Shown here: positions 1 to 64,000 of the stretch, one piece after another
Numbering within the stretch: position 1 is the first letter of the stretch
How the letters are laid out: each line of letters opens with the position of its first letter
IMG/VR virus record: IMGVR_UViG_3300008255_000099
Span: 119,412 to 183,411 of that record
DNA from: a virus
Length of the DNA stretch: 64,000 nt
Reading direction: 5' to 3' (one strand)
The notes under the pieces: generated by a model
Told to the model about the DNA's origin: nothing
Database searches by the model: none
Seen by the model: the letters and a program-made list of their open reading frames with translations, nothing else
Translations under genes and position numbers: made by a program

Positions 1-259
1 AAACAATAGCAAGCTTTTCCAAATCTCTTTCAAAATCTTCACCTACTGAAAGATCAATAAAACTTTGTGCTAAATCAAGAAGATCCGATTGTTCTATCTC
101 TCTATCTCTTTTCTTAAAGATTGGTTCTTTTTTAAAAAGATGATATCTAATGTTTTCTTCTGTACATTCAAAACGCTCGGCTATTTCTTTTATTTTGGCT
201 TCTTTACCATAATAAAGAAGCGCCAGATCACTATTTACAACTGTTGCCATATTTTTCAT
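1..259 (-). CDS. HTH-containing protein, partial (runs off window start)
   Basis: Manual translation from ATG at 259: MKNMATVVNSDLALLYYGKEAKIKEIAERFECTEENIRYHLF...; IKEIAERFECTEENIRYHL is HTH-like; frame stays open to position 1. Confidence 0.6.
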   Translation of the reverse strand, partial: MKNMATVVNSDLALLYYGKEAKIKEIAERFECTEENIRYHLFKKEPIFKKRDREIEQSDLLDLAQSFIDLSVGEDFERDLEKLAIV

Positions 260-264
260 CCTTT

Positions 265-624
265 TTAATCAATAATTACTTTTTCTAGAGAGGAAATATC
301 TGCTGCTGATAGAACACAATTATCTCCTAATTCTGAAATATTAATTGGTGTAAATTCCATTTCAACTTCTTCTTGAAGTAATTCATTCAATTCTTCTGTA
401 AATTTCTTTATCTCTTCTTTTTTGACAGAGGTTTTCCCATCTTCTGTCTTTTCACCATATTTATTAACCAAATCAATTCTTACAGATTCAATTTGTGCAT
501 ATTCTTCATTAAGTTTACTCACAAGTTTTTTTAACTTCCAAGCTGTTTTAATTGGCAAATCTTGCCTAATAAGTTTGGTTAACGCTTCACTCATATTAAA
601 AATTTCAACTAATTTTAATTTCAT
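265..624 (-). CDS. conserved phage-type hypothetical helical protein
   Basis: ORF track 265..654; likely start MKLKLVEIF at 624 after an AAGGAAGGA RBS; LPIKTAWKL..L..EYAQIESVR..LVNKYGEKTEDG pattern resembles common phage small proteins. Confidence 0.7.
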   Translation of the reverse strand: MKLKLVEIFNMSEALTKLIRQDLPIKTAWKLKKLVSKLNEEYAQIESVRIDLVNKYGEKTEDGKTSVKKEEIKKFTEELNELLQEEVEMEFTPINISELGDNCVLSAADISSLEKVIID

Positions 625-641
625 GTTTTTATCCTTCCTTT

Positions 642-3600
642 TTATCCGCCACAAGTTTCATAATCTTCAAACTTGCATTGTCTACATCTAATTGCACAAG
701 ATCCTGGCAGTTTGACAGTATCACGGCTCCCACATTGAGGGCATGATTTCCCTGCTGGCTTTTCTCTTTTTGAAACACCATTTTGTGTCTTGTTTTTAGT
801 TTTTATTGCATGAACAACTTTTGCCTCTTGTGGGTCTCTATCGTCATCATCTTCATCTGGGACTTCAACCGCATCTTTATCCCCAAGATATTCATAAGCT
901 AAAACCCTTCCAATTACATCATACATAGATTTTGCCCATTTTATATTATCGTGAAGAACTTGCCCCCTCGGATCTTGTGTGATCGTCCTCATTGCATCAG
1001 TAAATTCTTCCAATGGGACATTGTACTGCAATGAGATGGAGACACACCTTGCAAGCAACCCTAATGTGGTTCTAGCAAAAGCATCTTCCTCTGCATAATC
1101 AATAAATATTTCACCAAGTCTTCCATCTGGATACTCACCTGTCCTCAAAAACATTTTATGTCTTGGTCCATTATACCCACCAATTTCAAATTCGTGAGTA
1201 TAACCAATCCTTTTTCTTGGTAATCTGTGCCGAATCGCTTCTTGGAAAGCTTCAACAGAAAACTCTGCATCTACCTGTTGATCTGTTAAATCTGCATTTA
1301 ACAACAATTTTTCATAATCAATTCCAGAGACAGAATTCAAAGGTTGTGAAAGTTTTGAACCATCACGATATAATGAGATGCATTTTAATCCAGACTTGTG
1401 AGCTTCAAAATGACAATTTTCTACTTCTTTAATCGTTATTTCATTCGGTGCATTAATTGTATTGTGGTTTATTATTCCGTTTGATATAAAAGCATGACTA
1501 TTTGGGACAGAAATATCGAAGACTTCTTTTATCCCATCTTGCTCAGAATATATAACCTTAGAGAAATGTATATTGTTTTCGACTATATCTATTAGGTTTT
1601 TTGGAATATCTATTTTATCATTAATCATATTTTTTATAGTATTAAATGATACATTAGACGTTCTTTTATCCGATAAATAATTATACTTTATTCTTAATTC
1701 TTTTGGAACCAAACTATATAAATATTTCAAGTTTTGATTAGGAATTATATCAGACGTTGATGGAAAATAATTAGACTCTTTAATTTTTATTAATTTTTTA
1801 TTTCTATACTCTTCATTAAACATCATTATGTTAGATAATAATTGTGCATAATACCCAGAGCAATATAATTCATAATAATTTCTTTTATATTTTTTATTAT
1901 ATTTTGCAATTATATTTGATAACACCCCAAGGTTTGATAATATATTTTTTAAATCTAATATTATAGATTTTGAGTTTAAGCAAATTCCAATCTTTGAATT
2001 ATATTTTTCATAAACCACATAACCATCTGACATCAATCCATTTATAAAATAAATTATATTATTTTTTGTTGATTGTAATATACAATCTGGAATTGTTTTT
2101 TCATATGATATATTGCCAATATTTATATTATTAAAAAATTCACAAAGATATTTAGACGAAATCCTAAGACAAGGGCATTTGTTTTCTGTCTCAATTATTT
2201 TACCATCTATATTAAATATGCTTTTAAACATATTGTTTGCTTTATCTAAAAGATCAATACAACTATTAGTAATTTGTATTGTATAGTTAGATTTTGAGAT
2301 ATTGCCTTCTGCCATATAGAATCCAATTAACCACGACAAATCATCACTCATTTTATCTGGAATATTTATTTCTTTTTGAGCCCCCCATTTTTTTGATAAT
2401 TTAAAATTAAATTCATTTGATAATTTAAAATTAAATTCATTTGAAGACCATAAATCAGATCCTATTTTAGTCGCAACATAATCTTTGTTTTGAATATTAT
2501 ATAGTTGTTTCCATTCTAAATTTCCATCATCATTCATACAATACAAGGGGTGATTAAATGTTCCAGTAATTTCACTGCCGTCTTTTAAAATTATTTTCTT
2601 AACTGGTTTAAATCCACCATAATAAAAAGAATCTGTATTTTCACGAGAATCAATTGAATCAATTTTAATATTACAATTAGAAAAGGTATTGGGTAATTCA
2701 TTGCTCCGCAGAGAACCTATTCTTAATAATCCTCTATCCGTAAATAAGAGACTTTCACCAGTTATACATTTTGAAATAGATCCACTTAGGAATGGTTGGA
2801 CAGCACTAACAGCACGGATATGGGCTAGATAAGGGATATATCTAGTGCCATAATCCCCACACTTACTAGCACAATCAAAAATGACATAATGATCTTCATT
2901 TAAGTATGGTGCCCCTTCTACTGTACCTCTACCACAAATGTAATCGTTAGCCTCTCTTATTTCTTCTTCTGAAAATCCTAGATAATTTATAATTGAAAAA
3001 TAATCATCTGCTAACATTTCTTCTGGTATTTTTAAAACATCCTTACAAAAACTTTCTCCAAGGACAAACTTGTTAAATGAATTAGAGATGTGATAAGCTC
3101 CATCTAATGATTTATTTAATGATTCAATTTGTTCTATTGAGAATTTTTTTCTAATTAATGTTTCGATATTGATATTCGGACATTTATCATCTATAATCTT
3201 TTTACCAATGATATAATCTATAATTTCTATTATCTGATTTTCTGTATAACCAAGATTTTTCAGAGCAATTGGGACACTGTTGTTAGCTATTTTCATATAT
3301 CCACCACCAGAAAGCTTTTTGTATTTAATTAAAGCAAAATCTGGTTCAATTCCCAATGTGTCACAATTCATAACAAGCCCAATTGTTCCGACTGGTGCAA
3401 TCACAGAAACAAAAGAGTTCCTAAATCCGAATTCTTCGCCAAGTTCTAAAACCTGATCCCAAATTTGCCTTGCTTTAACCAAAAGGTATTCTGGGCAATA
3501 ATCTATATCTATTCCTCGTGGAGCAACATTTAAATCTTCATATTCTTCTGACAAAGAATTGTAAGAAGCCCTCCGGTGGTTTCTAATAACCTTCAACATA

Positions 3601-6176
3601 CAATCTTGGTTGTCTTCATATCTTGGGAAGGGACCAATTTCCTTTGAAAGCATTGCACTTGTTTTGTATGCTTGACTTGTCATCAATGATGTAACAACAC
3701 CCATCCAAGCTAAAGCCTCTTCACTATCATAAGGTATCCCTTGTCTCATTAGCAAAGCACCTAGATCAGTGTAGCCAACTCCGATTGTTCTATAATTATA
3801 TGTCCCCTGTGCAATCCCAGGTGTTGAAAGAATAGCACCTTCGACAGACATTTCCAGTGCAATTGTTACTAAGTTGCATAGATGAAGAAATTTTTCAATA
3901 TCAAATTCTTCATCAAAAAACTTGGTCAATCTGATTGAACAAAGGTTACAGGCAGTATCATCCAAAAAATGATATTCTCCACAGTTAGAAACAACAATCC
4001 CATTAGCAACAAAATAATGTGTATAATTTTCAGTTAGATCATACACATCTTCATTGATATTATTATCTTCGAAAGAGACAATAACATCAGTTAAATCGTC
4101 TGAATAAAATTCATATTTCAATATTTCTTCAAGTTTGTTTTGTTTATCACTAGACTTATGTAAACTTATCTCATTATAAAACTTTATAATATTTTCTTTA
4201 TAAATTCTTAAAGAGTATTCTTCTGTTTTTAAAATTTTTGATTTTATTCCAAAAGAAAGAAGAAGTAGTTGAACTTGTTTTAATAAATTAAGAGATTTTA
4301 GATTTAATGAAACATCTATTACCCCACTTGACAAATTGAACGCAACTATTCCATCGGAGATAAATAAATCTGAGATAATAGACGCAACAGATTCTTTATT
4401 TAATGAAAAAACCTCATCTATAAAAGATTCTTGATTAATCTCAGAATTTAAAATTATGTATTCTTTTCGATTGTCAATTTCTTTTTCCCCGAATGGGGAT
4501 CCTATTAGATTTATTTTGTCTTCTCCTAAAACTATTTCACTAGCTTTAACTTTTCCTTTGCCTATAACTCCTAATTTATGATCTTCTGTTAAATCAATTT
4601 CATAGCCACAACTTGTCGTTAATTTATATGTTCTCTTATTACCTGTTAAAACAATATTCGTAGCACGATGAAGTTCTCCATCAGAACCTATGATATCAAT
4701 CTCTTTCCCAATTATATCTTTAATTTTTTGTAGCCCATTTTCTGTCGCTACAAATGTCTCCCCACTAACACAAGGGTTACTTGACACAATTCTTCCGTCG
4801 TTTGAACAAGTGTTCCAAGAATTAATTGTTGTGTCAAAGAAAACACCAGGATCTGCACAAGACCATGAGGATTGATTTATCTTATCCCAAAGACTTCTAG
4901 CCTTCATTGTCTTGAAAACTTTTTTATCAATCCTGTTAACTAAATTCCAATCAACATCTTGTTCAACTGCCTTTAAAAACTCATCTGTTAAACTAACAGA
5001 ATTGTTAGAATTTTGTCCAGAAACAGTTCGATATGCATCGCCGTTAAAAGAATTGTTTAATTCACAAAAATCAAAAGATTTAACTCCTTGTTTTGCAAGA
5101 GATATCGCTCTAAATACATAATTAAGTTCAACTTCATTTTCTTTTGCTTCTTGAATTAAGTTAAGAATGTTAGGATGTTCTTCTGAAGCCTCTTCACCAA
5201 GATCATTCCATTCTTTAATTATTTTGTTCAAAATTCTGTTGTTAATTTTAGATCCTGTGATCAAACTAGCAACTTTCTGCTCTTCCTTTGATTTCCAATC
5301 AATAAATTCCTCAATCTCTGGGTGATCTACATTCAGAACAACAATTTTTGCCGCCCTGCGGCTTACTCCACCTGATTTTACAGAATCAGCAGAACGATCA
5401 AAAATCTTCAAGAAGCTCATTAATCCACTTGATTGTCCTCCACCACTCAAACCTTCATTAGCACCTCTCAACTTCGAGAAATTTGAGCCCACCCCAGAAC
5501 CTCTTTTGAAAACTTTTGCTTCTGTTGATAATTGCTCATAAATGCTATTTTCTCCGAACATAGAATCTTCTATTGGAAGGATGAAGCACGCTTGGCTTTG
5601 CTGTCTAACAATGGATTCTTCTGGATTTAAAGAAGCCTCTTTGATTGTTCCTGTTTTTGGATCAAAATAAAAATAACCAGGATCTTTATTTTCAATTCCG
5701 TAAGCCCAACCCAATCCAGTGTTAAACCATTGAGGAGAATTCGGAGCCCACATCTGATGAATTAAACCATAAGCCAATTCATCAAAAAAACAATCTGCCT
5801 CTTCAATTGTTTTCACTAACTTGCTTTTAATTAACCAATATGTCCAAGTCCCAACCATCCTGTCAATGCATTGTTTTAAAGAATTCTCTCCTGAAAATTC
5901 TGCTCCTTCTGCTGGGACAGAACGATAATATTTTTCAAATCCTTCAAGCTCTTTTTCTACGACTTTAATTGTTGAATTCGGAACTTGTTTTCTTCTGAAA
6001 TATTTAGAAGCTAAAATATTGATTGCATTTTGTTCCCAAAAATCTGGGACTTCAACATTGTCTTGTTTAAAAATAATAAGACCAGATTCATCCAACACCT
6101 CTGCAACACAGGACTTCCATACGACTTCATCATAAACACTTCCATCACCTTTTGTAAAAACTCTCTTAAACTCCAT
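642..6176 (-). CDS. nrdJ: class II (adenosylcobalamin-dependent) ribonucleotide reductase with two inteins
   Basis: Motifs WAPNSPQWFNTGL, QACFI, GSGVGSNFS, RRAAKIVVLNVDHPEI, ADPGVFF; SNP|CGE and TACNL after splicing; APVGTIGLVMNCDTLGIEPDF; LYRDGSK; C-terminal TSCPD-like region and CxxC...CxxC; no small-subunit gene nearby. Confidence 0.95.
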   Translation of the reverse strand: MEFKRVFTKGDGSVYDEVVWKSCVAEVLDESGLIIFKQDNVEVPDFWEQNAINILASKYFRRKQVPNSTIKVVEKELEGFEKYYRSVPAEGAEFSGENSLKQCIDRMVGTWTYWLIKSKLVKTIEEADCFFDELAYGLIHQMWAPNSPQWFNTGLGWAYGIENKDPGYFYFDPKTGTIKEASLNPEESIVRQQSQACFILPIEDSMFGENSIYEQLSTEAKVFKRGSGVGSNFSKLRGANEGLSGGGQSSGLMSFLKIFDRSADSVKSGGVSRRAAKIVVLNVDHPEIEEFIDWKSKEEQKVASLITGSKINNRILNKIIKEWNDLGEEASEEHPNILNLIQEAKENEVELNYVFRAISLAKQGVKSFDFCELNNSFNGDAYRTVSGQNSNNSVSLTDEFLKAVEQDVDWNLVNRIDKKVFKTMKARSLWDKINQSSWSCADPGVFFDTTINSWNTCSNDGRIVSSNPCVSGETFVATENGLQKIKDIIGKEIDIIGSDGELHRATNIVLTGNKRTYKLTTSCGYEIDLTEDHKLGVIGKGKVKASEIVLGEDKINLIGSPFGEKEIDNRKEYIILNSEINQESFIDEVFSLNKESVASIISDLFISDGIVAFNLSSGVIDVSLNLKSLNLLKQVQLLLLSFGIKSKILKTEEYSLRIYKENIIKFYNEISLHKSSDKQNKLEEILKYEFYSDDLTDVIVSFEDNNINEDVYDLTENYTHYFVANGIVVSNCGEYHFLDDTACNLCSIRLTKFFDEEFDIEKFLHLCNLVTIALEMSVEGAILSTPGIAQGTYNYRTIGVGYTDLGALLMRQGIPYDSEEALAWMGVVTSLMTSQAYKTSAMLSKEIGPFPRYEDNQDCMLKVIRNHRRASYNSLSEEYEDLNVAPRGIDIDYCPEYLLVKARQIWDQVLELGEEFGFRNSFVSVIAPVGTIGLVMNCDTLGIEPDFALIKYKKLSGGGYMKIANNSVPIALKNLGYTENQIIEIIDYIIGKKIIDDKCPNINIETLIRKKFSIEQIESLNKSLDGAYHISNSFNKFVLGESFCKDVLKIPEEMLADDYFSIINYLGFSEEEIREANDYICGRGTVEGAPYLNEDHYVIFDCASKCGDYGTRYIPYLAHIRAVSAVQPFLSGSISKCITGESLLFTDRGLLRIGSLRSNELPNTFSNCNIKIDSIDSRENTDSFYYGGFKPVKKIILKDGSEITGTFNHPLYCMNDDGNLEWKQLYNIQNKDYVATKIGSDLWSSNEFNFKLSNEFNFKLSKKWGAQKEINIPDKMSDDLSWLIGFYMAEGNISKSNYTIQITNSCIDLLDKANNMFKSIFNIDGKIIETENKCPCLRISSKYLCEFFNNINIGNISYEKTIPDCILQSTKNNIIYFINGLMSDGYVVYEKYNSKIGICLNSKSIILDLKNILSNLGVLSNIIAKYNKKYKRNYYELYCSGYYAQLLSNIMMFNEEYRNKKLIKIKESNYFPSTSDIIPNQNLKYLYSLVPKELRIKYNYLSDKRTSNVSFNTIKNMINDKIDIPKNLIDIVENNIHFSKVIYSEQDGIKEVFDISVPNSHAFISNGIINHNTINAPNEITIKEVENCHFEAHKSGLKCISLYRDGSKLSQPLNSVSGIDYEKLLLNADLTDQQVDAEFSVEAFQEAIRHRLPRKRIGYTHEFEIGGYNGPRHKMFLRTGEYPDGRLGEIFIDYAEEDAFARTTLGLLARCVSISLQYNVPLEEFTDAMRTITQDPRGQVLHDNIKWAKSMYDVIGRVLAYEYLGDKDAVEVPDEDDDDRDPQEAKVVHAIKTKNKTQNGVSKREKPAGKSCPQCGSRDTVKLPGSCAIRCRQCKFEDYETCGG
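1461..2768 (-). mobile_element. intein 2 in NrdJ (436 aa) with LAGLIDADG homing endonuclease
   Basis: SISK|CITGESLL...HAFISNGIINHN|TIN; blocks LIGFYMAEGN and FINGLMSDGY; +1 residue Thr. Confidence 0.93.
2392..2444. repeat. 24-bp exact tandem duplication inside intein 2
   Basis: TTTGATAATTTAAAATTAAATTCA x2 plus TTTGA; encodes SNEFNFKL twice. Confidence 0.95.
3984..4772 (-). mobile_element. intein 1 in NrdJ (263 aa) with truncated endonuclease
   Basis: SSNP|CVSGETFV...HYFVANGIVVSN|CGEY; only the second LAGLIDADG-like block (ISDLFISDG) is visible; penultimate residue Ser rather than His. Confidence 0.92.
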
Positions 6177-6276
6177 TTTTTCTCCTATTTTTATTTATCG
6201 ACAATTATCACGTCAAAAAAATAAACTTAAAAATTGCAACACCTCGAACCAACGTCACACTACGAGAGGCACGCTC

Positions 6277-6284
6277 ATTATACA
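6277..6284 (-). promoter_or_regulatory. putative -10 box (TGTATAAT) upstream of nrdJ
   Basis: TGTATAAT on minus strand about 100 nt upstream of the start; same 8-mer recurs in several intergenic gaps. Confidence 0.6.
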
Positions 6285-6294
6285 CCAAGAAAAT

Positions 6295-6723
6295 TTATAA
6301 TCCACTTGGTTTTTCTTCGCTCATATCTCTAATTTTAAAGCAAAATGCTTGAACAGCTTTTTTGGATTTTAGCTTTAAATATTCAATTGCTATGTTGATA
6401 AAAATTGTCAAACCCGTCAGATCCACACCTCGCCATTTAAAAGCAACACTAAACTCTCTAATTAAAAATAGTCCAGTAATAGTTAAACCTATGTTAATAA
6501 CAGGAGAGATGGAAGGGATGCAAGACAGCAACAACATAAAAATATATGAAATAATACTACCTAAAAATCTTTTAGAAAAAATAACTAAATCAAAATCATC
6601 AACTTCTGATGAAAATGCAATGTTATCTAATGCTGCGATTAAACTAATAATTGCAATTACAAATATTGTAAAAAATTGTGGTCTTAAAAAACTATCGACA
6701 ATTATGCTAATATAACTATTCAT
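6295..6723 (-). CDS. multi-pass membrane protein (possibly holin-like)
   Basis: 142 aa, 3-4 hydrophobic segments, basic C-terminal tail. Confidence 0.6.
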   Translation of the reverse strand: MNSYISIIVDSFLRPQFFTIFVIAIISLIAALDNIAFSSEVDDFDLVIFSKRFLGSIISYIFMLLLSCIPSISPVINIGLTITGLFLIREFSVAFKWRGVDLTGLTIFINIAIEYLKLKSKKAVQAFCFKIRDMSEEKPSGL

Positions 6724-6735
6724 TTAATAGACTCC

Positions 6736-6972
6736 CTATGCTAATTCGTAGCTAAATCTTTTAATATATTTTATTTGATCTATTGGGGAAGATTTTCTCA
6801 TAGCCATCATAACTAATTGCTTTGGAAAATCACTTTCAAGTTCAACATCTTCTTCAAGTTCAATTTCTGTTTGTTTCTTTAGTGCAGCAGAATAAAGTAT
6901 TTCTTCTTTTATATCTTTGGGGGCAGTTTTCATAGCATTCTCAAATTCTATCCAGGGTTTTGAAATCCTCAT
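6736..6972 (-). CDS. hypothetical protein
   Basis: 78 aa ORF with AAGGAGA RBS. Confidence 0.7.
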   Translation of the reverse strand: MRISKPWIEFENAMKTAPKDIKEEILYSAALKKQTEIELEEDVELESDFPKQLVMMAMRKSSPIDQIKYIKRFSYELA

Positions 6973-7103
6973 CAGTCTCTCCTTCGAATCATAATTCTAA
7001 CTCATATCATTCTTTTTGTATCTTATTATTGCTACAATCAAAAAATTTATACCTCTTTGGTTTAATTAATTTTTGGAATTTTTTTATACTTTTTTTGGTT
7101 TAG

Positions 7104-7111
7104 TGTATAAT
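7104..7111 (+). promoter_or_regulatory. putative -10 box (TGTATAAT) upstream of prkA operon
   Basis: TGTATAAT 78 nt upstream of ATG 7189 in a divergent intergenic gap. Confidence 0.6.
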
Positions 7112-7188
7112 ACATCAAACGACACCGAATATCATTTAAATTGTGGAAAAACAGATCGGCGTTAATGATTCTTGAAAGGAGCATATGA

Positions 7189-9192
7189 ATGAACATTTTT
7201 GATGTTATCAAACAAGAAAAAGGTAAGATAAATGAAGAAAGCAACAAACTAAAATGGTCTGGAACTATGGAAGAATATGTACAATTAGTTTTAGACAACC
7301 CTAACGTAGCAGCCCTATCACATAAAAGAATGGAGAATATGGTCATTAATAATGGTACGGAATGGGTTGATAAAGAAGACGGGAGAGGGAAAAGAATAAA
7401 ATATAAATTCTTTGAAGATAAATTGTTTGGTGTCGAAGATACTATTGAAAAAATAGTTGATTATTTCAAGTCTGGTGGTCAAAGACTTCCGACTAGAAAA
7501 AGAATACTTCTTTTGATGGGTCCTCCTGGTGGCGGGAAATCAACAATTGTAATTTCCTTAAAAGAAGGATTAGAAGAATACACTAAAACAGATGAAGGAG
7601 CTATCTATAAAATCAAAGGATGCCCAATGAACGAAGAGCCTCTTCATGCTCTTCCAAAATCAGTTCATGATATTTTGCTTGAAGAGCATAAAATTTTCAC
7701 AGAGGGAACTTTGTGCCCTGTCTGTAAATGGCGATTGGACAATGAGTTTGATGGTGATTGGACAAAATTCGAAGTCGAAAGATTTATTTTTGACGAACAA
7801 ACCAGAAACGGGATTGGAACCTTTGCCCCATCTGACAGAAAAGTTCAAGACATTGCCGAATTGGTGGGTTCAATCAACCTTGCAAAAATAGGTGATTTCG
7901 GAGATGAATCAGATCCAAGAACTTATGATTTCAACGGTGAATTAAACATTTCCAACAGAGGTATGGTTGAATTTATTGAGATGTTAAAAGCTGGTGATGA
8001 ATTCCTTTATGCTTTGTTAACTCTTTCACAAGAAAACAACATAAAAACACCAAGGTTCTCTTTGATCTATGCAGACGAAGTAATCATTGCACATACCAAC
8101 GAGACAGAATGGCAGAAATTCATTTCAAAACCAGAAAATGAAGCATTAAGAGATAGGGTTATTACAATAATTTCTCCTTATAACTTAAAATTAAGAGATG
8201 AAGTTAAAATTAATGAAAAACTTCTTAATGAATCTGGGCAAAAAGATATTCATATCGCACCACATACATTAGAAGTAGCTTCTATGGTTGCAATTATGTC
8301 CAGACTCGATCTTCCGAAAGATACTTCAATTGATTTAATTAAAAAGATGAAAGCATACAATGATGAGGAAGTTGAAGGTTTAAGAAGACAAGAAGTAGAT
8401 GAAATGAAAAGCTCTTCTGAAAGAGAAGGGATGGATGGTCTTGGACCAAGATATATTTCTAACTGCCTCTCAAAAGCTATTACAAAATCAAGAGAAGAAC
8501 TCAGAAAAAGAATATCTGAACAAGACACAAGTGATCTTTACGCTGTTAAGACAGAAGAGCTTGAGAAAATGAAGATTCCATTTGATCCAATTATGATTAT
8601 GCATAGCATTTTAAGTGAAATCCGTGAAGATCCTAAAATGCCACACGACCAAAAACAAAAACTTGAGAACATTGTTCAAATGGCAAAAGAAGAGTTCGAC
8701 AGATTGGTAACAATTGATGTCCACAAGGCTTTTGTCTATGGTTTCGAAGATGAAGCTAAAGATATGTTCAAAAGTTATATTGATCATGCAATATCATATT
8801 GTCAAGATGACAAAGTTGTTAATCCGATAACTGGAGAAAAAGAAAATCCGAATGAAGAATTTATGCGCTCAATCGAAATGCACGCAAATGTTAAAGAAGC
8901 AGCAAAAGATGAGTTCAGAACAGAAATTCTTCGCAGAATGGCCGCATATGGACATCAGAATAAAGAATTTAATTATAACACTCATAAAGCATTAAAAGAA
9001 GCAATTCAAAAAGAGATTTTTGATCGAAGAAAAGATGCTATTCATATGACAACAAATTCAATCAATCCTGATCCAGAACAATTAGAAGAATTAAATCGGG
9101 TCATCAAGCGCATGTGTACAGAAATGAAATATGATCCAATCTCTGCAAACAGAGCATTGAGATATGTTAGTAGAATTAATTCAAGAGGATAA
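7189..9192 (+). CDS. prkA: PrkA/YeaG family AAA+ ATPase / serine protein kinase
   Basis: RKRILLLMGPPGGGKST Walker A; IKGCPMNEEPLH; LCPVC; GIGTFAPSD..QDIAELVGS; GELNISNRGMVEFIEMLK; IAHTNETE; IAPHTLEVA. Confidence 0.95.
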   Translation: MNIFDVIKQEKGKINEESNKLKWSGTMEEYVQLVLDNPNVAALSHKRMENMVINNGTEWVDKEDGRGKRIKYKFFEDKLFGVEDTIEKIVDYFKSGGQRLPTRKRILLLMGPPGGGKSTIVISLKEGLEEYTKTDEGAIYKIKGCPMNEEPLHALPKSVHDILLEEHKIFTEGTLCPVCKWRLDNEFDGDWTKFEVERFIFDEQTRNGIGTFAPSDRKVQDIAELVGSINLAKIGDFGDESDPRTYDFNGELNISNRGMVEFIEMLKAGDEFLYALLTLSQENNIKTPRFSLIYADEVIIAHTNETEWQKFISKPENEALRDRVITIISPYNLKLRDEVKINEKLLNESGQKDIHIAPHTLEVASMVAIMSRLDLPKDTSIDLIKKMKAYNDEEVEGLRRQEVDEMKSSSEREGMDGLGPRYISNCLSKAITKSREELRKRISEQDTSDLYAVKTEELEKMKIPFDPIMIMHSILSEIREDPKMPHDQKQKLENIVQMAKEEFDRLVTIDVHKAFVYGFEDEAKDMFKSYIDHAISYCQDDKVVNPITGEKENPNEEFMRSIEMHANVKEAAKDEFRTEILRRMAAYGHQNKEFNYNTHKALKEAIQKEIFDRRKDAIHMTTNSINPDPEQLEELNRVIKRMCTEMKYDPISANRALRYVSRINSRG

Positions 9193-9196
9193 AAAC

Positions 9197-9433
9197 ATGA
9201 CTTATGATATAATTATTCCAATTCAAGGAATGTGTTCAGAATCAAAAACAGATTTAGCCAAAAGGATTAAATCTATTTTGAAAGAAGAATACAAACGGGT
9301 CGATGTTTTATGTGAAGATGACGATGGATTCCATGATGGTCTTTCTGAAAATGAAACAATTTTAATCAGGACAGTTCCAACCCCTGATGATTATTATAAT
9401 AACATACCTAAAGTAATTTATGGAGAGGTTTAG
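9197..9433 (+). CDS. hypothetical protein
   Basis: ORF track 9164..9433; ATG at 9197 follows a GAGGA RBS at the prkA stop. Confidence 0.7.
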   Translation: MTYDIIIPIQGMCSESKTDLAKRIKSILKEEYKRVDVLCEDDDGFHDGLSENETILIRTVPTPDDYYNNIPKVIYGEV

Positions 9434-9441
9434 AGGTTTAA

Positions 9442-9855
9442 ATGAGTTATTTAATTTTAAAATGTGAACATTTCAAAAAAGATTTAAATGCAATACCAAT
9501 TATTTATGATGAAGAGAATTCTTTTAAAGAAGCAAATAAAAAATTTGCTTCTTTAAAAGAATTAGAAAATCTTCAAAGTTTTTATATCGAAGTTGATGAT
9601 GCTAAAAAGTTTAAATGGGACGAAGATTTGTTGATGTTAAGCATCTCAACAGATGATTTTTTATTTTTTAATTCAATACTTGATCAATTAAGAACTTTTA
9701 GAAGGCTTTTCCTTCCTTGTTTAACTCTTGAACCAATTTTTGGTGAAATGCAGAAAATAGAATTTTTAAACAATTTTTCAATTGATTTTTCATTAGAAGA
9801 AGTTTTAAACACACCATTAATTACAGTTGTTATGGTTGATTTGCTTGAGGAGTAG
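9442..9855 (+). CDS. hypothetical protein
   Basis: 137 aa ORF, GAGG RBS, within operon. Confidence 0.7.
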   Translation: MSYLILKCEHFKKDLNAIPIIYDEENSFKEANKKFASLKELENLQSFYIEVDDAKKFKWDEDLLMLSISTDDFLFFNSILDQLRTFRRLFLPCLTLEPIFGEMQKIEFLNNFSIDFSLEEVLNTPLITVVMVDLLEE

Positions 9856-9859
9856 AAAA

Positions 9860-10068
9860 ATGTCATTAATTGAAAGGAATAAATTTGAAGAAAAAGAGAA
9901 GACAATATCTGGGCATAATCCATTAGAAGGACGAGCTATTTTAAAATAATTGTTTTAGCAGATGATGGTTGTGATTATAATTGGGAAGAAAGGACATGGA
10001 GTCACATAGAAATGAATCCATCTGAAAAAATAGATATAGATAAATCTTTAAATAGTTTTTATAATTAA
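9860..10068 (+). pseudogene. small gene split by a -1 frameshift (programmed or mutational)
   Basis: GAGGAG RBS and ATG 9860 give 29 codons ending T TTA AAA TAA; the -1 frame continues IIVLADDGCDYNWEE...FYN to TAA 10068. Confidence 0.5.
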
Positions 10069-10086
10069 GAAAAGAAAGGTAAAAGA

Positions 10087-12747
10087 ATGCCAACACACAA
10101 AGTAGTTAGAGACTTCGAATTATTTCGAAGAATTAAAAAAGATGTTAAACGGCACAATGAAAGATTGAGAGATGCTATCAAGAAAAATCTACATGATATT
10201 ATCGCTAATGAAAACATTATCACTAGTGATAAAAATAAAACATTAAAAGTTCCCATTCGACAATTAAAAACATGGCAATTCAACTATGATTTTAAGAGAA
10301 TGCAGAGGACAGGGCATGGAGATGGCCGTGGGACATTAATCAAAAAGGGCAAAAGAGCTAAAACACAATGCCCAACTTGTGGAGATATCTTTGAGGTAAA
10401 TAGAGATAACGTGTTTTATCTTTTCGGCCCCACAAGGAACAATCTTATGAATTTCGACAATCAAAACGACCCAGACGCTTCAATGCAAGCTTCCGATGAT
10501 AAATACGCCGAAGGCAAGGGCGGAAAAAGAAGAACGATCCCAGGGCATCTAATGGGGCGTGAGCAACAAGGTGGTGAAGGTGGAGATGGGGTACAGGGCG
10601 GTGAATTAGCTGGTGAAGAATACTATGAGACTGATGTCCCGTTGTCAGAAATAGAGAAAATACTATTTGAAGAATTGGGCTTGCCATATTTAGAAGACAA
10701 AGGTCAAAAGAAAGTTAAAGCTCAAAATTATAAATTTGAGGAAATAGTAAAATCTGGACCTGTATCACATCTTGCAAAAAGACAATCTATTAAAAGAAAT
10801 ATAAAAAGAAGAACTATTCTCAAACAAAAGGGAATAGGTCGTTTTTGGAATGAGGATCTTAGATATAGATCTTGGGAAGTAGACGAAGAAGAAGAGAGTT
10901 GTGCAGTTGTTATAGCAATGATTGATAGCTCGGGTTGTCTTACCGAAGGGCATATGATAGAAATGGCAAATGGTTCATATAAAGATATCTCAGAAATAAA
11001 AATAAATGATAAAGTAGCATGTATCGATTTAAATACACATAAAAAAACAACATCTTCTGTTTCAAATAAATTTGAATATATTGTTGATAAAACAATAAAA
11101 ATAAAAACAGAAGATACAGAGCTTAGATCTACTGGTAATCATAAATTTTTTATAATTGATTCTAAAAATGGGATTATTGAAAAAAGAGCAGATGAAATAC
11201 AAGAAGGGGATGAATTAATATTAGTTAATTCATGGGGAGATACGGCTATATCTCATTCGTCTGTTTTAACAGAAAATAAAGCATATTTATTGGGGGCCAT
11301 ATTAGGAGATGGAATATTATATATTCCTAAAAAGAAAGGACAATATGAAACTTGTATAAGAATATTTGATAAAGATATTTCTAATCTTAATAGATATAAA
11401 AAATTATTTAAAGAAGAATTTAATACAATTGGAATTATTAAAATAGATAGAAATGAAAATTGTCATAAAAATAGTTTACATTTAAATAATTCAAAACTAA
11501 CAAGAGAATTATCTAATGAATATCCTATGTTAATAAAAAAATCCAGAGAGACATATGTAGATAATATTATTTTTACAGAAGAACCAAAAATAAGAGCTTC
11601 TTTTATCTCTGGGTTGTTTGATGCAGAAGGGTCCGTATCTGAGCATACGGTTAATATGTCGTCATCAAGCCATATGCTTGTTAAACAAATAAAGTTATTA
11701 TTATCCTATTGGGGAATAAGAGCAAGAATAATAGAAGAATATCAAAAAGACAGAAGTATTAATGGGCATGTATTACCAAATAATAAATATTATTTATTAT
11801 CAATTAATTCTAAAGATTGTATTTTATTTCAAAAATATATTAATTTTAGATCTATATCAAAGATAAATAAATTAAACAAATTAATCCGTAGGCAAGAATC
11901 CGGTATTAATGCTATGACGAGTAAATATATACCTAATTTTAGATGGAGAGAAGAATTGTCTAATATTCCAAAAACATCAAGGGTATATTCTTATTATAAC
12001 AATGATAATTATGGTATATCTAAATCAGCATTAATGACAATATTATCAGATAATAAAATAACAAACATAGATAGGATAAAAATAGAAAAAACACTATCTA
12101 ATAAACTTATAATATCTAAAGTTAAAAATGTTAATATAATTGATAGTACTACTAATGTATATGATTTTGAGGTTGAAAATTATCATAATTATATAGTTGA
12201 TGGGATATTAAGTCATAACTCAATGGACGAAAACAAAAAATTCTTGGCTCGATCTTTTTATCTTTGGATGGTTAGATTTCTTCAAAGTGAATATGATAAC
12301 GTTGATATTGTGTTCATCAATCACCACACAGAAGCAAAAGAATGTACAGAAGAAGAGTTTTTCAAGAGGGGTGAAAGCGGTGGGACAAAATTCTCTAGCG
12401 CTTATAAACTTGCTTTAGATATCCTGCGAGAAAGATATTCGCCGACAGATTGGAACTCATATTTGTTCCATTTTAGCGACGGTGAGAACTGGTATGGAGA
12501 TAATGAAATTTTATTCCCAATTATGAAAGAGATATTGAATTATCCGTGCAATCTATTGGGATATGGGGAAATTTCAGAAGATCAAGTTGAAAACCATCCA
12601 AATTGGTGGCATCCATCAACAAACTTTGCTGATATGCAAAAGAATTTCAAAGAACATGAAAGATTTATTGCAACAAAAATCCATAGTGTTAAAGATATTA
12701 AAGATGCTTTAACAATATTCTTTGATAAAACGAAACAAGCAAATTAA
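10087..12747 (+). CDS. yeaH: YeaH/YhbH (DUF444) vWA-domain protein with intein
   Basis: DIIANENII...KVPIRQL; GGELAGEEYYE; LFEELGLPYL; NEDLRYRSW; AVVIAMIDSSG|SM MIDAS motif after splicing; FINHHTEAKE; GGTKFSSAY; YSPTDWNSYLFHFSDGENW. Confidence 0.93.
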   Translation: MPTHKVVRDFELFRRIKKDVKRHNERLRDAIKKNLHDIIANENIITSDKNKTLKVPIRQLKTWQFNYDFKRMQRTGHGDGRGTLIKKGKRAKTQCPTCGDIFEVNRDNVFYLFGPTRNNLMNFDNQNDPDASMQASDDKYAEGKGGKRRTIPGHLMGREQQGGEGGDGVQGGELAGEEYYETDVPLSEIEKILFEELGLPYLEDKGQKKVKAQNYKFEEIVKSGPVSHLAKRQSIKRNIKRRTILKQKGIGRFWNEDLRYRSWEVDEEEESCAVVIAMIDSSGCLTEGHMIEMANGSYKDISEIKINDKVACIDLNTHKKTTSSVSNKFEYIVDKTIKIKTEDTELRSTGNHKFFIIDSKNGIIEKRADEIQEGDELILVNSWGDTAISHSSVLTENKAYLLGAILGDGILYIPKKKGQYETCIRIFDKDISNLNRYKKLFKEEFNTIGIIKIDRNENCHKNSLHLNNSKLTRELSNEYPMLIKKSRETYVDNIIFTEEPKIRASFISGLFDAEGSVSEHTVNMSSSSHMLVKQIKLLLSYWGIRARIIEEYQKDRSINGHVLPNNKYYLLSINSKDCILFQKYINFRSISKINKLNKLIRRQESGINAMTSKYIPNFRWREELSNIPKTSRVYSYYNNDNYGISKSALMTILSDNKITNIDRIKIEKTLSNKLIISKVKNVNIIDSTTNVYDFEVENYHNYIVDGILSHNSMDENKKFLARSFYLWMVRFLQSEYDNVDIVFINHHTEAKECTEEEFFKRGESGGTKFSSAYKLALDILRERYSPTDWNSYLFHFSDGENWYGDNEILFPIMKEILNYPCNLLGYGEISEDQVENHPNWWHPSTNFADMQKNFKEHERFIATKIHSVKDIKDALTIFFDKTKQAN
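10936..12219 (+). mobile_element. intein in YeaH (428 aa) with LAGLIDADG endonuclease
   Basis: DSSG|CLTEGHMI...NYIVDGILSHN|SMD; blocks LLGAILGDG and FISGLFDAEG. Confidence 0.95.
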
Positions 12748-12763
12748 CTGAAAGGAAATATTA

Positions 12764-15577
12764 ATGAGCTTCAATATAATATCTATTTCTGAACAAGATA
12801 AGAAATTAAATAAAGTAATAGAAGTAATTGACAAAAAAGCAAAAGAACTCGGACTAGAACATAATGATACAATTTTTGAGATTGTATCACAAGATAGAAT
12901 GAGGGAACTTTCAAGTTATGTTTTACCAATAAGATATCATCACTGGACATTCGGTCGTGATTACTACAAACATAGAACAATGGATAAATATGGTCGAGGT
13001 GGTAGGCTTTATGAAATGGTTATAAATAGCCAACCAGCTTATGCTTGGTTACTTGATTCAAATAGTTTAATGGAAAACAAACTTGTTGTAGCACATGTTT
13101 TCGGGCATGTTGATTTTAGCGAAAACAATATGCTGTTTAACACAACAGATAGAAGGATTGTTTCATCAGCAGCAAAAAATGCTGAAATTGTATCTGGTTA
13201 TGCCTTTAAATATGGGGAAGAAGAAGTTGAACGATGGATAGATGCTTGTTTGTCACTTTCTTGGAACATAGAACTAAACACAACAAAAGTAGAAAGTAGA
13301 AAATGGATTACAAAAAAAGATTCATTGAATGTCAATGATATAAATTCAGATTTAAATAAAATGTTCGAAAATTTTGATGAGTTAGATCCTGTTTTTCTTG
13401 CTGAAAAGCTAAAAGAATTGTTGGTTTATAAACAAAAGTTAGAAGAACCAGAACCAATGATGGAAAAAGATCTTCTTCTTTATTTTATTTATAATGCAAA
13501 AAATCTTTCAAAATGGCAAAAAGATGTAATGTCAATCATCCGTGAAGAACAAAGATATTTTAGGCCAAATATTCAAACAAAAAATATTAACGAGGGATGG
13601 AGTTGCATTACAAAAGATTCTCTAATCTCTACCAATAAAGGATTTATTCCTATTAAAGAATTATTTGAAATAAAAAATGATATTTTAATTAGAAATTTAA
13701 ATAAATTAACATCAATTAGTGATTTTTATACTTCTAATCAAGGAAAAATAATTAAATTAACACTTAGGAACGGGTTGATCATCAGGGGGCTAGAAGATCA
13801 TAAAGTACAAATCTGGAATGGGGTTAATCAAGAAACCAAATTACTAAAAGACATAACAACAGATCACAAAGTTATAACTGGTCTAAACCAAAATATTTGG
13901 TCTAATAAAGATTCTAATGTAGATTTTAATATAAAATTTGATAAAAATGTTGGGGAATCTAAATTAATGCATTTGAATATGCCTGATAGAATTAATAAAG
14001 ACATTTCAAGATTATTAGGATATATAGTTGCAGAAGGATGTTTTGCTAAAAGAGAAATAAGAATTGTTAATAAAGATATAAATCTACTTATTGATGGATA
14101 CAATATATGTAAAATTAACTTTAATTATGAACCAGTATTAAAAGCTAGAAAAGCTTTTAATGAAATTGGTGAATATGATTTAAAAATATATTCTTCTTAT
14201 GTTAGAAGATTTTTTGAGTTATGTGGATTAAAAAATGTCAAATCTATTGACAAAGAGATTCCTTCCTTAATTCTTCAATCAACGAAAGAAACTATTTGTT
14301 CTTTTCTTTCAGGATTGTTTGAAGGGGATGGATGCATCTCAGTTAAGTCAAGACAATTAATTTTTATTAGTAAGTCTCAAAAGTTAGTTTTTCAAGTTGC
14401 CATGTTGATGAACAACCTTGGAATTAACACATCTTATGGTAAAAATAAAAAGAAAGGACATAAAGATTGCCATAGATTAACAATAAGCACCAAGAAAAAT
14501 CTTGAAAAATTCAGAGATGAAATTGGATTTATTTCAGACAATAAAATAGGGAAGCTTAATAATGCTATTAGTAGTTATATGTGGTCAAAGTCTAGGAATG
14601 AGCAGATAGAATTAGACGGGAACGACGAATGGCAAGCTACTGATGTTTTTTCAATTGAAGAAGATGGATTTGAAGAATGCTATGATATAACTATTCCAGA
14701 AGGGCATGTTTATGTTGCTAATGGGATTCTTAATCATAATTCGTGGTGGCACAGAAAAATATTAATGGATTTAGATGTTGAGTGTGATTTTTTAAGAGAA
14801 GACGACGAAGACATGCATTTAAAATTTGCAGCTATGCATAGTAATGTTGTAAGCCCAACATCTCTTGGATCTTTTCATCCATATTTTGTTGGTTTTAAGA
14901 TGTGGGATCATATCTTTCAAAAACTTCAAAATCCAGATGAGAATTTTAAGAAAAACCATGGAATTGAAAAACCACTAACAGAAAAAGAAGCTATTGAACA
15001 AATGAAAATTTATAGAGAGTTTAATAGTGACATTTCATTTTTTAGGAATTTTCTTGATGATGAATTAGTCGAAGAATTAGACTTATTTAACTTCAGATTA
15101 ATTCATGATGAATGGTTGGTTACCTCAAACAAACCTAAAGATGTTATAGAGAATTTATGTCATATCAAATCAAATGCTGAAATTCCACAAATTTTTATTG
15201 TTAATGACAATCATAATGATGATGGTGAACTTTATTTAATCCAAGATTATGACGGCAGATTGATAGAGGAAGAAACAATTAAAAAAGTTATGGAATATAT
15301 AGGAAAAATTTGGATTAAACCAATTCATTTAGAGTGTGTCCAAAGATATAATGATGAATTGGTTATAGATCTAAAAACAAATAAAAAAAGCTTAATAGAA
15401 GGAGACGAATATATCAAAGTATACACATATACTGGAAAAGACAAGTTAGATACTAAAACCATTCCTTTTTTCCCGAGGAGCATTTCAGAGAGAGCTAAAC
15501 TTGAAGCGACCTCAACTCTTCGAAAAATTAAAGAGAATCGAAAAAGAATGGAAAATCAGATAAATAGCATCAATTAA
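12764..15577 (+). CDS. spoVR: SpoVR/YcgB family protein with intein
   Basis: LPIRYHHWTFGRDY; RLYEMVINSQPAYAWL; VVAHVFGHVDF; WQKDVMSIIREEQRYFRPNIQTKNINEGWS|SWWH; HPYFVGFKMW. Confidence 0.95.
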   Translation: MSFNIISISEQDKKLNKVIEVIDKKAKELGLEHNDTIFEIVSQDRMRELSSYVLPIRYHHWTFGRDYYKHRTMDKYGRGGRLYEMVINSQPAYAWLLDSNSLMENKLVVAHVFGHVDFSENNMLFNTTDRRIVSSAAKNAEIVSGYAFKYGEEEVERWIDACLSLSWNIELNTTKVESRKWITKKDSLNVNDINSDLNKMFENFDELDPVFLAEKLKELLVYKQKLEEPEPMMEKDLLLYFIYNAKNLSKWQKDVMSIIREEQRYFRPNIQTKNINEGWSCITKDSLISTNKGFIPIKELFEIKNDILIRNLNKLTSISDFYTSNQGKIIKLTLRNGLIIRGLEDHKVQIWNGVNQETKLLKDITTDHKVITGLNQNIWSNKDSNVDFNIKFDKNVGESKLMHLNMPDRINKDISRLLGYIVAEGCFAKREIRIVNKDINLLIDGYNICKINFNYEPVLKARKAFNEIGEYDLKIYSSYVRRFFELCGLKNVKSIDKEIPSLILQSTKETICSFLSGLFEGDGCISVKSRQLIFISKSQKLVFQVAMLMNNLGINTSYGKNKKKGHKDCHRLTISTKKNLEKFRDEIGFISDNKIGKLNNAISSYMWSKSRNEQIELDGNDEWQATDVFSIEEDGFEECYDITIPEGHVYVANGILNHNSWWHRKILMDLDVECDFLREDDEDMHLKFAAMHSNVVSPTSLGSFHPYFVGFKMWDHIFQKLQNPDENFKKNHGIEKPLTEKEAIEQMKIYREFNSDISFFRNFLDDELVEELDLFNFRLIHDEWLVTSNKPKDVIENLCHIKSNAEIPQIFIVNDNHNDDGELYLIQDYDGRLIEEETIKKVMEYIGKIWIKPIHLECVQRYNDELVIDLKTNKKSLIEGDEYIKVYTYTGKDKLDTKTIPFFPRSISERAKLEATSTLRKIKENRKRMENQINSIN
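13604..14740 (+). mobile_element. intein in SpoVR (379 aa) with LAGLIDADG endonuclease
   Basis: NEGWS|CITKDSLI...VYVANGILNHN|SWWH; blocks LLGYIVAEG and FLSGLFEGDG. Confidence 0.95.
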
Positions 15578-15590
15578 GAATGGAGAAAAA

Positions 15591-15947
15591 ATGAACAAAG
15601 AAAATAAAATAGTTGATAACGAAGATATTGATTATGTAGAAGATGATGATGTAAAAGTTCTTTTAGTTAAGGGGGCAAATGCATCAAAAGATTCTGTGGT
15701 TAGGCTTGCAAGAGCAATAATGGTAAGTCTTCAACAACATAGTTATGCCGATCTTCAAGCAATAGCACCACCTGCAATCAACAGGCTTATGAAAGCATAT
15801 ATAAAATCAAAGAGCATGTTTCAAGACTATGCTAATGGATACGGGTTAGTGATGCAGGCGAGTTATACAAAAACAGAAATAAATGGGAATTTAACGACAG
15901 CAATTAGAGCAAGGATTTTTGCAGTCCCTAATGCTTATATTAGATAA
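15591..15947 (+). CDS. spoVS: SpoVS-like protein (Alba-like fold)
   Basis: DLQAIAPPAINRLMKAYIKSK...GLVMQASYTKTEINGNLTTAI parallels SpoVS EIQAIGAGALNQAVKAVAIAR...DLICIPAFTDIQIDGEERTAI. Confidence 0.75.
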   Translation: MNKENKIVDNEDIDYVEDDDVKVLLVKGANASKDSVVRLARAIMVSLQQHSYADLQAIAPPAINRLMKAYIKSKSMFQDYANGYGLVMQASYTKTEINGNLTTAIRARIFAVPNAYIR

Positions 15948-15975
15948 AAAGTTAAATTAAAATATCATAAAAAAG

Positions 15976-16006
15976 ATCAGAGATACCAGAATTTGGTATC
16001 TCTGAT
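15976..16006. terminator. bidirectional intrinsic terminator
   Basis: 13-bp perfect stem ATCAGAGATACCA/TGGTATCTCTGAT, A-run before and T-run after, between convergent operons. Confidence 0.85.
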
Positions 16007-16215
16007 TTTTTGGTTCTTTAATTAAGTTTTCAGAAAAAGATTTTTCATAAAAAGATATGGTCTTTGTAATAATATTTTCTGGTACATAAGAATTAATCAT
16101 TGAATAAGCGTCAACTGTTATGTTGCAACTTATATTATAATTAATTATCTAAAAAAAGTTGACCAAGCCTTTGTGGATCCAAAAAATCAGTGACGGTATT
16201 TGAAAAGTTTTGCAT

Positions 16216-17217
16216 TTAATCATCCAATCCTACGCACGACATTCGATCTTTTATATTTTTCATCGCTGCTATAAATCTTTTTTTAGGCAATCCTACTTTT
16301 GTGTTTGTTAATTTCCCATTAGCAACAGTCTTAACATCAGAAGAAAGAATATATTCAACTATTTGTCTTTCATCTTCTGACATTTCTATATCAATAAAAT
16401 AATTAAATGCTTCTGAATTATGAAAATTAATTGCTGAAATTTCACCGTCATTTTGAGTGTAATCTTCAGTTAAATTTATATATTCTTCTGATTGATCTTT
16501 TTGATATTCAGAAACACATTTTGTATGATCGTTAGAAATAAAATAATTAGGATAATCTTCTTTAAATTGCTCTAGAACAAGAGAGCTATGAAAATTAGCA
16601 ATATGCTCATAAATCTTATTCTTCTTTTTTTGTTCATCCAATCCATTAATTTTACATCTTTTTCTTGGGAGATGCTTTGGACATAGTGGGCACCCTTCAT
16701 CAAATGAACTTGTTGTAATCCCTAATTCATAAAGTTTTTTGTCTGTTAACTGCTCAACATGATCTAATAAAATATGTGAAGATAGTGGTGACGTCTTTTT
16801 ACTGCAAATAGGACAAATTTGTGTGGGATTTCTTTTTGCTGCATTTTGGTGTTTTATTTCATTTGAATAATGCTGCTGCAAAGTCTTATAAAAATAGTTA
16901 TTTAGAGTCCCTTGACCTTTTATTTCAACTCCACCACTTTTTAAATTTTCTTTTGTTTTAAAACAATTGATTGATTTAATAAAACAAAATAAATAATCTG
17001 ATTTAAAAACATCTTGATCAAAATTATACAACCAAGCATATTTCTTCCACCAAACATTATAATAATCTAATGGGTCGTAATGAAATATAATTTCTTCATA
17101 AAAAGCTTCAGATTCTATATCATCATTTCTTTTTCTAGAATTTTGGTAACAAACAACAGATTCTTCAGCCGAAGAGGTTTTTATAAATTTCTTATCACTC
17201 ATAAGTCTCCTAATCAA
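16216..17217 (-). CDS. sigma-70/ECF-like sigma factor with inserted C2H2 zinc fingers
   Basis: Region-2-like DVFKSDYLFCFIKSINCF...TLNNYFYKTLQQHYSNEIKHQNAAKR; CPIC..H...H and CPLC..H...H; region-4-like MSEDERQIVEYI...VGLPKKRFIAAMKNIKDRM. Confidence 0.65.
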   Translation of the reverse strand: MIRRLMSDKKFIKTSSAEESVVCYQNSRKRNDDIESEAFYEEIIFHYDPLDYYNVWWKKYAWLYNFDQDVFKSDYLFCFIKSINCFKTKENLKSGGVEIKGQGTLNNYFYKTLQQHYSNEIKHQNAAKRNPTQICPICSKKTSPLSSHILLDHVEQLTDKKLYELGITTSSFDEGCPLCPKHLPRKRCKINGLDEQKKKNKIYEHIANFHSSLVLEQFKEDYPNYFISNDHTKCVSEYQKDQSEEYINLTEDYTQNDGEISAINFHNSEAFNYFIDIEMSEDERQIVEYILSSDVKTVANGKLTNTKVGLPKKRFIAAMKNIKDRMSCVGLDD

Positions 17218-17543
17218 ATTTCGATATTATCAAATTCATTCTTTTCTATTTCTTCAAAACTTTTCCCTATTATACTCGAAAAATGATCAATTACAGACTT
17301 TTTTATAGTTTTTCCCATCATATTGTGAAATTGCAGGAAGTTGTATCTGTCGATCCCATCTGTTTTAAAGAATTCTGTGCTCCCTTTTCGGTAGGCATAA
17401 AATAATTCTGCTTCAAATCTTTCGACATCGTCACTACAATTAAAAAAATCAATTACATATAGATAATACCGTTTCCATGGCTCTTTACAAAAAGACATCC
17501 TATCTTCTTGTGATTCTGGATCACCCCAATTAGGTCTTGCCAT
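17214..17543 (-). CDS. hypothetical protein
   Basis: 109 aa ORF translationally coupled to both neighbours. Confidence 0.75.
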   Translation of the reverse strand: MARPNWGDPESQEDRMSFCKEPWKRYYLYVIDFFNCSDDVERFEAELFYAYRKGSTEFFKTDGIDRYNFLQFHNMMGKTIKKSVIDHFSSIIGKSFEEIEKNEFDNIEI

Positions 17544-18594
17544 TTTTTATTCCTTTAAGAACTTCTTCAAAAGCAGCGTCCGAAGATGGCCAACAGATAT
17601 AATCGAATGGACAATAATAACAACCAAAACAATCTGCTCCATTTGCCCAAGATGGTTTTTTAGGTAATTTTCTTTTTTCAATCAAATCCCAAAGATTATT
17701 TGCTAGATTCTTTATCCCTTTAATTAAATCAGCATCTCTATCTTCAATAATATCTAAAATCTGTTGATTATCTTTGTTCTCGTACCAAAATAAAACTTTT
17801 TCAACACTCATAGCATCCATATAGGCATTCGCCTGAATAATATGTTTTTTAATCGGTTTTCCAAGTGGATTGTGGCACCCGACTAAATGGCTGGCTAAAT
17901 TTTCTCCATATTTCATGCCCTTCCCACAAATATGACATTTTTTATCTTCTGGTCTATCAAGCTGATAAGTGAATTTTGCTTGATCGTCAAAGAAAAGATA
18001 CCAAAAACCTTTGTTGTTGATTGATTTTATTTCTAAAACAGTAGGCTCACCATGTTCCATAACTAAACCATCAACATGCCCAGCCAAATGCATATCTGGC
18101 CATTCGAATGGGACCTCTGCTAAATACCACTTATCGCCTTCTCTTAATTCTTCAACTGGAGTCCATGGATTTTTTCTTTGACATCCTTCAAGCCAAACTT
18201 TTGTCCCTGGAATATAGGGGTAATCTCTGATCTTTCCTTTAATAATAATTCTTTCTTTTGGAATACGCTTATTATCTATCAAAACAAATTCACCATCAAC
18301 CATCTCAAAGGCTACTTTTGATTCTCCACTTGAAATAGAAACAACTTCGTCAAGCATTAGGACATTGGCATCTCGGCAATATGTCTGAACTCGCTCATGC
18401 AACCAATGTCCAACATCGAATTTAAACAAATCAGATGCTGATATGTTATCATTTTCTGGGGTTGATGTTGCTTTGAAATACAAAGCTCTTGGGCATCCAC
18501 CTATTTCACTTGGGTGCAAATAACTATAATCTCTATTATCATTTTCTTTTCGATCAATTAAAAGATCTGAAATCTTCATTAAAACATCGCCCAT
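17530..18594 (-). CDS. Cas4-like PD-(D/E)xK exonuclease with Fe-S cysteines and C2H2 insert
   Basis: HPSEIGGCPR; GHWLHERVQ; GHVDG; LEIKS; QANAYM; C-terminal CYYCPFDYIC. Confidence 0.85.
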   Translation of the reverse strand: MGDVLMKISDLLIDRKENDNRDYSYLHPSEIGGCPRALYFKATSTPENDNISASDLFKFDVGHWLHERVQTYCRDANVLMLDEVVSISSGESKVAFEMVDGEFVLIDNKRIPKERIIIKGKIRDYPYIPGTKVWLEGCQRKNPWTPVEELREGDKWYLAEVPFEWPDMHLAGHVDGLVMEHGEPTVLEIKSINNKGFWYLFFDDQAKFTYQLDRPEDKKCHICGKGMKYGENLASHLVGCHNPLGKPIKKHIIQANAYMDAMSVEKVLFWYENKDNQQILDIIEDRDADLIKGIKNLANNLWDLIEKRKLPKKPSWANGADCFGCYYCPFDYICWPSSDAAFEEVLKGIKNGKT

Positions 18595-18609
18595 TTGTAA
18601 ACCACTCCT

Positions 18610-19377
18610 TTAACCAAGTTCTAAAATTCCATCTTTTGAATTGAGAAAATTATCAAATTGCTCCAGAAAATTATTTGTATTATTTTTTCTGAAGTAATCT
18701 TCTGCATCTAAACCCATTGGTAATAAAATTTTCTTGGATATTATCCCATATTTTTTTGTTTTCTCTGATATCTTTTCCGCAGCCTTAATTCCAGCGTCAT
18801 CAGAATCCGTCATTATTACAATTCTGTTACACAGTCTCAAAATTAAAGCTAATTGACTTTCTTTAAATGATGTTCCAGAAATAGCAACCATTGTTTTAAC
18901 ACCATAATCCCAAAGTGTTATAACATCATAATATCCTTCTGTTAAAATAACATAATTATTTGAAAGAATATCTTTTCTGTTATTAAATAAACCAAATAAA
19001 TTATTTGATTTTTTATAACTTTCATTAATCCATTTTCCTTTTTTCCATCTTTCAAATATCTTTTCGCCAGATTCCTCTCCATAATCTTCTAAAAAATATT
19101 TATGAACATTTTGTAAAGATTCATCCAGCCTTCTTCCGGCGAAAGCAATAATCTCTCCATATAAATTTTTTATTGGGATAATTAATCTTTCTCTCATAAA
19201 TGGAGATGGGTATAAAACATCAAGAGGGCAATAACCAACAGACCAAAAGTTTATTGCGTCAGAAGATAATGGCCTATTCTCAAGAAATTTTTTTGGGGGG
19301 CCATCATCTTCTACCAAAGCTTTACAAAACATTTTTGAGATTTCTTCTCTGTCTATTTGATTTTTATTTTTATACAC
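18610..19377 (-). CDS. dnaG: DnaG-type primase catalytic core (TOPRIM) lacking zinc-binding domain
   Basis: RLIIPIKNLYGEIIAFAGRRL; LFGL; VILTEGYYDV; AISGTSF; MTDSDDAGIKAA; LPMGLDAEDY; no CHC2 motif. Confidence 0.88.
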   Translation of the reverse strand: MYKNKNQIDREEISKMFCKALVEDDGPPKKFLENRPLSSDAINFWSVGYCPLDVLYPSPFMRERLIIPIKNLYGEIIAFAGRRLDESLQNVHKYFLEDYGEESGEKIFERWKKGKWINESYKKSNNLFGLFNNRKDILSNNYVILTEGYYDVITLWDYGVKTMVAISGTSFKESQLALILRLCNRIVIMTDSDDAGIKAAEKISEKTKKYGIISKKILLPMGLDAEDYFRKNNTNNFLEQFDNFLNSKDGILELG

Positions 19378-19607
19378 TTTGTTCTCTTTTCACCTCTTTC
19401 AGTATACCTCACATAGCTTGAAAGATCTACTGGAATTATTAAGTGCAAAATGAATATTAGAATCGAAGTTTCTCCATCTCTATCAATAAAATCTATTGGG
19501 ATTGTTCTTCCTCCAATAGATGCTTTTATTTTCTCCGGGGAATCTAAAAGCCCCTGAATATTTCCGTCAAATTCGATTTCTATATTCAAGGGCTCTTGGA
19601 TTTTCAT
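19353..19607 (-). CDS. hypothetical protein
   Basis: 84 aa ORF within operon. Confidence 0.65.
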   Translation of the reverse strand: MKIQEPLNIEIEFDGNIQGLLDSPEKIKASIGGRTIPIDFIDRDGETSILIFILHLIIPVDLSSYVRYTERGEKRTKCIKIKIK

Positions 19608-19616
19608 GTCTATTTT

Positions 19617-20864
19617 TTACTCTTCGCTGATATCTTCTTCATCAAAAACATCATATGAATTTGATTCATCAAGATTTTCAGTTTCCATTCTTTTTTCATA
19701 TGCAGCTATTACTTTGTTCTCATAATCTTCAACATCTGAAATCCCTAACTGTTCGATTAATTGTCCAAGTAAATCTTTTTCTATTAAACCATCAAAAAAT
19801 CTAAAGATATTTTTACTTGAAACTAATGCCTGATCTTTTCTCTCAACATTTGGATATTTATAAATTCCTCTTTTTGAATTAATCAATTGAGCATTAGAAA
19901 TAAGATTATAAAAATTTGTGAATTCATCTGGTGGAGAATCTGTAAAGTAAATCGGGAAAAGCATTTCCCCCATCGGTCCTCTAAACCTTGTTTTTACAAT
20001 TTTACAATGACTATAAGCTCCAACTAATTCTTCATCCTCATTGAAAATTCCGAATGAAGACCAACCTTGTTTAGCCATTTCATCGCTTGGTTTCCTATTT
20101 AAATAACTCTTCACAGCTAATCTAACAGATGGGAAAAATTTTAAAGCCCAACCACCAGTTGAACCTTCGTGCTGCCCAGCATAAGGATTTTGGATATTTT
20201 GAGCACGGATTTGGTTGATTAGAATCACACATATTTTTCTATTTCTCATTTTATGTGTTATTTTTCTAATTGCTTTTGACATCATAGCAGCATGTGAACC
20301 AGACTGTTGAGTGTCATCAAGTTTTCTAGTTTGTTCGATGTTAGGAGAAGCAGCAGCTATTGAATCTATTACGATTAAGCTAACATAATCTTTTAAGTCT
20401 TTTGCATCTTCGCTCTCTTTATCTTCATCTATTCTCGGTGCAGCATCTACCAAATGAGAAACAAACTCAAAAGCTTGTTCACCACAATCAAAATAGCTTG
20501 CAACCTGAAAACTATCAGAATGGACATCTATCCCAATGTCTTTAGCCCTATCCGGGTTAAAGCTTCCTTCAAAATCGATCCAAACGGTGTTGCCACCCCT
20601 TTTTTGATTTTCAGCAGAGGTAGTCAAACCAATGTAGCTCTTTCCAGAAGCTTCTGGCCCAAAAATTTCTACTACAATTCCCATCAACGGAAACCCAGGG
20701 ACATCTAAATTCATGTCCAATTCTTTAATCCCTGTTGAAATAACATCTACATTTTTTTCAAGATTATCTATATGTGTGTAATCTATAAAGGCATTCTCTT
20801 TTATTCCAGAGTCTTTTGCCGCATTCTTCAATAAAGCATCTAATGTCATCTTTGTTTTTGCCAT
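19617..20864 (-). CDS. recA: RecA/UvsX recombinase
   Basis: ISTGIKELD; VEIFGPEASGKS; WIDFEGSF; LIVIDSIAA; ILINQIR; TGGWALKFFPSVRL. Confidence 0.93.
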   Translation of the reverse strand: MAKTKMTLDALLKNAAKDSGIKENAFIDYTHIDNLEKNVDVISTGIKELDMNLDVPGFPLMGIVVEIFGPEASGKSYIGLTTSAENQKRGGNTVWIDFEGSFNPDRAKDIGIDVHSDSFQVASYFDCGEQAFEFVSHLVDAAPRIDEDKESEDAKDLKDYVSLIVIDSIAAASPNIEQTRKLDDTQQSGSHAAMMSKAIRKITHKMRNRKICVILINQIRAQNIQNPYAGQHEGSTGGWALKFFPSVRLAVKSYLNRKPSDEMAKQGWSSFGIFNEDEELVGAYSHCKIVKTRFRGPMGEMLFPIYFTDSPPDEFTNFYNLISNAQLINSKRGIYKYPNVERKDQALVSSKNIFRFFDGLIEKDLLGQLIEQLGISDVEDYENKVIAAYEKRMETENLDESNSYDVFDEEDISEE

Positions 20865-20891
20865 ATCTATTCCTTTTAATTAAAAAAAAGA

Positions 20892-20923
20892 TCTTGGCTC
20901 TGGGATTTTTCCCAGAGCCAAGA
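20892..20923 (-). terminator. intrinsic terminator after SSB gene
   Basis: 14-bp perfect stem TCTTGGCTCTGGGA/TCCCAGAGCCAAGA followed by a long T-run on minus strand. Confidence 0.85.
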
Positions 20924-20924
20924 G

Positions 20925-21782
20925 CTAAACAAGCCAATTAGACTCACTATCAGTAACAGCCTCTTCTTCGCCATCATCACCACTAAATTCATCTTCTGCT
21001 GATTTACTTAGTGCTCTTGATGCTCTGTCGAGGATTTCTTCATCATCATCTTCTTCTTCTGCTTCAGAAGGAGAACCAGTTGCCAACGGAGTTGGCTTTG
21101 ACCAAGGAGCAATCGGCCAAAGCTTCAATGCTTCCTCTTTTGTCTTTGCATCAGGGTTAAGGGCGGTGATTGCATCCAGATCGCTTTCGGAAAGTGGTCC
21201 GATATTAGTTAAATCTGGGGTTACTTTGTAATCAGTTCCACCCTTTCTTGATGTCCTTGTTACGGTAATATCAAAATCGGGAACAGAATCAGTCCAAGAC
21301 GAAGGATCTAAGACTTTTCCTTTCGCTTCCATTTTTTCAACAAAATTTTGTATTTGATCTAAAACGGTTGCCGGAGCATCTAAAATCCTAACAGTTCCTG
21401 TCTCTCTATCTAAGACATTGCAAAGATATCTAAGCTGTCTTGAATAACCCCTTGAAGTCCAAGGACAATTCGGGTCTTCAATCGGCTTACCTGTCTCTTC
21501 ATCTATTTTGCAAAATGAATTTCTACTTTTAGATCTGTTGAATTCAGCATCAGGGAATGGTGCATCTTTCAAAATGTTCTTTCCATCTGGACCCTTAACC
21601 CTTTTCTTCCCCCAATGGACAAGAACAGGAGTCGGCACTTCTAGAAATCTAATAGTATATGAGGCAAAAGAACCTTGTTCTTTATCAACATATAATCTTA
21701 AAAACAATTCATTGAAATCAATTCCGCCACGATTGGCATTCATATTCTTACTGGTTAAACCAACTGTACTCCAACTTCTCAT
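20925..21782 (-). CDS. single-stranded DNA-binding protein, gp32-like
   Basis: YTIRFL..VLVHW; RYLCNVLDRETGTVRILD; FDITVTR..GGTDYKV; long acidic tail; adjacent to recA. Confidence 0.7.
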   Translation of the reverse strand: MRSWSTVGLTSKNMNANRGGIDFNELFLRLYVDKEQGSFASYTIRFLEVPTPVLVHWGKKRVKGPDGKNILKDAPFPDAEFNRSKSRNSFCKIDEETGKPIEDPNCPWTSRGYSRQLRYLCNVLDRETGTVRILDAPATVLDQIQNFVEKMEAKGKVLDPSSWTDSVPDFDITVTRTSRKGGTDYKVTPDLTNIGPLSESDLDAITALNPDAKTKEEALKLWPIAPWSKPTPLATGSPSEAEEEDDDEEILDRASRALSKSAEDEFSGDDGEEEAVTDSESNWLV

Positions 21783-21909
21783 AATTTTCCTCCTTGATTT
21801 GGTTGAGCATTAAACTCACAATTTAAATTAATTTAGGTTTTTTAAGTTTTTTTAGTTTATTTTTGCATCTTTCGATTCAGTCGAATCGATCCTTTGATGC
21901 TATCTTTCT

Positions 21910-21917
21910 ATTATACA
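21910..21917 (-). promoter_or_regulatory. putative -10 box (TGTATAAT) upstream of SSB
   Basis: TGTATAAT on minus strand; leader contains hairpin TCGATTC-AGTC-GAATCGA. Confidence 0.6.
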
Positions 21918-21935
21918 AAAGAACGAAATATTCCT

Positions 21936-22643
21936 CTATTTTTCTTTTATATTTTTGAGATTCCATGACTTATTTTGGCTATTTGCATTTGGTAATTCTG
22001 AGATTAATTCTTCGTATTCTTCAGGGTCATCATATTGTGATTCAGAACCAAATTGTTTTGTAACCATGTCGCCAGATCCCACAGTCGCCCCACTCATTCT
22101 ACTCTGATTTTCAAAAGATCTAATGATCCCATTAATCATGTAGTATTGTTGGGTCATATCGTTATAAAGTTTATCAACAATTTCAGACGCATCATCTGCA
22201 TCTCCTGATTTTCTAATAAATTCTGCTAATTTTTCTGATGCATATCCTTTCCTTCCGGTCTCATTTTTGACATCTGTTCTAGCCATCAGGATTGACTGCA
22301 TCTCTTTTAAAGCTCTTTTCTTTTCATTAGAATTTTTTTTAATTAATAAAGCTATTTTACTTAAAGAATTGTATGCATTATAAATTCTACTATAAATATA
22401 TTTTGCCTCTTCATAATCCATATTTGATTCTATGTCTGGAAGATCAACAATATCAATTGCTCTTTTGATTAAAACATTATAATCTAGTTCTTTAATGTTG
22501 TTAAATGCTTTTTTCCAATTATAAATAATTTCATCATCTTCGACTTCTCTTGTTGCGTCTTCAAAATCTTCAGTTGAACCAAAGAGAACATCTAACCCAT
22601 ATTCTTCTTCAAAGTTTTTAATATTAGACATAGTATTCACCAA
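21936..22643 (-). CDS. hypothetical helical protein (possible UvsY-like recombination mediator)
   Basis: 235 aa, coiled-coil character; function guessed only from position next to SSB and RecA. Confidence 0.55.
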   Translation of the reverse strand: MVNTMSNIKNFEEEYGLDVLFGSTEDFEDATREVEDDEIIYNWKKAFNNIKELDYNVLIKRAIDIVDLPDIESNMDYEEAKYIYSRIYNAYNSLSKIALLIKKNSNEKKRALKEMQSILMARTDVKNETGRKGYASEKLAEFIRKSGDADDASEIVDKLYNDMTQQYYMINGIIRSFENQSRMSGATVGSGDMVTKQFGSESQYDDPEEYEELISELPNANSQNKSWNLKNIKEK

Positions 22644-22985
22644 TTATTCTATTTCCGGTAAAACTTCTTCAAGTTTAACAGAAGCGGCTGATGTTTTTGG
22701 TTTTTCAGCAAGCTTTTGTGGCATCCCGGTAGATGCTCTCCGATTATATTGTCTTTCAATAAAATTCCATTGTTTAATAATATCTTGATTACAATCAAGA
22801 AATATATTTTTGTGTATTAAATTTGTTTCTTCGTCTGTTAAATCACCTTCGATTGTGACAGACCTCGAAGAATTAAGATCAACAGATTCAAAATTCCCCG
22901 TATTTATTTTTATAGTGAAAGAAACACCGACTGTTCTTTCTTTTACATTTTTGTCAGCCAGTATTTCTTCTAATTCACTTGACAT
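22644..22985 (-). CDS. hypothetical protein
   Basis: 113 aa, GGAGG RBS; TIKINTGNFESVDL motif. Confidence 0.75.
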   Translation of the reverse strand: MSSELEEILADKNVKERTVGVSFTIKINTGNFESVDLNSSRSVTIEGDLTDEETNLIHKNIFLDCNQDIIKQWNFIERQYNRRASTGMPQKLAEKPKTSAASVKLEEVLPEIE

Positions 22986-23002
22986 AATTTCCTCCAGTCC
23001 TC

Positions 23003-23041
23003 GCTAATCAGTGGCTCTATTATACAACGGCACCGATTAGC
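23003..23041 (-). promoter_or_regulatory. inverted repeat enclosing a TGTATAAT -10 box
   Basis: 11-bp arms GCTAATCGGTG/CACTGATTAGC (one G-T) around a 17-nt loop containing TGTATAAT. Confidence 0.65.
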
Positions 23042-23053
23042 CATAATTTATTT

Positions 23054-26000
23054 CTAAAATGGAAGTTTATCTGAATCACCATCAATTATTTCAGACCAAT
23101 CGCTAGATAGATTAAATAAATCTGATAAATCTTCTGGTACATCTTTCTCAAATTCTTCCGTTTTCTTTATTTTTGTGATTTCATTTTTGATATCGACTAT
23201 CATTTCTTTCATTTGATTTCTACCGATATTCAATGCTACATCTGAAATAAAACAATCACAAGCACCACCATCAATTAGCTTTTCCAGAACCATTTTGTTA
23301 GGTCTCGCTCTATAACAAAAATCTTTAAAATTCTTGTATTGTTGTGTCTCTCTTGATTCTATTACACTAATAGCATTTTTACCAATACCTTTAATGAAAT
23401 TCAAAGGAAGGACGATTGCAAATTCACCAGAATTTTCATAATTATAATCGACAAAACAATCAAGTGTTGATGTATTAACATTTGGATAAACAAAAAGAAT
23501 ATTAGCATTTGTTTGTTTGTTGATCTTGTTAATTTCATCTATGTACATCAAAACTTTATCTTCTTTTTCTATATCTTCATTGATGCTTGCTGCATACCAT
23601 TCATGCGGGAAATAATTAAGAAGATAAGCGTTCCAATAAGCGCTTAATCCATAAACTGTGCTGTGAGCTTTGTTGAAACTATAACTAGCAAAATCTTGTG
23701 CTAAATTCCAAATTCTTTGAACTACATCTTTTGAATAATTATTTCTTTCTGCACCATCAAAAAATTTCTTTCTGCACCATTCGAAAAGATCACCATCTTT
23801 TTTGCCAACTGCTTTTCTTAAAACATCGGCTTCTGAAAGTGTAAACCCTCCAACAACTTGAGCTATTTGCATGATCTGTTCTTGATAAACTAAAATTCCA
23901 TAAGTACTTTCAAGAATTGGTTCTAGATCTTTATGAATATATTTAATCTTGTCTGGATTCTTTTTGTTTTCAGCATAGGTAATCCCCGGTGTCCATTTAG
24001 GATCTTTCTCTGGATCCCTTTGTTTATCATACATGTCTTTTGAGATGTATTTCATTGGGCCAGGACGATTCAAAGCGTTGATTGCAACAATATCATTAAA
24101 ACTATCAACACCAACCTGCTGTGGCTTCAACATTTCTTTCACATGAGGCCGCCAAAATTGAAAAACAGTCGAGGTCCATCCTTGTGAAAAGATACTCAAA
24201 GCACCCTTATCATTTCTATCTACAGATCTAAAATCAATTTCGATGCCATCATCTGGCCTATTCTTAATATATTCTAAACATCTAGAAAGCTTTCCAACAT
24301 TTGACAGACCAAGAAAATCGAATTTAATGTATCCTGCACTTTCCATGTCTGACAAATCAAACTGTGACACAATTGCATCTTTTGCTTTATGAAGAGGAAT
24401 TTTATCCATCAAATTATGTGGCGAAATGACTACCCCAGCAGCATGTTCAGAAACTGCACTAAAAGCAGATCCTTCAATAATCGCTGCGTTGTCCACCACA
24501 GAGCGTTTTACACCAAGCCGACGGAGCGCCTGTGAGACCTCCTTAGCCTTGAGAGCATCAACAATGCTCTCTGCCCCCTTCGGGATAGCCTTGGACACGC
24601 TGAGGGCATCCTCGTGGTTTATACCGGCATCCTTGAGCGCCCCAACGAGGCAAGAGCGGGTCGAGAAGCCCTGATAAGTTCCAATGTTAACAACATGATC
24701 TTGTCCATACTTTTCAATGACATATTCAATAACTTCATGCCTTCTCTTATGATCAAAGTCAGAATCGACATCGGGCAAAGAGCCCATTTTGTAAACTTCG
24801 AGCGGGCCATCGGGTGCCTCTTGAACAAGATCTAGGCAATAAGCGATCCATGAGTTTACAGGGTTTCCATCAATCTGGATGTCTTTGCTAATCAAATCGT
24901 AGTAATAGTTATCAAGATTTTGATTTTCCAATGGCAATATTTCTCGAATTAAGCTTGGGGTGTATTGGCGGAATTGATCGCTTTCCATCATCTTCCCAAC
25001 AAGTTCTCTTAATTTACCAGTTGATTCTGTTTCGCCGCCATCTTCTTTCCATTGAGAAACCGGATATTCTTTAAATTCGAATTTGTATTGACTTGAACGA
25101 CCAGGATTTAAGAATCTTTCAAACATCAGGTTGAGTTCTGGATCTAATGGATCAACGAAAGAAATCTCAAGCAGATAGAGGACAAGAGAACCAGCGCCAC
25201 TATTATGTACAACAAAATTTTGTGTTAAATATGAAGAATCATCATCAATTGATAAATCATAAACAAAATCATTTGTTGTTTCTGAAATATTCTTAATTTT
25301 TATAAAATAACCATCTTCTAGATTTGAATGTTTTTTATCTTTTTCAAGTTCTAATCCCTTAAATCTTATCCTATATGATTCTTTACAATTATAATTACCA
25401 ATTTTATAAGGAGCACTCCTACTTATATAATTTGGTATTTTTAGGTATAATAAACATTCTCTTAAATCTAATAATAATCTATAACTAGTTGTATCTATAT
25501 TCTCTCTTTTAATTTTTTTAGATAATTCATTACTTCCATTTGAATGTTTTAAACCCAATAACAATTGTCTTAATAAAGAATCTTTTACATATTTAAATTT
25601 ACCGATATATTTTGTAGATGAGGAAAATTTATAATCTTTAAATAGACATGAAAATAGTTTGGTTATAATTTTATTATAAATATGTACTTGAATAAGATTT
25701 TTGTCTTTATGTTTAGTTATTTTAGGATTTAATCCTAGTTTTTCTAAATAAAGACATATTCTATTTATTCCATTAAAATCTTCAGAATGAAAAGATATTC
25801 CTAATCTATATTTTTTTTCTTCTTCAGAATGCTCATACCATCCGTCTCCAATCCATCTCCCACAAAAATAAAACCAATCTTCATCTTGTTCTATATATCT
25901 AGAAAATCTTGTGGTCTCATTTTTTGTTAATGGATTAATTAATATTATTTCATCATCTGTTGTTTTATAATTACTATCAACAAATTCAGATAAATCTATT

Positions 26001-27535
26001 TTTTCAAAATCTATTATTTTTCTATTTGGATATTTTACAAAAAGCATATCTCCAACAGTCAGTTCCTCCGCAGTAAACCATTCTGGATTTGGATTAAAAT
26101 CATATTTTTTACACTTAAAAGGAAGAGACCAATTATTTTTTTGTGGTAATTTATATCTATGTGTTTCATATACTTTGGAACCTAAAATTTTATGATCTTT
26201 AGTTAAAGTAATTGAATCAAATGAATTTTCTGTTTTTATATTTAAAAGTTTTTCATTTAAAATATTATATTTAAAAGTATTTTTTACTTTTTGGCTTTTA
26301 CCAGAGTGTGTAAATACTGAATCCCCAATTTTTATTTCATCCAATCTCTTAAAACCATCATCTTTTGTTAAAACAAGAGCATCTCCTGTTAAACAGCCAC
26401 GCCCAGGACCTACGCCAATCCCTTTTTCTTTGCAAAATCTGAAGATATCCCAAAGAATTAGGAAGTATTCTTCTGTTCCCATCTCAAAAATTTTATCAAG
26501 CTCAAATCTAGTTCTATCTTTATATTCCTGTTTTTCAAATAATGAAAATGTTTTTAATCCTTTGATTGCAAGATATTTTAAAAACGCTTGATGGTCTGTG
26601 AAATGAGGCATTTTAGATGCCTTCCAAGATTCAAATTCATCTGTTTTTTCAATTGAGAACGCTGGGAACTTCCAAGTTGTTTTGATTGGGAAACGATATT
26701 CACATTTTTCTGCTATTTCCATGGTGTTTTTGCAAGCATCCGGCACCTCTGAAAATAATTCGTACATTTCTTCTGCTGATCTTAAATAGAATTGATCTGA
26801 ACCATATCCTATCCCACTATTCTCCGTGTTTTTCATTCGAAGATGTTTTAACAAAGTGTGGGCATTTGCATGATTTTGGAAGATATAATGGACATCGTTT
26901 GCAGCTACAAGTTTAATTCCATGTTTTCTTGACATTTCAATCATAAACTTGATAATTGGTTTTTCTATTTCAAGACCATGATTTTGAATTTCGAGATAAT
27001 AATCTTCTCCAATAATTTCTCTCCATTCACAGATTATCTTTTCAGCAGCTTCAAAATTGCCCTTTAAGACTTCTTGTGGCGCAATTCCAGATGGGCATCC
27101 AGAAGTAACAACTAATCCATCTAATCTTTTTTCAACGACAGACCAATCAACCCTTGGTTCATAATAATAACCTTCTGTTGCACCAATGTTGGCCATCTCA
27201 ACAAGATTTTTATATCCTGTCTCATTTTTGCAAAGCATTGTGATATGGTTGTGCTTTGGTCTCTTCATTTTTCCATCACGGAGAACATTTTGCTTTACTT
27301 TCATGTCTCCCTGATAAAAATAAATCTCATTCCCAACAATTCCTTCAATTCCAACTTCCGAACATCTTTTTGCAAATCTGATAATCCCACCCATTCTTCC
27401 ATGGTCAGTGATTGCTAGGTGTGAAAACCCTAACTCTTTTGCTCGATCAACAAGATCTTCTACCTTGTTCAAACCGTCATTAATTGAAAACATCGTATGG
27501 CAGTGGAGGTGGCAGTATTGGTCTGATTTTATCAT
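23054..27535 (-). CDS. dnaE: DNA polymerase III alpha subunit (family C) with intein
   Basis: PHP HLHCHTMFSINDG and AITDHG; GPGRG|SGAGSLVLY; LPDVDSDF; HAAGVVIS; KFDFLGL; TYGILVYQEQIMQ; FNKAHS; IKGIG HhH. Confidence 0.96.
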   Translation of the reverse strand: MIKSDQYCHLHCHTMFSINDGLNKVEDLVDRAKELGFSHLAITDHGRMGGIIRFAKRCSEVGIEGIVGNEIYFYQGDMKVKQNVLRDGKMKRPKHNHITMLCKNETGYKNLVEMANIGATEGYYYEPRVDWSVVEKRLDGLVVTSGCPSGIAPQEVLKGNFEAAEKIICEWREIIGEDYYLEIQNHGLEIEKPIIKFMIEMSRKHGIKLVAANDVHYIFQNHANAHTLLKHLRMKNTENSGIGYGSDQFYLRSAEEMYELFSEVPDACKNTMEIAEKCEYRFPIKTTWKFPAFSIEKTDEFESWKASKMPHFTDHQAFLKYLAIKGLKTFSLFEKQEYKDRTRFELDKIFEMGTEEYFLILWDIFRFCKEKGIGVGPGRGCLTGDALVLTKDDGFKRLDEIKIGDSVFTHSGKSQKVKNTFKYNILNEKLLNIKTENSFDSITLTKDHKILGSKVYETHRYKLPQKNNWSLPFKCKKYDFNPNPEWFTAEELTVGDMLFVKYPNRKIIDFEKIDLSEFVDSNYKTTDDEIILINPLTKNETTRFSRYIEQDEDWFYFCGRWIGDGWYEHSEEEKKYRLGISFHSEDFNGINRICLYLEKLGLNPKITKHKDKNLIQVHIYNKIITKLFSCLFKDYKFSSSTKYIGKFKYVKDSLLRQLLLGLKHSNGSNELSKKIKRENIDTTSYRLLLDLRECLLYLKIPNYISRSAPYKIGNYNCKESYRIRFKGLELEKDKKHSNLEDGYFIKIKNISETTNDFVYDLSIDDDSSYLTQNFVVHNSGAGSLVLYLLEISFVDPLDPELNLMFERFLNPGRSSQYKFEFKEYPVSQWKEDGGETESTGKLRELVGKMMESDQFRQYTPSLIREILPLENQNLDNYYYDLISKDIQIDGNPVNSWIAYCLDLVQEAPDGPLEVYKMGSLPDVDSDFDHKRRHEVIEYVIEKYGQDHVVNIGTYQGFSTRSCLVGALKDAGINHEDALSVSKAIPKGAESIVDALKAKEVSQALRRLGVKRSVVDNAAIIEGSAFSAVSEHAAGVVISPHNLMDKIPLHKAKDAIVSQFDLSDMESAGYIKFDFLGLSNVGKLSRCLEYIKNRPDDGIEIDFRSVDRNDKGALSIFSQGWTSTVFQFWRPHVKEMLKPQQVGVDSFNDIVAINALNRPGPMKYISKDMYDKQRDPEKDPKWTPGITYAENKKNPDKIKYIHKDLEPILESTYGILVYQEQIMQIAQVVGGFTLSEADVLRKAVGKKDGDLFEWCRKKFFDGAERNNYSKDVVQRIWNLAQDFASYSFNKAHSTVYGLSAYWNAYLLNYFPHEWYAASINEDIEKEDKVLMYIDEINKINKQTNANILFVYPNVNTSTLDCFVDYNYENSGEFAIVLPLNFIKGIGKNAISVIESRETQQYKNFKDFCYRARPNKMVLEKLIDGGACDCFISDVALNIGRNQMKEMIVDIKNEITKIKKTEEFEKDVPEDLSDLFNLSSDWSEIIDGDSDKLPF
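25202..26395 (-). mobile_element. intein in DnaE (398 aa) with probably degenerate LAGLIDADG endonuclease
   Basis: GPGRG|CLTGDALV...SYLTQNFVVHN|SGAG; block C FCGRWIGDG; block E LLLGLKHSNG lacks the catalytic acid. Confidence 0.94.
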
Positions 27536-27557
27536 TTTCTCTCCTTTTTTGAGTGCT

Positions 27558-27668
27558 CTAAATTAGCCCCTCAAAATTTTCTTCCTGTGTTGCAGATTCT
27601 ACCTCAAAACCAGAATCGTCAGCTTAGTTTCTTTCTGGAATTCTTGATGGGACATCTTTGAGTTTCAT
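27558..27668 (-). pseudogene. gap-filling small ORF with in-frame TAA
   Basis: ATGA overlap with upstream stop; MKLKDVPSRIPERN*ADDSGFEVESATQEENFEGLI; TAA at 27624-27626. Confidence 0.3.
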
Positions 27669-28252
27669 ATTTTGTCTTCCCATGTTTCTACTTTGTGGTG
27701 GTATCTTGTGATATTTCCAACAACATATCCAAGGATTTGATCTTCTGTTAAAACTTCTATTTCTTTCTCGGCTTTTGCTTCTGTATAATAATCATCACAT
27801 TTTTGAGTTCGGCCTTTGAATTTCCCTGTTGTGAAAAAGGGACTTGCTTCCGTGTCCCAATGATCACCAACACAATCAACAAATTTTTTATGATATTCTA
27901 TTTCTTTCTTTTTTTGTTCTTCTGTGAATTTAACGATGATATATTTTGTTTGACAATGTATTTCTTTACACCGACATTTTTCTTCAGAAATTCTATCAAA
28001 ATCATCGTCGGTAATTTCTCCATTTTCAAACTTGTCAAACAAATCATCTGATTCATTCATACAAAAATCACAAGCATCATAAACTCTGTTGGGGTCTTCT
28101 ATCTTAAAAAAACATAAATCCTCATTAAAATTACAAGTTCCTGAAAGAATCCCATCCCAATAATCATGGACCCAAAGAAGACAAAAGTTTTTTGGATCAA
28201 GTTCTTTTAATTTTTCTATTTCTAAATCTTTTATCTCAAAATTAATCTTCAT
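27665..28252 (-). CDS. hypothetical protein
   Basis: 195 aa ORF with scattered Cys/His. Confidence 0.75.
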   Translation of the reverse strand: MKINFEIKDLEIEKLKELDPKNFCLLWVHDYWDGILSGTCNFNEDLCFFKIEDPNRVYDACDFCMNESDDLFDKFENGEITDDDFDRISEEKCRCKEIHCQTKYIIVKFTEEQKKKEIEYHKKFVDCVGDHWDTEASPFFTTGKFKGRTQKCDDYYTEAKAEKEIEVLTEDQILGYVVGNITRYHHKVETWEDKI

Positions 28253-28309
28253 TTTTTCTTTTCTATAACTATTTTTGAAACAACATAATTATCACGAGCA
28301 GCATCATCA

Positions 28310-28798
28310 TTAATTATTAGCATAATTATTTCTTAATGGAGCAATTTTTTTCCCACCTCTCAAATCATATCTAGCAAAAAGATTTTTTACTGGTAAGTAT
28401 TTTGTCTCCAATATTGGATACAAAGATATTAATTTATTTTCTTGTTTGTATATTGATAAATACTTAGTCCCATCTTTTTCTTTATTTAAATGTTTTATTA
28501 ATTCATCAAGATATAATTTTTTAAGAATTATTTTTGCTATTTCAGTGAAGGTGGAGTTTATTGGATATATAAAAAGTGGTTTCATTTCAATTTTATTAGA
28601 ATAAGCTGTTCCAAAGAAAAAGTATTCTTCCAATGTAGAAAGAGATATTAGTTTTACTGCACTTTTATTTCCGGTCAAATTTGTTTTTAAATACTCTTCT
28701 GTCCAAATAGTTAAAAAGTCACATTTTTCTATTTCTTCTATTTTTGGGAAATTAAAATCACTAAAAAGATTCATAACTTTTTCAATTTTTTCTTTCAT
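28310..28798 (-). CDS. hypothetical protein
   Basis: 162 aa ORF. Confidence 0.7.
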   Translation of the reverse strand: MKEKIEKVMNLFSDFNFPKIEEIEKCDFLTIWTEEYLKTNLTGNKSAVKLISLSTLEEYFFFGTAYSNKIEMKPLFIYPINSTFTEIAKIILKKLYLDELIKHLNKEKDGTKYLSIYKQENKLISLYPILETKYLPVKNLFARYDLRGGKKIAPLRNNYANN

Positions 28799-28968
28799 TA
28801 TTTAACCTTCTTTCTTGTTCTTACAATTTTGCGGGTCCATATTTTGGAACAAACCTTTTGGTGCTTCAAGATATATTCTTTTGAACTAGCACCAACGGGA
28901 ATTGTACTATTTTTCTTACAAATTTATCCTATAATATAAATCTCTATTTCTTCTTTTAAGTCCTTCAC
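28798..28968 (-). pseudogene. gap-filling small ORF with in-frame TAA
   Basis: GTG overlaps the upstream TGA and the final TAA overlaps the next ATG; MKDLKEEIEIYIIG*ICKKNSTIPVGASSKEYILKHQKVCSKIWTRKIVRTRKKVK; TAA at 28924-28926. Confidence 0.45.
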
Positions 28969-29900
28969 ACATCTCTAACAACTCCTTTCCACAATCTTGT
29001 ACTAATTGTTTTGTTGCTTATAACTTCATTGTTCTTAATTGGATTCAAAGAAAAAACATCAACAAACTCGTAGTGACCATCTTCAGTTGGAATTGTTTTA
29101 ATATGTTTCTTTTTGCCTTCAATATATTTTCTATTTCTTTTTATTTCATTCCCGAAAATATCAACTGCAATCCCAGGTTTTTCATTGAGAATTTTTTTGT
29201 TCAATCTTTTTTTAGATCTGGGACATTCGGTCATAGCAATTGAATAACTATTTGGCATTCTAAATAGAACAACTATATTTCCTTTGCCATCTGAAGCAAT
29301 AAAAAATTTATCTTTATTTAAATTGAATTTTTTTGAAATAGTTTGAACTTTCCCATTTGCTTCATCTATTGTCTTTTCAAAAGAGACTGGTGAAAAATTT
29401 GTCTTCTTGTTTAAAAGTTCACATTTTTTGATGTATTCAATTGCTGAATTTTTGCTAATTCCACAGTTTTTCGAAATTGCTTCGTAACTCTGTGGCTCGC
29501 TTCTACTTGCGACAAACATAGAAAAAAGCAATGATCTTCTTGAAGTTTTGTCACAAGCGAGAAGGCCGATGGGGAGAAGAAAGATTTTCTTTTGGATATT
29601 CTTCAAATCAAAAACAGAACATAATTTTTTTGAGCCATAAAGAAAAATCTTATCATTTTTATTTTCCCAAAAAAAACTTTCTCCTTCACTTAAAATTCTA
29701 TAAATAGAGGATCTGCTTAAACCAAAAACTATTGATAGATATTGAATAAATAATTCTTTTGGGAAACATCCCGTTGCATTATTTTTTTCTTTGTCTATCC
29801 CTTTGATAAACAACCAAATTGAATAAACATCTATTTTTTTTAATTTAAATGCAGCTTGAATTAAATCAGAATGAACACGAATTGTCTTATTTTCAGACAT
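28965..29900 (-). CDS. double HTH DNA-binding protein (replication-initiator-like)
   Basis: LSIVFGLSRSSIYRIL and SYEAISKNCGISKNSAIEYIKK are two HTH-like motifs. Confidence 0.6.
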   Translation of the reverse strand: MSENKTIRVHSDLIQAAFKLKKIDVYSIWLFIKGIDKEKNNATGCFPKELFIQYLSIVFGLSRSSIYRILSEGESFFWENKNDKIFLYGSKKLCSVFDLKNIQKKIFLLPIGLLACDKTSRRSLLFSMFVASRSEPQSYEAISKNCGISKNSAIEYIKKCELLNKKTNFSPVSFEKTIDEANGKVQTISKKFNLNKDKFFIASDGKGNIVVLFRMPNSYSIAMTECPRSKKRLNKKILNEKPGIAVDIFGNEIKRNRKYIEGKKKHIKTIPTEDGHYEFVDVFSLNPIKNNEVISNKTISTRLWKGVVRDV

Positions 29901-30237
29901 TAACTAGATTATCCTCTTCTTGAATTGTGATTCCTAAATTGCTCAAAACTGCTTGTCTAACTAATCCTAATTTGTAAATTTCTAATGAAATTGCTTCGTT
30001 GATTAAATATTCAAATGCTTCTTGTTCTGAATATTCTAAAATTTCACATAAAAATACTTGTATTATTTTCAGTCTCATTAGTTGTGAACCTGATAACTTT
30101 AGGTCCAAACCAAAAGATTCAGTCCGATCCATGATCGAAGGATCGGACTGAATCTCACCGATTCTTTTCTCAATTTTATTTAGAGTCTTTTTTCTTAATT
30201 CTGGGTTTTTTGTAAATTCTTCTATCGTTCTTGCCAT
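29893..30237 (-). CDS. hypothetical protein
   Basis: ORF track 29893..30282; likely start MARTIEEF at 30237 with GGAGA RBS. Confidence 0.7.
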   Translation of the reverse strand: MARTIEEFTKNPELRKKTLNKIEKRIGEIQSDPSIMDRTESFGLDLKLSGSQLMRLKIIQVFLCEILEYSEQEAFEYLINEAISLEIYKLGLVRQAVLSNLGITIQEEDNLVNV

Positions 30238-30257
30238 AATTTCTCCAATTAAAATAA

Positions 30258-30482
30258 CTAGCCAAAGTTGACCCCTTGCCAAGTAGCCAAAGTTGTTTTT
30301 CTCGGCTTGGCATTTGGCTTTCGTTTCTTTGACATAACTTCAAATTCTGATTCTAAATCGGCGACTGCATCTTCTGCTGCTTTATGCCGCTGCTCCGAAA
30401 AAGCACCAGTTTCATAAGTTGTTACATCGCCGTCGAATTGAAACCAAACTTCACCAGCAGGTACAGTATATTCTTTTGCCAT
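30258..30482 (-). CDS. DUF2997-like small protein
   Basis: VWFQFDGDVTTYETGAF....HKAAEDAVADLESEFEV resembles the DUF2997 pattern; adjacent to a DUF1257-like gene. Confidence 0.55.
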   Translation of the reverse strand: MAKEYTVPAGEVWFQFDGDVTTYETGAFSEQRHKAAEDAVADLESEFEVMSKKRKPNAKPRKTTLATWQGVNFG

Positions 30483-30491
30483 CGTTTTACC

Positions 30492-30818
30492 TCACATTCC
30501 TGTCCGAACAATCAACGTCTCCCGCTGGGTCGCAGGATGCTTACCCTTTCTAACCATAAAACCTTTCTTTTTAGCCCATGCTTTAACAGTTGCTCTCGAA
30601 TACGCTTCTTTAATTTGATTAACTGTGGTCTCCAATCCTATAGTGTAAGTTATACTACCAGATGAATCAATTAAAATATCACCATACGACGTTGGGACGG
30701 TAATATAATTTTCGTTGTAATTAAAATTCATTCCCATATCTTGAAGAGCTTTTTTCAATCTCTCCAAGTTCTTTATCTGGCTTGTAATTCTCATTTCCGT
30801 TGTTACGTAACAAGGCAT
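30492..30818 (-). CDS. DUF1257/Ycf35-like protein
   Basis: MPCYVTTEMRITSQIKNLERLKKALQDMG...IKEAYSRATVKAWAKKKGFMV matches the Ycf35 pattern (I.D...L..AL..LG ... Y....V......GF.V). Confidence 0.7.
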   Translation of the reverse strand: MPCYVTTEMRITSQIKNLERLKKALQDMGMNFNYNENYITVPTSYGDILIDSSGSITYTIGLETTVNQIKEAYSRATVKAWAKKKGFMVRKGKHPATQRETLIVRTGM

Positions 30819-30850
30819 AGTTTTGGACCTCCTCGGGTTTCTGTCTCTAG

Positions 30851-30858
30851 ATTATACA
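30851..30858 (-). promoter_or_regulatory. putative -10 box (TGTATAAT) for DUF1257-DUF2997 unit
   Basis: TGTATAAT on minus strand, TTGTTG 16 nt upstream, GGAGG RBS downstream. Confidence 0.6.
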
Positions 30859-30893
30859 CCCCCGCATCACCTACAACAAGGTGGAAGAAAAAA

Positions 30894-31586
30894 TTAGTTT
30901 CTAATAAAAAAAATTGCTTTTTTGATGTGATTAAAAAATATATCCTGCTTTTCAGATTGTGACAAAGCCATCATTAATTGCCCTTTTGATAAATCTTCTG
31001 TTTTTATTTTAAAAGTTCTTCCTGGCCTAATACAAAAAGAAGGATGAAAAACTGGTAAATAGCAACATTCAAAATCTATTGCTGGAATTTTCCAAGTTAT
31101 CATCTTTCCAACCATTTCGGAAATCTTCTGATCTGATCCAAAAAGATACTTCAATGGTTTAGAACCACATCCTATAATTATTTTTGGTTTTATGATATCT
31201 ATTTCTTTTCTTAAATAAAACAAACAAACATTAATAATTGCACTAATATCTTCTTTTGAAGAATCTGGGAATTTATTATTTTCTGGACGACATCTAATAA
31301 CATTAGAAATATATAATTCTTCTCCAGTTATATTTGTTTGTTTTAAAGAACTTCTGAGTAAAGCCCCAGATCTTCCCACAAATGGTTTGCCCTCTATTAC
31401 TTCTTGTGCCCCAGGCGCTTCACCAATAATCATCACTTTGGCTTTTGATGAACCAATCCCAGGGACAGGACAACCATATTCTTTTGTATTATTCTTTAAA
31501 GATAGTTGTTTATTTAACCCAGATAACTTGCATTTTTCACATTTAAGTATAGAACTTTTTATTTCATCTATTTGCGTATTATTCAT
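30894..31586 (-). CDS. udg: uracil-DNA glycosylase family 4 (Fe-S)
   Basis: CEKCKL; VMIIGEAPGAQEVIEGKPFVGRSG; SNVIRCRP; VFHPS. Confidence 0.92.
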   Translation of the reverse strand: MNNTQIDEIKSSILKCEKCKLSGLNKQLSLKNNTKEYGCPVPGIGSSKAKVMIIGEAPGAQEVIEGKPFVGRSGALLRSSLKQTNITGEELYISNVIRCRPENNKFPDSSKEDISAIINVCLFYLRKEIDIIKPKIIIGCGSKPLKYLFGSDQKISEMVGKMITWKIPAIDFECCYLPVFHPSFCIRPGRTFKIKTEDLSKGQLMMALSQSEKQDIFFNHIKKAIFFIRN

Positions 31587-32262
31587 TACTTCCTTCTATC
31601 TTTAGCAATTCTGGCAAATTGTTAAACAAATCAGTTAATTCTGATTTATTTTGTTCTTCTATATACAAATCCAACCTTTTATAAATGGAAATTATCTTAT
31701 CAATAGATTGTTTGTTTTTTATGTTCTTTCTTAAAAAATCTCCACATAATTTACTTATGATGATATTTATTGTATCCACATCCATTCCAAGGATTAAAAA
31801 TTCATCTTTTTTATTATTTTGATCTTTATAAAATTTTTGTGTTTCATATTCTAATTTCGATTGTGTTGATTCTTGTTTTAGTCCACCTATTTCTGCTAGA
31901 ATTAAGATAGATTCCTTGAAGCTATTTGTTTTAGCTATTTTTTCAACAAAATTCAGAGCATTTCCACCTTCTGATTCGGCGAAACAATACCACAATCCCT
32001 TTGAAAAATTAGCATAAAGATTTGGTGTTGATGTGTCTTGGTGAAATGGGCAAAAATATATTTTTTCTCCATTTGGCAACTCCAATTGACAGTCCATTTG
32101 ATAATAATCAAAAACTGTTTCTAGTTTAACACTTTCTATTACAATTTCTGCAAATTCTTTTGAAAAAATAACTTCATCTTTTTTATCGTCTATTTTTTCG
32201 TTAAAGTTTTGTGAGCATTTTTTTATAATAGCAGAAAATTTATTGTAAATCATCTTCGACAC
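31579..32262 (-). CDS. stand-alone primase CHC2 zinc-binding domain protein
   Basis: CPFHQDTSTPNL....GLWYCFAESEGGNALNFVEKI. Confidence 0.85.
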   Translation of the reverse strand: MSKMIYNKFSAIIKKCSQNFNEKIDDKKDEVIFSKEFAEIVIESVKLETVFDYYQMDCQLELPNGEKIYFCPFHQDTSTPNLYANFSKGLWYCFAESEGGNALNFVEKIAKTNSFKESILILAEIGGLKQESTQSKLEYETQKFYKDQNNKKDEFLILGMDVDTINIIISKLCGDFLRKNIKNKQSIDKIISIYKRLDLYIEEQNKSELTDLFNNLPELLKIEGSNE

Positions 32263-33784
32263 CTACATCTACTGGAAGAACAACTTCTTCCAGTTCTTTT
32301 TCAATTTTTGTTGTCATTTCATTATAAACAGATGCCATTTCCGAGGTATCTCGTTTTCCTCCGAATGCAGTTACTGCTTTTTGATTTTTTTCAATTGGAA
32401 CAATCTTACAGATTTCAGGATCATATGCTAAAAAGAAATTTTCAAAGAAGAAATCTCTAGCTTTAATGCAGTGTAGCCACATCAACAAATGTGGTGAAGG
32501 TTCTGAAACTTCCTGTGGAGACAGGCCAACAACAATATCAGCATAATCCATTGTCTTTTTGGAATCAGCAATCATTTCACCATACCACTTAAAATTCTCT
32601 ATGTCATTGCTTTCTTGTTTCTTTCTACTAGCTTTTAATCCTTCTCTATTTATCTGCTGTGCTGTAACCATCGGGATTTCATAGACTCTTGCCATTCTTC
32701 TCAATTCTCTTGTGGCTTTTGCTATTTTTTCATAATCTTTACCATCCTGCACACCACTCTCTTGAACCATATTCCCAAGATAATCAACGAATATAACATC
32801 TGGCTTATTTCCAGAAGAAATTAAGTTTTTAATATGAAATTCTATCTCTTCTGAACTACAATTATCTGGCTGATCAATAAAATAAAAATAAGAATCACTT
32901 TCTTTTTCTTGTCTATCAAGAAATCTTTTCCAGATTTTATCTTGATTTTCATTTAGACTAAAATTCTTAAAGTTAGCATATGGAACCCCCGTATTTAACG
33001 AATAATATCTAGCCATACACTGCCACAAAGGCATTTCGAATGAAAAGAATAAAACATTCTTGTTTTCTTTGTGTGCATTTGATGCACAATTCAACAAAAC
33101 CGTTGACTTACCTTTCCCTGCTTCTCCTAAAAACACAACTAATTGTCCAGATTTAATTCCACCAGATGCTTCATCAAGTTCTGGGATACCAAATTTTATA
33201 GTCCCTAATCTTTTAATCCTTTTTTCTTCTGCTTCCCAAAATTCAATAGCAGAATCTTTATCTGCCCCAACATCTAAAATCTTTGTCGGGATACCCTCCA
33301 CAAAATGTGATGATTCTATTTCATACCAAAAATCTTTAGATTTTTTCGTTGCCTCATATGCATCTAAATTTGTAAACCAATCTTTCATTTTAGAGGGAAA
33401 TTCAAAAGATTTTCTTTTCAAAGATCTCATCTTTAATTCTTCAATTAAATATTCAAAATTACTATTTTTTGTGTTCTGGGACATAACCTTGGCAAAAGAA
33501 GTATTTAAACCAATTAATCTTTCTTGATCTAATTGTCTTTTGTTTAATTCGTTCTGAAATGCTTCTTGGGTTATGCTGGAATTGAATTTATAATAGAATT
33601 CAACAATAATTTTATAAATCCCAGAATAAAATGGGAATCTTGATTCTTCTGGAATAAAACAAAAATGTTTATAATTAAGCGCTTTATTAACAGCTTGTCT
33701 AAGATTGTTCTCGTCTTCAAGAACAAAAGAAAGTATTTTTATTTCTAATTCTTCTTGTGGAATTACATCTTCTGATATGTTCAT
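32240..33784 (-). CDS. dnaB: replicative DnaB-like helicase
   Basis: GQLVVFLGEAGKGKS; FFSFEM; VIFVDYLG; PMVTAQQINR; IADSKKTMDYAD. Confidence 0.93.
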   Translation of the reverse strand: MNISEDVIPQEELEIKILSFVLEDENNLRQAVNKALNYKHFCFIPEESRFPFYSGIYKIIVEFYYKFNSSITQEAFQNELNKRQLDQERLIGLNTSFAKVMSQNTKNSNFEYLIEELKMRSLKRKSFEFPSKMKDWFTNLDAYEATKKSKDFWYEIESSHFVEGIPTKILDVGADKDSAIEFWEAEEKRIKRLGTIKFGIPELDEASGGIKSGQLVVFLGEAGKGKSTVLLNCASNAHKENKNVLFFSFEMPLWQCMARYYSLNTGVPYANFKNFSLNENQDKIWKRFLDRQEKESDSYFYFIDQPDNCSSEEIEFHIKNLISSGNKPDVIFVDYLGNMVQESGVQDGKDYEKIAKATRELRRMARVYEIPMVTAQQINREGLKASRKKQESNDIENFKWYGEMIADSKKTMDYADIVVGLSPQEVSEPSPHLLMWLHCIKARDFFFENFFLAYDPEICKIVPIEKNQKAVTAFGGKRDTSEMASVYNEMTTKIEKELEEVVLPVDVGVEDDLQ

Positions 33785-33796
33785 TTTATCTCCTAA

Positions 33797-34540
33797 CTAA
33801 TATGTCTTTGGCTCAAAGGTTGTATCACCTTGGGGTAAATATATAAAAATAGATTCCTGAATAAACCTTTGAGTAACAGGCCCGAACATATTTATTAATT
33901 CTGAATAGCTATTGGTCGTTGTAAAAATAGTTACTTTTCCATGAGTGCTCCTATATTCCATCATTGCTTCAAATTTTCTCTTAAAAGCATTTGTAGGATC
34001 ATAGTTTTTGTTATTAATTCCATCAATAGTAACAATCTGTTTGTTTTTAAACAAACTCTCTATTTCTTGTGTTTCTGAAATACTATTTGGATCTAGATGG
34101 TATTTCATAAAACCATCTAGGATGTAATACCAAGAAAAGAAAAAGGAACTATTTAAATTTATTGACGCAGCTTCTTTTGTCACAGCAGAAGCAAGTAGCG
34201 TTTTACCGGAAGATTTACCACCACAAAATATGATATTAAAGACATTGATGTTATCGTTATTACTATTTTTTATTGTAATAATTTCACCATTTAAAATTTT
34301 GTTTAAGTTGTCTATGTATTGAATAACAAAATCTTTTGCTTTTGTCTTCATGTTCCTATCTACTATGCTTAATTCATTACCATAAGCATCTTGTCGAATA
34401 TTAAAATCTTCTATTGTATATCCCCAATATTCATGTGGTATATTGATTGTTTTATATTTTGATTCAATATAATGATCATAAATTTCATCATTAAAAATTG
34501 CTTCTCCATTCTCATTAATTACAAATGGTTTTTTGTCCAT
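33797..34540 (-). CDS. DnaC/IstB-like helicase loader ATPase
   Basis: NIPHEYWGYTIEDF; IIFCGGKSSGKTLLA; MEYRSTHGKVTIFTTTN; directly upstream of dnaB. Confidence 0.8.
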   Translation of the reverse strand: MDKKPFVINENGEAIFNDEIYDHYIESKYKTINIPHEYWGYTIEDFNIRQDAYGNELSIVDRNMKTKAKDFVIQYIDNLNKILNGEIITIKNSNNDNINVFNIIFCGGKSSGKTLLASAVTKEAASINLNSSFFFSWYYILDGFMKYHLDPNSISETQEIESLFKNKQIVTIDGINNKNYDPTNAFKRKFEAMMEYRSTHGKVTIFTTTNSYSELINMFGPVTQRFIQESIFIYLPQGDTTFEPKTY

Positions 34541-34562
34541 AATTTTATACTCCTATCAGAAT

Positions 34563-34617
34563 CAACAAGGCCATCCGTTGCTCCAATTATACACGAGAGC
34601 AACGGGTGGCCTTGTTG
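34563..34617 (-). promoter_or_regulatory. 21-bp inverted repeat enclosing a TGTATAAT -10 box
   Basis: CAACAAGGCCATCCGTTGCTC / GAGCAACGGGTGGCCTTGTTG (one wobble) around a 13-nt loop containing ATTATACA. Confidence 0.75.
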
Positions 34618-34632
34618 GAAAAATAAATTAGA

Positions 34633-36375
34633 TTATTGAGTCATCAACCCATCAACAATTTCTTCTTCCCCGCTTTTTTCTGGCGCATCATTGAAGTCAA
34701 GATCGTCCCCAATACTACGACCTTTGTCTTCGTCCTCGTCGTCTCTTCTCGTCTCGTTAGAGCCAGAAGTAGCGTATCTGGCTCTTTTCTTTGCCCACTC
34801 ACGCAGAGTTTCAATGTCTTCTTTCATGGTTTTAGACAAAGGAATTGTTGCATTCAAAGCTACCATGATATCATCTGTGTTAAATTCTCTTTCTTCCGAA
34901 AATGCTTTAAACATACCTTCGATAATCGCCTGTTCAATTTCAGCCCCGGTATGCCCCAGGGAAGATTCTGCAAGAGCAGCAATATCATAGACTTTTGGAT
35001 CCCTTTTTCGCTTTTGAATATGGATATCAAAAATAGACATTCTCTCTTCTTTGTTCGGCAAATCAACGAAGAAGATTTCGTCGAATCTACCTTTTCTCAA
35101 TAATTCCGGCGGCAGGCCAGAGATGTTGTTTGCCGTAGCAACAACAAAGACTGGTTGAGTCTTTTCGTTCATCCACGTCAAAAACGACCCGAAGACACGA
35201 GCGGCCGTGCCGGCGTCGGAGCGATCTGACGATTTTGTGCCCGCCATGCCTTTTTCAATTTCATCAATCCACAAAACACATGGGGCAACAGCTTCAACAA
35301 TTCGCTGCACCTCACGCATATTTGCTTCTGATTGACCAACAATCCCACCGAAAACACGCCCAACATCAAACCGCAGCAACGGCATTTGATAGAGAGCGCT
35401 GGCGGCTTTTGCCGTCAAGCTCTTACCACAACCCTGAATCCCCACGAGAAGGACCCCCTTGGGGTTGGGCAACCCATATTCCCTTGCCCGATCAGAGAAG
35501 GCTTGTTTTCTTAACGTCAACCAATCCTTCATTTCGTCCAAGCCGCCAATTTGTTCGACGCCACCTTCCATTTTAACAAATTCGACCAACCCAGATTTCC
35601 TAATTTGCTCTTCTTTAGCTGCAATAATCTTTTCAACTGACAAGCGATTATTGCGGACTATTTGATAGGCCAACACTGCTTTAAATTCACATTCTGTAAG
35701 TCCCAAAGATCCATTAAGAATTGTTTCTTTTTCAACAGGATCAATTTCATCTTGGATATCTTTATTCTCAAGCTTACCTTGTTTCTTACGATTTTTTACA
35801 GATTCTAACAAATTATCAATAATATTCGACAACAAATTTTTATCTGGCAACGGGAAATCAATAATTTGTACAACTTTATTCAGATCCGTCGGAATCTTTT
35901 GATCTGAAGAAACAATAAATAAGCATTTTCTTTGCAAAGAATTCGCAAAGTTTTTGATTCTCCTGATAATTGCGATAGCGCCAGGATCTTCATAGTTCCC
36001 CTGACCGCTTGAACCCCAAAACTTGTGGAAATCGTTCATAACGAAAATTCCACCTTCTTGCTCCTGGGAATATTGAATTGAATCTATAAACTCAATGGCA
36101 GAAATCGGATCGACATAATCAGAAGGGTCTGTAATTTTGTTTGAGGATTTCGGATATTCTTGGTACAATCCATTAGCACAATCCCAAAAAAACAACTCTG
36201 TTTTTCTTGATCTTGCAATTTCAATCATTGCCTCTTTCACACGAGATTCTTCCCAAGAAATAATCATTGAAACTGGACGCCGAGCCTTAACAGTTGAAAC
36301 AATACATTGATATGCTTCCAACTCCTGTTCGGATTTGAGCCCATCAAACAGTTCTTGTTCGGTCTTTTCGGACAT
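34633..36375 (-). CDS. ycf46: Ycf46-like AAA+ ATPase (degenerate N-terminal AAA plus active C-terminal AAA)
   Basis: N-domain ISWEESRV..FFWD..IFVMNDFHKF; QIGGLDEMKDWL; PKGVLLVGIQGCGKSLTAK; LWIDEIEKG; TANNISGLPPELLRKGRFDEIFFVDLP; ATG 36375 preferred (GAGGTGG RBS) over GTG 36387. Confidence 0.9.
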   Translation of the reverse strand: MSEKTEQELFDGLKSEQELEAYQCIVSTVKARRPVSMIISWEESRVKEAMIEIARSRKTELFFWDCANGLYQEYPKSSNKITDPSDYVDPISAIEFIDSIQYSQEQEGGIFVMNDFHKFWGSSGQGNYEDPGAIAIIRRIKNFANSLQRKCLFIVSSDQKIPTDLNKVVQIIDFPLPDKNLLSNIIDNLLESVKNRKKQGKLENKDIQDEIDPVEKETILNGSLGLTECEFKAVLAYQIVRNNRLSVEKIIAAKEEQIRKSGLVEFVKMEGGVEQIGGLDEMKDWLTLRKQAFSDRAREYGLPNPKGVLLVGIQGCGKSLTAKAASALYQMPLLRFDVGRVFGGIVGQSEANMREVQRIVEAVAPCVLWIDEIEKGMAGTKSSDRSDAGTAARVFGSFLTWMNEKTQPVFVVATANNISGLPPELLRKGRFDEIFFVDLPNKEERMSIFDIHIQKRKRDPKVYDIAALAESSLGHTGAEIEQAIIEGMFKAFSEEREFNTDDIMVALNATIPLSKTMKEDIETLREWAKKRARYATSGSNETRRDDEDEDKGRSIGDDLDFNDAPEKSGEEEIVDGLMTQ

Positions 36376-36459
36376 CTTGTTTGCCACCTCTTACTTGGGA
36401 TACCGCCGGGGGCCGGTTCGCCGGCACCACCTCTATATAGTACACCAAAGCCAAACACC

Positions 36460-37320
36460 TCAACCAGTGGAACATTTTTGTTTATTTTTTATGATTTGAT
36501 TATAGTGCTCTGGTGCAGTTCCAGAATAATCATTATTTCTCCACCAAGATTCATGCTTCGATTCGCAAGAGGTTATAATCTGATCAAAAATTTCTCTCCA
36601 ATATAGAATCAGAAAATCATCTGGATAAGGACTCATATTAATGCTCTTTTTTATAATTTTGTTAACATCAATTATTTTTCCAGCTTTAACAAGGCCATTC
36701 ATTCGATTAAAAACTAAACTTATAATTTCTTCTTCTGTTTTATTAGCAAAATTAAATAAATAAGTCGCAGAGATTGGGATCCCATAATTTGACAAAAAAT
36801 CCACAAGCGTCATATTCTCTGAGATTAATTTAGCCTTTAAATTATTTAAGAATTCAGCGTCGTTTATTTCTAGAACAGAATTATCTACGGAACTTGAATT
36901 TTCTGAAAGGAAGATGTTGATGTATTTCTTTAAATCAGGGATTAAAAATGTCAATGATGTTTTTAATACCATTTCTTTATTTTTAACACACCAATCAATT
37001 AAATCTTTTAGGACAACCTTTGAATTATGACCAGATTTTGAAATTGAAGATCTTAATTCTTTTATTGTTATTTTATCAGCACCCCAATTTTTAATAATAT
37101 ACTCATTACCAAAAATTTTCTTAAAAGCTTGACCAAAATAGATAATAAAATCTTTATCATTCCATTCCTCTAATGGTTTGATACTGTTTTTATTTTGTGC
37201 TATTTTCCATTTAGAAATTTTTTCATTATTCTTATTCTTTTCATTTGAATCTAATGAGATAGCTCTAATTAGAGATTCTATTTCATTATTTTCTGTCTTT
37301 TTGTTAGTCATTTGTTTCAT
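36460..37320 (-). CDS. hypothetical protein
   Basis: 286 aa ORF coupled to the sbcC C-terminal gene. Confidence 0.75.
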   Translation of the reverse strand: MKQMTNKKTENNEIESLIRAISLDSNEKNKNNEKISKWKIAQNKNSIKPLEEWNDKDFIIYFGQAFKKIFGNEYIIKNWGADKITIKELRSSISKSGHNSKVVLKDLIDWCVKNKEMVLKTSLTFLIPDLKKYINIFLSENSSSVDNSVLEINDAEFLNNLKAKLISENMTLVDFLSNYGIPISATYLFNFANKTEEEIISLVFNRMNGLVKAGKIIDVNKIIKKSINMSPYPDDFLILYWREIFDQIITSCESKHESWWRNNDYSGTAPEHYNQIIKNKQKCSTG

Positions 37321-38014
37321 TTACAATCTCCGTCATAGTTTGATCCAGTTCCTCAATGGTTGTTTTATCATTTCTTATTTTAAGCTGAAAAACCTTGTCA
37401 ACATTATTTATTAATTCATCAGAATGTGTGGTAAATATCAATTGTCTACCATCACCTTCTGCCCCTTTTCCGTCAGGGTTTAAAGTCGCTCGCAAGACAT
37501 CGGAACACCCTGGTAAACGATTTTTATCTAGATGTTTAAAAGTCTCGTCGGCCATCAACGGACCTTCTATTCTTGGGGATGTTATTTCAATCATGGAAAT
37601 TGCCAAGCACATAGATACTACATCAATCAAACCACCTCCTCGGTGTTCAAGTTTTGTTGTCGAATCTATCCCTGGCAAATCAACAAACATAGGATTTGTG
37701 ACCCTTATCTCTGCGTGTGATGAATTTCTTTTTTCAGAATAATCTATTCTAACTTCATAACCTTCACCAAAAGTACTTTTGAGCCCAATTGTCCCTATTT
37801 CTTCAACAATAGTTTTTGAACGAAGCTTTCCTTGCTCAAGGTATTCAAAACATAAATTTCTTGCCTTCTCCGTTAATTTTCTTTTGGTAAGTGTTTTTTC
37901 GAATTCTATTTTTTCCTTTTCTATTTGCTTTTGGATGTTGTTTCTTTTTTCTTGTTTAATAATCAACTCTTGAAGTTGGTTGGTTACCTTTTTTTCTAAA
38001 TCATCAATTGTCAT
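37304..38014 (-). CDS. sbcC: SbcC/Rad50 ATPase, C-terminal half
   Basis: Coiled coil, then signature RGGGLIDVVS, Walker B LMADETFKHLD, H-loop LIFTTH. Confidence 0.87.
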   Translation of the reverse strand: MTIDDLEKKVTNQLQELIIKQEKRNNIQKQIEKEKIEFEKTLTKRKLTEKARNLCFEYLEQGKLRSKTIVEEIGTIGLKSTFGEGYEVRIDYSEKRNSSHAEIRVTNPMFVDLPGIDSTTKLEHRGGGLIDVVSMCLAISMIEITSPRIEGPLMADETFKHLDKNRLPGCSDVLRATLNPDGKGAEGDGRQLIFTTHSDELINNVDKVFQLKIRNDKTTIEELDQTMTEIVNETND

Positions 38015-38249
38015 TTAATTTTCTTTCTACTTCTTGGATCTTCTCTTCAAGTTCACTTTCCATCTCTGGAATTTTATCTTTAAGAATTTTTATTGAACAA
38101 TTAAACTTCTCTTCACATTCTTTCATTAATTCATCTTTTTGATTTTCTATTTGAAAATATTCTCCTTGTAATCTTGCTATTTTACTTTGAGAATCTTCAA
38201 TCATTGTTTTAAGTTCTTCTGTCTTTTTCAACATCTCTTCATAATCCAT
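38004..38249 (-). CDS. small coiled-coil protein
   Basis: 81 aa heptad-rich ORF between sbcD and sbcC-C. Confidence 0.75.
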   Translation of the reverse strand: MDYEEMLKKTEELKTMIEDSQSKIARLQGEYFQIENQKDELMKECEEKFNCSIKILKDKIPEMESELEEKIQEVERKLNDN

Positions 38250-38260
38250 TAAAATCTCCT

Positions 38261-39223
38261 TTATTCTGATGAAATTATTGACTGAAGTTCATCAATAACA
38301 ATTGCTATTTCTTCCTCAGAAGCATCCATCTCTTTTGCAAATTTTATAAAATCTTGACATGGATCATCTGATTTTTCTTGAACATTTCTAACTCGTAGTT
38401 CAGCTATCTTCTCTCTTAAAGATTTTGCATCTAATCTTCGTTCTTTATTTACTTGAACTTTATTTAAATCAAAAATATCCTCTGAATTTTTTGCTGATTG
38501 TAATGGTTTGTACTCAATAGATATTTGATCTTTATCAACATCAACAACAGCAATTTGAATTTGTCTCTCAATATTAGCTTGAATTGCACTTATTCTGCAA
38601 AGACTACCAGGATTTGCAAAAACCACATCATCTTCTCTAATAATTGGTGAATTTCCCGGATGATAATGCCCACTTATCACAAGTTTTGTGTTTTCATGTG
38701 TTTGAAAATCATTAATTAAAACATAATTGCCTTCAAAAAATGGATTTTCCAAAATATTTGCGTGCATAGCATAAATCAGAGCATCATTAGAAGACCAGTC
38801 TTGTTCTTCTATTTTGTTAATGTAATGTCCACAAAAAATAGAATATTTCTCTATGAAAGTTTCACATTTTACAATTCCAGAATCAATCAAAGTGCCCAAT
38901 GCTGTCCTATAAATAGTGTCTGGGTTTTGTCCTGAAATATCATGATTCCCTACTACGACATATTTATCAAAAGACCAAGGGTTTCCGTCGGGTTTTTTAT
39001 TAAATAGATTCAGGACCTCATTCCGAACAGAGCCAGAGGGTTCCTCTCTATCAAAGATATCACCAAGAAAAATAACACCATCACATTTAATCTCCTCTGC
39101 CATCAAAAGAGACTCAATGACTAATGATTTTAATTCTTGTCGATAATCATCTTTTCTATTTATTGGGTTTTCCCATCTCCAATGGATATCACCAATAAAC
39201 ATAATCTTATATTTTTCTAGCAT
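38261..39223 (-). CDS. sbcD: SbcD/Mre11 metallophosphoesterase nuclease
   Basis: FIGDIHW; FLGDIFD; VVGNHD; AMH; SGHYH; NPGSL. Confidence 0.92.
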   Translation of the reverse strand: MLEKYKIMFIGDIHWRWENPINRKDDYRQELKSLVIESLLMAEEIKCDGVIFLGDIFDREEPSGSVRNEVLNLFNKKPDGNPWSFDKYVVVGNHDISGQNPDTIYRTALGTLIDSGIVKCETFIEKYSIFCGHYINKIEEQDWSSNDALIYAMHANILENPFFEGNYVLINDFQTHENTKLVISGHYHPGNSPIIREDDVVFANPGSLCRISAIQANIERQIQIAVVDVDKDQISIEYKPLQSAKNSEDIFDLNKVQVNKERRLDAKSLREKIAELRVRNVQEKSDDPCQDFIKFAKEMDASEEEIAIVIDELQSIISSE

Positions 39224-39232
39224 TTAAAAACC

Positions 39233-39553
39233 TCACAAACTTAAATTCTTAAAACAACCCTGATCCACATAAAGTTTTTGTCCTTCTCTTTCTAAATTAA
39301 TTAATCTAAATTGTTTAATAGTTATTTTTTGAAATCCAATTGTTTTATTCATCTCTGTCTTCTCGCCCAGGTTATAACACCTTCCTTCTACAATAATCAT
39401 TTCTGAAAGAGAAATTTTCGGATCTTTTATTTTTTTTAAAAATTCATTCCCTTCTTCATTTGAGACAACAATAGAAAAAGAGTTTCCTTCTGTTTGAATA
39501 TTTAAATAGACCCCATCCTCGTTCAGAAAACTTTCATAGTAGCTAGATGACAC
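39233..39553 (-). CDS. hypothetical protein
   Basis: 106 aa ORF in the sbcCD cluster. Confidence 0.65.
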   Translation of the reverse strand: MSSSYYESFLNEDGVYLNIQTEGNSFSIVVSNEEGNEFLKKIKDPKISLSEMIIVEGRCYNLGEKTEMNKTIGFQKITIKQFRLINLEREGQKLYVDQGCFKNLSL

Positions 39554-39577
39554 GTCACTTCTCCTGTTTGCTAAAAT

Positions 39578-40798
39578 CTAAATCTTTTTCATAACATTTT
39601 GAACACTAATTTCATCTAACTCTTGCTCGCAAGTCGGGCACTTACCAAATTTTTTAATCAATTCTATAATAAAATTGTGTTGCTCCTCAATCAATCTGTC
39701 CCTATTTTCAGATTCTAATTGCAAACTATTTTTATTGTCTTTTATTTTTTTATCAACAATGTTCGATTTGCTGAAAATTGTTCTAGCTTCTTTTATTAAA
39801 TCTATTAAACTTTGAATCTCTGAAACATCAATCCCAGCAATTCTTTCGTTTTTTTCTAAAAATACATCTATTTTATTCTGCTTATCTTCAATTAAAGATA
39901 ATTTGTTTATAATATAAATTGCTGATTCTAAATTTTGTGCATCTTTCTCTATTTCAGATATAATTTTAGAATTTTTTAGAATTTCTTTGTTTAGATCTAA
40001 TTCTTCTTTGATTAATGTTTCTTTTTGCTTTATTTTTATTGCACGGCCCAACAAATTACTTGCATCGTTGATGCTTAACTCTTTGTTTTTTAATATAGAT
40101 ATTTTTGGAGAAATATCTTTTGATAAAAATTCAATTGCTCTTGAAGAATCTTCGGTCTCAGAAAACTCTATTTCTAATTCATCAATTCGTTGTTTAATTA
40201 TTTTTTCTTCTGTTACCAATTCACCTTTTGGGTGTACTTTTCTATTTAGATTTTTTAAGACATCCTCAAAATATTCAACACCATTAATTCTATTTAACAA
40301 AGAAGATAATCCAGCCCCTTGAAACTCTAATGCTAATGGAGAATTAAGTTGCGGAAGATAATTCATTTCAATATTTCTATTCCCAAAAGAAATCTTATCA
40401 AAACCAAGTACACTTTTTACTTCTTCTGGGACACCGACACCAAATCCATTGAGTTCAATTGAAACATCTTCTGGATTTGTTACAACATATCTATTAACTC
40501 CTCCATTACCACGAGTTTTGGCCCTCTCAATTTTATATCCATTTGATAATTTTAGTTCTACACTACAGACAAAATTTTTGTTTGTTTTTGATGATAATTG
40601 ATTAACATATTCATTGTCGATTCTAACGAAATCGTCGCCGGACGGCTCATTGTAACACACCCACCGGAGAGCACGCATAACGGCTGATTTTCCAGAATCA
40701 GAATCTCCTATCAGAACATTAATTCCTGGAGAAAATTTAAAAAAACTTTCTTTATGACTTTCAAAATTGCAAATCCTCAAAGATTCGAACCAAATCAT
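39578..40798 (-). CDS. sbcC: SbcC/Rad50 ATPase, N-terminal half ending at the zinc hook
   Basis: LRICNFESH; INVLIGDSDSGKSAVMRAL; Q-loop YLPQ; coiled coil; CPTC near C-terminus. Confidence 0.88.
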   Translation of the reverse strand: MIWFESLRICNFESHKESFFKFSPGINVLIGDSDSGKSAVMRALRWVCYNEPSGDDFVRIDNEYVNQLSSKTNKNFVCSVELKLSNGYKIERAKTRGNGGVNRYVVTNPEDVSIELNGFGVGVPEEVKSVLGFDKISFGNRNIEMNYLPQLNSPLALEFQGAGLSSLLNRINGVEYFEDVLKNLNRKVHPKGELVTEEKIIKQRIDELEIEFSETEDSSRAIEFLSKDISPKISILKNKELSINDASNLLGRAIKIKQKETLIKEELDLNKEILKNSKIISEIEKDAQNLESAIYIINKLSLIEDKQNKIDVFLEKNERIAGIDVSEIQSLIDLIKEARTIFSKSNIVDKKIKDNKNSLQLESENRDRLIEEQHNFIIELIKKFGKCPTCEQELDEISVQNVMKKI

Positions 40799-41333
40799 TA
40801 TTTTTCCCTTCTAATTTTTCATCCTCAAAATCTATTATCAAAGAATCAAACTCCGAGGTTCTAGGTGACAAAATATCCCTGATGTTAACACTAGGATTAT
40901 AGTCCCAAACCTCGAACCTATCCAAAAATAGCTGTCGTGGAATTAAAAATCCCTTTTCGTTCTCTGGCCCAGATCCCCAATTTTTAATGTGGTCACAGAT
41001 AGTTAGGTTTTCTAATGAAGTTTCATGATCACATAAATCACAATATAAAATCTCACAAGAAAATTTTGGATAATAAATAAAATCATAATTTATGTATTTG
41101 AATATAATTGGATAAATCTCAGATTCTATAATGATTGAAAATTCTGAATTATCTTTGAAAATTGCGACAATTTCACCTATTTTTATATTTGTCTTTTTGT
41201 AAAAGATAGGAAATATCTTCTGGGATGTTTGTGTTAGTTGTAATAGGATTTGATTGTAACTGTCTGCGTCTATTTTCAATCCGTAATTCTTGATTTCGCC
41301 TTTTGATATAATTTTTAGAGACTCTCTCAACAT
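40761..41333 (-). CDS. hypothetical protein with Cys/His cluster (CDLC...CDH)
   Basis: Likely start MLRESLK at 41333 after a GAGGAG RBS; FSCEILYCDLCDH...ICDHIK loosely recalls Cys motifs of some phage prohead proteases. Confidence 0.55.
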   Translation of the reverse strand: MLRESLKIISKGEIKNYGLKIDADSYNQILLQLTQTSQKIFPIFYKKTNIKIGEIVAIFKDNSEFSIIIESEIYPIIFKYINYDFIYYPKFSCEILYCDLCDHETSLENLTICDHIKNWGSGPENEKGFLIPRQLFLDRFEVWDYNPSVNIRDILSPRTSEFDSLIIDFEDEKLEGKNNDLVRIFEDLQF

Positions 41334-42072
41334 CTTCTCCTCTGTTAAGATCGACGACATCAGGATAGAGCCCATTATCTTTTTTCTCTGATCTATTTTC
41401 TTCGAAATTGTTTCTATATTCATAATCTATTTCTTTTTTAATTTGACTTATTTCTTCTGCTATCATTGTAGCTTTTTTTTCACTACTTATTTTTGTACCT
41501 TGCAACTCTTGGATGTCAGAAGATAATTCTAATATTCTGTTAAAATTATTTGCAAGATCCTCAAATTTATTTAGAATTTCTTTGGTAATAATATAACAAG
41601 CAACATTAGTATCAAAAATAACATTGATTTCAGATTCTATGATTGTCTTTCTAATATCCTTCACATCATTTTTGATTATCTCTTTTAATAAAAAATTTGT
41701 TCCAAATAAAAAATTAAGACTAACTGTTTCTGCGTTATTTTTTAATTCCATCGTTTCAAATTGTGATTTTTTGAATTTTTTAAATTCTGTCTTTTCATTT
41801 GGTGCTTCTAATGCAACCCGGATAGGAATTGAGACAATAGAATCGTTTTCCAACGGTCTAACATTAAAATATTCAATAAAGCCAGATGGCGTAGCCAAAC
41901 CAGCAGACATGATAATAACTCTATCGTTTATTTTTAGATTTTTTGATTCTTCTAAAAATTCAGAGATTCTATCTAGATTTACATATGTGTTTTCATAAAC
42001 TTCTGATGGTAAAAATTTAAGAGTCGTTTCAAAATTTTCTTTTGAACCAATTATGAATATTTTAGTTTCCAT
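41173..42072 (-). CDS. hypothetical protein
   Basis: 299 aa, GGAGA RBS, upstream TGTATAAT; C-terminal tail overlaps the next gene. Confidence 0.7.
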   Translation of the reverse strand: METKIFIIGSKENFETTLKFLPSEVYENTYVNLDRISEFLEESKNLKINDRVIIMSAGLATPSGFIEYFNVRPLENDSIVSIPIRVALEAPNEKTEFKKFKKSQFETMELKNNAETVSLNFLFGTNFLLKEIIKNDVKDIRKTIIESEINVIFDTNVACYIITKEILNKFEDLANNFNRILELSSDIQELQGTKISSEKKATMIAEEISQIKKEIDYEYRNNFEENRSEKKDNGLYPDVVDLNRGEDVERVSKNYIKRRNQELRIENRRRQLQSNPITTNTNIPEDISYLLQKDKYKNR

Positions 42073-42151
42073 TTTTCTCCATTCTATTTTTTGTTCTATT
42101 ATACATCTAACAAAGCAGGAAATTATCTAAGTTGTTGTTAATTAATAAAAA

Positions 42152-42364
42152 ATGGAGTTAATTATGGCAAGAATTATTCTTGAAAAAGATCAGGTTTTGA
42201 ATATGTTATATGAAATGTATGCCACCGTCTCACCAGCAGATCAAGGAGAAGAAGTGTCTGATAAATTCAGAAAGAAATGGGAAGCATTAGTCTTCTTCAT
42301 AGATCATGCTCCTCTTGAAAAATCTGGTGGTTCATTACCAAAAATGGTAGCCAGAAGAGGCTAA
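42152..42364 (+). CDS. hypothetical protein
   Basis: 70 aa; start may be ATG 42164 after GGAG. Confidence 0.65.
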   Translation: MELIMARIILEKDQVLNMLYEMYATVSPADQGEEVSDKFRKKWEALVFFIDHAPLEKSGGSLPKMVARRG

Positions 42365-42819
42365 ATATTTATTTCATCAAATAAAGAAAGTCCTGGTAAA
42401 CATTTGTAGTTATCGATAGATTCTACTTCGTATGAACATTTTTTTATCTTCTCTGATATCTCTGAATATTTAAATTGCTCTTTTGTCATTTCAGATATAT
42501 TATTCATACTATTTTTAATATAACTTAAACAATCTGTAAGAGTTCTTGCTAAAACAATATTAAGTATCTTATAGATTTCTTCATCAGTGATATATTTTAT
42601 TTCAGAATTATAATTATATAATCCTCCACAAATTCTGATAGATCGTGAAATCATAAATTTAATTCTTTCTTTTTGTAAATTTGGGAATTTTTTTGAAATT
42701 AATAAGAAACAAGAAATTTCTAATAGTTTTTCCAATTCTATGATATTATCATATTCTAAACATGAAAAAAATATTGGTTCTTCTTTTTTACTAAATTTCC
42801 ACTCAATTTTTCTTATCAT
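42361..42819 (-). CDS. hypothetical protein
   Basis: 152 aa ORF. Confidence 0.65.
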   Translation of the reverse strand: MIRKIEWKFSKKEEPIFFSCLEYDNIIELEKLLEISCFLLISKKFPNLQKERIKFMISRSIRICGGLYNYNSEIKYITDEEIYKILNIVLARTLTDCLSYIKNSMNNISEMTKEQFKYSEISEKIKKCSYEVESIDNYKCLPGLSLFDEINI

Positions 42820-43801
42820 TTCTATAATCTTTTAATCTTTTCTTTCTTTTAGAAAAAGATTCCCTTCTTTTTTCTTGGTTGTTTTTTAAATTCTTTTTAT
42901 ATTCATCAAAATATTCATTTGTTTTATCCTGTGGGATTTCGACTTTCCACTCAAATCCACATTTATTGCAGGCGCAAACACTTAATCCTGTGTAACAAAT
43001 ATCTGAAGATCCACAATCTGGACATTCCTTTTCCCAATCAGACCAATCATCAAAATCATTTTCATCAATTTCTATATATTCATATGAAACAGATTCATCT
43101 TCTTCTCTTAAATTAATTTCATCGTTAATATTTTTTATAGTTCTAAACATTTCTTGTGAATTTTCTATAAACAATGTGTTTTCTCTATTTAAAGATTTTT
43201 CATAGCTATTTGCCATGCTAATAATATCTTTTGCTGAACTTTCTACTTCTAAATCTACCTTTTCCATTGTGTTAATGTCCTTTTTTTCTTTCAAAAAGTT
43301 ATTAAATTTATTTTTTATAATATCTCTTGCAGAAAGTTCCACTTTATCTGCAAAAACTTTTAAATAAGATGTTATGATATCAATGTCCTCATCTGATTCC
43401 TGATCTATATTATCAAAATCCGGTTCAACGACTAAAATGTCTTTAACAATTAAATTTAAATTTTCATAAATATAATCTAATTCTCTAAAAATCTGTCCAT
43501 ATGGCAATCCCTCTTTAATGCTTCTTGTCACCTTACTGGAAAGATGAATCAAAGAAGCATTAAAACAAGCATTGCTAAAATTTTCTTTGTTGATTAAAGA
43601 TAACTTTTGATCATTCTCATAGTCTATCCACGAAATGATAAAATTAGCATCAGAATAAACTCCAGATCCTTCAGAATCAACAACACTAAAATCTTTTGTT
43701 TTAGAATACGAAGATGAATCTAAAATGTTAATATACTTTAGAATATTTAACTGATCATAGAATTTCTCTTTGCACAAATCTAGAAAATTTTCACACAACA
43801 T
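42803..43801 (-). CDS. hypothetical protein with C-terminal zinc ribbon
   Basis: CPDCGSSDICYTGLSVCACNKCGFEW. Confidence 0.7.
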   Translation of the reverse strand: MLCENFLDLCKEKFYDQLNILKYINILDSSSYSKTKDFSVVDSEGSGVYSDANFIISWIDYENDQKLSLINKENFSNACFNASLIHLSSKVTRSIKEGLPYGQIFRELDYIYENLNLIVKDILVVEPDFDNIDQESDEDIDIITSYLKVFADKVELSARDIIKNKFNNFLKEKKDINTMEKVDLEVESSAKDIISMANSYEKSLNRENTLFIENSQEMFRTIKNINDEINLREEDESVSYEYIEIDENDFDDWSDWEKECPDCGSSDICYTGLSVCACNKCGFEWKVEIPQDKTNEYFDEYKKNLKNNQEKRRESFSKRKKRLKDYRNDKKN

Positions 43802-43887
43802 TTTTCAGCCCCTTTTTTGATATATTAAAGGATATCAATTTCTTTTTAGTAATTATATGGTAAAAGTTGCGTACTTGGAGGATTTCG

Positions 43888-44355
43888 ATGGATAATTATG
43901 ATAATTTTCAAATAGAATATTGGAAAGCTATAAAAAATAATAACCCACAAATGGCAGAATTAATTAATAGAGAATTGCAATCGACAATTAAAAAAGAATC
44001 TATTAACAAAAAGAACAATTTAATTAAAAGCTCTCAAATAAAAGAAGCACAAAAAATAATTGAAGATATCAATGGTATAGAAAATAAATTATCATTTTTT
44101 ATAGAAAAAGACCCAACAGATTCTACCAAATGTGCTTTAAATTTGTTAGAGGCAACAACTAAAGAAAGAAACAACATAATTAAATATTCATCTAATAAAA
44201 AATCAGATTTATATAAAATGGTTATTTCTTCGAATGAAGATTTAGAAAGAGATTTAATAGAATCCAATGATCCTAGAGAAAATTTAGTAGATTTTTCTAT
44301 GTCTTTGAATCTATTAAGATCATCTTTATTAAATAGAATCGATAAAATCAATTAA
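43888..44355 (+). CDS. hypothetical protein
   Basis: ORF track 43867..44355; ATG 43888 with GGAGG RBS. Confidence 0.7.
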   Translation: MDNYDNFQIEYWKAIKNNNPQMAELINRELQSTIKKESINKKNNLIKSSQIKEAQKIIEDINGIENKLSFFIEKDPTDSTKCALNLLEATTKERNNIIKYSSNKKSDLYKMVISSNEDLERDLIESNDPRENLVDFSMSLNLLRSSLLNRIDKIN

Positions 44356-44669
44356 TCGTTTTCATCTTCTTCAACTTCTTCAATAGGATCGTTTTCATCT
44401 TCTGGTGTGAATAGTATTTCTAATTCATCATCTGGAAAAGTTAAAATAGTAGATCCGATTAAAGCTCTTTTGAATGGCATTAAATTTTCATTTATTCTAT
44501 TGTTAGATTCAATAAGATTAGCCATTCCTCTTATTATTTTATCATTTTGTTTCTTTATCTCTGATAAAAGCATTACCATTGTTGATAATAATTTTTGATT
44601 ATTATCAACTTCTTCGCTATTAAAAATTTCGTTAAGTTCAGCTAATGTCAATTTCGGTTTTTTATCCAT
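44352..44669 (-). CDS. hypothetical coiled-coil protein with acidic tail
   Basis: 105 aa, AAGGAAG RBS. Confidence 0.7.
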   Translation of the reverse strand: MDKKPKLTLAELNEIFNSEEVDNNQKLLSTMVMLLSEIKKQNDKIIRGMANLIESNNRINENLMPFKRALIGSTILTFPDDELEILFTPEDENDPIEEVEEDEND

Positions 44670-45195
44670 TTTTCTTCCTTACAACAATGTCGTTTGAGTC
44701 TATGCTTTGATTATTTTCTATCTCATTAAAAGAAATCCCAGAAATTAAACAAGAATCTTTATTCTCCAAACCTCTTGTTAAACATTCTGATAAAACAAAG
44801 AATGTTTTTGTTTTAGATAAAATTGTTGTCCATTTATTAGAGATATTAATCACTTTTCCTAAAAAATAGGTTCTTTTTTGTTCTTCTTCTTTTCCAAAGA
44901 AAATTTCTTTTCCTGAAAGCCCACATTCTAAACATTTTATTGCTTTAATTTCTCCAGAGGCAACCGCAACCCCGCCAATGACGAGCCTGGAATCCGTGCC
45001 CCTTGCGATCTGTGGTACAATAGCAGAGCAGGACAAACTACAATTATCCATGAAAATATAGAATTTTTTACCACAACGAACATCGCTACCACATTGCGGG
45101 CAAATTATTTTATCTATTTTTTCATTTAAAAAATCTGAAAATGATTTCTTTTCAATTGGAATAGAATATTTTGAATCTTTGAAGGAATTTTCCAT
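44662..45195 (-). CDS. hypothetical zinc-ribbon protein
   Basis: CPQCG...CLECG; ATG 45195 lies 6 nt after TATAAT (possible leaderless start). Confidence 0.65.
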   Translation of the reverse strand: MENSFKDSKYSIPIEKKSFSDFLNEKIDKIICPQCGSDVRCGKKFYIFMDNCSLSCSAIVPQIARGTDSRLVIGGVAVASGEIKAIKCLECGLSGKEIFFGKEEEQKRTYFLGKVINISNKWTTILSKTKTFFVLSECLTRGLENKDSCLISGISFNEIENNQSIDSNDIVVRKKNG

Positions 45196-45227
45196 ATGAT
45201 CATTATACGCCAAAAAGCGAGGAGGCC

Positions 45228-46133
45228 ATGATGGAAATCCTGAAAATGAAGCCGAACGAAATCGGCTACGACGAGATGGAATATCTTAGACTAAACAATG
45301 CAATTCCAGAATTTAATGATTTCTTTGATTCAGATGGAAAAGAGATTGATCATGATTCACCATGGCACGACGAAACACTTTGGGAACATGTCAAATTGGT
45401 CTGTGAAGCTGGATTAAAATTTAACCCATTTGAAAGTTGGCAAAGAGAAAGTAATCTTTTTGCGATTTGTGTAATTTGGCATGATCATGCTAAACCAAAA
45501 ACTAGAAAACCAAAAACAAGATATATCTGCAACAACTGCGGCGCAAGCAATACAAAACCATTAGATCTATGCAAGAAATGTAACACAATAGATAAAACAG
45601 AAAAAATAGTCATGGGATATCATGGGCATGAAAAATTAGGATCAGAGACAGTTGAAGAGCTTTTAGAAAATCATAAATTTGATTTATCAAAAAATGAAAT
45701 TAAAATAATTAAAATCGTAATCAAAAATCATTTGCTTGTTCATGAATTAATTTTTGATTATACAAATGGAAATATCAATCCGAAAAAATGGTTAAAGTTT
45801 TTTGGCTCATTTTGTCAAAATCCGACTGTTTTAAAAATGGCTATTTGTTTGTCCTTGGCTGACAACGAAGGAAGAATTTGTAATGCCCCATCAAATTATG
45901 AATCTGATAAAATTGATGATATAGATTATTTTGTTTCTAGAATAATGGAAGAAACCAAAACAAAAAGAACCCGCCCGAGCGACAACTTGTCGCCCGAGCA
46001 GGTTCAAACAATCAAAGAAATTGTTAAAATAACTATCCCAGATTATGCCTTACTAGACAAATCATCATTGTTTAAATACCTAGCAAAAAACGATAGACAA
46101 GATTTAATCAAAAAAATTCTTGAACAATTATGA
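45228..46133 (+). CDS. HD-domain phosphohydrolase with zinc-ribbon insert
   Basis: WHDETLWEH; WHDHAK; inserted CNNC...CKKC; YHGHEKLG; KNHL; ADNEGR. Confidence 0.8.
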   Translation: MMEILKMKPNEIGYDEMEYLRLNNAIPEFNDFFDSDGKEIDHDSPWHDETLWEHVKLVCEAGLKFNPFESWQRESNLFAICVIWHDHAKPKTRKPKTRYICNNCGASNTKPLDLCKKCNTIDKTEKIVMGYHGHEKLGSETVEELLENHKFDLSKNEIKIIKIVIKNHLLVHELIFDYTNGNINPKKWLKFFGSFCQNPTVLKMAICLSLADNEGRICNAPSNYESDKIDDIDYFVSRIMEETKTKRTRPSDNLSPEQVQTIKEIVKITIPDYALLDKSSLFKYLAKNDRQDLIKKILEQL

Positions 46134-47360
46134 AGTTAAAGAATGATTTGTCCCTTGTTCACCATCAACGGGCTCTAAAAGAATTTTACTAAAGATTCTT
46201 TCTGTTGCCTTTTTTATTTTTGTTTCTTTGTTGTCAACAATTGCAAACAACAAGTCTTTATAAAGATGTTGATTGGCTTGTAAAGCAAATTTTTTCTTAA
46301 AAGTTTTATTCAACTCGTCAGATTCAATTAGATTATCTTTTTTCCATTGCTCAATCCATCGGTTTGCTTCTAAAATTTCTAACTCAAATTTTTGTTTTCT
46401 AATCAAATAAAACTCAAGCCAATCCTCTGCTTGTGTCAACCAATCAACATCAAAATCTCTTAAAACCATAGATTCTTTCATTTGTTCAACGGTTGTAACA
46501 CCATCATCTTCACACATTTGAACAAATCCCTCAAAATCAAATTTGAATCTTAATCTGTGCCTTTGAAGATATACATCTGTTTTTATTCTGCACATCCAAC
46601 CAGTTTTTTGATCACGAACAACAACGCCTTCGTTGCCCCACTGATCTTTTTCTTCTAATTCGTTTAATTCATTTTTTAATGTTTTTAATTTAGTTGTTTC
46701 AAGATTTGTAATCCTTGCAACTAAATTTAATTTTCCTTCTAATGATAAGTCTTCTAATTCATCCCAAGAAAACATTCTGTGATTTTCTCTTTCTTTAGCA
46801 TGAAGAAGAACTAAATCTTCAGAATTGTATTTTATAACAATAAAGTTGATTGGTGAAATAAACTCAAAAAAGATATCTAATTCTGGATGCCAGTTAGGAT
46901 CTAGTAAGATCGGGTATTTTGATTTTATCAAAGACATCACAGGCTGCTCAAAGTCATTCAACTGATGAGAGCCACGAGTTCTTAATAAAACTTTCCCTTG
47001 ATAAACAGATCTGATTATCAAAGAACCATCTTCTTTGACTGTGATAATTGCGTCCCCAGATGCAATAGATCTAGAAATTGTAACATCTATTACAGACAAA
47101 GCCCCTGATGTCCCATCCCCACCAACACCATAATCTTGGAATTTTGGCAAACCACCTGAAACTTCAACCCCACTTTCATCAACAAGGGATGAACGCCAGT
47201 GCAATTCTGAATTGACTCCAAATGGATCAGATTTATCATAATTCCAAGTGTATTTTGAAAAATGAGGGACAATCAAAAATAAATCTTGATCTGTTATTTT
47301 TTTAATCATAAAACCACGAGTCACTGTTTCATCATTGTTGTTCCACCAAGGAAACTTCAT
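46128..47360 (-). CDS. RNA ligase, T4 Rnl1-like
   Basis: GLPKF; motif I KEDGSLI; RTRGS; FFEFISP; LVLLHAKERE; EGVVV; RIKTDVY. Confidence 0.85.
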   Translation of the reverse strand: MKFPWWNNNDETVTRGFMIKKITDQDLFLIVPHFSKYTWNYDKSDPFGVNSELHWRSSLVDESGVEVSGGLPKFQDYGVGGDGTSGALSVIDVTISRSIASGDAIITVKEDGSLIIRSVYQGKVLLRTRGSHQLNDFEQPVMSLIKSKYPILLDPNWHPELDIFFEFISPINFIVIKYNSEDLVLLHAKERENHRMFSWDELEDLSLEGKLNLVARITNLETTKLKTLKNELNELEEKDQWGNEGVVVRDQKTGWMCRIKTDVYLQRHRLRFKFDFEGFVQMCEDDGVTTVEQMKESMVLRDFDVDWLTQAEDWLEFYLIRKQKFELEILEANRWIEQWKKDNLIESDELNKTFKKKFALQANQHLYKDLLFAIVDNKETKIKKATERIFSKILLEPVDGEQGTNHSLTS

Positions 47361-47436
47361 GTTTGTCCTCTTCCTTCTTTTTTAAATCACGCAAATGATT
47401 TAAACCAAAATTTCGTCCAATCCAAATCTTACCAGA

Positions 47437-47465
47437 ATCGTAACACAGAATCCCGGCGGCGTCAA
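47437..47465 (-). promoter_or_regulatory. sigma70-type promoter for the Rnl1-like ligase
   Basis: TTGACG-17 nt-TACGAT on minus strand. Confidence 0.75.
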
Positions 47466-47514
47466 GTAGATACCATTTTGGAAAAATAAAAATTGGACCA
47501 AACCATGGACCAAA

Positions 47515-47559
47515 AAAAATGGTTTTGTTTAACTTTTTAAGTTAAACAAAACCATTTTT
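47515..47559 (-). terminator. 21-bp perfect hairpin, terminator of the small membrane gene
   Basis: AAAAATGGTTTTGTTTAACTT-TTT-AAGTTAAACAAAACCATTTTT; T-run follows on minus strand. Confidence 0.8.
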
Positions 47560-47575
47560 GATCAATTTTTTGTGT

Positions 47576-47728
47576 TTAACGGACCCAATGTCCATGACTA
47601 CCAATAAGTTTGGAAACAATGACCACGAGAGCAACAACAAGTAGGATATGAATCAACCCACCGCCTACACCTGTCCCCAAACCTAGACCCCAAAAGATAA
47701 TTAACAGAATAATCAAAGTTTCTAACAT
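47576..47728 (-). CDS. lmo0937/DUF5670-like small membrane protein (50 aa, missed by ORF track)
   Basis: Manual translation MLETLIILLIIFWGLGLGTGVGGGLIHILLVVALVVIVSKLIGSHGHWVR; GGGGG RBS; matches the W.LG.....GG.IHILLV.A..V pattern. Confidence 0.8.
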   Translation of the reverse strand: MLETLIILLIIFWGLGLGTGVGGGLIHILLVVALVVIVSKLIGSHGHWVR

Positions 47729-47739
47729 CTTGCCCCCCT

Positions 47740-47769
47740 AAATACCGATAAATACCGATAAATACCGAC
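47740..47769. repeat. 10-bp tandem repeat x3
   Basis: AAATACCGAT AAATACCGAT AAATACCGAC just upstream of the RBS of the small membrane gene. Confidence 0.9.
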
Positions 47770-47900
47770 AAGTATCTATTCCTATGTGAAATGAGAATAC
47801 CTCTATTAGAACAAAAACACACTTTAACACCGATTGCTACCATAAAACAAAAACTCTCTAAAAAGGATGTTGTGAATTTTCCCGAGAATTAAAAAACATC

Positions 47901-49727
47901 ATGAATAGAAATGAATTTTTCAAAAAACTTGATAAACTTGAATCACTAGGCAAACATTCTTTTATTGATATTTTAATTAAAAAAATTGTTCTTTCACAAT
48001 TTGATGATGATGATGATGAGTTTGGGTTTGATGCAGAATATGCTGATGATGAATATATTGATCGAGACGAACAAGAAGATAATAGAGAAGAAGAACAATA
48101 TCTAGCTCACCATCAAGTTAGAATGGAAAGAGGGTTTGAAAACTTTCTACTAGGATTTTCATGGTTCGCTGATAGCGATAGGAATTGGGATCGTAATAGA
48201 TCACAAAAAGATGCTGTTGAGCAAATGCAAAATTCTGACGATCCTCCCGATAAGAAAAATTTAGAGTTTGCACACTCTGCAATTTCAATTCTATCATACG
48301 TAATTGAAAGATATGTCGAGATAAATATAAATTCACCAGTCGATTTGCTTGAAAATTTAAATCTTTTAAGACCTGGACTTATTATTATGCTAAATCGACT
48401 TCTCGAAGTAGGAGCAGAATTACCAAATCCAATTTTAATTGCAATGTCAATATCAGAATTTATAAACTATCAATTGAATTTTAGACAAGAAATAGATAGA
48501 TATGATCAATTAAATTCAACAGAACAAGAAATTCAAATTAAACAAAAATTTAGTCCATTTATCCAGAATTTAATTGATAAACTTTTTAGAAAAGATAACT
48601 TATATGTTTTAACAAAAGACACGAATGTTGATCAAATAGCAGATCGGGCATTGTCTATGGCAAATGAACTTATTTCTAGGTTTAACCAATCAAAATTAGA
48701 AATAGATGATTCAATTGTTCCTGAAGATCTTTCTAAAATCAACCCAAGAAATGTTTATCCTAAATCAGATATAAATATGTTATCTGATAGTAGATATGAA
48801 GAAGTAAATGAAACCACAGAATATATTTTTGAAATATTTAATAGATACTTGAAAAAATTATTTTTCAAAATCCTACAGACAAGACAAAGATTAGATTTAT
48901 CTGAAAATGATTGTCAAATTATAGTTTTTGATTTTATTAAAAAATCTGGAATTTTTAGAAGCAAAGAGATCCCCCTGCAAATAAAAGAAGATTTTTTGAA
49001 AGATTTAAAAAATCAAATTACATGGGCAAACAAAGAAATGAATCAATTTTTAAATGAATATGATGTTTTTGATAATCTTTATTTTTATTTAGGAAATAGT
49101 GGTAGAAATAGAGATCATTATAGGCGCTTTCAATCTGCTGAAAATTATGATCAAAAAGTTAGACATATTGAAAGATTTTTTTATGATCACCCCGTCGAAG
49201 TCTTTGATCTTTTGATGGGTTTTTTGGGAACAAATGCTTGTTATTTCTTGAGATCCCGATTTAATATAAGTGAATCAAGATTTGATTCTAACTTTTTTAC
49301 GAACAATGATATGTTTAATAAATTCAGACCCGATCAACAACAAAAAATTAAACAAATGATATTGAATTTAATAAACACTTATATTAAATCGTTCATCTCA
49401 AAAGAAAATCCAATTATTTTTGAAATAATGAATGAAATTTCAAAAATTAGCCCAATATTCAAAAAGATGACAGGGATTCTTCCAGAGGATCTTGCAGAGA
49501 TTTTTCACCCATTTGTCGATTTTGTTCAGCAACAAATTGATGAATTCGTCAAAACAAATGATCCGGGTTATTATACCAAAGCATTAAATGTCGTTGACAA
49601 AATTTTAACAGCAGGGAACACTTCTTCTTTGTTCGGAGTAGATCCAGAAGAATTTGTCAACTCTTTCATGGAAATAGATCCAGAAGAAGCAATGAAAATT
49701 AAAAGAAGAACTATTTCTCATAGATAA
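47901..49727 (+). CDS. large hypothetical protein (probable paralog of 60270..62810)
   Basis: 608 aa; shares N-terminal motif and FNKF.P..Q.KIK motif with the 846-aa ORF. Confidence 0.8.
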   Translation: MNRNEFFKKLDKLESLGKHSFIDILIKKIVLSQFDDDDDEFGFDAEYADDEYIDRDEQEDNREEEQYLAHHQVRMERGFENFLLGFSWFADSDRNWDRNRSQKDAVEQMQNSDDPPDKKNLEFAHSAISILSYVIERYVEININSPVDLLENLNLLRPGLIIMLNRLLEVGAELPNPILIAMSISEFINYQLNFRQEIDRYDQLNSTEQEIQIKQKFSPFIQNLIDKLFRKDNLYVLTKDTNVDQIADRALSMANELISRFNQSKLEIDDSIVPEDLSKINPRNVYPKSDINMLSDSRYEEVNETTEYIFEIFNRYLKKLFFKILQTRQRLDLSENDCQIIVFDFIKKSGIFRSKEIPLQIKEDFLKDLKNQITWANKEMNQFLNEYDVFDNLYFYLGNSGRNRDHYRRFQSAENYDQKVRHIERFFYDHPVEVFDLLMGFLGTNACYFLRSRFNISESRFDSNFFTNNDMFNKFRPDQQQKIKQMILNLINTYIKSFISKENPIIFEIMNEISKISPIFKKMTGILPEDLAEIFHPFVDFVQQQIDEFVKTNDPGYYTKALNVVDKILTAGNTSSLFGVDPEEFVNSFMEIDPEEAMKIKRRTISHR

Positions 49728-49886
49728 GACCTGGAGGAATCAATAGGCAACCTCCATTTTTTAGAAGCAGAGAAACCATGTGGCATGTCGGGCATTTATA
49801 AATACCATCAAGATCTAATTCTGTCAAATCAATATGAGAATCATTAACTAAATCATCATTTGCAAAAACTAGCCATTTTTATCTCC

Positions 49887-49930
49887 AAAAAACTCACCCG
49901 CAGGATTTTCGCCCTGCGGGTGAGTTTTTT
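49887..49930. terminator. bidirectional intrinsic terminator
   Basis: AAAAAACTCACCCGCAGG / CCTGCGGGTGAGTTTTTT immediately after the TROVE stop. Confidence 0.88.
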
Positions 49931-49932
49931 CT

Positions 49933-51876
49933 TTAGAAGTTTTCTCTAATGTATTCCATTGTTGGGACAGAGATTTGCTTCGCTTTCTCTTCATCTTCTT
50001 CATCAATCCCAATTATTGACTCTATATAACCTTCTGATTCGACAACTCTGTTGAGAACCTTTTCAGAAAAGCCACTGATAATTTGAGCCTTATTATTTTC
50101 ATCGATGTTGATGGCTGCTTCACCATACCCAGCAAGATCAACAACATGTATCCAAGCTTTGGGATTAATTCTCTTTTTGTATAATTTCCATTTTGAATTC
50201 AAAGAAGGATCTATTTGTCTTAAATTCATCATTGGCTTTTCAAAAGAATATAATTGCATATCTGTAAAGAAAATAACTCTATCAACAGAAATTCTATTTT
50301 TAATCAAATAATCAACAACTTTCCATCCCTCTGTTGACCAACCGACATTGGCATTAGAAAGTTTCTGCATATTTTTAAAAATTCCATCAGATGGATCTAA
50401 ATCAAATCTTTCATAATCTGTTCCCCAAGCAATCGCAATTGCATCATCACAAATTATGTTCGCCATCGAACTCAAAAGATTTCCCACAACTTTTCTAGTC
50501 ATTCTTGTTTTTTCTGAAATTATGGAGTCCATAGATCCAGACTGATCAGTTGCTAGAACTGTCGTCCCAGGTAATTTAGCTAAATTCTCTGCTGAATATT
50601 CAATCGCTTTTTCAAGAGCTTTCAGCAAAGATTTCTTGATTTCACCATTCGCACGAGAATTCAAAGATTCTGCAACTGAAGGATCTGTTCTAATAATATT
50701 AAAAGATGAAAGATACCTAAATGGAAGTTGTCTAGAAGACAAAACCTCCTCTTTGTTGGAAATAAGTTTTATAACCATACTCCAATGAGCATCAGAAATC
50801 TCAGCTTTAGCAAAGTTTCTAATGTTTCTTAAAACAGCCATAAAATTAGTTCTTGGTCTTTTACCTTGCTCTAGACTCGTTTTACCAGTCATAATTTCAG
50901 CACAAAGTTCCCAAACTTCTTTTTTGTCTTTTTCATTTCCGCCAAATTGAGAACTAAGCATTTCCCAAGTTGAATTGCATTTCTTTGCCAATTCAATTGC
51001 CCTCGGACTAAACTCCGACATTTTAGACAATTCTTTGGCTGCATAAATTGATGGAATATCTCTCTCTGCATTTTCATCAAGAGTCCCATCATAAACCCAC
51101 TTCAAAAGAGATTGATTCTTTATTGGCCAACCCTTTTTTCTATCAATTAGATTTAAAACATCTGCAAATCTTGGATGATCCTGATTGTTATATTTCATAA
51201 ATCCGTATTCTGAAATAGAACTCATAGCATCTGCTAATCCACGCTTTAACGAATTCGGCAAACCCTTCCCTTTGGTCGCAACAACCGGAGACCCATTGTT
51301 GTCTAAAAGAACTTCACCATTTTCGTCATTTAACATTACAGTTCTTGTACCAAATAAAAACATGTAAGCAGCAACTACGTCCTTGATTTCATCTGGTCTT
51401 TGAATTATCTTTCGACAATATTCACGGACAAAAGGCTTCGTCGCAGGATGCTCTGCTGCAATCGCCAACAACCACTGCGGAGTTGTCCTGATATTCATTT
51501 CATTTCTAGACCAATTAGCCAGTTTTAACAAATCTTGAGGTGTTTTAGAATCTGCAATATTCCAAGCAGTCATCAATAACAATCTAGTTCTGTCTTCCAA
51601 TGAATTAAATGTTTCTACATTAACTCTTTCTTTTATGTCGCTTTTATAGACAGGACTAAATATAGATCCGGTTTTCTGCATTTCTTGATATTTGAATCCC
51701 GCTGGATAATATGCTGTTTCATTTAAAAAACTAACACCAATCATTGTTAACATTAACGTCGAAGGATCTTTGATTGCATACGCAACCCCGCCAGCAGCAT
51801 TAACTAGTTCTTGGCGAATCTGTTCGGCTTCTTCTATCTCAAAGAATTCATCCATGACCTCTAAGATTAAATCCAT
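49933..51876 (-). CDS. TROVE-domain (Ro60/TEP1-like) RNA-binding protein with vWA domain
   Basis: SRNEMNIRTTP; IIQRPDE; LPNSLKRGL..ISEYGFMKYN; TWE; MAVLRNIRN; SRQLPFRY; vWA ATDQSGSM and FFTDMQ; ATG 51876 with AGGAGA RBS. Confidence 0.9.
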   Translation of the reverse strand: MDLILEVMDEFFEIEEAEQIRQELVNAAGGVAYAIKDPSTLMLTMIGVSFLNETAYYPAGFKYQEMQKTGSIFSPVYKSDIKERVNVETFNSLEDRTRLLLMTAWNIADSKTPQDLLKLANWSRNEMNIRTTPQWLLAIAAEHPATKPFVREYCRKIIQRPDEIKDVVAAYMFLFGTRTVMLNDENGEVLLDNNGSPVVATKGKGLPNSLKRGLADAMSSISEYGFMKYNNQDHPRFADVLNLIDRKKGWPIKNQSLLKWVYDGTLDENAERDIPSIYAAKELSKMSEFSPRAIELAKKCNSTWEMLSSQFGGNEKDKKEVWELCAEIMTGKTSLEQGKRPRTNFMAVLRNIRNFAKAEISDAHWSMVIKLISNKEEVLSSRQLPFRYLSSFNIIRTDPSVAESLNSRANGEIKKSLLKALEKAIEYSAENLAKLPGTTVLATDQSGSMDSIISEKTRMTRKVVGNLLSSMANIICDDAIAIAWGTDYERFDLDPSDGIFKNMQKLSNANVGWSTEGWKVVDYLIKNRISVDRVIFFTDMQLYSFEKPMMNLRQIDPSLNSKWKLYKKRINPKAWIHVVDLAGYGEAAINIDENNKAQIISGFSEKVLNRVVESEGYIESIIGIDEEDEEKAKQISVPTMEYIRENF

Positions 51877-52059
51877 CTTTTTTCTCCTACCTTTTTGCCA
51901 CGAGTTTCTCGGGAATTTACACCACACGTTGACCGTGGGTGTTAAGACCGTAATTATACCCCGTCACACACCCCATGAACACAAAAGAAATTTGGTTTTT
52001 TGGGATAAAAACAGAGATTGATGTATAATTAAACTATCTTTGAAAAAGAAGGAGATTCA

Positions 52060-52293
52060 ATGTCAAAAATAAAAGAGAAGATAGACGCAAACAATGAATT
52101 TTTGAGATCTGTTATTAATCTGAAAGATAATTTTTTCACAGAATTCCAAACCCTCAGCATTATAAGAATGTCGGAATCTATTTTCAAAATGCAAGAAGTT
52201 TATGAAGAAGATAAAGAAAGATGGGATGTTTATCTTAATTCTATTGATGATGTTTATGGGACAAATCTAAAAAATCAAAAAGGAGAGAAATGA
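52060..52293 (+). CDS. hypothetical protein
   Basis: 77 aa, AAGGAGA RBS, upstream TGTATAAT. Confidence 0.75.
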   Translation: MSKIKEKIDANNEFLRSVINLKDNFFTEFQTLSIIRMSESIFKMQEVYEEDKERWDVYLNSIDDVYGTNLKNQKGEK

Positions 52294-53237
52294 GTAAAAT
52301 TTCTGTATTAGGAGATTATATGATTGATGAATATCTTTTTTGTTCAACAGATAGAATCTCTCCAGAAGCTCCAGTTTTAATTGCAAAAATAAATGAAAAA
52401 GAAATTTCCCCAGGAGGAGCAGGAAATGTTGCAGCAAATATGTCTTTTCTGGGAAATGAAACACAAGCATTAGGATTAGGAGGGAAAAACGATTTCGGAG
52501 AATTTGAGATTTTATTTGAAAAATATTTTTTTGATAATGTGAATGTTTTGATCTTCCCGCATTATCAAAAAAATATAAGAAAAACTAGAGTTGTATCTGA
52601 TAATCATCATTTATTAAGAATTGATTGCGAAGAAGATATTTACAATGGTAAAGATATAATTAATTCATTAATTAGAGAAATGAAAAACTTCAATCCAGAT
52701 TTCTTAATTATCTCTGATTACGACAAAGGGATGATCTCTAAAATTGATATAGATTTTACAGCTTCTGTTTTTAAATCTATTCAAACAGAAATAATAGCTG
52801 ATATTAAACCAATTAATTTCAAAATTCTAAATCAAATAACAAAAAAATCAAAAAGAATTAACACGATTTTACCAAATGAAAAAGAAATTAGACAAAGTTT
52901 GCCAAATAAAGATTGGGATTTAGAAAGTTATGCAAAATATTGGATTGATAAAGATTTATGTGAAAACGTTGCTATTACAAGAGGTGAAAATGGGATTCTT
53001 TTTGTTACTGAAAAAGAAAAATTCTCAATAACCTCAAAAACAGAAGAAATTGCAGATGTTTGTGGCTGTGGCGACACCGTCACCTCTATCTACACCCACG
53101 CCATCTCTGAAGGAATTAATAAAAAATCAGCAATTGAAATAGCAAATGAATGTGCCGCCTTAACAGCTAAAAAATTTGGTGCCTATAAAGTTTCAAAAGA
53201 AGAATACTCAGAAATTAAAGAAAATTATTTATTTTAA
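52290..53237 (+). CDS. rfaE: heptose-7-phosphate kinase domain (RfaE/HldE domain I, PfkB family)
   Basis: VLGDYMIDEY...DRISPEAPV; PGGAGNVAAN; KTRV...LLRID; ISDYDKG; PNEKE; TRGENG; DVCGCGDTV. Confidence 0.88.
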   Translation: MSKISVLGDYMIDEYLFCSTDRISPEAPVLIAKINEKEISPGGAGNVAANMSFLGNETQALGLGGKNDFGEFEILFEKYFFDNVNVLIFPHYQKNIRKTRVVSDNHHLLRIDCEEDIYNGKDIINSLIREMKNFNPDFLIISDYDKGMISKIDIDFTASVFKSIQTEIIADIKPINFKILNQITKKSKRINTILPNEKEIRQSLPNKDWDLESYAKYWIDKDLCENVAITRGENGILFVTEKEKFSITSKTEEIADVCGCGDTVTSIYTHAISEGINKKSAIEIANECAALTAKKFGAYKVSKEEYSEIKENYLF

Positions 53238-53389
53238 ACCTTTCCAGAGCATTAGGAAAGCTAGTCACTACCAACACCATCTATTAGGGTCCAAATTTTA
53301 GGACTCGCTAGAAAATAATATTTAAGTTATGACTTCCACCTCAGCCACGACTTGCCCTTGGGAGTATAATATAAGGTGAGAGAGGACAT

Positions 53390-53686
53390 ATGGCAGAAAA
53401 GAAACAAATGATTGAACCAAAAGACAAGATTTTCATTCTAAAATGTGATAAAGATTTTACTCTTTGTGGAAAAACTCTATCAAAAGATTCTATTTTCTTG
53501 GTTTCAGCAGAAGGTTTTTCTTCCACTACAATAAAAGTAGAATTGTCAAATGGCTCTTTCTTTATTTATGGCAAGTTAAAAGAAGTTGCCAAAGATGCAA
53601 TTCTTTTCAATGGACAAGAATGGGTTTCATTATTAGGAAATAAAATTAATAATAAAAACGAAGATTCGTGGGATCTTGATATATAA
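53390..53686 (+). CDS. hypothetical protein
   Basis: 98 aa, GAGGA RBS, upstream TATAAT. Confidence 0.75.
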   Translation: MAEKKQMIEPKDKIFILKCDKDFTLCGKTLSKDSIFLVSAEGFSSTTIKVELSNGSFFIYGKLKEVAKDAILFNGQEWVSLLGNKINNKNEDSWDLDI

Positions 53687-53705
53687 TTAAATAAAAGGAG
53701 AAAAA

Positions 53706-54617
53706 ATGAACGAAGATGAAAAAAATGTTTTTTCTTTAATTACAGAAGAAACAGCCCAAGATAGATTTATTAATCTTTTAGAAAATCTTGAGAACAAACA
53801 GATAACTTTAAATTATTCAAAAGAACAAATAAAAGATAACATCCTACTTTCTGTTTCTGATGAAGATTTAAAAAAATTTAATGAATTAATAGAAGACCTT
53901 CTTTTAAAAGAAGAAAAAGCTTTTGAAGCAAACAAAAAGCTTAATGTTAAATTTGTTTCGGAAAATGAGCAAAGGATTTATAAAGAATACCAGGATCCTT
54001 TTTTAGAAGAAACTGAAATAATAATCGAAACAAACAAGAAAGTGGTTTTCAAAAAAGAATTCCCAAATTGTATCGCATATTACGATCCTTCTTTATTAGA
54101 TGAAGAAAAATATGTTCCAACACCAATGGATCTAATCATGCAAAAAGTTTTACATCGAATTGATGGACCCGCACTAGAATTCAAAGACGGTGGAGTTGAA
54201 TGGTGGGTTAATGGCGTTAGACACAATTTGAATGCGCCAGCAATTCAAAAACCAGACGGCACAGAAGAATGGTGGGTTAATGGTTATTACCACCGAGTCG
54301 GAGCGCCAGCAAGAATCAGCCCAAATGGGAATTCTGAATATTGGGTTGCTGGAATTAGACATAATCTAAAAGGGCCGGCGATAACAAACAAAAAAGACGG
54401 AGATTCCTATTATATTTATGGCAAAAAAATGTCAAAAAAAGAATTTGAACTTTATCTAGAATTACAAAAAACAGTGCAAGAGAATGTGTTTAAAACAAAA
54501 GAAGAAATGATAGAAATAATAGAAGAGTTAAAACAAAAAGAAAAAATAAATGTTGTTTTTAAGAATCAAGAACCAAAGGGAATTACACCAGTTGGAACTG
54601 TCGGAAAAACCATATAG
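53706..54617 (+). CDS. protein with HRxDGPA...WxxNG repeats (MORN-variant-like)
   Basis: LHRIDGPALE..DGGVEWWVNG / RHNLNAPAI..PDGTEEWWVNG / YHRVGAPA..NGNSEYWVAG / RHNLKGPAI. Confidence 0.8.
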   Translation: MNEDEKNVFSLITEETAQDRFINLLENLENKQITLNYSKEQIKDNILLSVSDEDLKKFNELIEDLLLKEEKAFEANKKLNVKFVSENEQRIYKEYQDPFLEETEIIIETNKKVVFKKEFPNCIAYYDPSLLDEEKYVPTPMDLIMQKVLHRIDGPALEFKDGGVEWWVNGVRHNLNAPAIQKPDGTEEWWVNGYYHRVGAPARISPNGNSEYWVAGIRHNLKGPAITNKKDGDSYYIYGKKMSKKEFELYLELQKTVQENVFKTKEEMIEIIEELKQKEKINVVFKNQEPKGITPVGTVGKTI

Positions 54618-54629
54618 AAAGAATCAAAA

Positions 54630-55715
54630 ATGTCTGAAGAAGAATTGCAGCAACAAGAAGAAGATGTTGTCGATGATTTACTTGTGGATTTTGTGGAAAT
54701 ATCTAAAATTGAACCCCACCAAGATCCAGAAGTTGAAAGACTTGAAGTTGTTCATGTCAAAGGGTGGAAAACATTAACCCAAAAAGGTCAATATCAACCA
54801 GGGGATGTCGTTCTCTACATCCCCCCCGATTCTATGATTCCAGTCGAATGGGCTCAAAAATGGGGGGTTGAAGAATATCTTCACTTTAAGAAAAATTCAA
54901 CATTTGGACGGGTTAAAGCAATCCGTCTCCGTGGCGAAATGAGTTATGGATTTGTTGTTAATCCAAAAAATCTTGTTGGGTTGAACATCAAAGATTCTAT
55001 TGGGATCAAAAAATATCAAGAACCACAAAAAAGAAGGGGATTTGCTTCTGGTGAAGCTGAAAAAGAACACTTCCTTTTCTATAAATATACTAAAATCCAA
55101 AACACCAAAAACTATCCTGACTTCTTAACCCCAGGCGAAGAAGTCGTAGCCTCTGAAAAACTACACGGGACAAACTCAAGAATTGCTTTTATTAAAACAA
55201 ATGAAAACTTTGAATTAATGATTGGAAGCAATAGAACGAGAAGGAAGTTAGGGACAGAAAGTATTTATGAAAAACCATTGGCTTTGTTCCCTCAATTAAT
55301 GGATTTGTTTGAAGATTTGCTTTATCAAAATGAAGAGTTAAATTCAATCATAGTTTTCGGTGAAATTTTTGGATCAGGAATTCAAGATTTAGAATATGGA
55401 AAAGATGAAATAACTTTCTCGGCTTTTGATATCTGTTGCGATCATGTCTATCTGGATTTTGATGATGCTAGAAATCTCTTCCAAAAACACCAAATCCCAA
55501 TGGTCCCATTGCTCTATGAAGGTCCCTTTGATCAAAAATTAATGGAAGAACTTTCATCAGGAAAAACAACCATAATGAAATCTAAGGCCCACATTCGAGA
55601 GGGAATTGTCGTTAAACCTAAAATTGAGAGAGAAGTTAAAGGATTAGGACGTGTTATCCTTAAATTTATTAACGATGATTACTTGTTAAGGAAAAAAGGG
55701 ACTGAATTCCATTAG
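54630..55715 (+). CDS. RNA ligase, DRB0094 family, with N-terminal OB-like domain
   Basis: IEPH...ERLEV..VKGW...GDVVLYIPPDS; RVKAIRLRGEMSYG; SEKLHGTN; FGEIFG; AFDI; VPLLYEGPF; REGIVVKP; ILKFINDDYL. Confidence 0.9.
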   Translation: MSEEELQQQEEDVVDDLLVDFVEISKIEPHQDPEVERLEVVHVKGWKTLTQKGQYQPGDVVLYIPPDSMIPVEWAQKWGVEEYLHFKKNSTFGRVKAIRLRGEMSYGFVVNPKNLVGLNIKDSIGIKKYQEPQKRRGFASGEAEKEHFLFYKYTKIQNTKNYPDFLTPGEEVVASEKLHGTNSRIAFIKTNENFELMIGSNRTRRKLGTESIYEKPLALFPQLMDLFEDLLYQNEELNSIIVFGEIFGSGIQDLEYGKDEITFSAFDICCDHVYLDFDDARNLFQKHQIPMVPLLYEGPFDQKLMEELSSGKTTIMKSKAHIREGIVVKPKIEREVKGLGRVILKFINDDYLLRKKGTEFH

Positions 55716-55765
55716 TCAATTCCAAAAACAATCAACACTTGTGTCAGACTAGCTAAGACCAAACC

Positions 55766-55893
55766 AAAAACAGCGGGCCGGACCTTGAAAGGTCCGGCCC
55801 GCTGCCACCATGCTGCTGCTGAGAGAGAGAGCACTCGCTATTTAATCTTTTGGCTTCCTCGGCCGCCGCCGCCGGCGACCGCTGCGCCATAGC
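55766..55893 (-). ncRNA. candidate ~128-nt structured small RNA
   Basis: Bounded by a consensus promoter and an intrinsic terminator; GC-rich stems (GCUAU/AUAGC, GGUCGCC/GGCGGCC); no RBS; the only ATG frame stops beyond the terminator. Confidence 0.6.
55771..55804 (-). terminator. intrinsic terminator
   Basis: 15-bp perfect stem CAGCGGGCCGGACCT/AGGTCCGGCCCGCTG, TTTTT follows on minus strand. Confidence 0.85.
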
Positions 55894-55897
55894 CAAC

Positions 55898-55926
55898 ACT
55901 ATAGCAAAGCCACCACCGCCTGTCAA
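55898..55926 (-). promoter_or_regulatory. near-consensus sigma70 promoter
   Basis: TTGACA-17 nt-TATAGT on minus strand. Confidence 0.85.
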
Positions 55927-56146
55927 GCAATCCGACAAAAAAGACGCAACCCCGCTCCCAGAGCGGGTTCGTGGCCGATTCCACTAAGCCGAAACAGAAT
56001 AAGAAAAAAGCCAGCCAAGGATTTTGTTCCCTCGAATCTATTCCCGCTCATGTCTGAGATTGTCAGAGGTTGAATTGGGAGGGATAGAAACTCACTTCAT
56101 TCAAATCCAATTCATAACTTTTTCCCTAAAAAAATGACGCAATTTC

Positions 56147-56182
56147 CTCCAGAACTCCAGACCTCCAAAACTCCAAAACTCC
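56147..56182. repeat. CTCC direct repeats with 8-bp period (x5)
   Basis: CTCCAGAA CTCCAGAC CTCCAAAA CTCCAAAA CTCC upstream of the Ubl promoter. Confidence 0.85.
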
Positions 56183-56206
56183 TTTCCAAAAGGATTCTTG
56201 CTCCGG

Positions 56207-56214
56207 TGTATAAT
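56207..56214 (+). promoter_or_regulatory. putative -10 box (TGTATAAT) of the Ubl operon
   Basis: TGTATAAT flanked by CCGG/CCGG, 55 nt upstream of ATG 56269. Confidence 0.65.
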
Positions 56215-56268
56215 CCCGGCATCGAAGGCGAACGGTCAAAGCCGACGCCGATCAAGGGAGTAGCTACA

Positions 56269-56499
56269 ATGAGTGAAACGATTTCGATTCGACTGATTTG
56301 CAACAATGAGGCTGGGTATGCCGACAATGTGACGGTCCCCGCCGGAACCTCAATCGGGGAACTTTTCCGTGAAAAGATGCCCGAGCACAACCCCGCCGAT
56401 TACGTGATCCGGGTGAACGCCGAGCCGGTTCAGCGAGCGCAGATCCTCTGCAACGGCGACCGTGTTACGATCAGCCCGCAGAAAGTCGCTGGGGCTTAA
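56269..56499 (+). CDS. ubiquitin-like (beta-grasp, ThiS/MoaD-like) protein, 76 aa
   Basis: MSETISIRLICNNEAGYADNVTVPAGTSIGELF...DYVIRVNAEPV..QILCNGDRVTISPQKVAGA; AAGGGAG RBS; C-terminal GA. Confidence 0.85.
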   Translation: MSETISIRLICNNEAGYADNVTVPAGTSIGELFREKMPEHNPADYVIRVNAEPVQRAQILCNGDRVTISPQKVAGA

Positions 56500-56504
56500 G
56501 ACAA

Positions 56505-56547
56505 AAGATCCGAGACTAGGGAATCAAATTCCCTAGTCTCGGATCTT
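56505..56547 (+). terminator. 20-bp perfect hairpin after Ubl (attenuator, stabiliser or processing site)
   Basis: AAGATCCGAGACTAGGGAAT-CAA-ATTCCCTAGTCTCGGATCTT; no clear U-tract. Confidence 0.7.
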
Positions 56548-56579
56548 ATGCTCTAAATTCTAGTTCGAATGAGGGCAAT

Positions 56580-57806
56580 ATGTCTCAAGAAACACTGAGG
56601 GAATTGTTTAAGTTTGCCAAACAAATAGAAACTCAATTTGTGCCCTCAAGAGGACGAATGCTACGATCAAATCTAGAAAATAATAATTTAAAGAATCAAA
56701 TTTCTAAACTTATTTTTATTCTCAATAGATTAGAAAATTGCTCTGAAAATAACATGGATCGTTCAATCAATGCTATGTTTGAATATGTCAGAAAAAATAA
56801 AATTATCGAAGATGTTCAACAAGGAGTTAATTTCTTAGCTTCTGTGAGAAACACGAGAGAAACATCTGATGATATTAGTAATCTTTCTCTAATCACAAAA
56901 GATTTGTATTATCTTAAGAGAGATTTTAATTGTGTTCGACTCTCTTTTCAGCCACTTTCGATTACCATCAGAACCGATCCCATTTTCTTGACTCATGCAA
57001 GTGTTAATCTTGGGAATCCAGTTGAGATTGGTGAGATTGACATTCAATTGTTTTTGACGGGGATCGAAGAATTTAGAATTAGAGCAAAGCCAGTTAGAGA
57101 TTCAACGAAGTTTTCATCCGAAAGATCTGGATCTGATAGATATTTCCATCCTCATATAAATATTGATGGTAGCATTTGTCTAGGAAACAATGGAGAAACA
57201 ATTAATTCAGCCATAAGACAATGTAGATTTTTAGATACATTCGAATTACTTTCCTTTTTGCTTAAAAACTATAACTCAGGAAGCCCATATCGTGTCCTGA
57301 ATTCATGGGTTATGCCAGAATGTCAATCCTGCGGAGACTCAACAAGATTAAAATGCTTTTTCACACATCAATATGTCTGTGAATCTTGTGCTATGATTGT
57401 CCTTTCTGAAAATGGTTGGCCCCAATTTGCGACACCTACATATTGGCAGCAACAACCCGCTTGCAAATGCTGTGGCCATAAATTGCAATTTGGTAGTTTA
57501 TGTCCCAGATGTGTAGAACTAAATATATATCTAATAAAAATAGCTGAAATTGAACAAGCACAAGAACGTGAAAAAGCAAAAATTGCTTCTTTTAAAATCT
57601 TATTCGAAAAATCAGAAGCAGACTTTGAACCAATTTCTGAAAGAATTTCTTCGCTTCATTTTGATCAAATTGAAGCAATCAATAGATCAAATCTGACATA
57701 TTTTAATTCAACCTACTCATATGAAGAAGCAAAAGAGATTGCAAAAAATAGCTTCAGATTTTCCTTCCCCGTAATGATAGAGCCTGAATTGGTAGGACAA
57801 ACCTAA
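56580..57806 (+). CDS. prokaryotic E2/UBC-like conjugating enzyme fused to a Cys-rich zinc-finger region
   Basis: FHPHINIDGSICLG (Cys200) E2 signature followed by YNSGSPY; then CQSC, CESC, CKCC, CPRC; helical N-terminus. Confidence 0.82.
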   Translation: MSQETLRELFKFAKQIETQFVPSRGRMLRSNLENNNLKNQISKLIFILNRLENCSENNMDRSINAMFEYVRKNKIIEDVQQGVNFLASVRNTRETSDDISNLSLITKDLYYLKRDFNCVRLSFQPLSITIRTDPIFLTHASVNLGNPVEIGEIDIQLFLTGIEEFRIRAKPVRDSTKFSSERSGSDRYFHPHINIDGSICLGNNGETINSAIRQCRFLDTFELLSFLLKNYNSGSPYRVLNSWVMPECQSCGDSTRLKCFFTHQYVCESCAMIVLSENGWPQFATPTYWQQQPACKCCGHKLQFGSLCPRCVELNIYLIKIAEIEQAQEREKAKIASFKILFEKSEADFEPISERISSLHFDQIEAINRSNLTYFNSTYSYEEAKEIAKNSFRFSFPVMIEPELVGQT

Positions 57807-57844
57807 AAATAGGTTGTTTCAAAACCATGACAACTGGAGAAAAG

Positions 57845-58918
57845 ATGATGCCAGACTCAGACAAAGAAGAGTTGTTCGGTGCCGACGGGGTTCAAAAAAC
57901 CACAACCTATACAGCCGGCAATTTTAATTCTAGTGTGAATTCACATAGAGTATTTTTCAAAGGAATTGGGTGGCTTACTGTCTATTCTAAAAGCAATAAA
58001 AACAAAACAACTGTTAATTTGAACCCGACAACAACGACAACAAAGAAATCAGAACCATTAAAAATCGTGCGAAAAAACTTAATGTTTTCTGGGTCTGCAA
58101 TGGCTAAGTTGTTGTGGTGTCGTGATAAAGGCGGCACAGAAATAGCCGGCTTCGGCATCTCGTCAAAAGAAGATCCGCTTTACATCAAAGAATTTTGCCT
58201 AGTTAAACAAGACGCCTCCGTTGCCTACGTTGAAATGGACGACGACGGCCTTGTAGAATTTATTGAAAAAATGGACGACAGAGGATTAGACCCCTGTGAA
58301 TACCTGAGAATTTGGATTCACACTCACCCCGGATCTAGCCCGTCGCCATCTGGAAAAGACGAAGAAACATTTAGAACAGAATTTTCTAACTGCAACTGGT
58401 CAGTTATGGCAATCCTTGCCAGAGGCAACCAGTTCTATGCTAGAATCAAAATGAACGAAATTAATTTCGCCGTAGATATCGAACATGAAGTTAATTGGTC
58501 TGATATGAAAAGTGAACTTCTGGATGTCACAGCTTGGGAAACAGAATTTGAAGAATGCGTTAAAACTACAAGTTATTCACATTCATATTATCAAGGAATG
58601 GGCGTGGGAAATAATAATGGTTGGGAAGACTATGATGGATTTGAAACCATGGTTTCAAATCCATCATATTCATATCGCCACTCAAACGTGAATCAGGGAC
58701 AAGGACAAACGAATGTCAGCAGAAACCAAGCCGACTATGGATATGGAAGTGCCCAACGATCCAGTGTTATTATCAGCCCGAACCAGCAGGTACAAGGAAA
58801 TAATACCGCTGGATTCGTTGACGACAATGAACCTAATGATCGTGGGAACGGGGGCAATTGGGAGACAGGTGGCGCTGCTGATGGCAGCTATGGGCCTGCC
58901 CCAAATGGTGCTGATTGA
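57845..58918 (+). CDS. JAB/MPN+ (JAMM) metalloisopeptidase
   Basis: TEIAGFG; IWIHTHPGSSPSPSGKDEETF fits HxH-x7-S-x2-D; ATG 57845 has a GGAGA RBS (alternative start 57827). Confidence 0.9.
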   Translation: MMPDSDKEELFGADGVQKTTTYTAGNFNSSVNSHRVFFKGIGWLTVYSKSNKNKTTVNLNPTTTTTKKSEPLKIVRKNLMFSGSAMAKLLWCRDKGGTEIAGFGISSKEDPLYIKEFCLVKQDASVAYVEMDDDGLVEFIEKMDDRGLDPCEYLRIWIHTHPGSSPSPSGKDEETFRTEFSNCNWSVMAILARGNQFYARIKMNEINFAVDIEHEVNWSDMKSELLDVTAWETEFEECVKTTSYSHSYYQGMGVGNNNGWEDYDGFETMVSNPSYSYRHSNVNQGQGQTNVSRNQADYGYGSAQRSSVIISPNQQVQGNNTAGFVDDNEPNDRGNGGNWETGGAADGSYGPAPNGAD

Positions 58919-59462
58919 TTTCGATAAGGTCGAAGCTGAAAACCTTGGCCCACAAGGTTTTCGGCCCGACCAAATCGGCCAATTCAAAACAGAATGCTTG
59001 CTGGAAGATTGCCAGAGAATCAACCCGGAAGCGAATTTTACCGCTGTCACAGATAAATTCCGGGCGAAATTTCTTCTGGATTTTAAACCAACAGCAATCA
59101 TTTCATGTGTCGATTCAATGAGAATTAGAGCAATGATTTGGGAAAATATCAGAATGTTGGATTGTTTGTTTATTGATACCAGAATGTCATCAGAAACTTG
59201 TGAAATTTATTCGTCAGAAGCTCCGCATAGTGGTTACTATGAAACCACCCTTTTTGAAGACGCAGAAGCATACCAAGGATCCTGCACAGCGAAAAGCACA
59301 ATCTATTGTGCCAATATCGCAGCCGGTCTGGCCGTTTCTCTGCTCTCCAAAGCAATGAGGGGCATCTCACTTGAACCAAAACTTTCATTGAACATTCTTG
59401 GCTCTGAATTAGAAGCAATTTTCATGGAACCAGAAACACAAGAAGAACGACCAGAAGAATAA
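58713..59462 (+). CDS. ThiF/MoeB/E1-like adenylyltransferase
   Basis: IVGTGAIGRQ; LIDFDKVEAENLGPQ; KTEC; ISCVDS; IDTRM; GSCTAKSTIYCANIAAG. Confidence 0.92.
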   Translation: MSAETKPTMDMEVPNDPVLLSARTSRYKEIIPLDSLTTMNLMIVGTGAIGRQVALLMAAMGLPQMVLIDFDKVEAENLGPQGFRPDQIGQFKTECLLEDCQRINPEANFTAVTDKFRAKFLLDFKPTAIISCVDSMRIRAMIWENIRMLDCLFIDTRMSSETCEIYSSEAPHSGYYETTLFEDAEAYQGSCTAKSTIYCANIAAGLAVSLLSKAMRGISLEPKLSLNILGSELEAIFMEPETQEERPEE

Positions 59463-59475
59463 ATCAAACCAAAAA

Positions 59476-59517
59476 CCAAACGGGGCAGGCCAACCACCTC
59501 TGGCCTGCCCCGTTTGG
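59476..59517. terminator. intrinsic terminator closing the Ubl operon
   Basis: 17-bp perfect stem CCAAACGGGGCAGGCCA/TGGCCTGCCCCGTTTGG between convergent genes. Confidence 0.82.
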
Positions 59518-59530
59518 CCAATTGGATCAA

Positions 59531-59902
59531 TCAATTAATCAAAGCCGCCAACAAATCTGTTGAAGTGCTAATCTTTTCATCAATTAAATCAACTAAATAA
59601 TCTTCCTCACCAAAAAAAGAACTATCTAAATGATCTATCCCACCAGTCGCAACTAAAATCAACCCCAACTCATTCTGAATAACCTCAACACTATCCAAAA
59701 TCCTCATCGCTAAAACACCCTTCTGCTTGTTATCAAAAACTTCTACAGGATCTATATTCAAATCATCATGAATATCTTTTATCTTATTGGAAATCCTTTT
59801 CAACCTCTCAGATATCTCATTCTTTATAATTCTTCTGTCTAATTCTAAAATTTCACTTAACTTGTCGATTACATTCTCTATCTCTCTCGGTGATGTTGAC
59901 AT
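59531..59902 (-). CDS. hypothetical protein
   Basis: 123 aa, AAGGAGG RBS. Confidence 0.75.
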   Translation of the reverse strand: MSTSPREIENVIDKLSEILELDRRIIKNEISERLKRISNKIKDIHDDLNIDPVEVFDNKQKGVLAMRILDSVEVIQNELGLILVATGGIDHLDSSFFGEEDYLVDLIDEKISTSTDLLAALIN

Positions 59903-60127
59903 CTCATCCTCCTTTTTTTAATTATATAAAAAACAGGAATCTTTTCAACAAGAAGAAAAAAATGTGGTTCAAACTTGCAAAAAGAATTTTGACAAAAAAA
60001 CACTCTTCGGAGATAACTGGTCAATTAACGCAATCTGGGGCATGATTTAAAATACCTCTCAACTTTATCATAAATATCTTCGACTAGCTTCACAAATTGA
60101 TTTCGAAACAGAAGATCCTGAAGAAAC

Positions 60128-60283
60128 CTAATCCTCTAAAATTTTCTTCGCAACCCTCTTCATCAAACGATCAACTTGATTGGCAATCTTTGCAAGATCT
60201 GTGTCTTTCTTCTCAACCGCCTCTTGCTCAAGTTCGTCAGCAACTTCTAACATCTTCTCTAAAATAAAACTAATTCTCTTCAT
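60128..60283 (-). CDS. small helical protein
   Basis: Likely start MKRISF at 60283 (AAGGAGA RBS); VADELEQ...IANQVDRLMKRVA. Confidence 0.65.
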   Translation of the reverse strand: MKRISFILEKMLEVADELEQEAVEKKDTDLAKIANQVDRLMKRVAKKILED

Positions 60284-62810
60284 TTTCTTCTCCTTCTTGC
60301 CCCCAAAACTGTGACCAATCATCAAATTCTGGCTCTTCCTCCGGCTCCGGGGTTGAGTATCGGCCTTGACCTAAGAATTTCTCTCTTTGCTTCGCTAATT
60401 CCTCCGGGTCTTCAAAATCTTGGTCGTAAATCTCCCATTGAGTAAACCAAGCATCAACCCCAACCAATTGCTCTCGCAAATTTTTAGGCAAACTTTCAAG
60501 CAAACTTTCAGCCTCTGGAAGAATCGACACATTCCCACGGTTCGCTTCATAAATCCCCGCAACCTTTCGACGATCTTCACCAATTGATTCCCATAATAAA
60601 TCATACATTGTGGCAGCTTCTGAAATTAATAAATTGTGGAACCTATCCCCCAACTTCATCTTTTGCCCCAAAAATTGTTCGGCCCTTTGCTTCTTTTGAA
60701 GATCCTCCGGGGAAGCATCCGACTCCGAATGAGCAGAAATAAAATTGTTTGAAAACAATCTTTTAATCTTCTCCTGCAACTCAGGTGGGAATTTATTGAA
60801 AAACTCAACCAACCTTTTGTTCTTGGCAAACAGATCATCTTGATTGTTTTCAAGATAAATTGCATTTAAAAAAATTTGATTATTGAAAATTCCCTCAAAC
60901 ATCGTTTGCAATAAAGCTTTGTAAACATCAGGTAAATTAAAATCAATCTCTCCGCACCTGAACTTCAAAGAAACATGAGCATAATCCATCGGCTCACCAG
61001 CAAGAGGAACTGAAATTTCAAAATCAAGCTCTGAATTCAAAACCTCACGCAAAGGCTCTGTCGTAGCCAAAATTAAACCAAATTTTGAACTTTTCTCTAA
61101 AAATTCATCTCTGTGATCTTTTAAATAATTAGCAAAAACACTTCGAAACTCTGCAATAAATTGCCTCCGATCAAAAACTTCTAAAACTACTTTTTTGAAC
61201 ATTCGGCAAGTTGAGAACAACAAATCACGAATCCCCTCAGTCGTGAACATATTGTAACGCCGACTGTAATAATCATCCCCAATTTCTTCCGTAAAACCAA
61301 AAGTCGCTTGACCATTTTGATAATTCTGCATCAATGGAAAATATGTTAAAAACTGATTCACAGCATCAGAAAATTCACGAATCGGCAAATTGTGGTACAT
61401 CCCCTGAGAAATGTTGGTCGAAACCATTTCCTCTTTTGAAATCTGATTCGTGTTGAAAAGATATGCCAAAAAATGAACAAACGGTGTCACAAATAAACTC
61501 CTGACCAAAGTGAAATTAGTTGCAAAATCATCCCTGTTCGAAATGATCTCAACAATCTCACCCAAATTATTCGATCGGAAAGCCTGGGTCAACTCCAAAA
61601 CTTCCTGCACAGATTCCTCTTCATGATTGGCTAATGAACGATCCCCTAACCATAACCACTCTTCTCCCTCCTCCTCAAAAGGCCCCTGATAATTTTCAAA
61701 ATTTTCCAGGCGCTCCATCCAATCTTGAAAGTCTAACTTGTCAATGTTAAGCAAATCAAGAACCACCCGATTCAAATCAAACCCAAAACGATTAAAGAAA
61801 TTTTGACCATCTCCCTCTTGCCCCTCAACTTGAAAATCAACTTGACTGTCTGCAAACGGATTCTTCGGCCTCTGACCAGCAGGTAAATAGAAATTGATCG
61901 GACGATCCTTTAACTTTTGAGCTAATTCTTTCCCAAATAACCTGTCCTGAATCGGACCAAATAACCGCTCGAAAAGTTGACCAATCCAGCCCCGCCAACC
62001 AGCCGAAGAAACCAAGGGATGTTGACTTCTTCGCTCTGGCAATACCTCTTCACCAGGATGTAAAGGAATCCTCTGAGAACCTGAAGTGCCCATCTGGATA
62101 TCCTCAATTTCCTGTGCGAACGAATCAACCCGAGAACCATTCTCACGAGCCGGATCCAACATCAGCAAAGAACCACTTTCCGCAGCTTGAACCACAAACT
62201 CCGAAACCTCATTCGCCGCCGCTTGCAACATCCTCGATTGAACCTGTGGCAAACCAACTTCATCCCGCAACATCATCCAATGCTCAAGCAAAGGCTGCAA
62301 ACTCGGAGAACCATGCTTCGCAATCTCTGTCGGACCCAAAATGTCAACGCAATTCAACAAAAACTGAACCAAACCATCAAAAGCTAATCGCATCAAAACT
62401 AACGCTGGCTGCTGATTCATCGTCAATTTCGGAATCGAACCAATCGTGAACCCATCATCTGTTTCGTCAATCCAACCATCAACAGGACCACCCCAAAAAT
62501 TGTTCTGCCCCTCAAAATATCTGAAATAACCACCATAAGCAGAACGAAAAGCAACCCGCAACTCATCCTCGGGAACTAAACCATGCTCCCGCCAACTCTC
62601 AAGCAAATCAAGCTCTGTTAACAAAAAATGTCTCTCAATCTCTTCACCAACCGCATCAACCAAAGCAACCTGATCCGTCGTCAACCCACGCCAAGCTGCT
62701 AACTTCTTAAACTGTGCAAATTTGCTTAAAAAGAAATCAGCCTGAAAATGACTCCCGGCTTTCTCAAATTCATCAGAAATTTTTAAATGTCTTGAAAAAA
62801 TTCTCATCAC
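60270..62810 (-). CDS. large hypothetical protein (possible virion internal protein)
   Basis: 846 aa acidic protein; G-rich coding strand unlike the replication region; shares motifs with 47901..49727. Confidence 0.8.
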   Translation of the reverse strand: MMRIFSRHLKISDEFEKAGSHFQADFFLSKFAQFKKLAAWRGLTTDQVALVDAVGEEIERHFLLTELDLLESWREHGLVPEDELRVAFRSAYGGYFRYFEGQNNFWGGPVDGWIDETDDGFTIGSIPKLTMNQQPALVLMRLAFDGLVQFLLNCVDILGPTEIAKHGSPSLQPLLEHWMMLRDEVGLPQVQSRMLQAAANEVSEFVVQAAESGSLLMLDPARENGSRVDSFAQEIEDIQMGTSGSQRIPLHPGEEVLPERRSQHPLVSSAGWRGWIGQLFERLFGPIQDRLFGKELAQKLKDRPINFYLPAGQRPKNPFADSQVDFQVEGQEGDGQNFFNRFGFDLNRVVLDLLNIDKLDFQDWMERLENFENYQGPFEEEGEEWLWLGDRSLANHEEESVQEVLELTQAFRSNNLGEIVEIISNRDDFATNFTLVRSLFVTPFVHFLAYLFNTNQISKEEMVSTNISQGMYHNLPIREFSDAVNQFLTYFPLMQNYQNGQATFGFTEEIGDDYYSRRYNMFTTEGIRDLLFSTCRMFKKVVLEVFDRRQFIAEFRSVFANYLKDHRDEFLEKSSKFGLILATTEPLREVLNSELDFEISVPLAGEPMDYAHVSLKFRCGEIDFNLPDVYKALLQTMFEGIFNNQIFLNAIYLENNQDDLFAKNKRLVEFFNKFPPELQEKIKRLFSNNFISAHSESDASPEDLQKKQRAEQFLGQKMKLGDRFHNLLISEAATMYDLLWESIGEDRRKVAGIYEANRGNVSILPEAESLLESLPKNLREQLVGVDAWFTQWEIYDQDFEDPEELAKQREKFLGQGRYSTPEPEEEPEFDDWSQFWGQEGEENEEN

Positions 62811-62944
62811 AATTGCTTCTTCGAGATGAATTAATCAAAAACCTGCACACAATTTAACCAAAATTCCACCACCCTCTAACTCCGAATCTGAGGTAGAATA
62901 GAGCTAGACAGAACTAGCAACCAAATCAGCTTGGGTTTAAAAAA

Positions 62945-63775
62945 ATGCCATCTAGAAATTTTCGGGATTTTCGGGATTTTCGGGATTTTCGGGATTTTCT
63001 GTATTCGCAAGTTGTTCGTGAATTTGCTGAATCATTAAGAACAGAAAGAGCCAACGCAAACGCCAAGGAAAGAGCAGAAAGAGAAGAAATGAGCAACATC
63101 CAAAAACTTTATTTCGCAGAATTCAAAGTCGATATCCCTTCCCTGGATAACGAATCGTTCACCCTCGTGTGGGCCGCTGGATCAACAATCCGAGATTCAG
63201 TTAATAAATTGAAAATCGCTATCAAAAAAAATGAAAATAAACTGGTTGATATCATCAATAAAATGAAAGATATCTTCCCAGGAAGCTTGGCTCTCAGGAA
63301 TCAATTAAGTAACATTTTCTATGATTTGGGATACAATCGATTGGAAACCCTGGAAGACGCTAATAAATTCTGTGGGCCATTCTCAATCTGGTGCTCTGAA
63401 TTTGAACTCGACATGGATCTTCCAACAAGATATAATGACTTTCGCCTCATGTTAAATGGCGTCGAACCAGATACCAATGACCCACTATCAAACGAATTTG
63501 ACGGTGGCTTTCAAGATGTTGATGTTGATGTTGATGTTGATGAAGAACCTGCCGAATTTGACGGTGGCTTTGAAGATGAAGATGATGTTGTCGGTGGCTC
63601 TCAAGATGAACCTGTCGTTGAAGAACCTGCCGAAGATGTTGTCGGTGGCTCTCAAGATGAAGATGTTGAACCTGTTGTTGAAGAACCTGTTTTTGAAGCA
63701 CCCACACAACTTCATTGGGTCCAACAAGATCTAGATAGCCAAACCGGGTTTGTTGAAGTCGTGTTAGATCCGTAA
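62945..63775 (+). CDS. hypothetical protein with acidic repeat C-terminus
   Basis: EFDGGF x2, DV x4, DVVGGSQDE x2, PVVEEP x2; alternative start at ATG 63089. Confidence 0.75.
   Translation: MPSRNFRDFRDFRDFRDFLYSQVVREFAESLRTERANANAKERAEREEMSNIQKLYFAEFKVDIPSLDNESFTLVWAAGSTIRDSVNKLKIAIKKNENKLVDIINKMKDIFPGSLALRNQLSNIFYDLGYNRLETLEDANKFCGPFSIWCSEFELDMDLPTRYNDFRLMLNGVEPDTNDPLSNEFDGGFQDVDVDVDVDEEPAEFDGGFEDEDDVVGGSQDEPVVEEPAEDVVGGSQDEDVEPVVEEPVFEAPTQLHWVQQDLDSQTGFVEVVLDP
62959..62999. repeat. 9-bp tandem repeat x4.5
   Basis: TTTTCGGGA repeated; reads FRD x4 if translated. Confidence 0.92.
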
Positions 63776-63788
63776 ACTGTTTGAAAAT

Positions 63789-64000
63789 TTACCCAAATTT
63801 CTCTTTGAGCATCTCAAAACAAACGAACGATAACCCACCTTCACGCACCAAAGAAACTGAAACAAAATTCAACTCTGGCAAGGAAGCCCCAGGCCCCCCG
63901 GCCCCGAGAATCCCAACATTTGCCCCCGCAACTGAAAACCTCGGCGACGTGGCTGCAATCTGCCGAGCATCAACACCTCCTTCCCACATTCCCACATTCC
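63789..64000 (-). CDS. possible 3' end of a gene entering from beyond the window
   Basis: Frame is open to the window edge, Gly-rich; no family recognised. Confidence 0.3.
   Translation of the reverse strand, partial: NVGMWEGGVDARQIAATSPRFSVAGANVGILGAGGPGASLPELNFVSVSLVREGGLSFVCFEMLKEKFG

What the first reader, a model, noticed from the sequence alone, without database searches (positions are those of the whole stretch)
7189..15947. Phage-encoded PrkA/YeaG-YeaH-SpoVR(YcgB) operon extended by SpoVS
Seen: an intact three-gene core in canonical order plus a SpoVS-like gene under one promoter and terminator. Established: YeaG/PrkA (AAA+), YeaH (vWA) and YcgB/SpoVR form a conserved stress, starvation and sporulation module in bacteria and archaea; SpoVS is a sporulation-linked Alba-fold protein that is not normally part of this operon. 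Inference: the phage may control host dormancy or stress physiology, or run a second AAA+/vWA protein-remodelling machine. SpoVR has HVFGH...NEGW, compatible with a metal-binding site.
Basis: partly seen in the sequence, partly recalled or inferred. Interest (0 to 1): 0.72.

Follow-up and report, generated by a model that had tools for sequence, protein, structure and literature searches.

The report
Phage PrkA-YeaH-SpoVR operon with two inteins
A large groundwater phage carries its own diverged copy of a bacterial starvation/sporulation gene trio, as many other large phages already do; new here are self-splicing inserts (inteins) in two of the three genes, while the neighbouring SpoVS-like gene belongs to the phage backbone.

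Summary
They are PrkA (7189-9192), two orphan ORFs, YeaH/DUF444 (10087-12747), SpoVR (12764-15577) and a diverged SpoVS-like gene (15591-15947). One strong terminator follows at 15971-16011.

Each holds an in-frame LAGLIDADG intein. The YeaH intein splits the vWA metal-site motif (DSSG|SM); the SpoVR intein splits the invariant NEGWS|SWWH motif.

The record is a phage, not a mis-join. It has a portal and a terminase, the block has the same GC as its flanks, the flanks are colinear with a relative, and identical contigs occur in four other aquifer runs.

The trio is not new in phages. It is in Thermus phages (phiYS40, TMA, Lalka, MN1, phiLo), Ralstonia phage RsoM2USA, four huge uncultured phages and about 45 of 55 IMG/VR loci. 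No function is known in any of them.

SpoVS is absent from ten other trio-bearing phage records. A colinear relative has the SpoVS-like gene at the same place without the trio. The "extension" is therefore most likely juxtaposition by an 8.4-kb indel.

The scan noted this same stretch before in an overlapping window; that follow-up was withheld. Verdict: a new member of a known kind, of moderate interest.

The parts
7083..7111 (+). Best sigma-70-like promoter match (TTTATA-17-TATAAT) in the 216-nt divergent intergenic region upstream of prkA. An AAAGGAG ribosome-binding site lies at 7176-7182.
   Evidence: This is a consensus match only; such sites are not enriched over shuffles.
7189..9192 (+). 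prkA: PrkA/YeaG-type AAA+ protein of 667 aa, with Walker A GPPGGGKS.
   Evidence: Pfam PF08298 and PF06798. It matches the solved structure 9XIP over residues 17-662 at E 7e-118. Invariant residues are listed.
9164..9433 (+). orfA, 89 aa, an orphan ORF. It overlaps the end of prkA by 29 nt; an internal ATG at 9197 would avoid the overlap.
   Evidence: no Pfam family; no match to the small ORFs of relatives; no lead.
9442..9855 (+). orfB, 137 aa, an orphan ORF.
   Evidence: No family and no convincing lead.
10037..10065 (+). Internal promoter-like site (TAGATA-17-TATAAT) in the 231-nt gap before yeaH.
   Evidence: Consensus match only.
10087..10935 (+). yeaH N-extein (aa 1-283), ending in the first half of the vWA MIDAS motif ...AMIDSSG. 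It also holds a lineage-specific insertion of about 80 aa (roughly aa 85-165) with a CPTC motif.
   Evidence: PF04285, junction, alignment.
10936..12219 (+). YeaH intein, 428 aa. It runs from Cys1 (CLTEGH...) to ...ILSHN, followed by Ser+1. It has two LAGLIDADG motifs (LLGAILGDG and GLFDAEG).
   Evidence: PF14890, PF14528 and PF07591, boundaries. Seven metagenomic YeaH proteins have the same site.
12220..12747 (+). yeaH C-extein (aa 712-886), starting SM..., with MIDAS Thr748 and Asp798. The spliced product is predicted to be 458 aa.
12764..13603 (+). spoVR N-extein (aa 1-280), with AHVFGHVDF and ending ...NINEGWS.
   Evidence: PF04293.
13604..14740 (+). SpoVR intein, 379 aa. It runs from Cys1 (CITKDS...) to ...ILNHN, followed by Ser+1. 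It has two LAGLIDADG motifs (LLGYIVAEG and GLFEGDG).
   Evidence: PF14528 and PF14890, boundaries. About 12 metagenomic SpoVR proteins have the same site.
14741..15577 (+). spoVR C-extein (aa 660-937), starting SWWH. The spliced product is predicted to be 558 aa, exactly the length of the intein-less homolog P0008 (66% identity over the N-extein).
15591..15947 (+). SpoVS-like gene, 118 aa, with an acidic N-terminal tail. It starts 13 nt after the spoVR stop. It is a diverged member of a small subfamily and a backbone gene of this phage lineage.
   Evidence: PF04232 at 31.8 bits. Only 21 relatives among 1.8e9 representatives. PDB 2EH1 at E 7.7e-21. Synteny with L063.
15971..16011 (.). Bidirectional intrinsic terminator: a 19-bp hairpin followed by a T-run, lying between convergent genes.

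Best explanation
**What the stretch is.** It is one co-directional unit in an uncultured aquifer phage. The record is 183 kb and rated 58% complete; the same proteins also occur on a 273-kb contig. Gene order is prkA, two orphan ORFs, yeaH, spoVR, a SpoVS-like gene, then a terminator.

**Shown.**
1. The three named genes are a long-resident, compositionally ameliorated, fast-evolving phage copy of the cellular PrkA/YeaG - YeaH/YhbH - SpoVR/YcgB module. This module recurs in Thermus phages, jumbo phages and many viral contigs.
2. yeaH and spoVR are each split by a LAGLIDADG homing intein placed inside the most conserved motif: MIDAS DSSG|SM in YeaH and NEGWS|SWWH in SpoVR. Mature YeaH (458 aa) and SpoVR (558 aa) can form only after protein splicing.
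3. The same two insertion sites recur in distant homologs, and an intein-less close homolog of SpoVR exists. The inteins are therefore mobile and polymorphic.
4. The SpoVS-like gene belongs to the phage backbone. A colinear relative has it at the same position without the trio, so the four-gene look comes from an 8.4-kb indel.

**Inferred.**
- The module works as it does in cells: a PrkA AAA+ ATPase with its vWA/MIDAS partner YeaH and the probable metal-site protein SpoVR act as one pathway.
- During a slow infection of a nutrient-starved groundwater host it would supplement or override the host's starvation and dormancy programme.
- The SpoVS-like protein is co-transcribed but functionally separate.
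For: - **Gene families and motifs:**
- **Intein boundaries and catalytic residues:** Cys1, terminal His-Asn, Ser+1 and two LAGLIDADG motifs.
- **Recurrent insertion sites and the empty-site homolog:** P0008 is 558 aa. A second SpoVR intein site lies in the AH|xxGH motif of a 395-kb viral contig.
- **Phage nature:** portal and large terminase subunit on the same record. RNR, PolIII alpha, UvsX, primase, DnaB and SbcCD surround the block.
- **Composition:** block GC is 0.301 against 0.312 and 0.325 in the flanks, with matching GC3.
- **Independent samples:** identical contigs, including across the intein junctions, in four further aquifer/groundwater runs.
- **Trio in other phages:**
- **Tree:** the window's PrkA is a long branch (0.81) outside the tight cellular clade. 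It sits in a polytomy with Thermus phages and huge-phage contigs.
- **SpoVS-like as a backbone gene:** L063 is colinear gene for gene on both sides and lacks the block. A loose end at 15586 in three runs, with roughly 5-8-fold higher depth over the SpoVS-like bin, suggests an abundant relative with different upstream sequence.
- **SpoVS absent elsewhere:** not in other trio-bearing phages or near prkA.
- **One cellular pathway:** yeaG, yeaH and ycgB show cofitness in six bacteria (bioRxiv 10.1101/072470).
Against: - There is no expression, splicing or phenotype data of any kind, and no RNA run was listed.
- The host is unknown, so a link to sporulation or dormancy is conjecture.
- Only 20 kb of the 115-kb L063 contig was seen, so the trio could lie elsewhere in that phage. 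With two genomes, gain cannot be told from loss.
- Co-transcription with 13-nt spacing would allow a functional tie between SpoVR and the SpoVS-like protein.
- In Thermus phages the trio sits next to portal, head and terminase genes. This hints at a role in the phage's own assembly rather than in host physiology.
- The biochemical activity of PrkA is itself disputed: kinase, protease, or neither (PMC13001217).
Confidence: 0.55

Rival explanations
1. One reading: a true four-component module. The SpoVS-like protein would be a dedicated partner or effector of the phage PrkA-YeaH-SpoVR machine.
For: - Same strand, 13-nt spacing after spoVR, and a single strong terminator after the SpoVS-like gene.
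- In the Thermus aquaticus Y51MC23 genome paper, spoVS (gene 1644), prkA (1649) and spoVR (printed as 11651) bear nearby gene numbers (PMC4605624). This lead was not tested here.
Against: - The SpoVS-like gene stands at the same backbone position without the trio in colinear L063, and in a different context in L060.
- Ten other trio-bearing phage records have no SpoVS.
- None lies within 8-10 kb of prkA in 135 loci.
- In the four cellular genomes with a SpoVS match (of five searched) it lies at coordinates that do not fit the prkA locus.
- Two huge-phage relatives carry a DAC-domain gene after spoVR instead.
Confidence: 0.15
2. The trio serves the phage itself. It would be an AAA+/vWA(MIDAS) remodelling or maturation machine, analogous to MoxR-vWA pairs, acting on phage complexes such as the head, packaging or replication factories rather than on host dormancy.
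For: - In Thermus phage Lalka8 the trio lies between the portal/minor-head genes and TerL. In phiYS40 it lies next to the large terminase and tail genes.
- Pairing of an AAA+ ATPase with a vWA protein is typical of cofactor-insertion and remodelling systems (established knowledge, not tested here).
Against: - In this phage the block sits in the replication and nucleotide-metabolism region.
- In cells the module gives starvation and sporulation phenotypes.
- No virion proteomics data were examined.
Confidence: 0.2
3. Artefact: a cellular contig mis-joined to phage DNA, or host genes at a prophage edge.
For: The closest PrkA sequences are cellular (43-49% identity: Bacillota, Chloroflexota, Acidobacteriota). 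Some IMG/VR hits, such as L004, nest inside cellular clades.
Against: - The block is flanked on both sides by phage genes that are colinear with L063.
- GC and GC3 equal the backbone.
- Portal and TerL are on the same contig.
- The same proteins occur on 4-8 contigs of up to 273 kb.
- Identical sequence occurs in four other runs.
- PrkA lies outside the cellular clade on a long branch.
Confidence: 0.02
4. A decaying cargo: the genes no longer function and persist only as landing pads for homing inteins.
For: - At least 8 inteins in 183 kb.
- PrkA lies on a long branch.
- YeaH has a lineage-specific insertion.
Against: - All ORFs are open over 8.4 kb.
- Walker A, the MIDAS residues and all family-invariant SpoVR residues are retained.
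- The intein splicing residues are intact.
- Inteins persist only in genes under selection (established knowledge).
Confidence: 0.05

Closest known systems
Cellular PrkA/YeaG - YeaH/YhbH - SpoVR/YcgB module (E. coli yeaGH + ycgB; B. subtilis prkA-yhbH + spoVR)
   Same: - The same three Pfam families in the same order.
- Walker A, MIDAS and SpoVR invariant residues are kept.
- PrkA aligns end to end with the solved structure 9XIP.
   Different: - It is encoded by a phage.
- PrkA is only 43-49% identical to cellular ones, most of which are at least 72% identical to one of five representatives.
- Two orphan ORFs are inserted.
- Two of the genes hold inteins.
- SpoVR has a C-terminal extension shared only with a few metagenomic homologs.
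Phage copies of the trio: Thermus phages phiYS40/TMA (YS40_056-059), Lalka8/27, MN1, phiLo; Ralstonia jumbo phage RsoM2USA (ORF28-30); huge phages LR756502/04/11 and LR745206; about 45 IMG/VR loci
   Same: A phage-borne PrkA with YeaH and SpoVR beside it. No function has been assigned. The RsoM2USA paper only lists the genes (PMC8504454).
   Different: - 27-41% PrkA identity.
- The Thermus phages have the order yeaH-spoVR-(x)-prkA, next to packaging genes.
- None has SpoVS.
- None has an intein at these two sites in the loci seen. L005 has a SpoVR intein at a different site.
SpoVS (B. subtilis stage V sporulation protein S; Thermus thermophilus SpoVS-related protein, PDB 2EH1/2EK0)
   Same: It passes the PF04232 cut-off. 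The subfamily profile matches 2EH1 over the whole domain at E 7.7e-21.
   Different: - It is highly diverged: 31.8 bits against about 133 bits for canonical SpoVS.
- It has an acidic 25-aa N-terminal tail.
- Its subfamily is small (21 representatives), often tandem-duplicated, and found on phage-like contigs.
LAGLIDADG homing inteins in conserved motifs of phage and cellular proteins, including the InBase SpoVR-like intein of Chloroflexus aurantiacus J-10-fl
   Same: Class-1-like inteins (Cys1 ... His-Asn, Ser+1) with a nested LAGLIDADG endonuclease, placed in active-site motifs. The SpoVR host protein is already on record (bioRxiv 10.1101/2025.01.02.630785).
   Different: - The Chloroflexus intein is described there as having an antisense endonuclease. 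Whether its site is the same was not checked.
- I found no paper in the held library that mentions an intein in DUF444/YeaH.
MoxR-type AAA+ / vWA-MIDAS pairs (RavA-ViaA, CbbQ-CbbO, NorQ-NorD)
   Same: An AAA+ ATPase encoded next to a vWA protein with a complete MIDAS. This is an analogy of how the pair might work, drawn from general knowledge.
   Different: PrkA is a different AAA+ clade with a kinase-like C-terminal domain. There is a third obligatory partner, SpoVR. No homology or interaction was tested here.

Membership tests
PrkA/YeaG (PF08298 + PF06798) | An N-terminal AAA_PrkA domain and a C-terminal PrkA domain, both above the Pfam cut-offs. | tested here: met
   383 and 197.5 bits against cut-offs of 25. 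Match to solved PrkA 9XIP over residues 17-662 at E 7e-118.
PrkA/YeaG (PF08298 + PF06798) | Walker A P-loop and the family-invariant residues of the ATPase core. | tested here: met
   GPPGGGKS (G111-S118), D296, H302, N304, E307 and R323 are invariant in the 4-phage alignment.
PrkA/YeaG (PF08298 + PF06798) | ATPase, kinase or protease activity. | not testable with these tools
   The activities are disputed even for Bacillus PrkA (PMC13001217).
YeaH/YhbH (DUF444, PF04285; vWA fold) | A DUF444 match above the cut-off across both exteins. | tested here: met
   269.4 bits in 4 stretches, interrupted by the intein.
YeaH/YhbH (DUF444, PF04285; vWA fold) | A complete MIDAS (D-x-S-x-S ... T ... D). 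| tested here: met
   D280, S282, G283 | S712, T748 and D798 are invariant in the alignment. The motif is contiguous only after splicing.
SpoVR/YcgB (PF04293) | A SpoVR domain above the cut-off, with the invariant H-x-x-x-H-x-D and NEGW...WH residues. | tested here: met
   299.6 bits. H111, H115, D117, N276-W279, W662 and H663 are invariant among 12 homologs.
SpoVR/YcgB (PF04293) | The SpoVR_C domain (PF24755). | tested here: inconclusive
   20.9 bits, below the cut-off of 27.6.
SpoVS (PF04232) | A Pfam match above the cut-off over the full 83-position domain. | tested here: met
   31.8 bits against 24, covering positions 7-82. The profile matches 2EH1 at E 7.7e-21.
   SpoVS was found in 0 of 10 other trio-bearing phage records and near prkA in 0 of 135 loci. 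The SpoVS-like gene occurs without the trio in L063 and L060.
Homing inteins with a LAGLIDADG endonuclease | Cys/Ser at position 1, a C-terminal His-Asn, a nucleophile at +1, and an in-frame insertion relative to intein-less homologs. | tested here: met
   YeaH: C284...H710-N711|S712. SpoVR: C281...H658-N659|S660. Intein-less homologs align without a gap across the site.
Homing inteins with a LAGLIDADG endonuclease | Two LAGLIDADG motifs with acidic catalytic residues. | tested here: met
   PF14528 at 48.8 and 79.1 bits. The motifs are LLGAILGDG and GLFDAEG in YeaH, and LLGYIVAEG and GLFEGDG in SpoVR.
Homing inteins with a LAGLIDADG endonuclease | Protein splicing and homing activity. | not testable with these tools
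   Indirect only: presence/absence polymorphism between P0008 and P0009. No intein-less joint was seen in four runs.

The most novel reading that the evidence does not exclude
The phage trio would be a minimal, portable version of the PrkA-YeaH-SpoVR pathway that the phage uses to hold or shift a starved host between dormancy and activity. The two inteins, each in a metal- or ligand-binding motif, would act as conditional post-translational gates, so that active YeaH and SpoVR appear only under particular intracellular conditions. A third intein site lies in the SpoVR H-x-x-x-H motif of another huge phage. Together the intein sites would then mark the catalytic centre of SpoVR, a protein whose biochemistry has been unknown for about 30 years.
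Probability: 0.15. Interest if true: 0.7.

Novelty: new member of a known kind. Interest (0 to 1): 0.4.

Why it matters
**The open question.** The PrkA/YeaG-YeaH-SpoVR/YcgB trio is one of the most widespread bacterial modules still without a mechanism. It shows cofitness in six bacteria and gives sporulation and starvation phenotypes.

**What this survey adds.**
- Large phages of very different hosts carry the trio again and again. This argues that it controls something a slowly replicating virus needs.
- Phage versions are diverged, compact test objects for that question.
- Independent intein insertions fall in the YeaH MIDAS motif and in two invariant SpoVR motifs. They point to the residues that matter and give concrete targets for mutagenesis.

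**What it corrects.**
- The SpoVS adjacency is a layout accident, not a new four-part system.
- Phage carriage of the trio has been on record since phiYS40.

Tried and rejected
- **The look-up of encoding contigs was closed.** The 273-kb contig and the contigs of the closest SpoVR and YeaH homologs could not be fetched.
- **Narrow pattern scans of IMG/VR found no relatives.** These were PrkA alone, the SpoVS-like alignment (alignment A4 was too diverse) and the close SpoVR alignment.
- **The SpoVS-like protein has few relatives.** tblastn against 50,697 phage records gave no match. Its cluster search returned only itself.
- **SpoVR structure.** The AF2 model of the intein-less homolog P0008 has pLDDT 71.9. 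Foldseek against PDB gave no match at E<=0.001. The VIA-align libraries were not available. A profile search against PDB sequences gave nothing; the single-sequence hit 4OBM at E 0.01 was not pursued.
- **The two orphan ORFs.** The Atlas search gave scores of 0.83-0.86, no better than chance.
- **PF03237 terminase search in the record** found nothing. TerL was found with PHROGs instead.
- **L054 PrkA (967 aa)** has an insertion of about 330 aa but no intein family hit.
- **Other look-ups that failed.** The full records of L063 and L060 are not held.
- **Expression.** No RNA holder was listed.
- **Joints in the laid contigs.** The two joints (11013>13483 and 14177>15586) have sides of only 20-21 nt and do not match the intein boundaries. 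I treat them as spurious.
- **SpoVS near prkA in Thermus.** This proximity is suggested by gene numbers in PMC4605624, but I could not test it because no Thermus genome handle was available.
Full report
**1. What is in the sequence**

Between 7189 and 15947 the + strand carries six ORFs, in a region where the flanking genes all run on the - strand.
- Pfam assigns 7189-9192 (667 aa) to PrkA (PF08298 383 bits, PF06798 197.5 bits).
- It assigns 10087-12747 (886 aa) to DUF444/YeaH (269 bits).
- It assigns 12764-15577 (937 aa) to SpoVR (299.6 bits).
- It assigns 15591-15947 (118 aa) to SpoVS (31.8 bits, cut-off 24).
- Two ORFs of 89 and 137 aa (9164-9433 and 9442-9855) and a 231-nt gap separate prkA from yeaH. 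They match nothing.
- A 19-bp hairpin with a T-run at 15971-16011 closes the unit.
- The best + strand promoter-like site is at 7083-7111, and a second sits at 10037-10065. Such sites are not enriched over shuffles, so "one promoter" is plausible but unproven.

**2.

YeaH and SpoVR are about twice the usual length. Each contains Intein_splicing, Hint and LAGLIDADG_3 domains.

The YeaH intein:
- It spans aa 284-711 (nt 10936-12219), from CLTEGH... to ...ILSHN, followed by Ser.
- It separates ...AMIDSSG from SMDENK.... It therefore lies inside the vWA MIDAS motif D-x-S-G|S-M.

The SpoVR intein:
- It spans aa 281-659 (nt 13604-14740), from CITKDS... to ...ILNHN, followed by Ser.
- It separates ...NINEGWS from SWWHRK....

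Evidence that both are live, mobile inteins:
- Both have two intact LAGLIDADG motifs.
- The predicted spliced products are 458 and 558 aa. An intein-less metagenomic SpoVR, 66% identical over the N-extein (P0008), is exactly 558 aa. Its near twin P0009 (934 aa) carries the intein.
- About a dozen SpoVR proteins, at 32-66% identity, have an intein at the same site.
- Seven YeaH proteins (34-47% N-extein identity; 43-49% over the whole alignment) have one at the same MIDAS site.
- A SpoVR on a 395-kb viral contig (L005) has an intein at a different site, VIAH|C...HN|CYGHSAFF. That site is inside the invariant AHxxGH motif.
- A SpoVR-like intein from Chloroflexus is already in InBase according to bioRxiv 10.1101/2025.01.02.630785. 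I found no paper in the held library that mentions an intein in DUF444.
- The 183-kb record holds at least eight inteins: two in RNR, one each in PolIII alpha, the portal, the thymidylate-synthase ORF, YeaH and SpoVR, and one in an ORF of about 1850 aa (open frame 1873 aa).

**3. Is it really phage DNA?**

Yes.
- The window is the last 64 kb of a 183,411-bp IMG/VR virus record rated 58% complete. The same proteins occur on 4-8 contigs, the longest 272,967 bp.
- The record encodes a portal and a large terminase subunit.
- The block is surrounded by class II RNR, a Cas4-like exonuclease, primase, UvsX, SSB, PolIII alpha, DnaB, SbcCD and RNA ligases.
- The block's GC (0.301) and GC3 match the flanks (0.312 and 0.325).
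- Contigs from four further aquifer/groundwater runs are identical over the operon and bridge the extein-intein junctions and the spoVR/SpoVS-like junction.

The mis-join alternative is rejected.

**4. Is the trio new in phages?**

No.
- tblastn finds PrkA in 17 phage records, and SpoVR in 16 of them, usually next to PrkA. These are eleven Thermus phage records (phiYS40, TMA, YS40_Isch, Lalka8/27a/27b, MN1, phiLo), Ralstonia jumbo phage RsoM2USA and four huge uncultured phages. In LR756502 the two genes lie far apart.
- Their annotations show yeaH-spoVR-x-prkA in phiYS40 and Lalka8, and prkA-yeaH-spoVR in RsoM2USA. The RsoM2USA paper lists the genes without further study (PMC8504454).
About 45 show PrkA-YeaH-SpoVR in order, and at least ten lie on contigs of 137-395 kb.
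- spoVR and spoVS have also been reported separately as viral auxiliary genes in viromes (PMC8940887).

**5. Where does this copy come from?**

- The best cellular PrkA matches are 43-49% identical (Bacillota, Chloroflexota, Acidobacteriota). Most of those cellular proteins are at least 72% identical to one of five representatives.
- In a quick maximum-likelihood tree the window's PrkA is a long branch (0.81).
- It falls inside the well-supported Terrabacteria-type group but outside the tight cellular clade. It sits in an unresolved polytomy with Thermus phages and with L005+L010.
- With the ameliorated composition, this points to long residence in phages rather than recent capture. The tree is a quick search with long branches, so I claim no more than that.

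**6. The SpoVS-like gene**

- It is a real but remote SpoVS. Canonical SpoVS scores about 133 bits on the Pfam model, against 31.8 here. A profile of its subfamily matches the Thermus SpoVS structure 2EH1 at E 7.7e-21.
- The subfamily is tiny: 21 proteins at E<=0.001 among 1.84 billion representatives, several of them tandem duplicates.
- Four metagenomic loci encode it.
- L063, from a 115-kb contig, is colinear with the window gene for gene. The shared order is RNR, two small - strand ORFs, the SpoVS-like gene (tandem form, + strand), a homolog of 16216-17217, Cas4 exonuclease, primase, UvsX, SSB, two more ORFs and PolIII alpha. It has no prkA, yeaH or spoVR between the divergent intergenic region and the SpoVS-like gene.
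- L060 carries the gene in yet another context.
- Conversely, PF04232 finds nothing in ten other trio-bearing phage records. A subfamily HMM finds nothing near prkA in 80 cellular and 55 viral loci.
- In three of the laid runs, contigs match from 15586 onward but have other sequence upstream. Depth over that bin is roughly 5-8-fold higher. This fits a more abundant relative that has the gene without spoVR before it.

The four-gene appearance is therefore best explained by an 8.4-kb insertion or deletion next to a backbone gene. With only 20 kb of L063 in hand, I cannot exclude that L063 holds the trio elsewhere, nor tell gain from loss.

**7. How it most likely works**

Shown: three intact family members, two of which need protein splicing to regain their conserved motifs.

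Established:
- yeaG, yeaH and ycgB behave as one pathway in six bacteria (10.1101/072470).
- PrkA is an AAA+ protein needed for sporulation and osmotic stress tolerance, with disputed enzymology (PMC13001217).

Inferred:
- In the infected cell the phage trio acts as that same pathway, an AAA+ motor with a MIDAS partner and SpoVR. It would bias the host's starvation or dormancy state in favour of a slow, large-genome infection.
- The alternative is that it remodels phage complexes. This is kept alive by the position of the trio beside the portal and terminase genes in Thermus phages.
Structure-based confirmation failed: there is no solved relative and no Foldseek hit for an AF2 model of pLDDT 72.

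**8. Verdict**

- This is another member of an already recorded, functionally unexplored class of phage-borne PrkA trios.
- What is notable is the pair of motif-splitting inteins, not the SpoVS neighbour.

Noticed in passing
window 642-6176 (-), 23054-27535 (-); genome C1 about 48.5-50.9 kb, 75-80.6 kb, 81.8-85.3 kb: The record is very rich in inteins, with at least 8 in 183 kb. They lie in class II RNR (two), PolIII alpha, the portal, a thymidylate-synthase ORF, an ORF of about 1850 aa (open frame 1873 aa), YeaH and SpoVR. The colinear relative L063 has PolIII alpha without an intein (1070 against 1493 aa).
   Followed up: partly
L005:16450-16953 and L010:15611-16168: In two huge-phage contigs (395 and 206 kb) whose PrkA is 40-41% identical to the window's, a DisA-type diadenylate cyclase (DAC) domain gene lies just downstream of spoVR: directly after it in L005, after a YpsA/SLOG gene in L010. 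This could link the trio to c-di-AMP signalling.
   Followed up: no
L005:13877-16450: This SpoVR of 857 aa has a LAGLIDADG intein at a second site, VIAH|C...HN|CYGH, inside the invariant AHxxGH motif.
   Followed up: partly
window 10340-10580 (YeaH aa about 85-165): A lineage-specific insertion of about 80 aa in the YeaH N-extein, with a CPTC motif. It is absent from all aligned homologs.
   Followed up: no
P0039 (920 aa): A metagenomic protein carries DUF444 with the MIDAS-site intein, followed in the same frame by the start of a SpoVR domain. It may be a YeaH-SpoVR fusion or a read-through gene call.
   Followed up: no
window 15586, and depth bins 7304-7607, 10952-11255, 11864-12167, 13384-13687: In several aquifer runs, contigs of much higher depth match short parts of the operon and then diverge; the loose ends lie at 7390, 11176, 12010, 12076, 13064, 13691 and 15586. 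These parts include pieces of both inteins. Related inteins or genes therefore appear to sit in other, more abundant genomes of the same community.
   Followed up: partly
L054:9110-12013: An IMG/VR PrkA of 967 aa has an insertion of about 330 aa inside the AAA domain. The insertion matches no Pfam intein family.
   Followed up: partly
L001 (phiYS40) and L003 (Lalka8): In Thermus phages the trio lies beside the portal/minor-head genes and the large terminase, not in a replication module.
   Followed up: no

Follow-up and report, generated by a model that had tools for sequence, protein, structure and literature searches.

A phage p97-like AAA ATPase with a divergent DUF1257 partner, and the genomic linkage of such modules to Bil-like ubiquitin-like operons

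In eukaryotes and archaea, Cdc48/p97/VAT acts with Ufd1-Npl4 as a ubiquitin-directed segregase. A bacterial precedent for tagging and unfolding is actinobacterial pupylation, in which a dedicated AAA unfoldase, Mpa/ARC, reads the small protein tag Pup; Pup does not belong to the beta-grasp proteins, and the enzyme that ligates it is PafA, in place of E1 and E2. Bacterial ubiquitin-like (Ubl) systems such as Bil tag phage proteins. Our literature searches found no downstream reader or unfoldase reported for bacterial Ubl systems such as Bil, and no paper describing the ATPase/Ubl-operon adjacency that we report here. The Bil papers mention neither an AAA ATPase nor Cdc48 (10.1101/2023.09.04.556158, 10.1101/2023.09.26.559546). 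A second group of genes relevant to this locus combines an AAA ATPase with the small proteins DUF1257 and DUF2997. This set is widespread and has no known function, and it includes relatives of plastid ycf35 and possibly of ycf46. In cyanobacteria, duf2997 and ycf35 have been described as a cluster, which lies with the ferredoxin gene fed7 and not with a Ubl system (PMC4284462).

We analyzed a 64,000-nucleotide stretch of viral DNA (the window), which is the terminal stretch of a 183-kb phage record that is about 58% complete. It carries a Ubl operon and, 20 kb away on the opposite strand, an AAA ATPase gene followed at some distance by two small ORFs (Table 1). The operon has apparent parts and an order that match BilABCD, the ISG15-like antiphage system, namely Ubl, E2 candidate, JAB peptidase and E1. 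It differs from BilABCD in being phage-borne and in its 76-aa Ubl, which ends in ...KVAGA, and its E2 candidate, neither of which matched a family model. The E1 match is clear and the JAB match is weak (E = 1.8e-4 and 3e-5), and the genes for Ubl and the E2 candidate are conserved across E1 loci. The first-pass annotation had placed all four components in this genome; Ubl, JAB and E1 stand, while E2 stays a candidate.

Table 1. Features of the window (nucleotide positions in the window, or residues of the ATPase where stated)
Feature	Position	Strand	Remarks
Orphan ORF P0003	30258..30482	-	74 aa; follows the DUF1257-like gene, the usual DUF2997 place; basic tail
Divergent DUF1257 (Ycf35-like) gene P0002	30492..30818	-	108 aa; strong RBS GAGGAGG
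TGTATAAT extended -10 promoter-like motif	30851..30858	-	within the 75-bp gap upstream of the DUF1257-like gene
Replication genes, whole block	30894..34540	-	between the ATPase gene and the small ORFs
UDG-family protein	30894-31586	-	clear
Primase zinc-ribbon protein	31579-32262	-	clear
DnaB helicase	32240-33784	-	clear
DnaC-like (helicase-loader-like) ATPase	33797-34540	-	weak call
TGTATAAT motif	34586..34593	-	after the ATPase stop codon, ahead of the helicase-loader-like gene
Tandem-AAA ATPase	34633..36375	-	580 aa from ATG; GTG start at 36387 also possible
Degenerate D1 of the ATPase	about residues 30-260		
D2 motifs of the ATPase			Walker A GIQGCGKS, Walker B LWIDEIE, pore loop GIVGQSE, Arg fingers in LLRKGRFD (sequence reading)
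Acidic C-terminal tail of the ATPase	residues 540-580		predicted disordered
TGTATAAT motif	56207-56214		precedes the Ubl operon
Ubl, 408-aa E2 candidate, JAB peptidase, ThiF/E1	56269..59462	+	Bil-like operon

Judged from its sequence, the ATPase is a classical-clade AAA protein of the p97/Cdc48/VAT type, with an AAA domain, Walker A and B motifs and the arginine fingers of the second region of homology. The profile phrog_8638, a phage AAA ATPase family, spans the full protein (E = 1.3e-151, residues 20-546 against profile positions 16-545 of 568), residues 312-442 match Pfam AAA (E = 7e-28), and the nearest solved structures are the D2 domains of p97, Cdc48 and VAT (E about 1e-47). In a fold comparison, residues 2-532 of the AlphaFold model (pLDDT 88.4) superposed on D1 plus D2 of p97 (197-763) with 470-483 aligned residues. 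Rix7, NVL and AFG2 superposed likewise, and all matches, p97 included, covered 460-483 residues at Z about 25. The first 282 residues had no sequence match in the PDB and, read by eye, contain no Walker motifs. The call of a double-AAA ATPase thus held for the gene and its tandem fold, with the qualification that two AAA domains are visible at the fold level only, the D1 being motif-less. The D2 is intact and p97-like and is predicted to be active; its Walker A, Walker B and arginine-finger columns are invariant across 37 relatives.

The likeness to Cdc48/p97 extends from the tandem fold and a D2 sequence closest to p97 D2 to the genomic tie of the ATPase family with a Ubl conjugation set and small dedicated partners. 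The differences are also clear. The phage protein lacks the N-terminal double-psi barrel, its model opening directly with the D1-like domain, and its D1 is without Walker motifs. The pore loop of p97-type AAA proteins is aromatic, whereas that of the window ATPase is aliphatic (GIVG); within its family the loop is either aliphatic, G[IL]VG, or aromatic, K[YF]VG. No resemblance of DUF1257 or DUF2997 to Ufd1, Npl4 or UBX proteins is known. Mpa has coiled-coil and OB domains, and the phage ATPase has neither. As for the cyanobacterial and plastid genes, relatives of the window locus encode the same small-protein Pfam families, DUF1257 (ycf35) and DUF2997. The putative link of the ATPase to Ycf46 comes from the COG-style name SpoVK/Ycf46/Vps4 that source databases attach to its relatives.

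The two modules are linked in other viral genomes. Of 47 viral records that contain a relative of the window E1, 20 have a full-length phrog_8638 ATPase; the corresponding figure is 1 of 28 for UDG-bearing control records that are not matched by host or lineage (odds ratio 20, Fisher p = 1.6e-4). The control records are each at least 40 kb long, and UDG was used to define them because a search for a terminase, on which a lineage-matched control could have been built, gave none. Many records are fragments. When the comparison is confined to records at least 90% complete, the ATPase accompanies E1 in 9 of 22, against 0 of 12 controls. Co-occurrence of the trio with the Ubl operon beyond chance had been set beforehand as the check on the first-pass proposal that the trio is the segregase arm of the Ubl system. 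Because the two do co-occur, the proposal is not refuted on this ground, and the genomic association lends it partial support.

About 17 of the 20 co-carrying viral records have E1 and the ATPase 2-9 kb apart on the same strand, as calculated from their coordinates. The linkage is kept in at least two distinct viral architectures. One runs E1, three genes, AAA, RecA-like, DUF2997, radical SAM, DUF1257; the other runs E1, variable small ORFs, AAA, DUF3150-like, DUF1257, DUF2997. The recurrent trio named by the first-pass annotation is itself real in phages: among 39 records that encode an ATPase relative, Pfam finds DUF2997 in 20 and DUF1257 in 11, mostly adjoining the ATPase. Single-protein queries with E1 and DnaB returned no matches in viral contigs, and blastn of the region found no match among cultured phages. 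Cultured phages hardly ever carry this E1 type (5 crAss-like records, none among the ATPase matches listed), so that collection cannot test the association.

Cellular genomes give a similar picture. Trio members lie within 10 kb of E1 in 16 of 79 cellular loci with this E1 type, mostly in Planctomycetota, where Ubl-E2-JAB-E1-DUF1257-DUF2997-AAA forms one tight operon. There, the matched stretches of E1 and DUF1257 are spaced 11-36 bp apart, and in one locus (L262) the called ORFs overlap. E1-linked ATPases fall into at least four separate, well-supported clades of the ATPase tree, and ATPase-positive E1s sit at five or more places on the E1 tree, which needs at least five state changes.

Could the AAA/DUF1257/DUF2997 set nevertheless be a self-contained remodelling module with a client of its own, brought close to Ubl genes as shared cargo of mobile elements or variable phage regions? 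Its wide distribution fits this reading. The ATPase has more than 8000 full-length relatives spread over many phyla, and elsewhere the module is accompanied by a radical-SAM activase, a DUF3150-like protein or Hsp70. ThiF/E1 is absent from 33 of the 39 records with the trio-type ATPase, and the ATPase from 27 of the 47 viral records with E1, so neither module needs the other; the ATPase is also missing from 63 of the 79 cellular E1 loci. Changing small ORFs fill the interval between E1 and the ATPase in one phage group, and in the window the two modules are far apart. These observations have to be set against the twenty-fold enrichment over the control, the overlapping or closely spaced E1 and DUF1257 genes of Planctomycetota, and the order of E1 upstream of the ATPase, which is repeated in separate clades of both trees. 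On balance, we regard a self-contained module as somewhat unlikely.

The window phage keeps both modules yet shares almost no other genes with the linked phages. Its ATPase clusters with those from incomplete contigs on which E1 is not seen. Profiles for DUF3150-like and SWIM-like partners, built from related loci, had no match in the 183-kb record, and a radical-SAM search of the same record gave one sub-threshold match, about 87 kb upstream of the window.

The two small ORFs of the window differ in how well they can be assigned. P0002 matches Pfam DUF1257 (PF06868) in register, positions 59-98 on 59-98, with 15 bits (E = 0.03; 13 bits in the genome scan), below the gathering cut-off of 22.2. 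It ranks first among the 837 ORFs of the record for this model and for two custom HMMs, one derived from phage DUF1257 proteins (E = 8e-4) and one from the 'MPCYVT' subgroup (E = 8e-5). Comparison of its ESM Atlas model with DUF1257 clusters gives TM 0.75-0.78 over about 102 residues, and P0002 retains the invariant MPCY N-terminus of the subgroup. A search for homologous proteins returned the query itself only. With three HMMs and a fold match in agreement, P0002 is a divergent DUF1257 member that falls under the Pfam cut-off, and the original DUF1257-like call holds in that sense.

The DUF2997-like call for P0003, in contrast, was not borne out. Pfam DUF2997 (PF11211) matched no part of the record with the threshold relaxed to E <= 10, two custom HMMs gave no signal on P0003, and hhalign gave a probability below 5%. 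There was no match in the Pfam, PHROG, NCBIfam or PADLOC libraries, and the homologous-protein search again returned the query alone. Read against known members, the protein lacks the conserved G-x-G-x-x-C core of DUF2997. Its models are of low confidence (ESM Atlas pLDDT 0.34; single-sequence AlphaFold pLDDT 58.6), and the best hit of a BFVD fold search, at E = 0.12, was not meaningful. What does fit DUF2997 is its place, its size and the beta-hairpin plus helix predicted in the AlphaFold model.

Given these results, the small ORFs might have nothing to do with the ATPase, P0002 being a stray, decaying DUF1257 relic and P0003 an unrelated orphan. They lie 3.8 kb from the ATPase behind another promoter, with one under the Pfam cut-off and the other without any match. 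We consider this improbable, as the window preserves the same-strand order of AAA, DUF1257 and a small gene seen at other loci, and P0002 has a strong RBS, a promoter-like site, the MPCY start and an intact predicted fold.

The genes between the ATPase and the small ORFs are replication genes and not members of the module; the reported interleaving was confirmed, clearly for DnaB, the primase zinc ribbon and UDG and weakly for the DnaC-like protein. The TGTATAAT motif (14 occurrences against 3.4 expected) is common to many unrelated genes. Separate promotion of the small-ORF pair, claimed at first, is plausible given the copy in the gap upstream, and the copy following the ATPase gene would, from sequence, start a separate replication transcription unit. 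That the ATPase serves the replication genes downstream, for instance by remodelling or loading a helicase-primase complex, is very improbable: a helicase-loader-like gene, DnaB and primase do follow it in the window as well as in two further viral lineages (L013 and L023), but TGTATAAT sets them off as a unit of their own, few of the other roughly 55 loci have adjoining replication genes (judged by gene order and sizes), and the conserved neighbors are DUF1257 and DUF2997, which are not replisome parts.

The explanation that we favor, with a probability of roughly 45%, is that the window genes represent a dispersed version of the conserved AAA/DUF1257/DUF2997 module, which is coupled in function to the phage's own Bil-like Ubl-E2-JAB-E1 operon. 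Because adjacency is far above chance in other phages and in Planctomycetota elements, the two modules may form one tag-and-unfold pathway. The gene identities, the ATPase fold and the linkage elsewhere are observations; from them we infer the following mechanism. The ATPase would be a hexamer-type classical AAA unfoldase, p97-like but without an N domain, with a nucleotide-blind D1 ring and an active D2 ring. The divergent DUF1257 protein, and probably also the 74-aa protein, would be its cofactors. Ubl-tagged proteins could be those of the host or a rival phage, or the phage's own. They would be recognized through these small cofactors and then unfolded or extracted by the ATPase, as tagged proteins are by Cdc48 with Ufd1-Npl4 or by Mpa with Pup.

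A broader claim would be that a complete prokaryotic tag-and-extract pathway exists in phages and in mobile elements of Planctomycetota, consisting of a Bil-like cascade, DUF1257/DUF2997 adaptors and a p97-like unfoldase, as an independent or ancestral counterpart of ubiquitin-Cdc48. We hold this to be distinctly unlikely. If it were true, the orphan ycf46 and ycf35 families of plastids and cyanobacteria would gain their first biochemical role. The genomic coupling itself prompts a further question, namely what phages gain from such a pathway; it might serve to exclude rival phages, to control their own assembly or to attack host proteins. The gain from the window alone is modest, the copy being scattered and one partner putative. 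The genomic coupling is reproducible, and it provides a testable hypothesis for each of the two modules, namely that the ATPase acts on Ubl-tagged proteins.

The window ATPase has a single Pfam AAA domain (residues 312-442, E = 7e-28) and aligns along its whole length with the phage family phrog_8638 (E = 1.3e-151). Among curated families and solved structures, the nearest are CDC48, PAN, FtsH and, as the best match, the D2 domain of p97/Cdc48/VAT. The protein has the Walker A (GIQGCGKS) and Walker B (LWIDEIE) motifs, the sensor asparagine and the arginine fingers (LLRKGRFD), all in columns that do not vary among 37 relatives. Pore loop 1 reads GIVGQSE; the family alternates between aliphatic G[IL]VG and aromatic K[YF]VG. 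Residues 1-282 had no sequence match among solved structures. In a confident AlphaFold model with the 37 relatives in the alignment (pLDDT 88.4, pTM 0.83), the N-terminal part forms a further alpha/beta domain, which has a helical lid. Residues 2-532 superpose on p97 197-763, that is, D1 and D2 (Foldseek, VIA-align), and therefore the "double AAA" description in the first-pass annotation is right as a fold. The model also superposes on Rix7, NVL, AFG2 and Pex1/6 (460-483 residues aligned, Z ~25). The first AAA domain has lost its nucleotide motifs. Unlike p97, the window protein has no p97-type N domain, and its acidic C-terminal 40 residues are predicted to be disordered. Full-length relatives number >8000 and are spread over many phyla; the names they carry are just "AAA family ATPase" or the COG label SpoVK/Ycf46/Vps4.

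The small ORF P0002, proposed earlier as DUF1257-like, scored 15 bits against Pfam DUF1257 (E = 0.03), under the Pfam cut-off yet in exact register, and was the best-scoring ORF of the whole record. It was also the top ORF for a custom profile built from DUF1257 genes adjoining ATPase relatives in other phages (E = 8e-4, runner-up 0.31) and for a profile of the MPCY subgroup (E = 8e-5, runner-up 0.48). Its ESM Atlas model matched DUF1257-annotated clusters with TM 0.75-0.78 over ~102 residues. With three profiles and a fold match in agreement, we accept P0002 as a divergent DUF1257 protein. Members of the MPCY subgroup have the invariant N-terminus MPCY(V/L)(T/S), and canonical DUF1257 members start with MSHxT. 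A 71-75-aa protein ending in VIYTG lies directly 3' of the MPCY-type gene in 4 of 5 phage loci, and in 5 of 5 the gene just 5' of it encodes an 81-120-aa CxC...CKHL (SWIM-like) protein.

The DUF2997 identity proposed for the next small ORF, P0003, is unproven. No ORF of the record matched Pfam DUF2997 at E <= 10, and two DUF2997 profiles gave no signal for P0003. Comparison with DUF2997 by hhalign stayed below 5% probability throughout, and no relatives were found among 5.8 billion proteins. The structure models were of low confidence, the fold search returned no meaningful match, and the Gly/Cys core of genuine DUF2997 members is absent. The features that do fit are a location immediately 3' of the DUF1257-like gene, a DUF2997-like size, and a weakly predicted hairpin and helix.

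Features in the window and in compared viral or cellular loci (L-numbers)
Locus	Feature	Position	Strand	Remark
Window	AAA ATPase	34633-36375	minus	in-frame GTG at 36387 is an alternative start
Window	P0002, MPCY subgroup	30492-30818	minus	108 aa
Window	P0003	30258-30482	minus	74 aa
Window	phrog_15167 ATPase	37304-38014	minus	upstream of AAA ATPase
Window	SbcD-like metallophosphoesterase	38261-39223	minus	upstream of AAA ATPase
Window	Ubl operon	56269-59462	plus	Ubl, E2 candidate, JAB, E1
Window	Overlap of longest E1 frame with JAB frame end	58713-58918		~200 bases
Window	TGTATAAT	6277-6284	minus	
Window	TGTATAAT	7104-7111	plus	
Window	TGTATAAT	30851-30858	minus	
Window	TGTATAAT	34586-34593	minus	
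Window	TGTATAAT	42098-42105	minus	
Window	TGTATAAT	56207-56214	plus	
L025	MPCY subgroup	12794-13102		
L031	MPCY subgroup	12846-13097		
L027	MPCY subgroup	6421-6690		
L032	MPCY subgroup	13113-13385		
L033	MPCY subgroup	11336-11620		
L013	ATPase, 268-290-aa gene, DnaB, primase	10004-14649		
L023	ATPase, 268-290-aa gene, DnaB, primase	9932-14661		
L241	E1, ATPase, DUF3150-like gene, DUF1257	10001-15949		CP070695.1

The trio of AAA ATPase, DUF1257 and DUF2997 genes is real in other phages. Among 39 records with an ATPase relative (36 viral contigs and three cultured phages), Pfam DUF2997 was found in 20 and DUF1257 in 11, almost always at most a few kb 3' of the ATPase gene; genes 050, 052 and 053 of Rhizobium phage L338C are an example. 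Additional partners vary and include a RecA-like protein with an NrdG-like radical-SAM protein, or a ~300-aa protein with an 83-aa Cys-rich protein; none of these was detectable in the window's 183-kb record.

In the Bil-like Ubl operon of the window, the Ubl has 76 aa and ends in KVAGA, and the E2 candidate has 408 aa; E1 probably starts 3' of the point where its longest frame begins. A ThiF gene occurred in 6 of the 39 ATPase-bearing records, and the reverse test, from E1 to ATPase, was stronger. An alignment search with this E1 type gave 54 viral loci. A full-length phrog_8638 ATPase (E < 1e-80) was present in 20 of the 47 E1-bearing records searched, and in 9 of the 22 that were at least 90% complete. 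The control, 28 viral records selected for a UDG gene and a length of at least 40 kb and unmatched for host or lineage, contained one such ATPase, and its near-complete members none (0/12; Fisher's exact test, p = 1.6e-4 overall and p = 0.013 for near-complete records). Fragments are frequent among the records.

Where both are present, E1 and ATPase mostly lie 2-9 kb apart on the same strand (~17 of 20), with E1 upstream in all but one. This order is kept in two different viral architectures. In one, three fixed genes separate E1 from the ATPase, and RecA-like, DUF2997, radical-SAM and DUF1257 genes come after the ATPase; in the other, the intervening stretch is a variable series of small ORFs, and DUF3150-like, DUF1257 and DUF2997 genes come after the ATPase. 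In the window, 20 kb separate the two modules, which lie on opposite strands, and both the ATPase module and E1 are frequent without each other. One compared locus, L241, is filed as a Heimdallarchaeota MAG chromosome; its ATPase nests inside a phage clade, and it looks like viral or integrated DNA, not archaeal core genome.

Cellular genomes yielded 454 relatives of the E1 type, nearly all in Planctomycetota MAGs. Trio members were found within 10 kb of E1 in 16 of the 79 best loci of these relatives, and in 8 of the 32 with long flanks on both sides. Several Planctomycetota loci form one array, Ubl-E2-JAB-E1-DUF1257-DUF2997-AAA, in which E1 and DUF1257 are separated by 11 and 36 bp or, in L262, overlap. 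The E1 type is often multi-copy per Planctomycetota genome (loci L214-L292), which may point to a mobile element with several copies and, more tentatively, to the host range of these phages, although G+C is ~30% in the window and 58-65% in three checked loci of this set.

A single inherited arrangement cannot explain the linkage, because the ATPase tree places E1-linked copies in four or more strongly supported clades, and in the E1 tree ATPase-positive records are scattered over at least five positions among small phages without the ATPase (minimum of five state changes). In the ATPase tree, the window copy clusters weakly with contigs in which no E1 is seen, though these are 11-33% complete.

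The whole viral record has 183,411 bases (58% complete by CheckV), of which the window covers 119412-183411, and the minus strand carries most long ORFs from ~16 to 47 kb of the window. As described in the first-pass annotation, the ATPase gene and the small pair are interleaved with replication genes: genes for a DnaC-like ATPase (a weak match), DnaB, a primase zinc-ribbon protein and a UDG-family protein separate the ATPase from P0002. A replication role of the ATPase in this phage is a minor rival to coupling with the Ubl operon, because the order ATPase, helicase loader, DnaB, primase recurs in two other lineages (L013 and L023, one a 488-kb phage). Relatives of the window ATPase's immediate neighbors were absent from the compared loci.

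The octamer TGTATAAT is ~four-fold enriched in the window, with 14 copies where 3.4 would be expected. All checked copies are intergenic, which makes it the likely main class of extended -10 promoter of this phage, as predicted from sequence. One copy lies within the 75-bp gap 5' of P0002, followed by a GAGGAGG ribosome-binding site; another separates the ATPase from the replication genes, a further one precedes the Ubl operon, and none of the 14 lies directly ahead of the ATPase. From this placement, the ATPase, the replication genes and the P0002/P0003 pair are probably three transcription units. The phrog_15167 ATPase and the SbcD-like gene, which had no relatives among the compared loci, probably share the unit of the AAA ATPase. 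The octamer is too common to argue for co-regulation of the module with the Ubl operon.

An AAA or Cdc48-like partner is not mentioned in two Bil papers, a later bacterial Ubl-structure paper or the 2006 prokaryotic ubiquitin-like survey, and none of the papers searched links Ycf46 to ubiquitin in a tag-and-unfold sense. In these papers, DUF1257 and DUF2997 occur solely as the cyanobacterial duf2997-ycf35-fed7 cluster (PMC4284462) and as unexplained markers.

The earlier proposal is partly supported: coupling of the ATPase module with this Ubl operon type at the genomic level is real and recurrent. The mechanism is one that we infer: the trio would act as a segregase on Ubl-tagged proteins, like Cdc48 with its adaptors. 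We consider the full adaptor-and-unfoldase model unlikely, and give a functional coupling of some kind between the ATPase module and the Ubl operon a probability of roughly 45%.

Follow-up and report, generated by a model that had tools for sequence, protein, structure and literature searches.

We predict that the intergenic region between an RNA ligase gene and the gene of a ubiquitin-like (Ubl) protein in an uncultivated phage encodes a small RNA (sRNA), and from the sequence we judge it probable that a discrete non-coding transcript is made from this locus. The locus has its own minus-strand promoter and a Rho-independent terminator, which bound a transcript inside the 50-300 nt range of sRNA genes, and no complete ORF lies between them. 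The signals of a self-contained non-coding transcription unit, proposed in the original prediction for this DNA, are strong, and chance does not explain them. That the locus is an sRNA gene and also acts by base pairing is a joint claim which we hold with somewhat less than even confidence.

The locus lies on a contig of 183,411 bp (an IMG/VR viral record) with a GC content of 32.5%. Bases 119412-183411 of the contig form the window, the whole stretch of 64,000 nt that was analysed, and positions below are those of the window unless stated otherwise. Completeness of the contig was estimated at ~58% (CheckV), which at a length of 183 kb indicates an uncultivated jumbo phage. The candidate sRNA is located between an RNA-repair cluster (TROVE protein, two RNA ligases) and a ubiquitin-like conjugation operon, in which the Ubl gene is followed by an E2-like gene, then JAB, then ThiF/E1. 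The features that frame it are the following.

46128-47360, second RNA ligase, Rnl1-like
49933-51876 (or to 51927), minus strand, TROVE/Ro60-like gene, 3.84 kb from the candidate sRNA
54630-55715, plus strand, RNA ligase gene (Pfam RNA_ligase plus PHA02142 OB domain), bordering the gap
55716-56268, non-coding gap of 553 nt that holds the candidate sRNA
56269-56499, plus strand, Ubl (ubiquitin-like) gene of 76 aa, the other border of the gap

The geometry, described originally as divergent from the Ubl operon, was right, and the unit is also convergent with the RNA ligase gene. The elements of the unit itself are listed in the order in which a minus-strand polymerase would meet them.

55944-55972, minus strand, weaker terminator-like hairpin with U6 just upstream of the sRNA promoter (dG -14.2)
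55921-55926, minus strand, -35 hexamer TTGACA
55898-55906, minus strand, extended -10 TGcTATAGT (TG 55906-55905, TATAGT 55903-55898), 17-nt spacer from the -35
55889-55892, minus strand, predicted window for the transcription start, most likely at A55890, which is at the same time the A of the only ATG
55753-55890, minus strand, 45-aa low-complexity ORF with its ATG at the predicted 5' end, running through the terminator and judged incidental
55851-55889, minus strand, 5' stem-loop SL1, RNA nt 2-40 (9-bp GC stem, GCGG loop, UGGC/GCCA extension)
55808-55850, minus strand, linker, RNA nt 41-83 (43 nt), mostly unpaired by unpaired probabilities, GC 0.47
55766-55806, minus strand, intrinsic terminator of the sRNA (17-bp hairpin at 55806-55769, 4-nt loop, U5)

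The minus-strand promoter TTGACA-17-TATAGT of the original prediction was confirmed, and an extended -10 TG was found in addition. Thirteen sites with 11 of 12 consensus matches occur on both strands of the 183 kb, and TGn is present as well at the sRNA promoter only. When the 553-nt intergenic strand was dinucleotide-shuffled, any site of 11/12 appeared in 20 of 20000 shuffles, which gives a chance of ~0.001. Further 11/12 sites were located in the correct orientation ahead of genes, at 52187-52159 (minus strand) for TROVE and at 59948-59921 (minus strand) for a 123-aa gene (59531-59902); the phage therefore appears to use promoters of sigma-70 type. PhiKZ-like phages use their own polymerases, and in its host sigma-70-type promoter the candidate sRNA differs from them. 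The start at A55890 was placed by the usual distance of 6-9 nt after the -10 hexamer and by purine preference. Early timing of the sRNA, also proposed originally, would follow from the host-type promoter only. The 11/12 site at 52159-52187 (minus strand) is itself antisense within a 77-aa plus-strand ORF, ~230-275 nt upstream of the TROVE start, and implies either a long TROVE leader or an antisense RNA.

The terminator had been described as 15 bp with a U-tract. The U-tract was present, but the hairpin counts 17 pairs and not 15; the tail after it is UUUUUGGUUUGG. With a dG of -35.6 kcal/mol it ranks second of the 78 terminator-like matches in the genome. It is predicted to be active in the minus direction only, since a U-run is missing on its plus-strand side. 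Most terminators of this phage are bidirectional; this one is one-directional, and no minus-strand gene feeds into it. The chance of a strong terminator in a given 100-nt window is ~0.01 (~35 distinct strong sites in 366 kb of strand). For the best promoter and the second-best terminator to share a strand and follow each other correctly at a distance of 125 nt, we estimate a chance of roughly 1e-5 per intergenic region. The weaker hairpin at 55944-55972 may act as an insulator that shields the unit from minus-strand transcription arriving from upstream. At -38.9 kcal/mol, a minus-strand terminator at 59475-59518, on the far side of the Ubl operon, is the strongest in the contig; it shares the UUUUUGGUU tail with the sRNA terminator, and the two together bracket a GC-elevated block at 55766-59518.

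An RNA starting at A55890 would be ~125 nt long with 63% GC, against 32.5% for the genome; the original prediction gave ~128 nt of GC-rich sequence. Its minimum free energy (MFE) is -68 kcal/mol (z = -5.2), and none of 200 shuffles was equally stable. The complementary plus-strand RNA had the poorer fold (z = -3.6). The region upstream on the minus strand (55938-56203), checked as a second sRNA, was unstructured (z = -0.15). SL1 has a dG of about -26 kcal/mol (-25.9) and is 80% GC. In the linker, an A/U-rich stretch AAAGAUUAAAUAG is followed by a CU run and then by (CAG)3. The CU run occupies nt 60-70 (55831-55821), inside a weak 4-bp UGCU/AGCA hairpin, and the terminator hairpin occupies nt 85-122.

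Of the stems drawn originally, GGUCGCC/GGCGGCC and GGC/GCC were both present in the MFE fold. The UGCU-(CUCUCUCUC)-AGCA hairpin was present there too, but it is weak, with an unpaired probability of about 0.3-0.8. The outer stem GCUAU/AUAGC forms only with a start at G55893/4, which is 4-5 nt past the -10 and an unusual spacing. A 12-nt motif with 11 positions in common occurs in the same sense in the sRNA (AAGCCAAAAGAU, 55845-55856) and at the 3' end of the Ubl mRNA (AAGACAAAAGAU, 56498-56509); the resemblance may be fortuitous, or the two may have a site for a protein or an RNase in common.

We propose that host RNA polymerase of sigma-70 type would start at about A55890 from the near-consensus extended -10 promoter and stop at the very strong unidirectional intrinsic terminator (55806-55766), giving an RNA of ~120-125 nt. 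The predicted layout has three parts, a stable 5' stem-loop, an open stretch of 43 nt and a terminator with a U tail, and is typical of trans-acting base-pairing sRNAs. Most likely the open stretch would lower the translation of host or phage mRNAs by pairing with their purine-rich ribosome-binding regions, and the CU run would be the core of that pairing. Action in trans on ribosome-binding sites through the open CU/AU-rich segment is a tentative reading. It ranks first among those we compared, ahead of a cis-antisense RNA or insulator; a protein ligand, a leaderless peptide and the lack of any function share the third place.

The peptide reading concerns the coding potential of the locus. 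That the only ATG frame stops beyond the terminator was confirmed: the stop codon is at 55755-55753, 11 nt past the U-run. There are no ORFs that end before the terminator, and a leaderless small-protein gene with its ORF ending inside the transcript was thus not found. Since the ATG of the 45-aa ORF (55890) is the predicted 5' end, leaderless translation is formally possible, and the locus could encode a disordered peptide of 45 aa (MAQRSPAAAAEE...) on a leaderless mRNA, or give a dual-function RNA. The coincidence of the likeliest start, A55890, with the A of the ATG is in keeping with this. Other GC-rich islands of the phage encode low-complexity segments rich in Pro, Ala and Gly, and (GCG)n here would read as poly-Ala; gene callers predicted a 57-aa ORF at the locus on four contigs. 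However, the ORF crosses the 17-bp, -36 kcal/mol terminator, and with its stop past the U-run the terminated transcripts would have no stop codon. Codon-position periodicity of GC is absent (0.59/0.57/0.70), and there is no Shine-Dalgarno (SD) sequence. The 45-aa ORF had no match in PHROGs, and tblastn against phages was empty. We regard a peptide product as improbable.

Pairing with ribosome-binding sites had been suggested in the original prediction, which called the RNA a possible anti-SD regulator by its CU-rich loop and GGAGAG-type sites. The ribosome-binding sites of this phage are of the ordinary AGGAG type, and the GAGAG type is a minority. The CU loop paired with initiation regions at a mean of -7.4 kcal/mol and with internal control windows at -6.1 (Mann-Whitney p = 0.0013). 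Pairing at -12 kcal/mol or lower was found at 25 sites in initiation regions and 9 in controls. When canonical anti-SD-like loops were swapped in for the CU loop, they gave 31-38 sites at the same threshold of -12 kcal/mol, which indicates that the anti-SD capacity of the CU loop is generic. Thus the preference for initiation regions over controls stood, but the loop performed no better than any pyrimidine-rich loop. The whole open segment of the sRNA showed no enrichment at initiation regions over controls or shuffled seeds. Complementarity of the sRNA to phage transcripts reached at most 11-13 nt and was located in the A/U-rich linker. Within the window the best target candidate belongs to the adjacent ligase operon, a 98-aa gene at 53390 (-18.4 kcal/mol, 9 contiguous pairs over the SD). 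A 1493-aa gene at 23054-27535 also counts among the best candidates.

Two other partners were tried and rejected. Pairing with the Ubl mRNA was no better than with shuffles. A CRISPR link, in which the sRNA would be a mimic or anti-repeat of the 28-nt CRISPR-like repeat of the phage, gave an alignment and a duplex energy no better than shuffles. Genomes scanned for the 28-nt repeat to find the host yielded single chance matches only.

RsaE/RoxS of Firmicutes are trans-acting sRNAs whose C/U-rich loops mask Shine-Dalgarno sequences. The candidate sRNA resembles them in having a 5' hairpin, then a partly exposed pyrimidine-rich loop and then an intrinsic terminator, and it is likewise able to pair with purine-rich ribosome-binding sites. 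It differs in that RsaE/RoxS carry a CCC motif whereas the run here alternates C and U, and there is no homology.

Instead of acting on distant messages, the RNA could work on its own neighbourhood, as a cis-antisense RNA or a transcriptional insulator that uncouples the PfkB-to-ligase operon from the Ubl operon. Polymerase leaving the PfkB-to-ligase operon may continue across the sRNA locus and enter the Ubl operon. The uncoupling would then come either from the strong convergent promoter or from a perfect duplex of 125 bp that the sRNA would form with the read-through RNA, a substrate of RNase III. The plus-strand operon (52022-55715) consists of a 77-aa gene, PfkB, a 98-aa gene, a 303-aa gene and the RNA ligase, and the next plus-strand terminator-like site is inside the Ubl gene. 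Between 49925 and 56315 no plus-strand terminator-like site was found, and the hairpin at 55769-55806 has no U-run on its plus side. Since the PfkB-to-ligase operon has no intrinsic terminator, read-through across the sRNA locus is plausible. The plus strand ahead of Ubl has no sigma-70-like promoter of at least 9/12, only a TGTATAAT -10 lacking a -35 (56207-56214). On the other hand, plus-strand read-through is itself something we infer, and the plus-strand RNA, which is C-rich (GC skew -0.17 to -0.28), could be terminated by Rho. The sRNA also overlaps no coding sequence, its 3' end being 51 nt beyond the ligase stop codon. Lambda OOP is a small terminated antisense RNA that overlaps the 3' end of cII. 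Like OOP, the candidate sRNA is short, lies between a sigma-70 promoter of its own and an intrinsic terminator, and runs against the flow of the neighbouring operon, but OOP overlaps coding sequence (the cII 3' end) whereas the candidate overlaps only a possible read-through region. Action in cis is unlikely on these grounds, and pairing in trans is preferred to it.

The neighbourhood of the TROVE gene raises the question of whether the RNA is a protein ligand, as had also been suggested originally. One criterion for calling bacterial and phage Y RNAs of YrlA type is position, within 4 kb of a Ro60 gene and on the same strand (Chen et al. 2014, PMC4201824), and a Thermus phage Ro60 binds phage-encoded Y-like RNAs (PMC12135203). 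The candidate could accordingly be a non-canonical, Y-RNA-like ligand of the TROVE/Ro60-like protein of the phage, set in an RNA-repair neighbourhood. At 3.84 kb from the TROVE gene, and transcribed from the strand that carries this gene, it agrees with the positional rule, and two RNA ligases are close to the locus. The TROVE gene may have a strong sigma-70-type minus-strand promoter of its own ~230 nt upstream of the start (52187-52159), and no better Y RNA candidate was found beside it by Rfam scan and motif search. Sequence and structure argued against the proposal. Neither GNCGAAN0-1G, which Y RNAs carry in the internal loop, nor CGAA was found in the sRNA (motif search of 55766-55890, minus strand), ARAGORN found no tRNA-like domain in it, and no Y RNA family was returned by Rfam with E allowed up to 10. 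The two ends of the RNA do not pair with each other in either the MFE or the centroid fold, and the 3' element is a perfect self-contained hairpin with no bulge. Compared with YrlA/YrlB, Yrn1 and Yrl1/2 of phiLo (PMC4201824, PMC12135203), the candidate is alike in position and RNA-repair neighbourhood, but features of Y RNAs are missing from it: the CGAA motif, the large internal loop, the long Ro-binding helix in which the 5' end pairs with the 3' end, and the tRNA-like module. Of the proposed TROVE ligand, then, the position stood and the sequence and structure did not, and we give this reading a low probability.

Lower still we place the idea that the RNA-repair genes or the Ubl genes of the phage have the sRNA as their dedicated RNA partner. 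It could then be a new structural class of TROVE/Ro60 ligand that has no CGAA or tRNA-like domain and recruits host nucleases, or a regulator travelling with a horizontally acquired Ubl-E2-JAB-E1 cassette.

The base composition of the locus bears on its origin. It is one of only six regions of the contig with at least 63% GC; the others named are a CRISPR-like array, two Pro/Ala/Gly coding linkers and the Ubl gene. The Ubl gene has a GC of 0.57 and a GC3 of 0.68, compared with a genome median GC3 of 0.21, while GC3 is 0.24 in the E2-like gene and 0.38-0.43 in JAB and E1. These values suggest that the Ubl gene and its upstream region were recently replaced or acquired. As the Ubl gene is a compositional outlier, the high GC of the sRNA may partly reflect a joint foreign origin and not selection on RNA structure. 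The same four-gene operon, Ubl - 369 aa - 256 aa - ThiF, was found beside an integrase on a phage contig of 65% GC (L018, 4001-6799).

A further reading is that the locus has no dedicated function and is GC-rich scrap that came with Ubl from a GC-rich donor, its signals persisting or arising by chance. The compositional island formed by sRNA and Ubl, the presence of the operon on the 65% GC contig and a total lack of conservation evidence are all compatible with this. Nevertheless, the joint occurrence of promoter and terminator, at roughly 1e-5 per intergenic region, and a sequence unchanged in contigs from at least 7 samples speak against it, and lack of function has a small probability in our view. 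Flanking repeats that would indicate a mobile element at the locus were not found.

The locus occurs on nine other metagenome contigs, from at least 7 samples, with 100% identity across the intergenic region in every one. Samples in which the phage is present are JGI 3300025150, 3300004210, 3300007986, 3300007987 and 3300025158, and SRR6240789 and SRR6053076. With identical copies only, there is no variation for covariation analysis. A blastn search of the sRNA against 50,697 phage records gave no match, nor did a pattern scan of viral contigs. The metagenome pattern scan gave one match (L015), which was rejected as a chance match of 31 nt of low complexity. A covariance model built from the single sRNA sequence found only itself in the whole contig and the fetched loci, and no paralog. 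Rfam (release 15) had no family at gathering threshold in the window, and the best sub-threshold matches of a permissive Rfam scan of 47000-57000 were terminator look-alikes at 21-23 bits. No tRNA or tmRNA was detected at the sRNA locus with ARAGORN. The single tRNA of the contig is outside the window (genome 39975-40048), with a CUA (amber) anticodon and 55% GC.

Neighbouring genes were also used as anchors for homologs, and the phage proved to be isolated. The nearest homolog of the RNA ligase is 46% identical and not syntenic, and the TROVE gene led to no sRNA homologs. Relatives of Ubl were found at 50-56% identity, and a similar RNA is absent from their upstream regions. The Ubl protein has 412 relatives at E up to 0.001; among them are many proteins (P0124-P0140) that carry two or three tandem Ubl domains in a polyubiquitin-like layout. 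A word-based search with the E2-like protein (408 aa; 56580-57806, plus strand) found only itself among 5.8 billion proteins.

Transcriptomics has shown that jumbo phages make sRNAs, among them ncRNA001-004 of PA5oct (PMC7318152) and the sRNAs of 201phi2-1 (PMC11512511). Like these, the candidate is a short intergenic unit of a giant phage with a start site and a terminator and no plausible ORF, and neither it nor they are similar to known sequences. They differ in that the RNAs of PA5oct and 201phi2-1 were detected experimentally whereas ours is predicted from sequence, and there is no sequence similarity between them. The candidate is thus of a known kind, the orphan jumbo-phage sRNAs, and of no known family. 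Functions are known for very few sRNAs from lytic or giant phages. If real, an RNA that the host polymerase expresses strongly would give convenient access to the takeover of hosts by huge phages at the RNA level. The value of the locus lies in a well-defined orphan candidate that can be tested cheaply, and it is plausibly an ordinary phage regulatory RNA.

Two further elements were seen around the Ubl gene. An 8-nt tandem repeat, CTCCAAAA x 4.5, is present at 56147-56182 (plus strand; GGAG x 5 on the minus strand), directly upstream of the TGTATAAT -10-like box that precedes the Ubl gene, and could be an operator or binding array for the promoter of the Ubl operon. Between the Ubl and E2-like genes, a near-perfect palindrome with arms of 23 nt was found at 56502-56550, and its only U-run is on the minus side. 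As an attenuator or an RNA-stabilising hairpin it may set the Ubl:E2 ratio.
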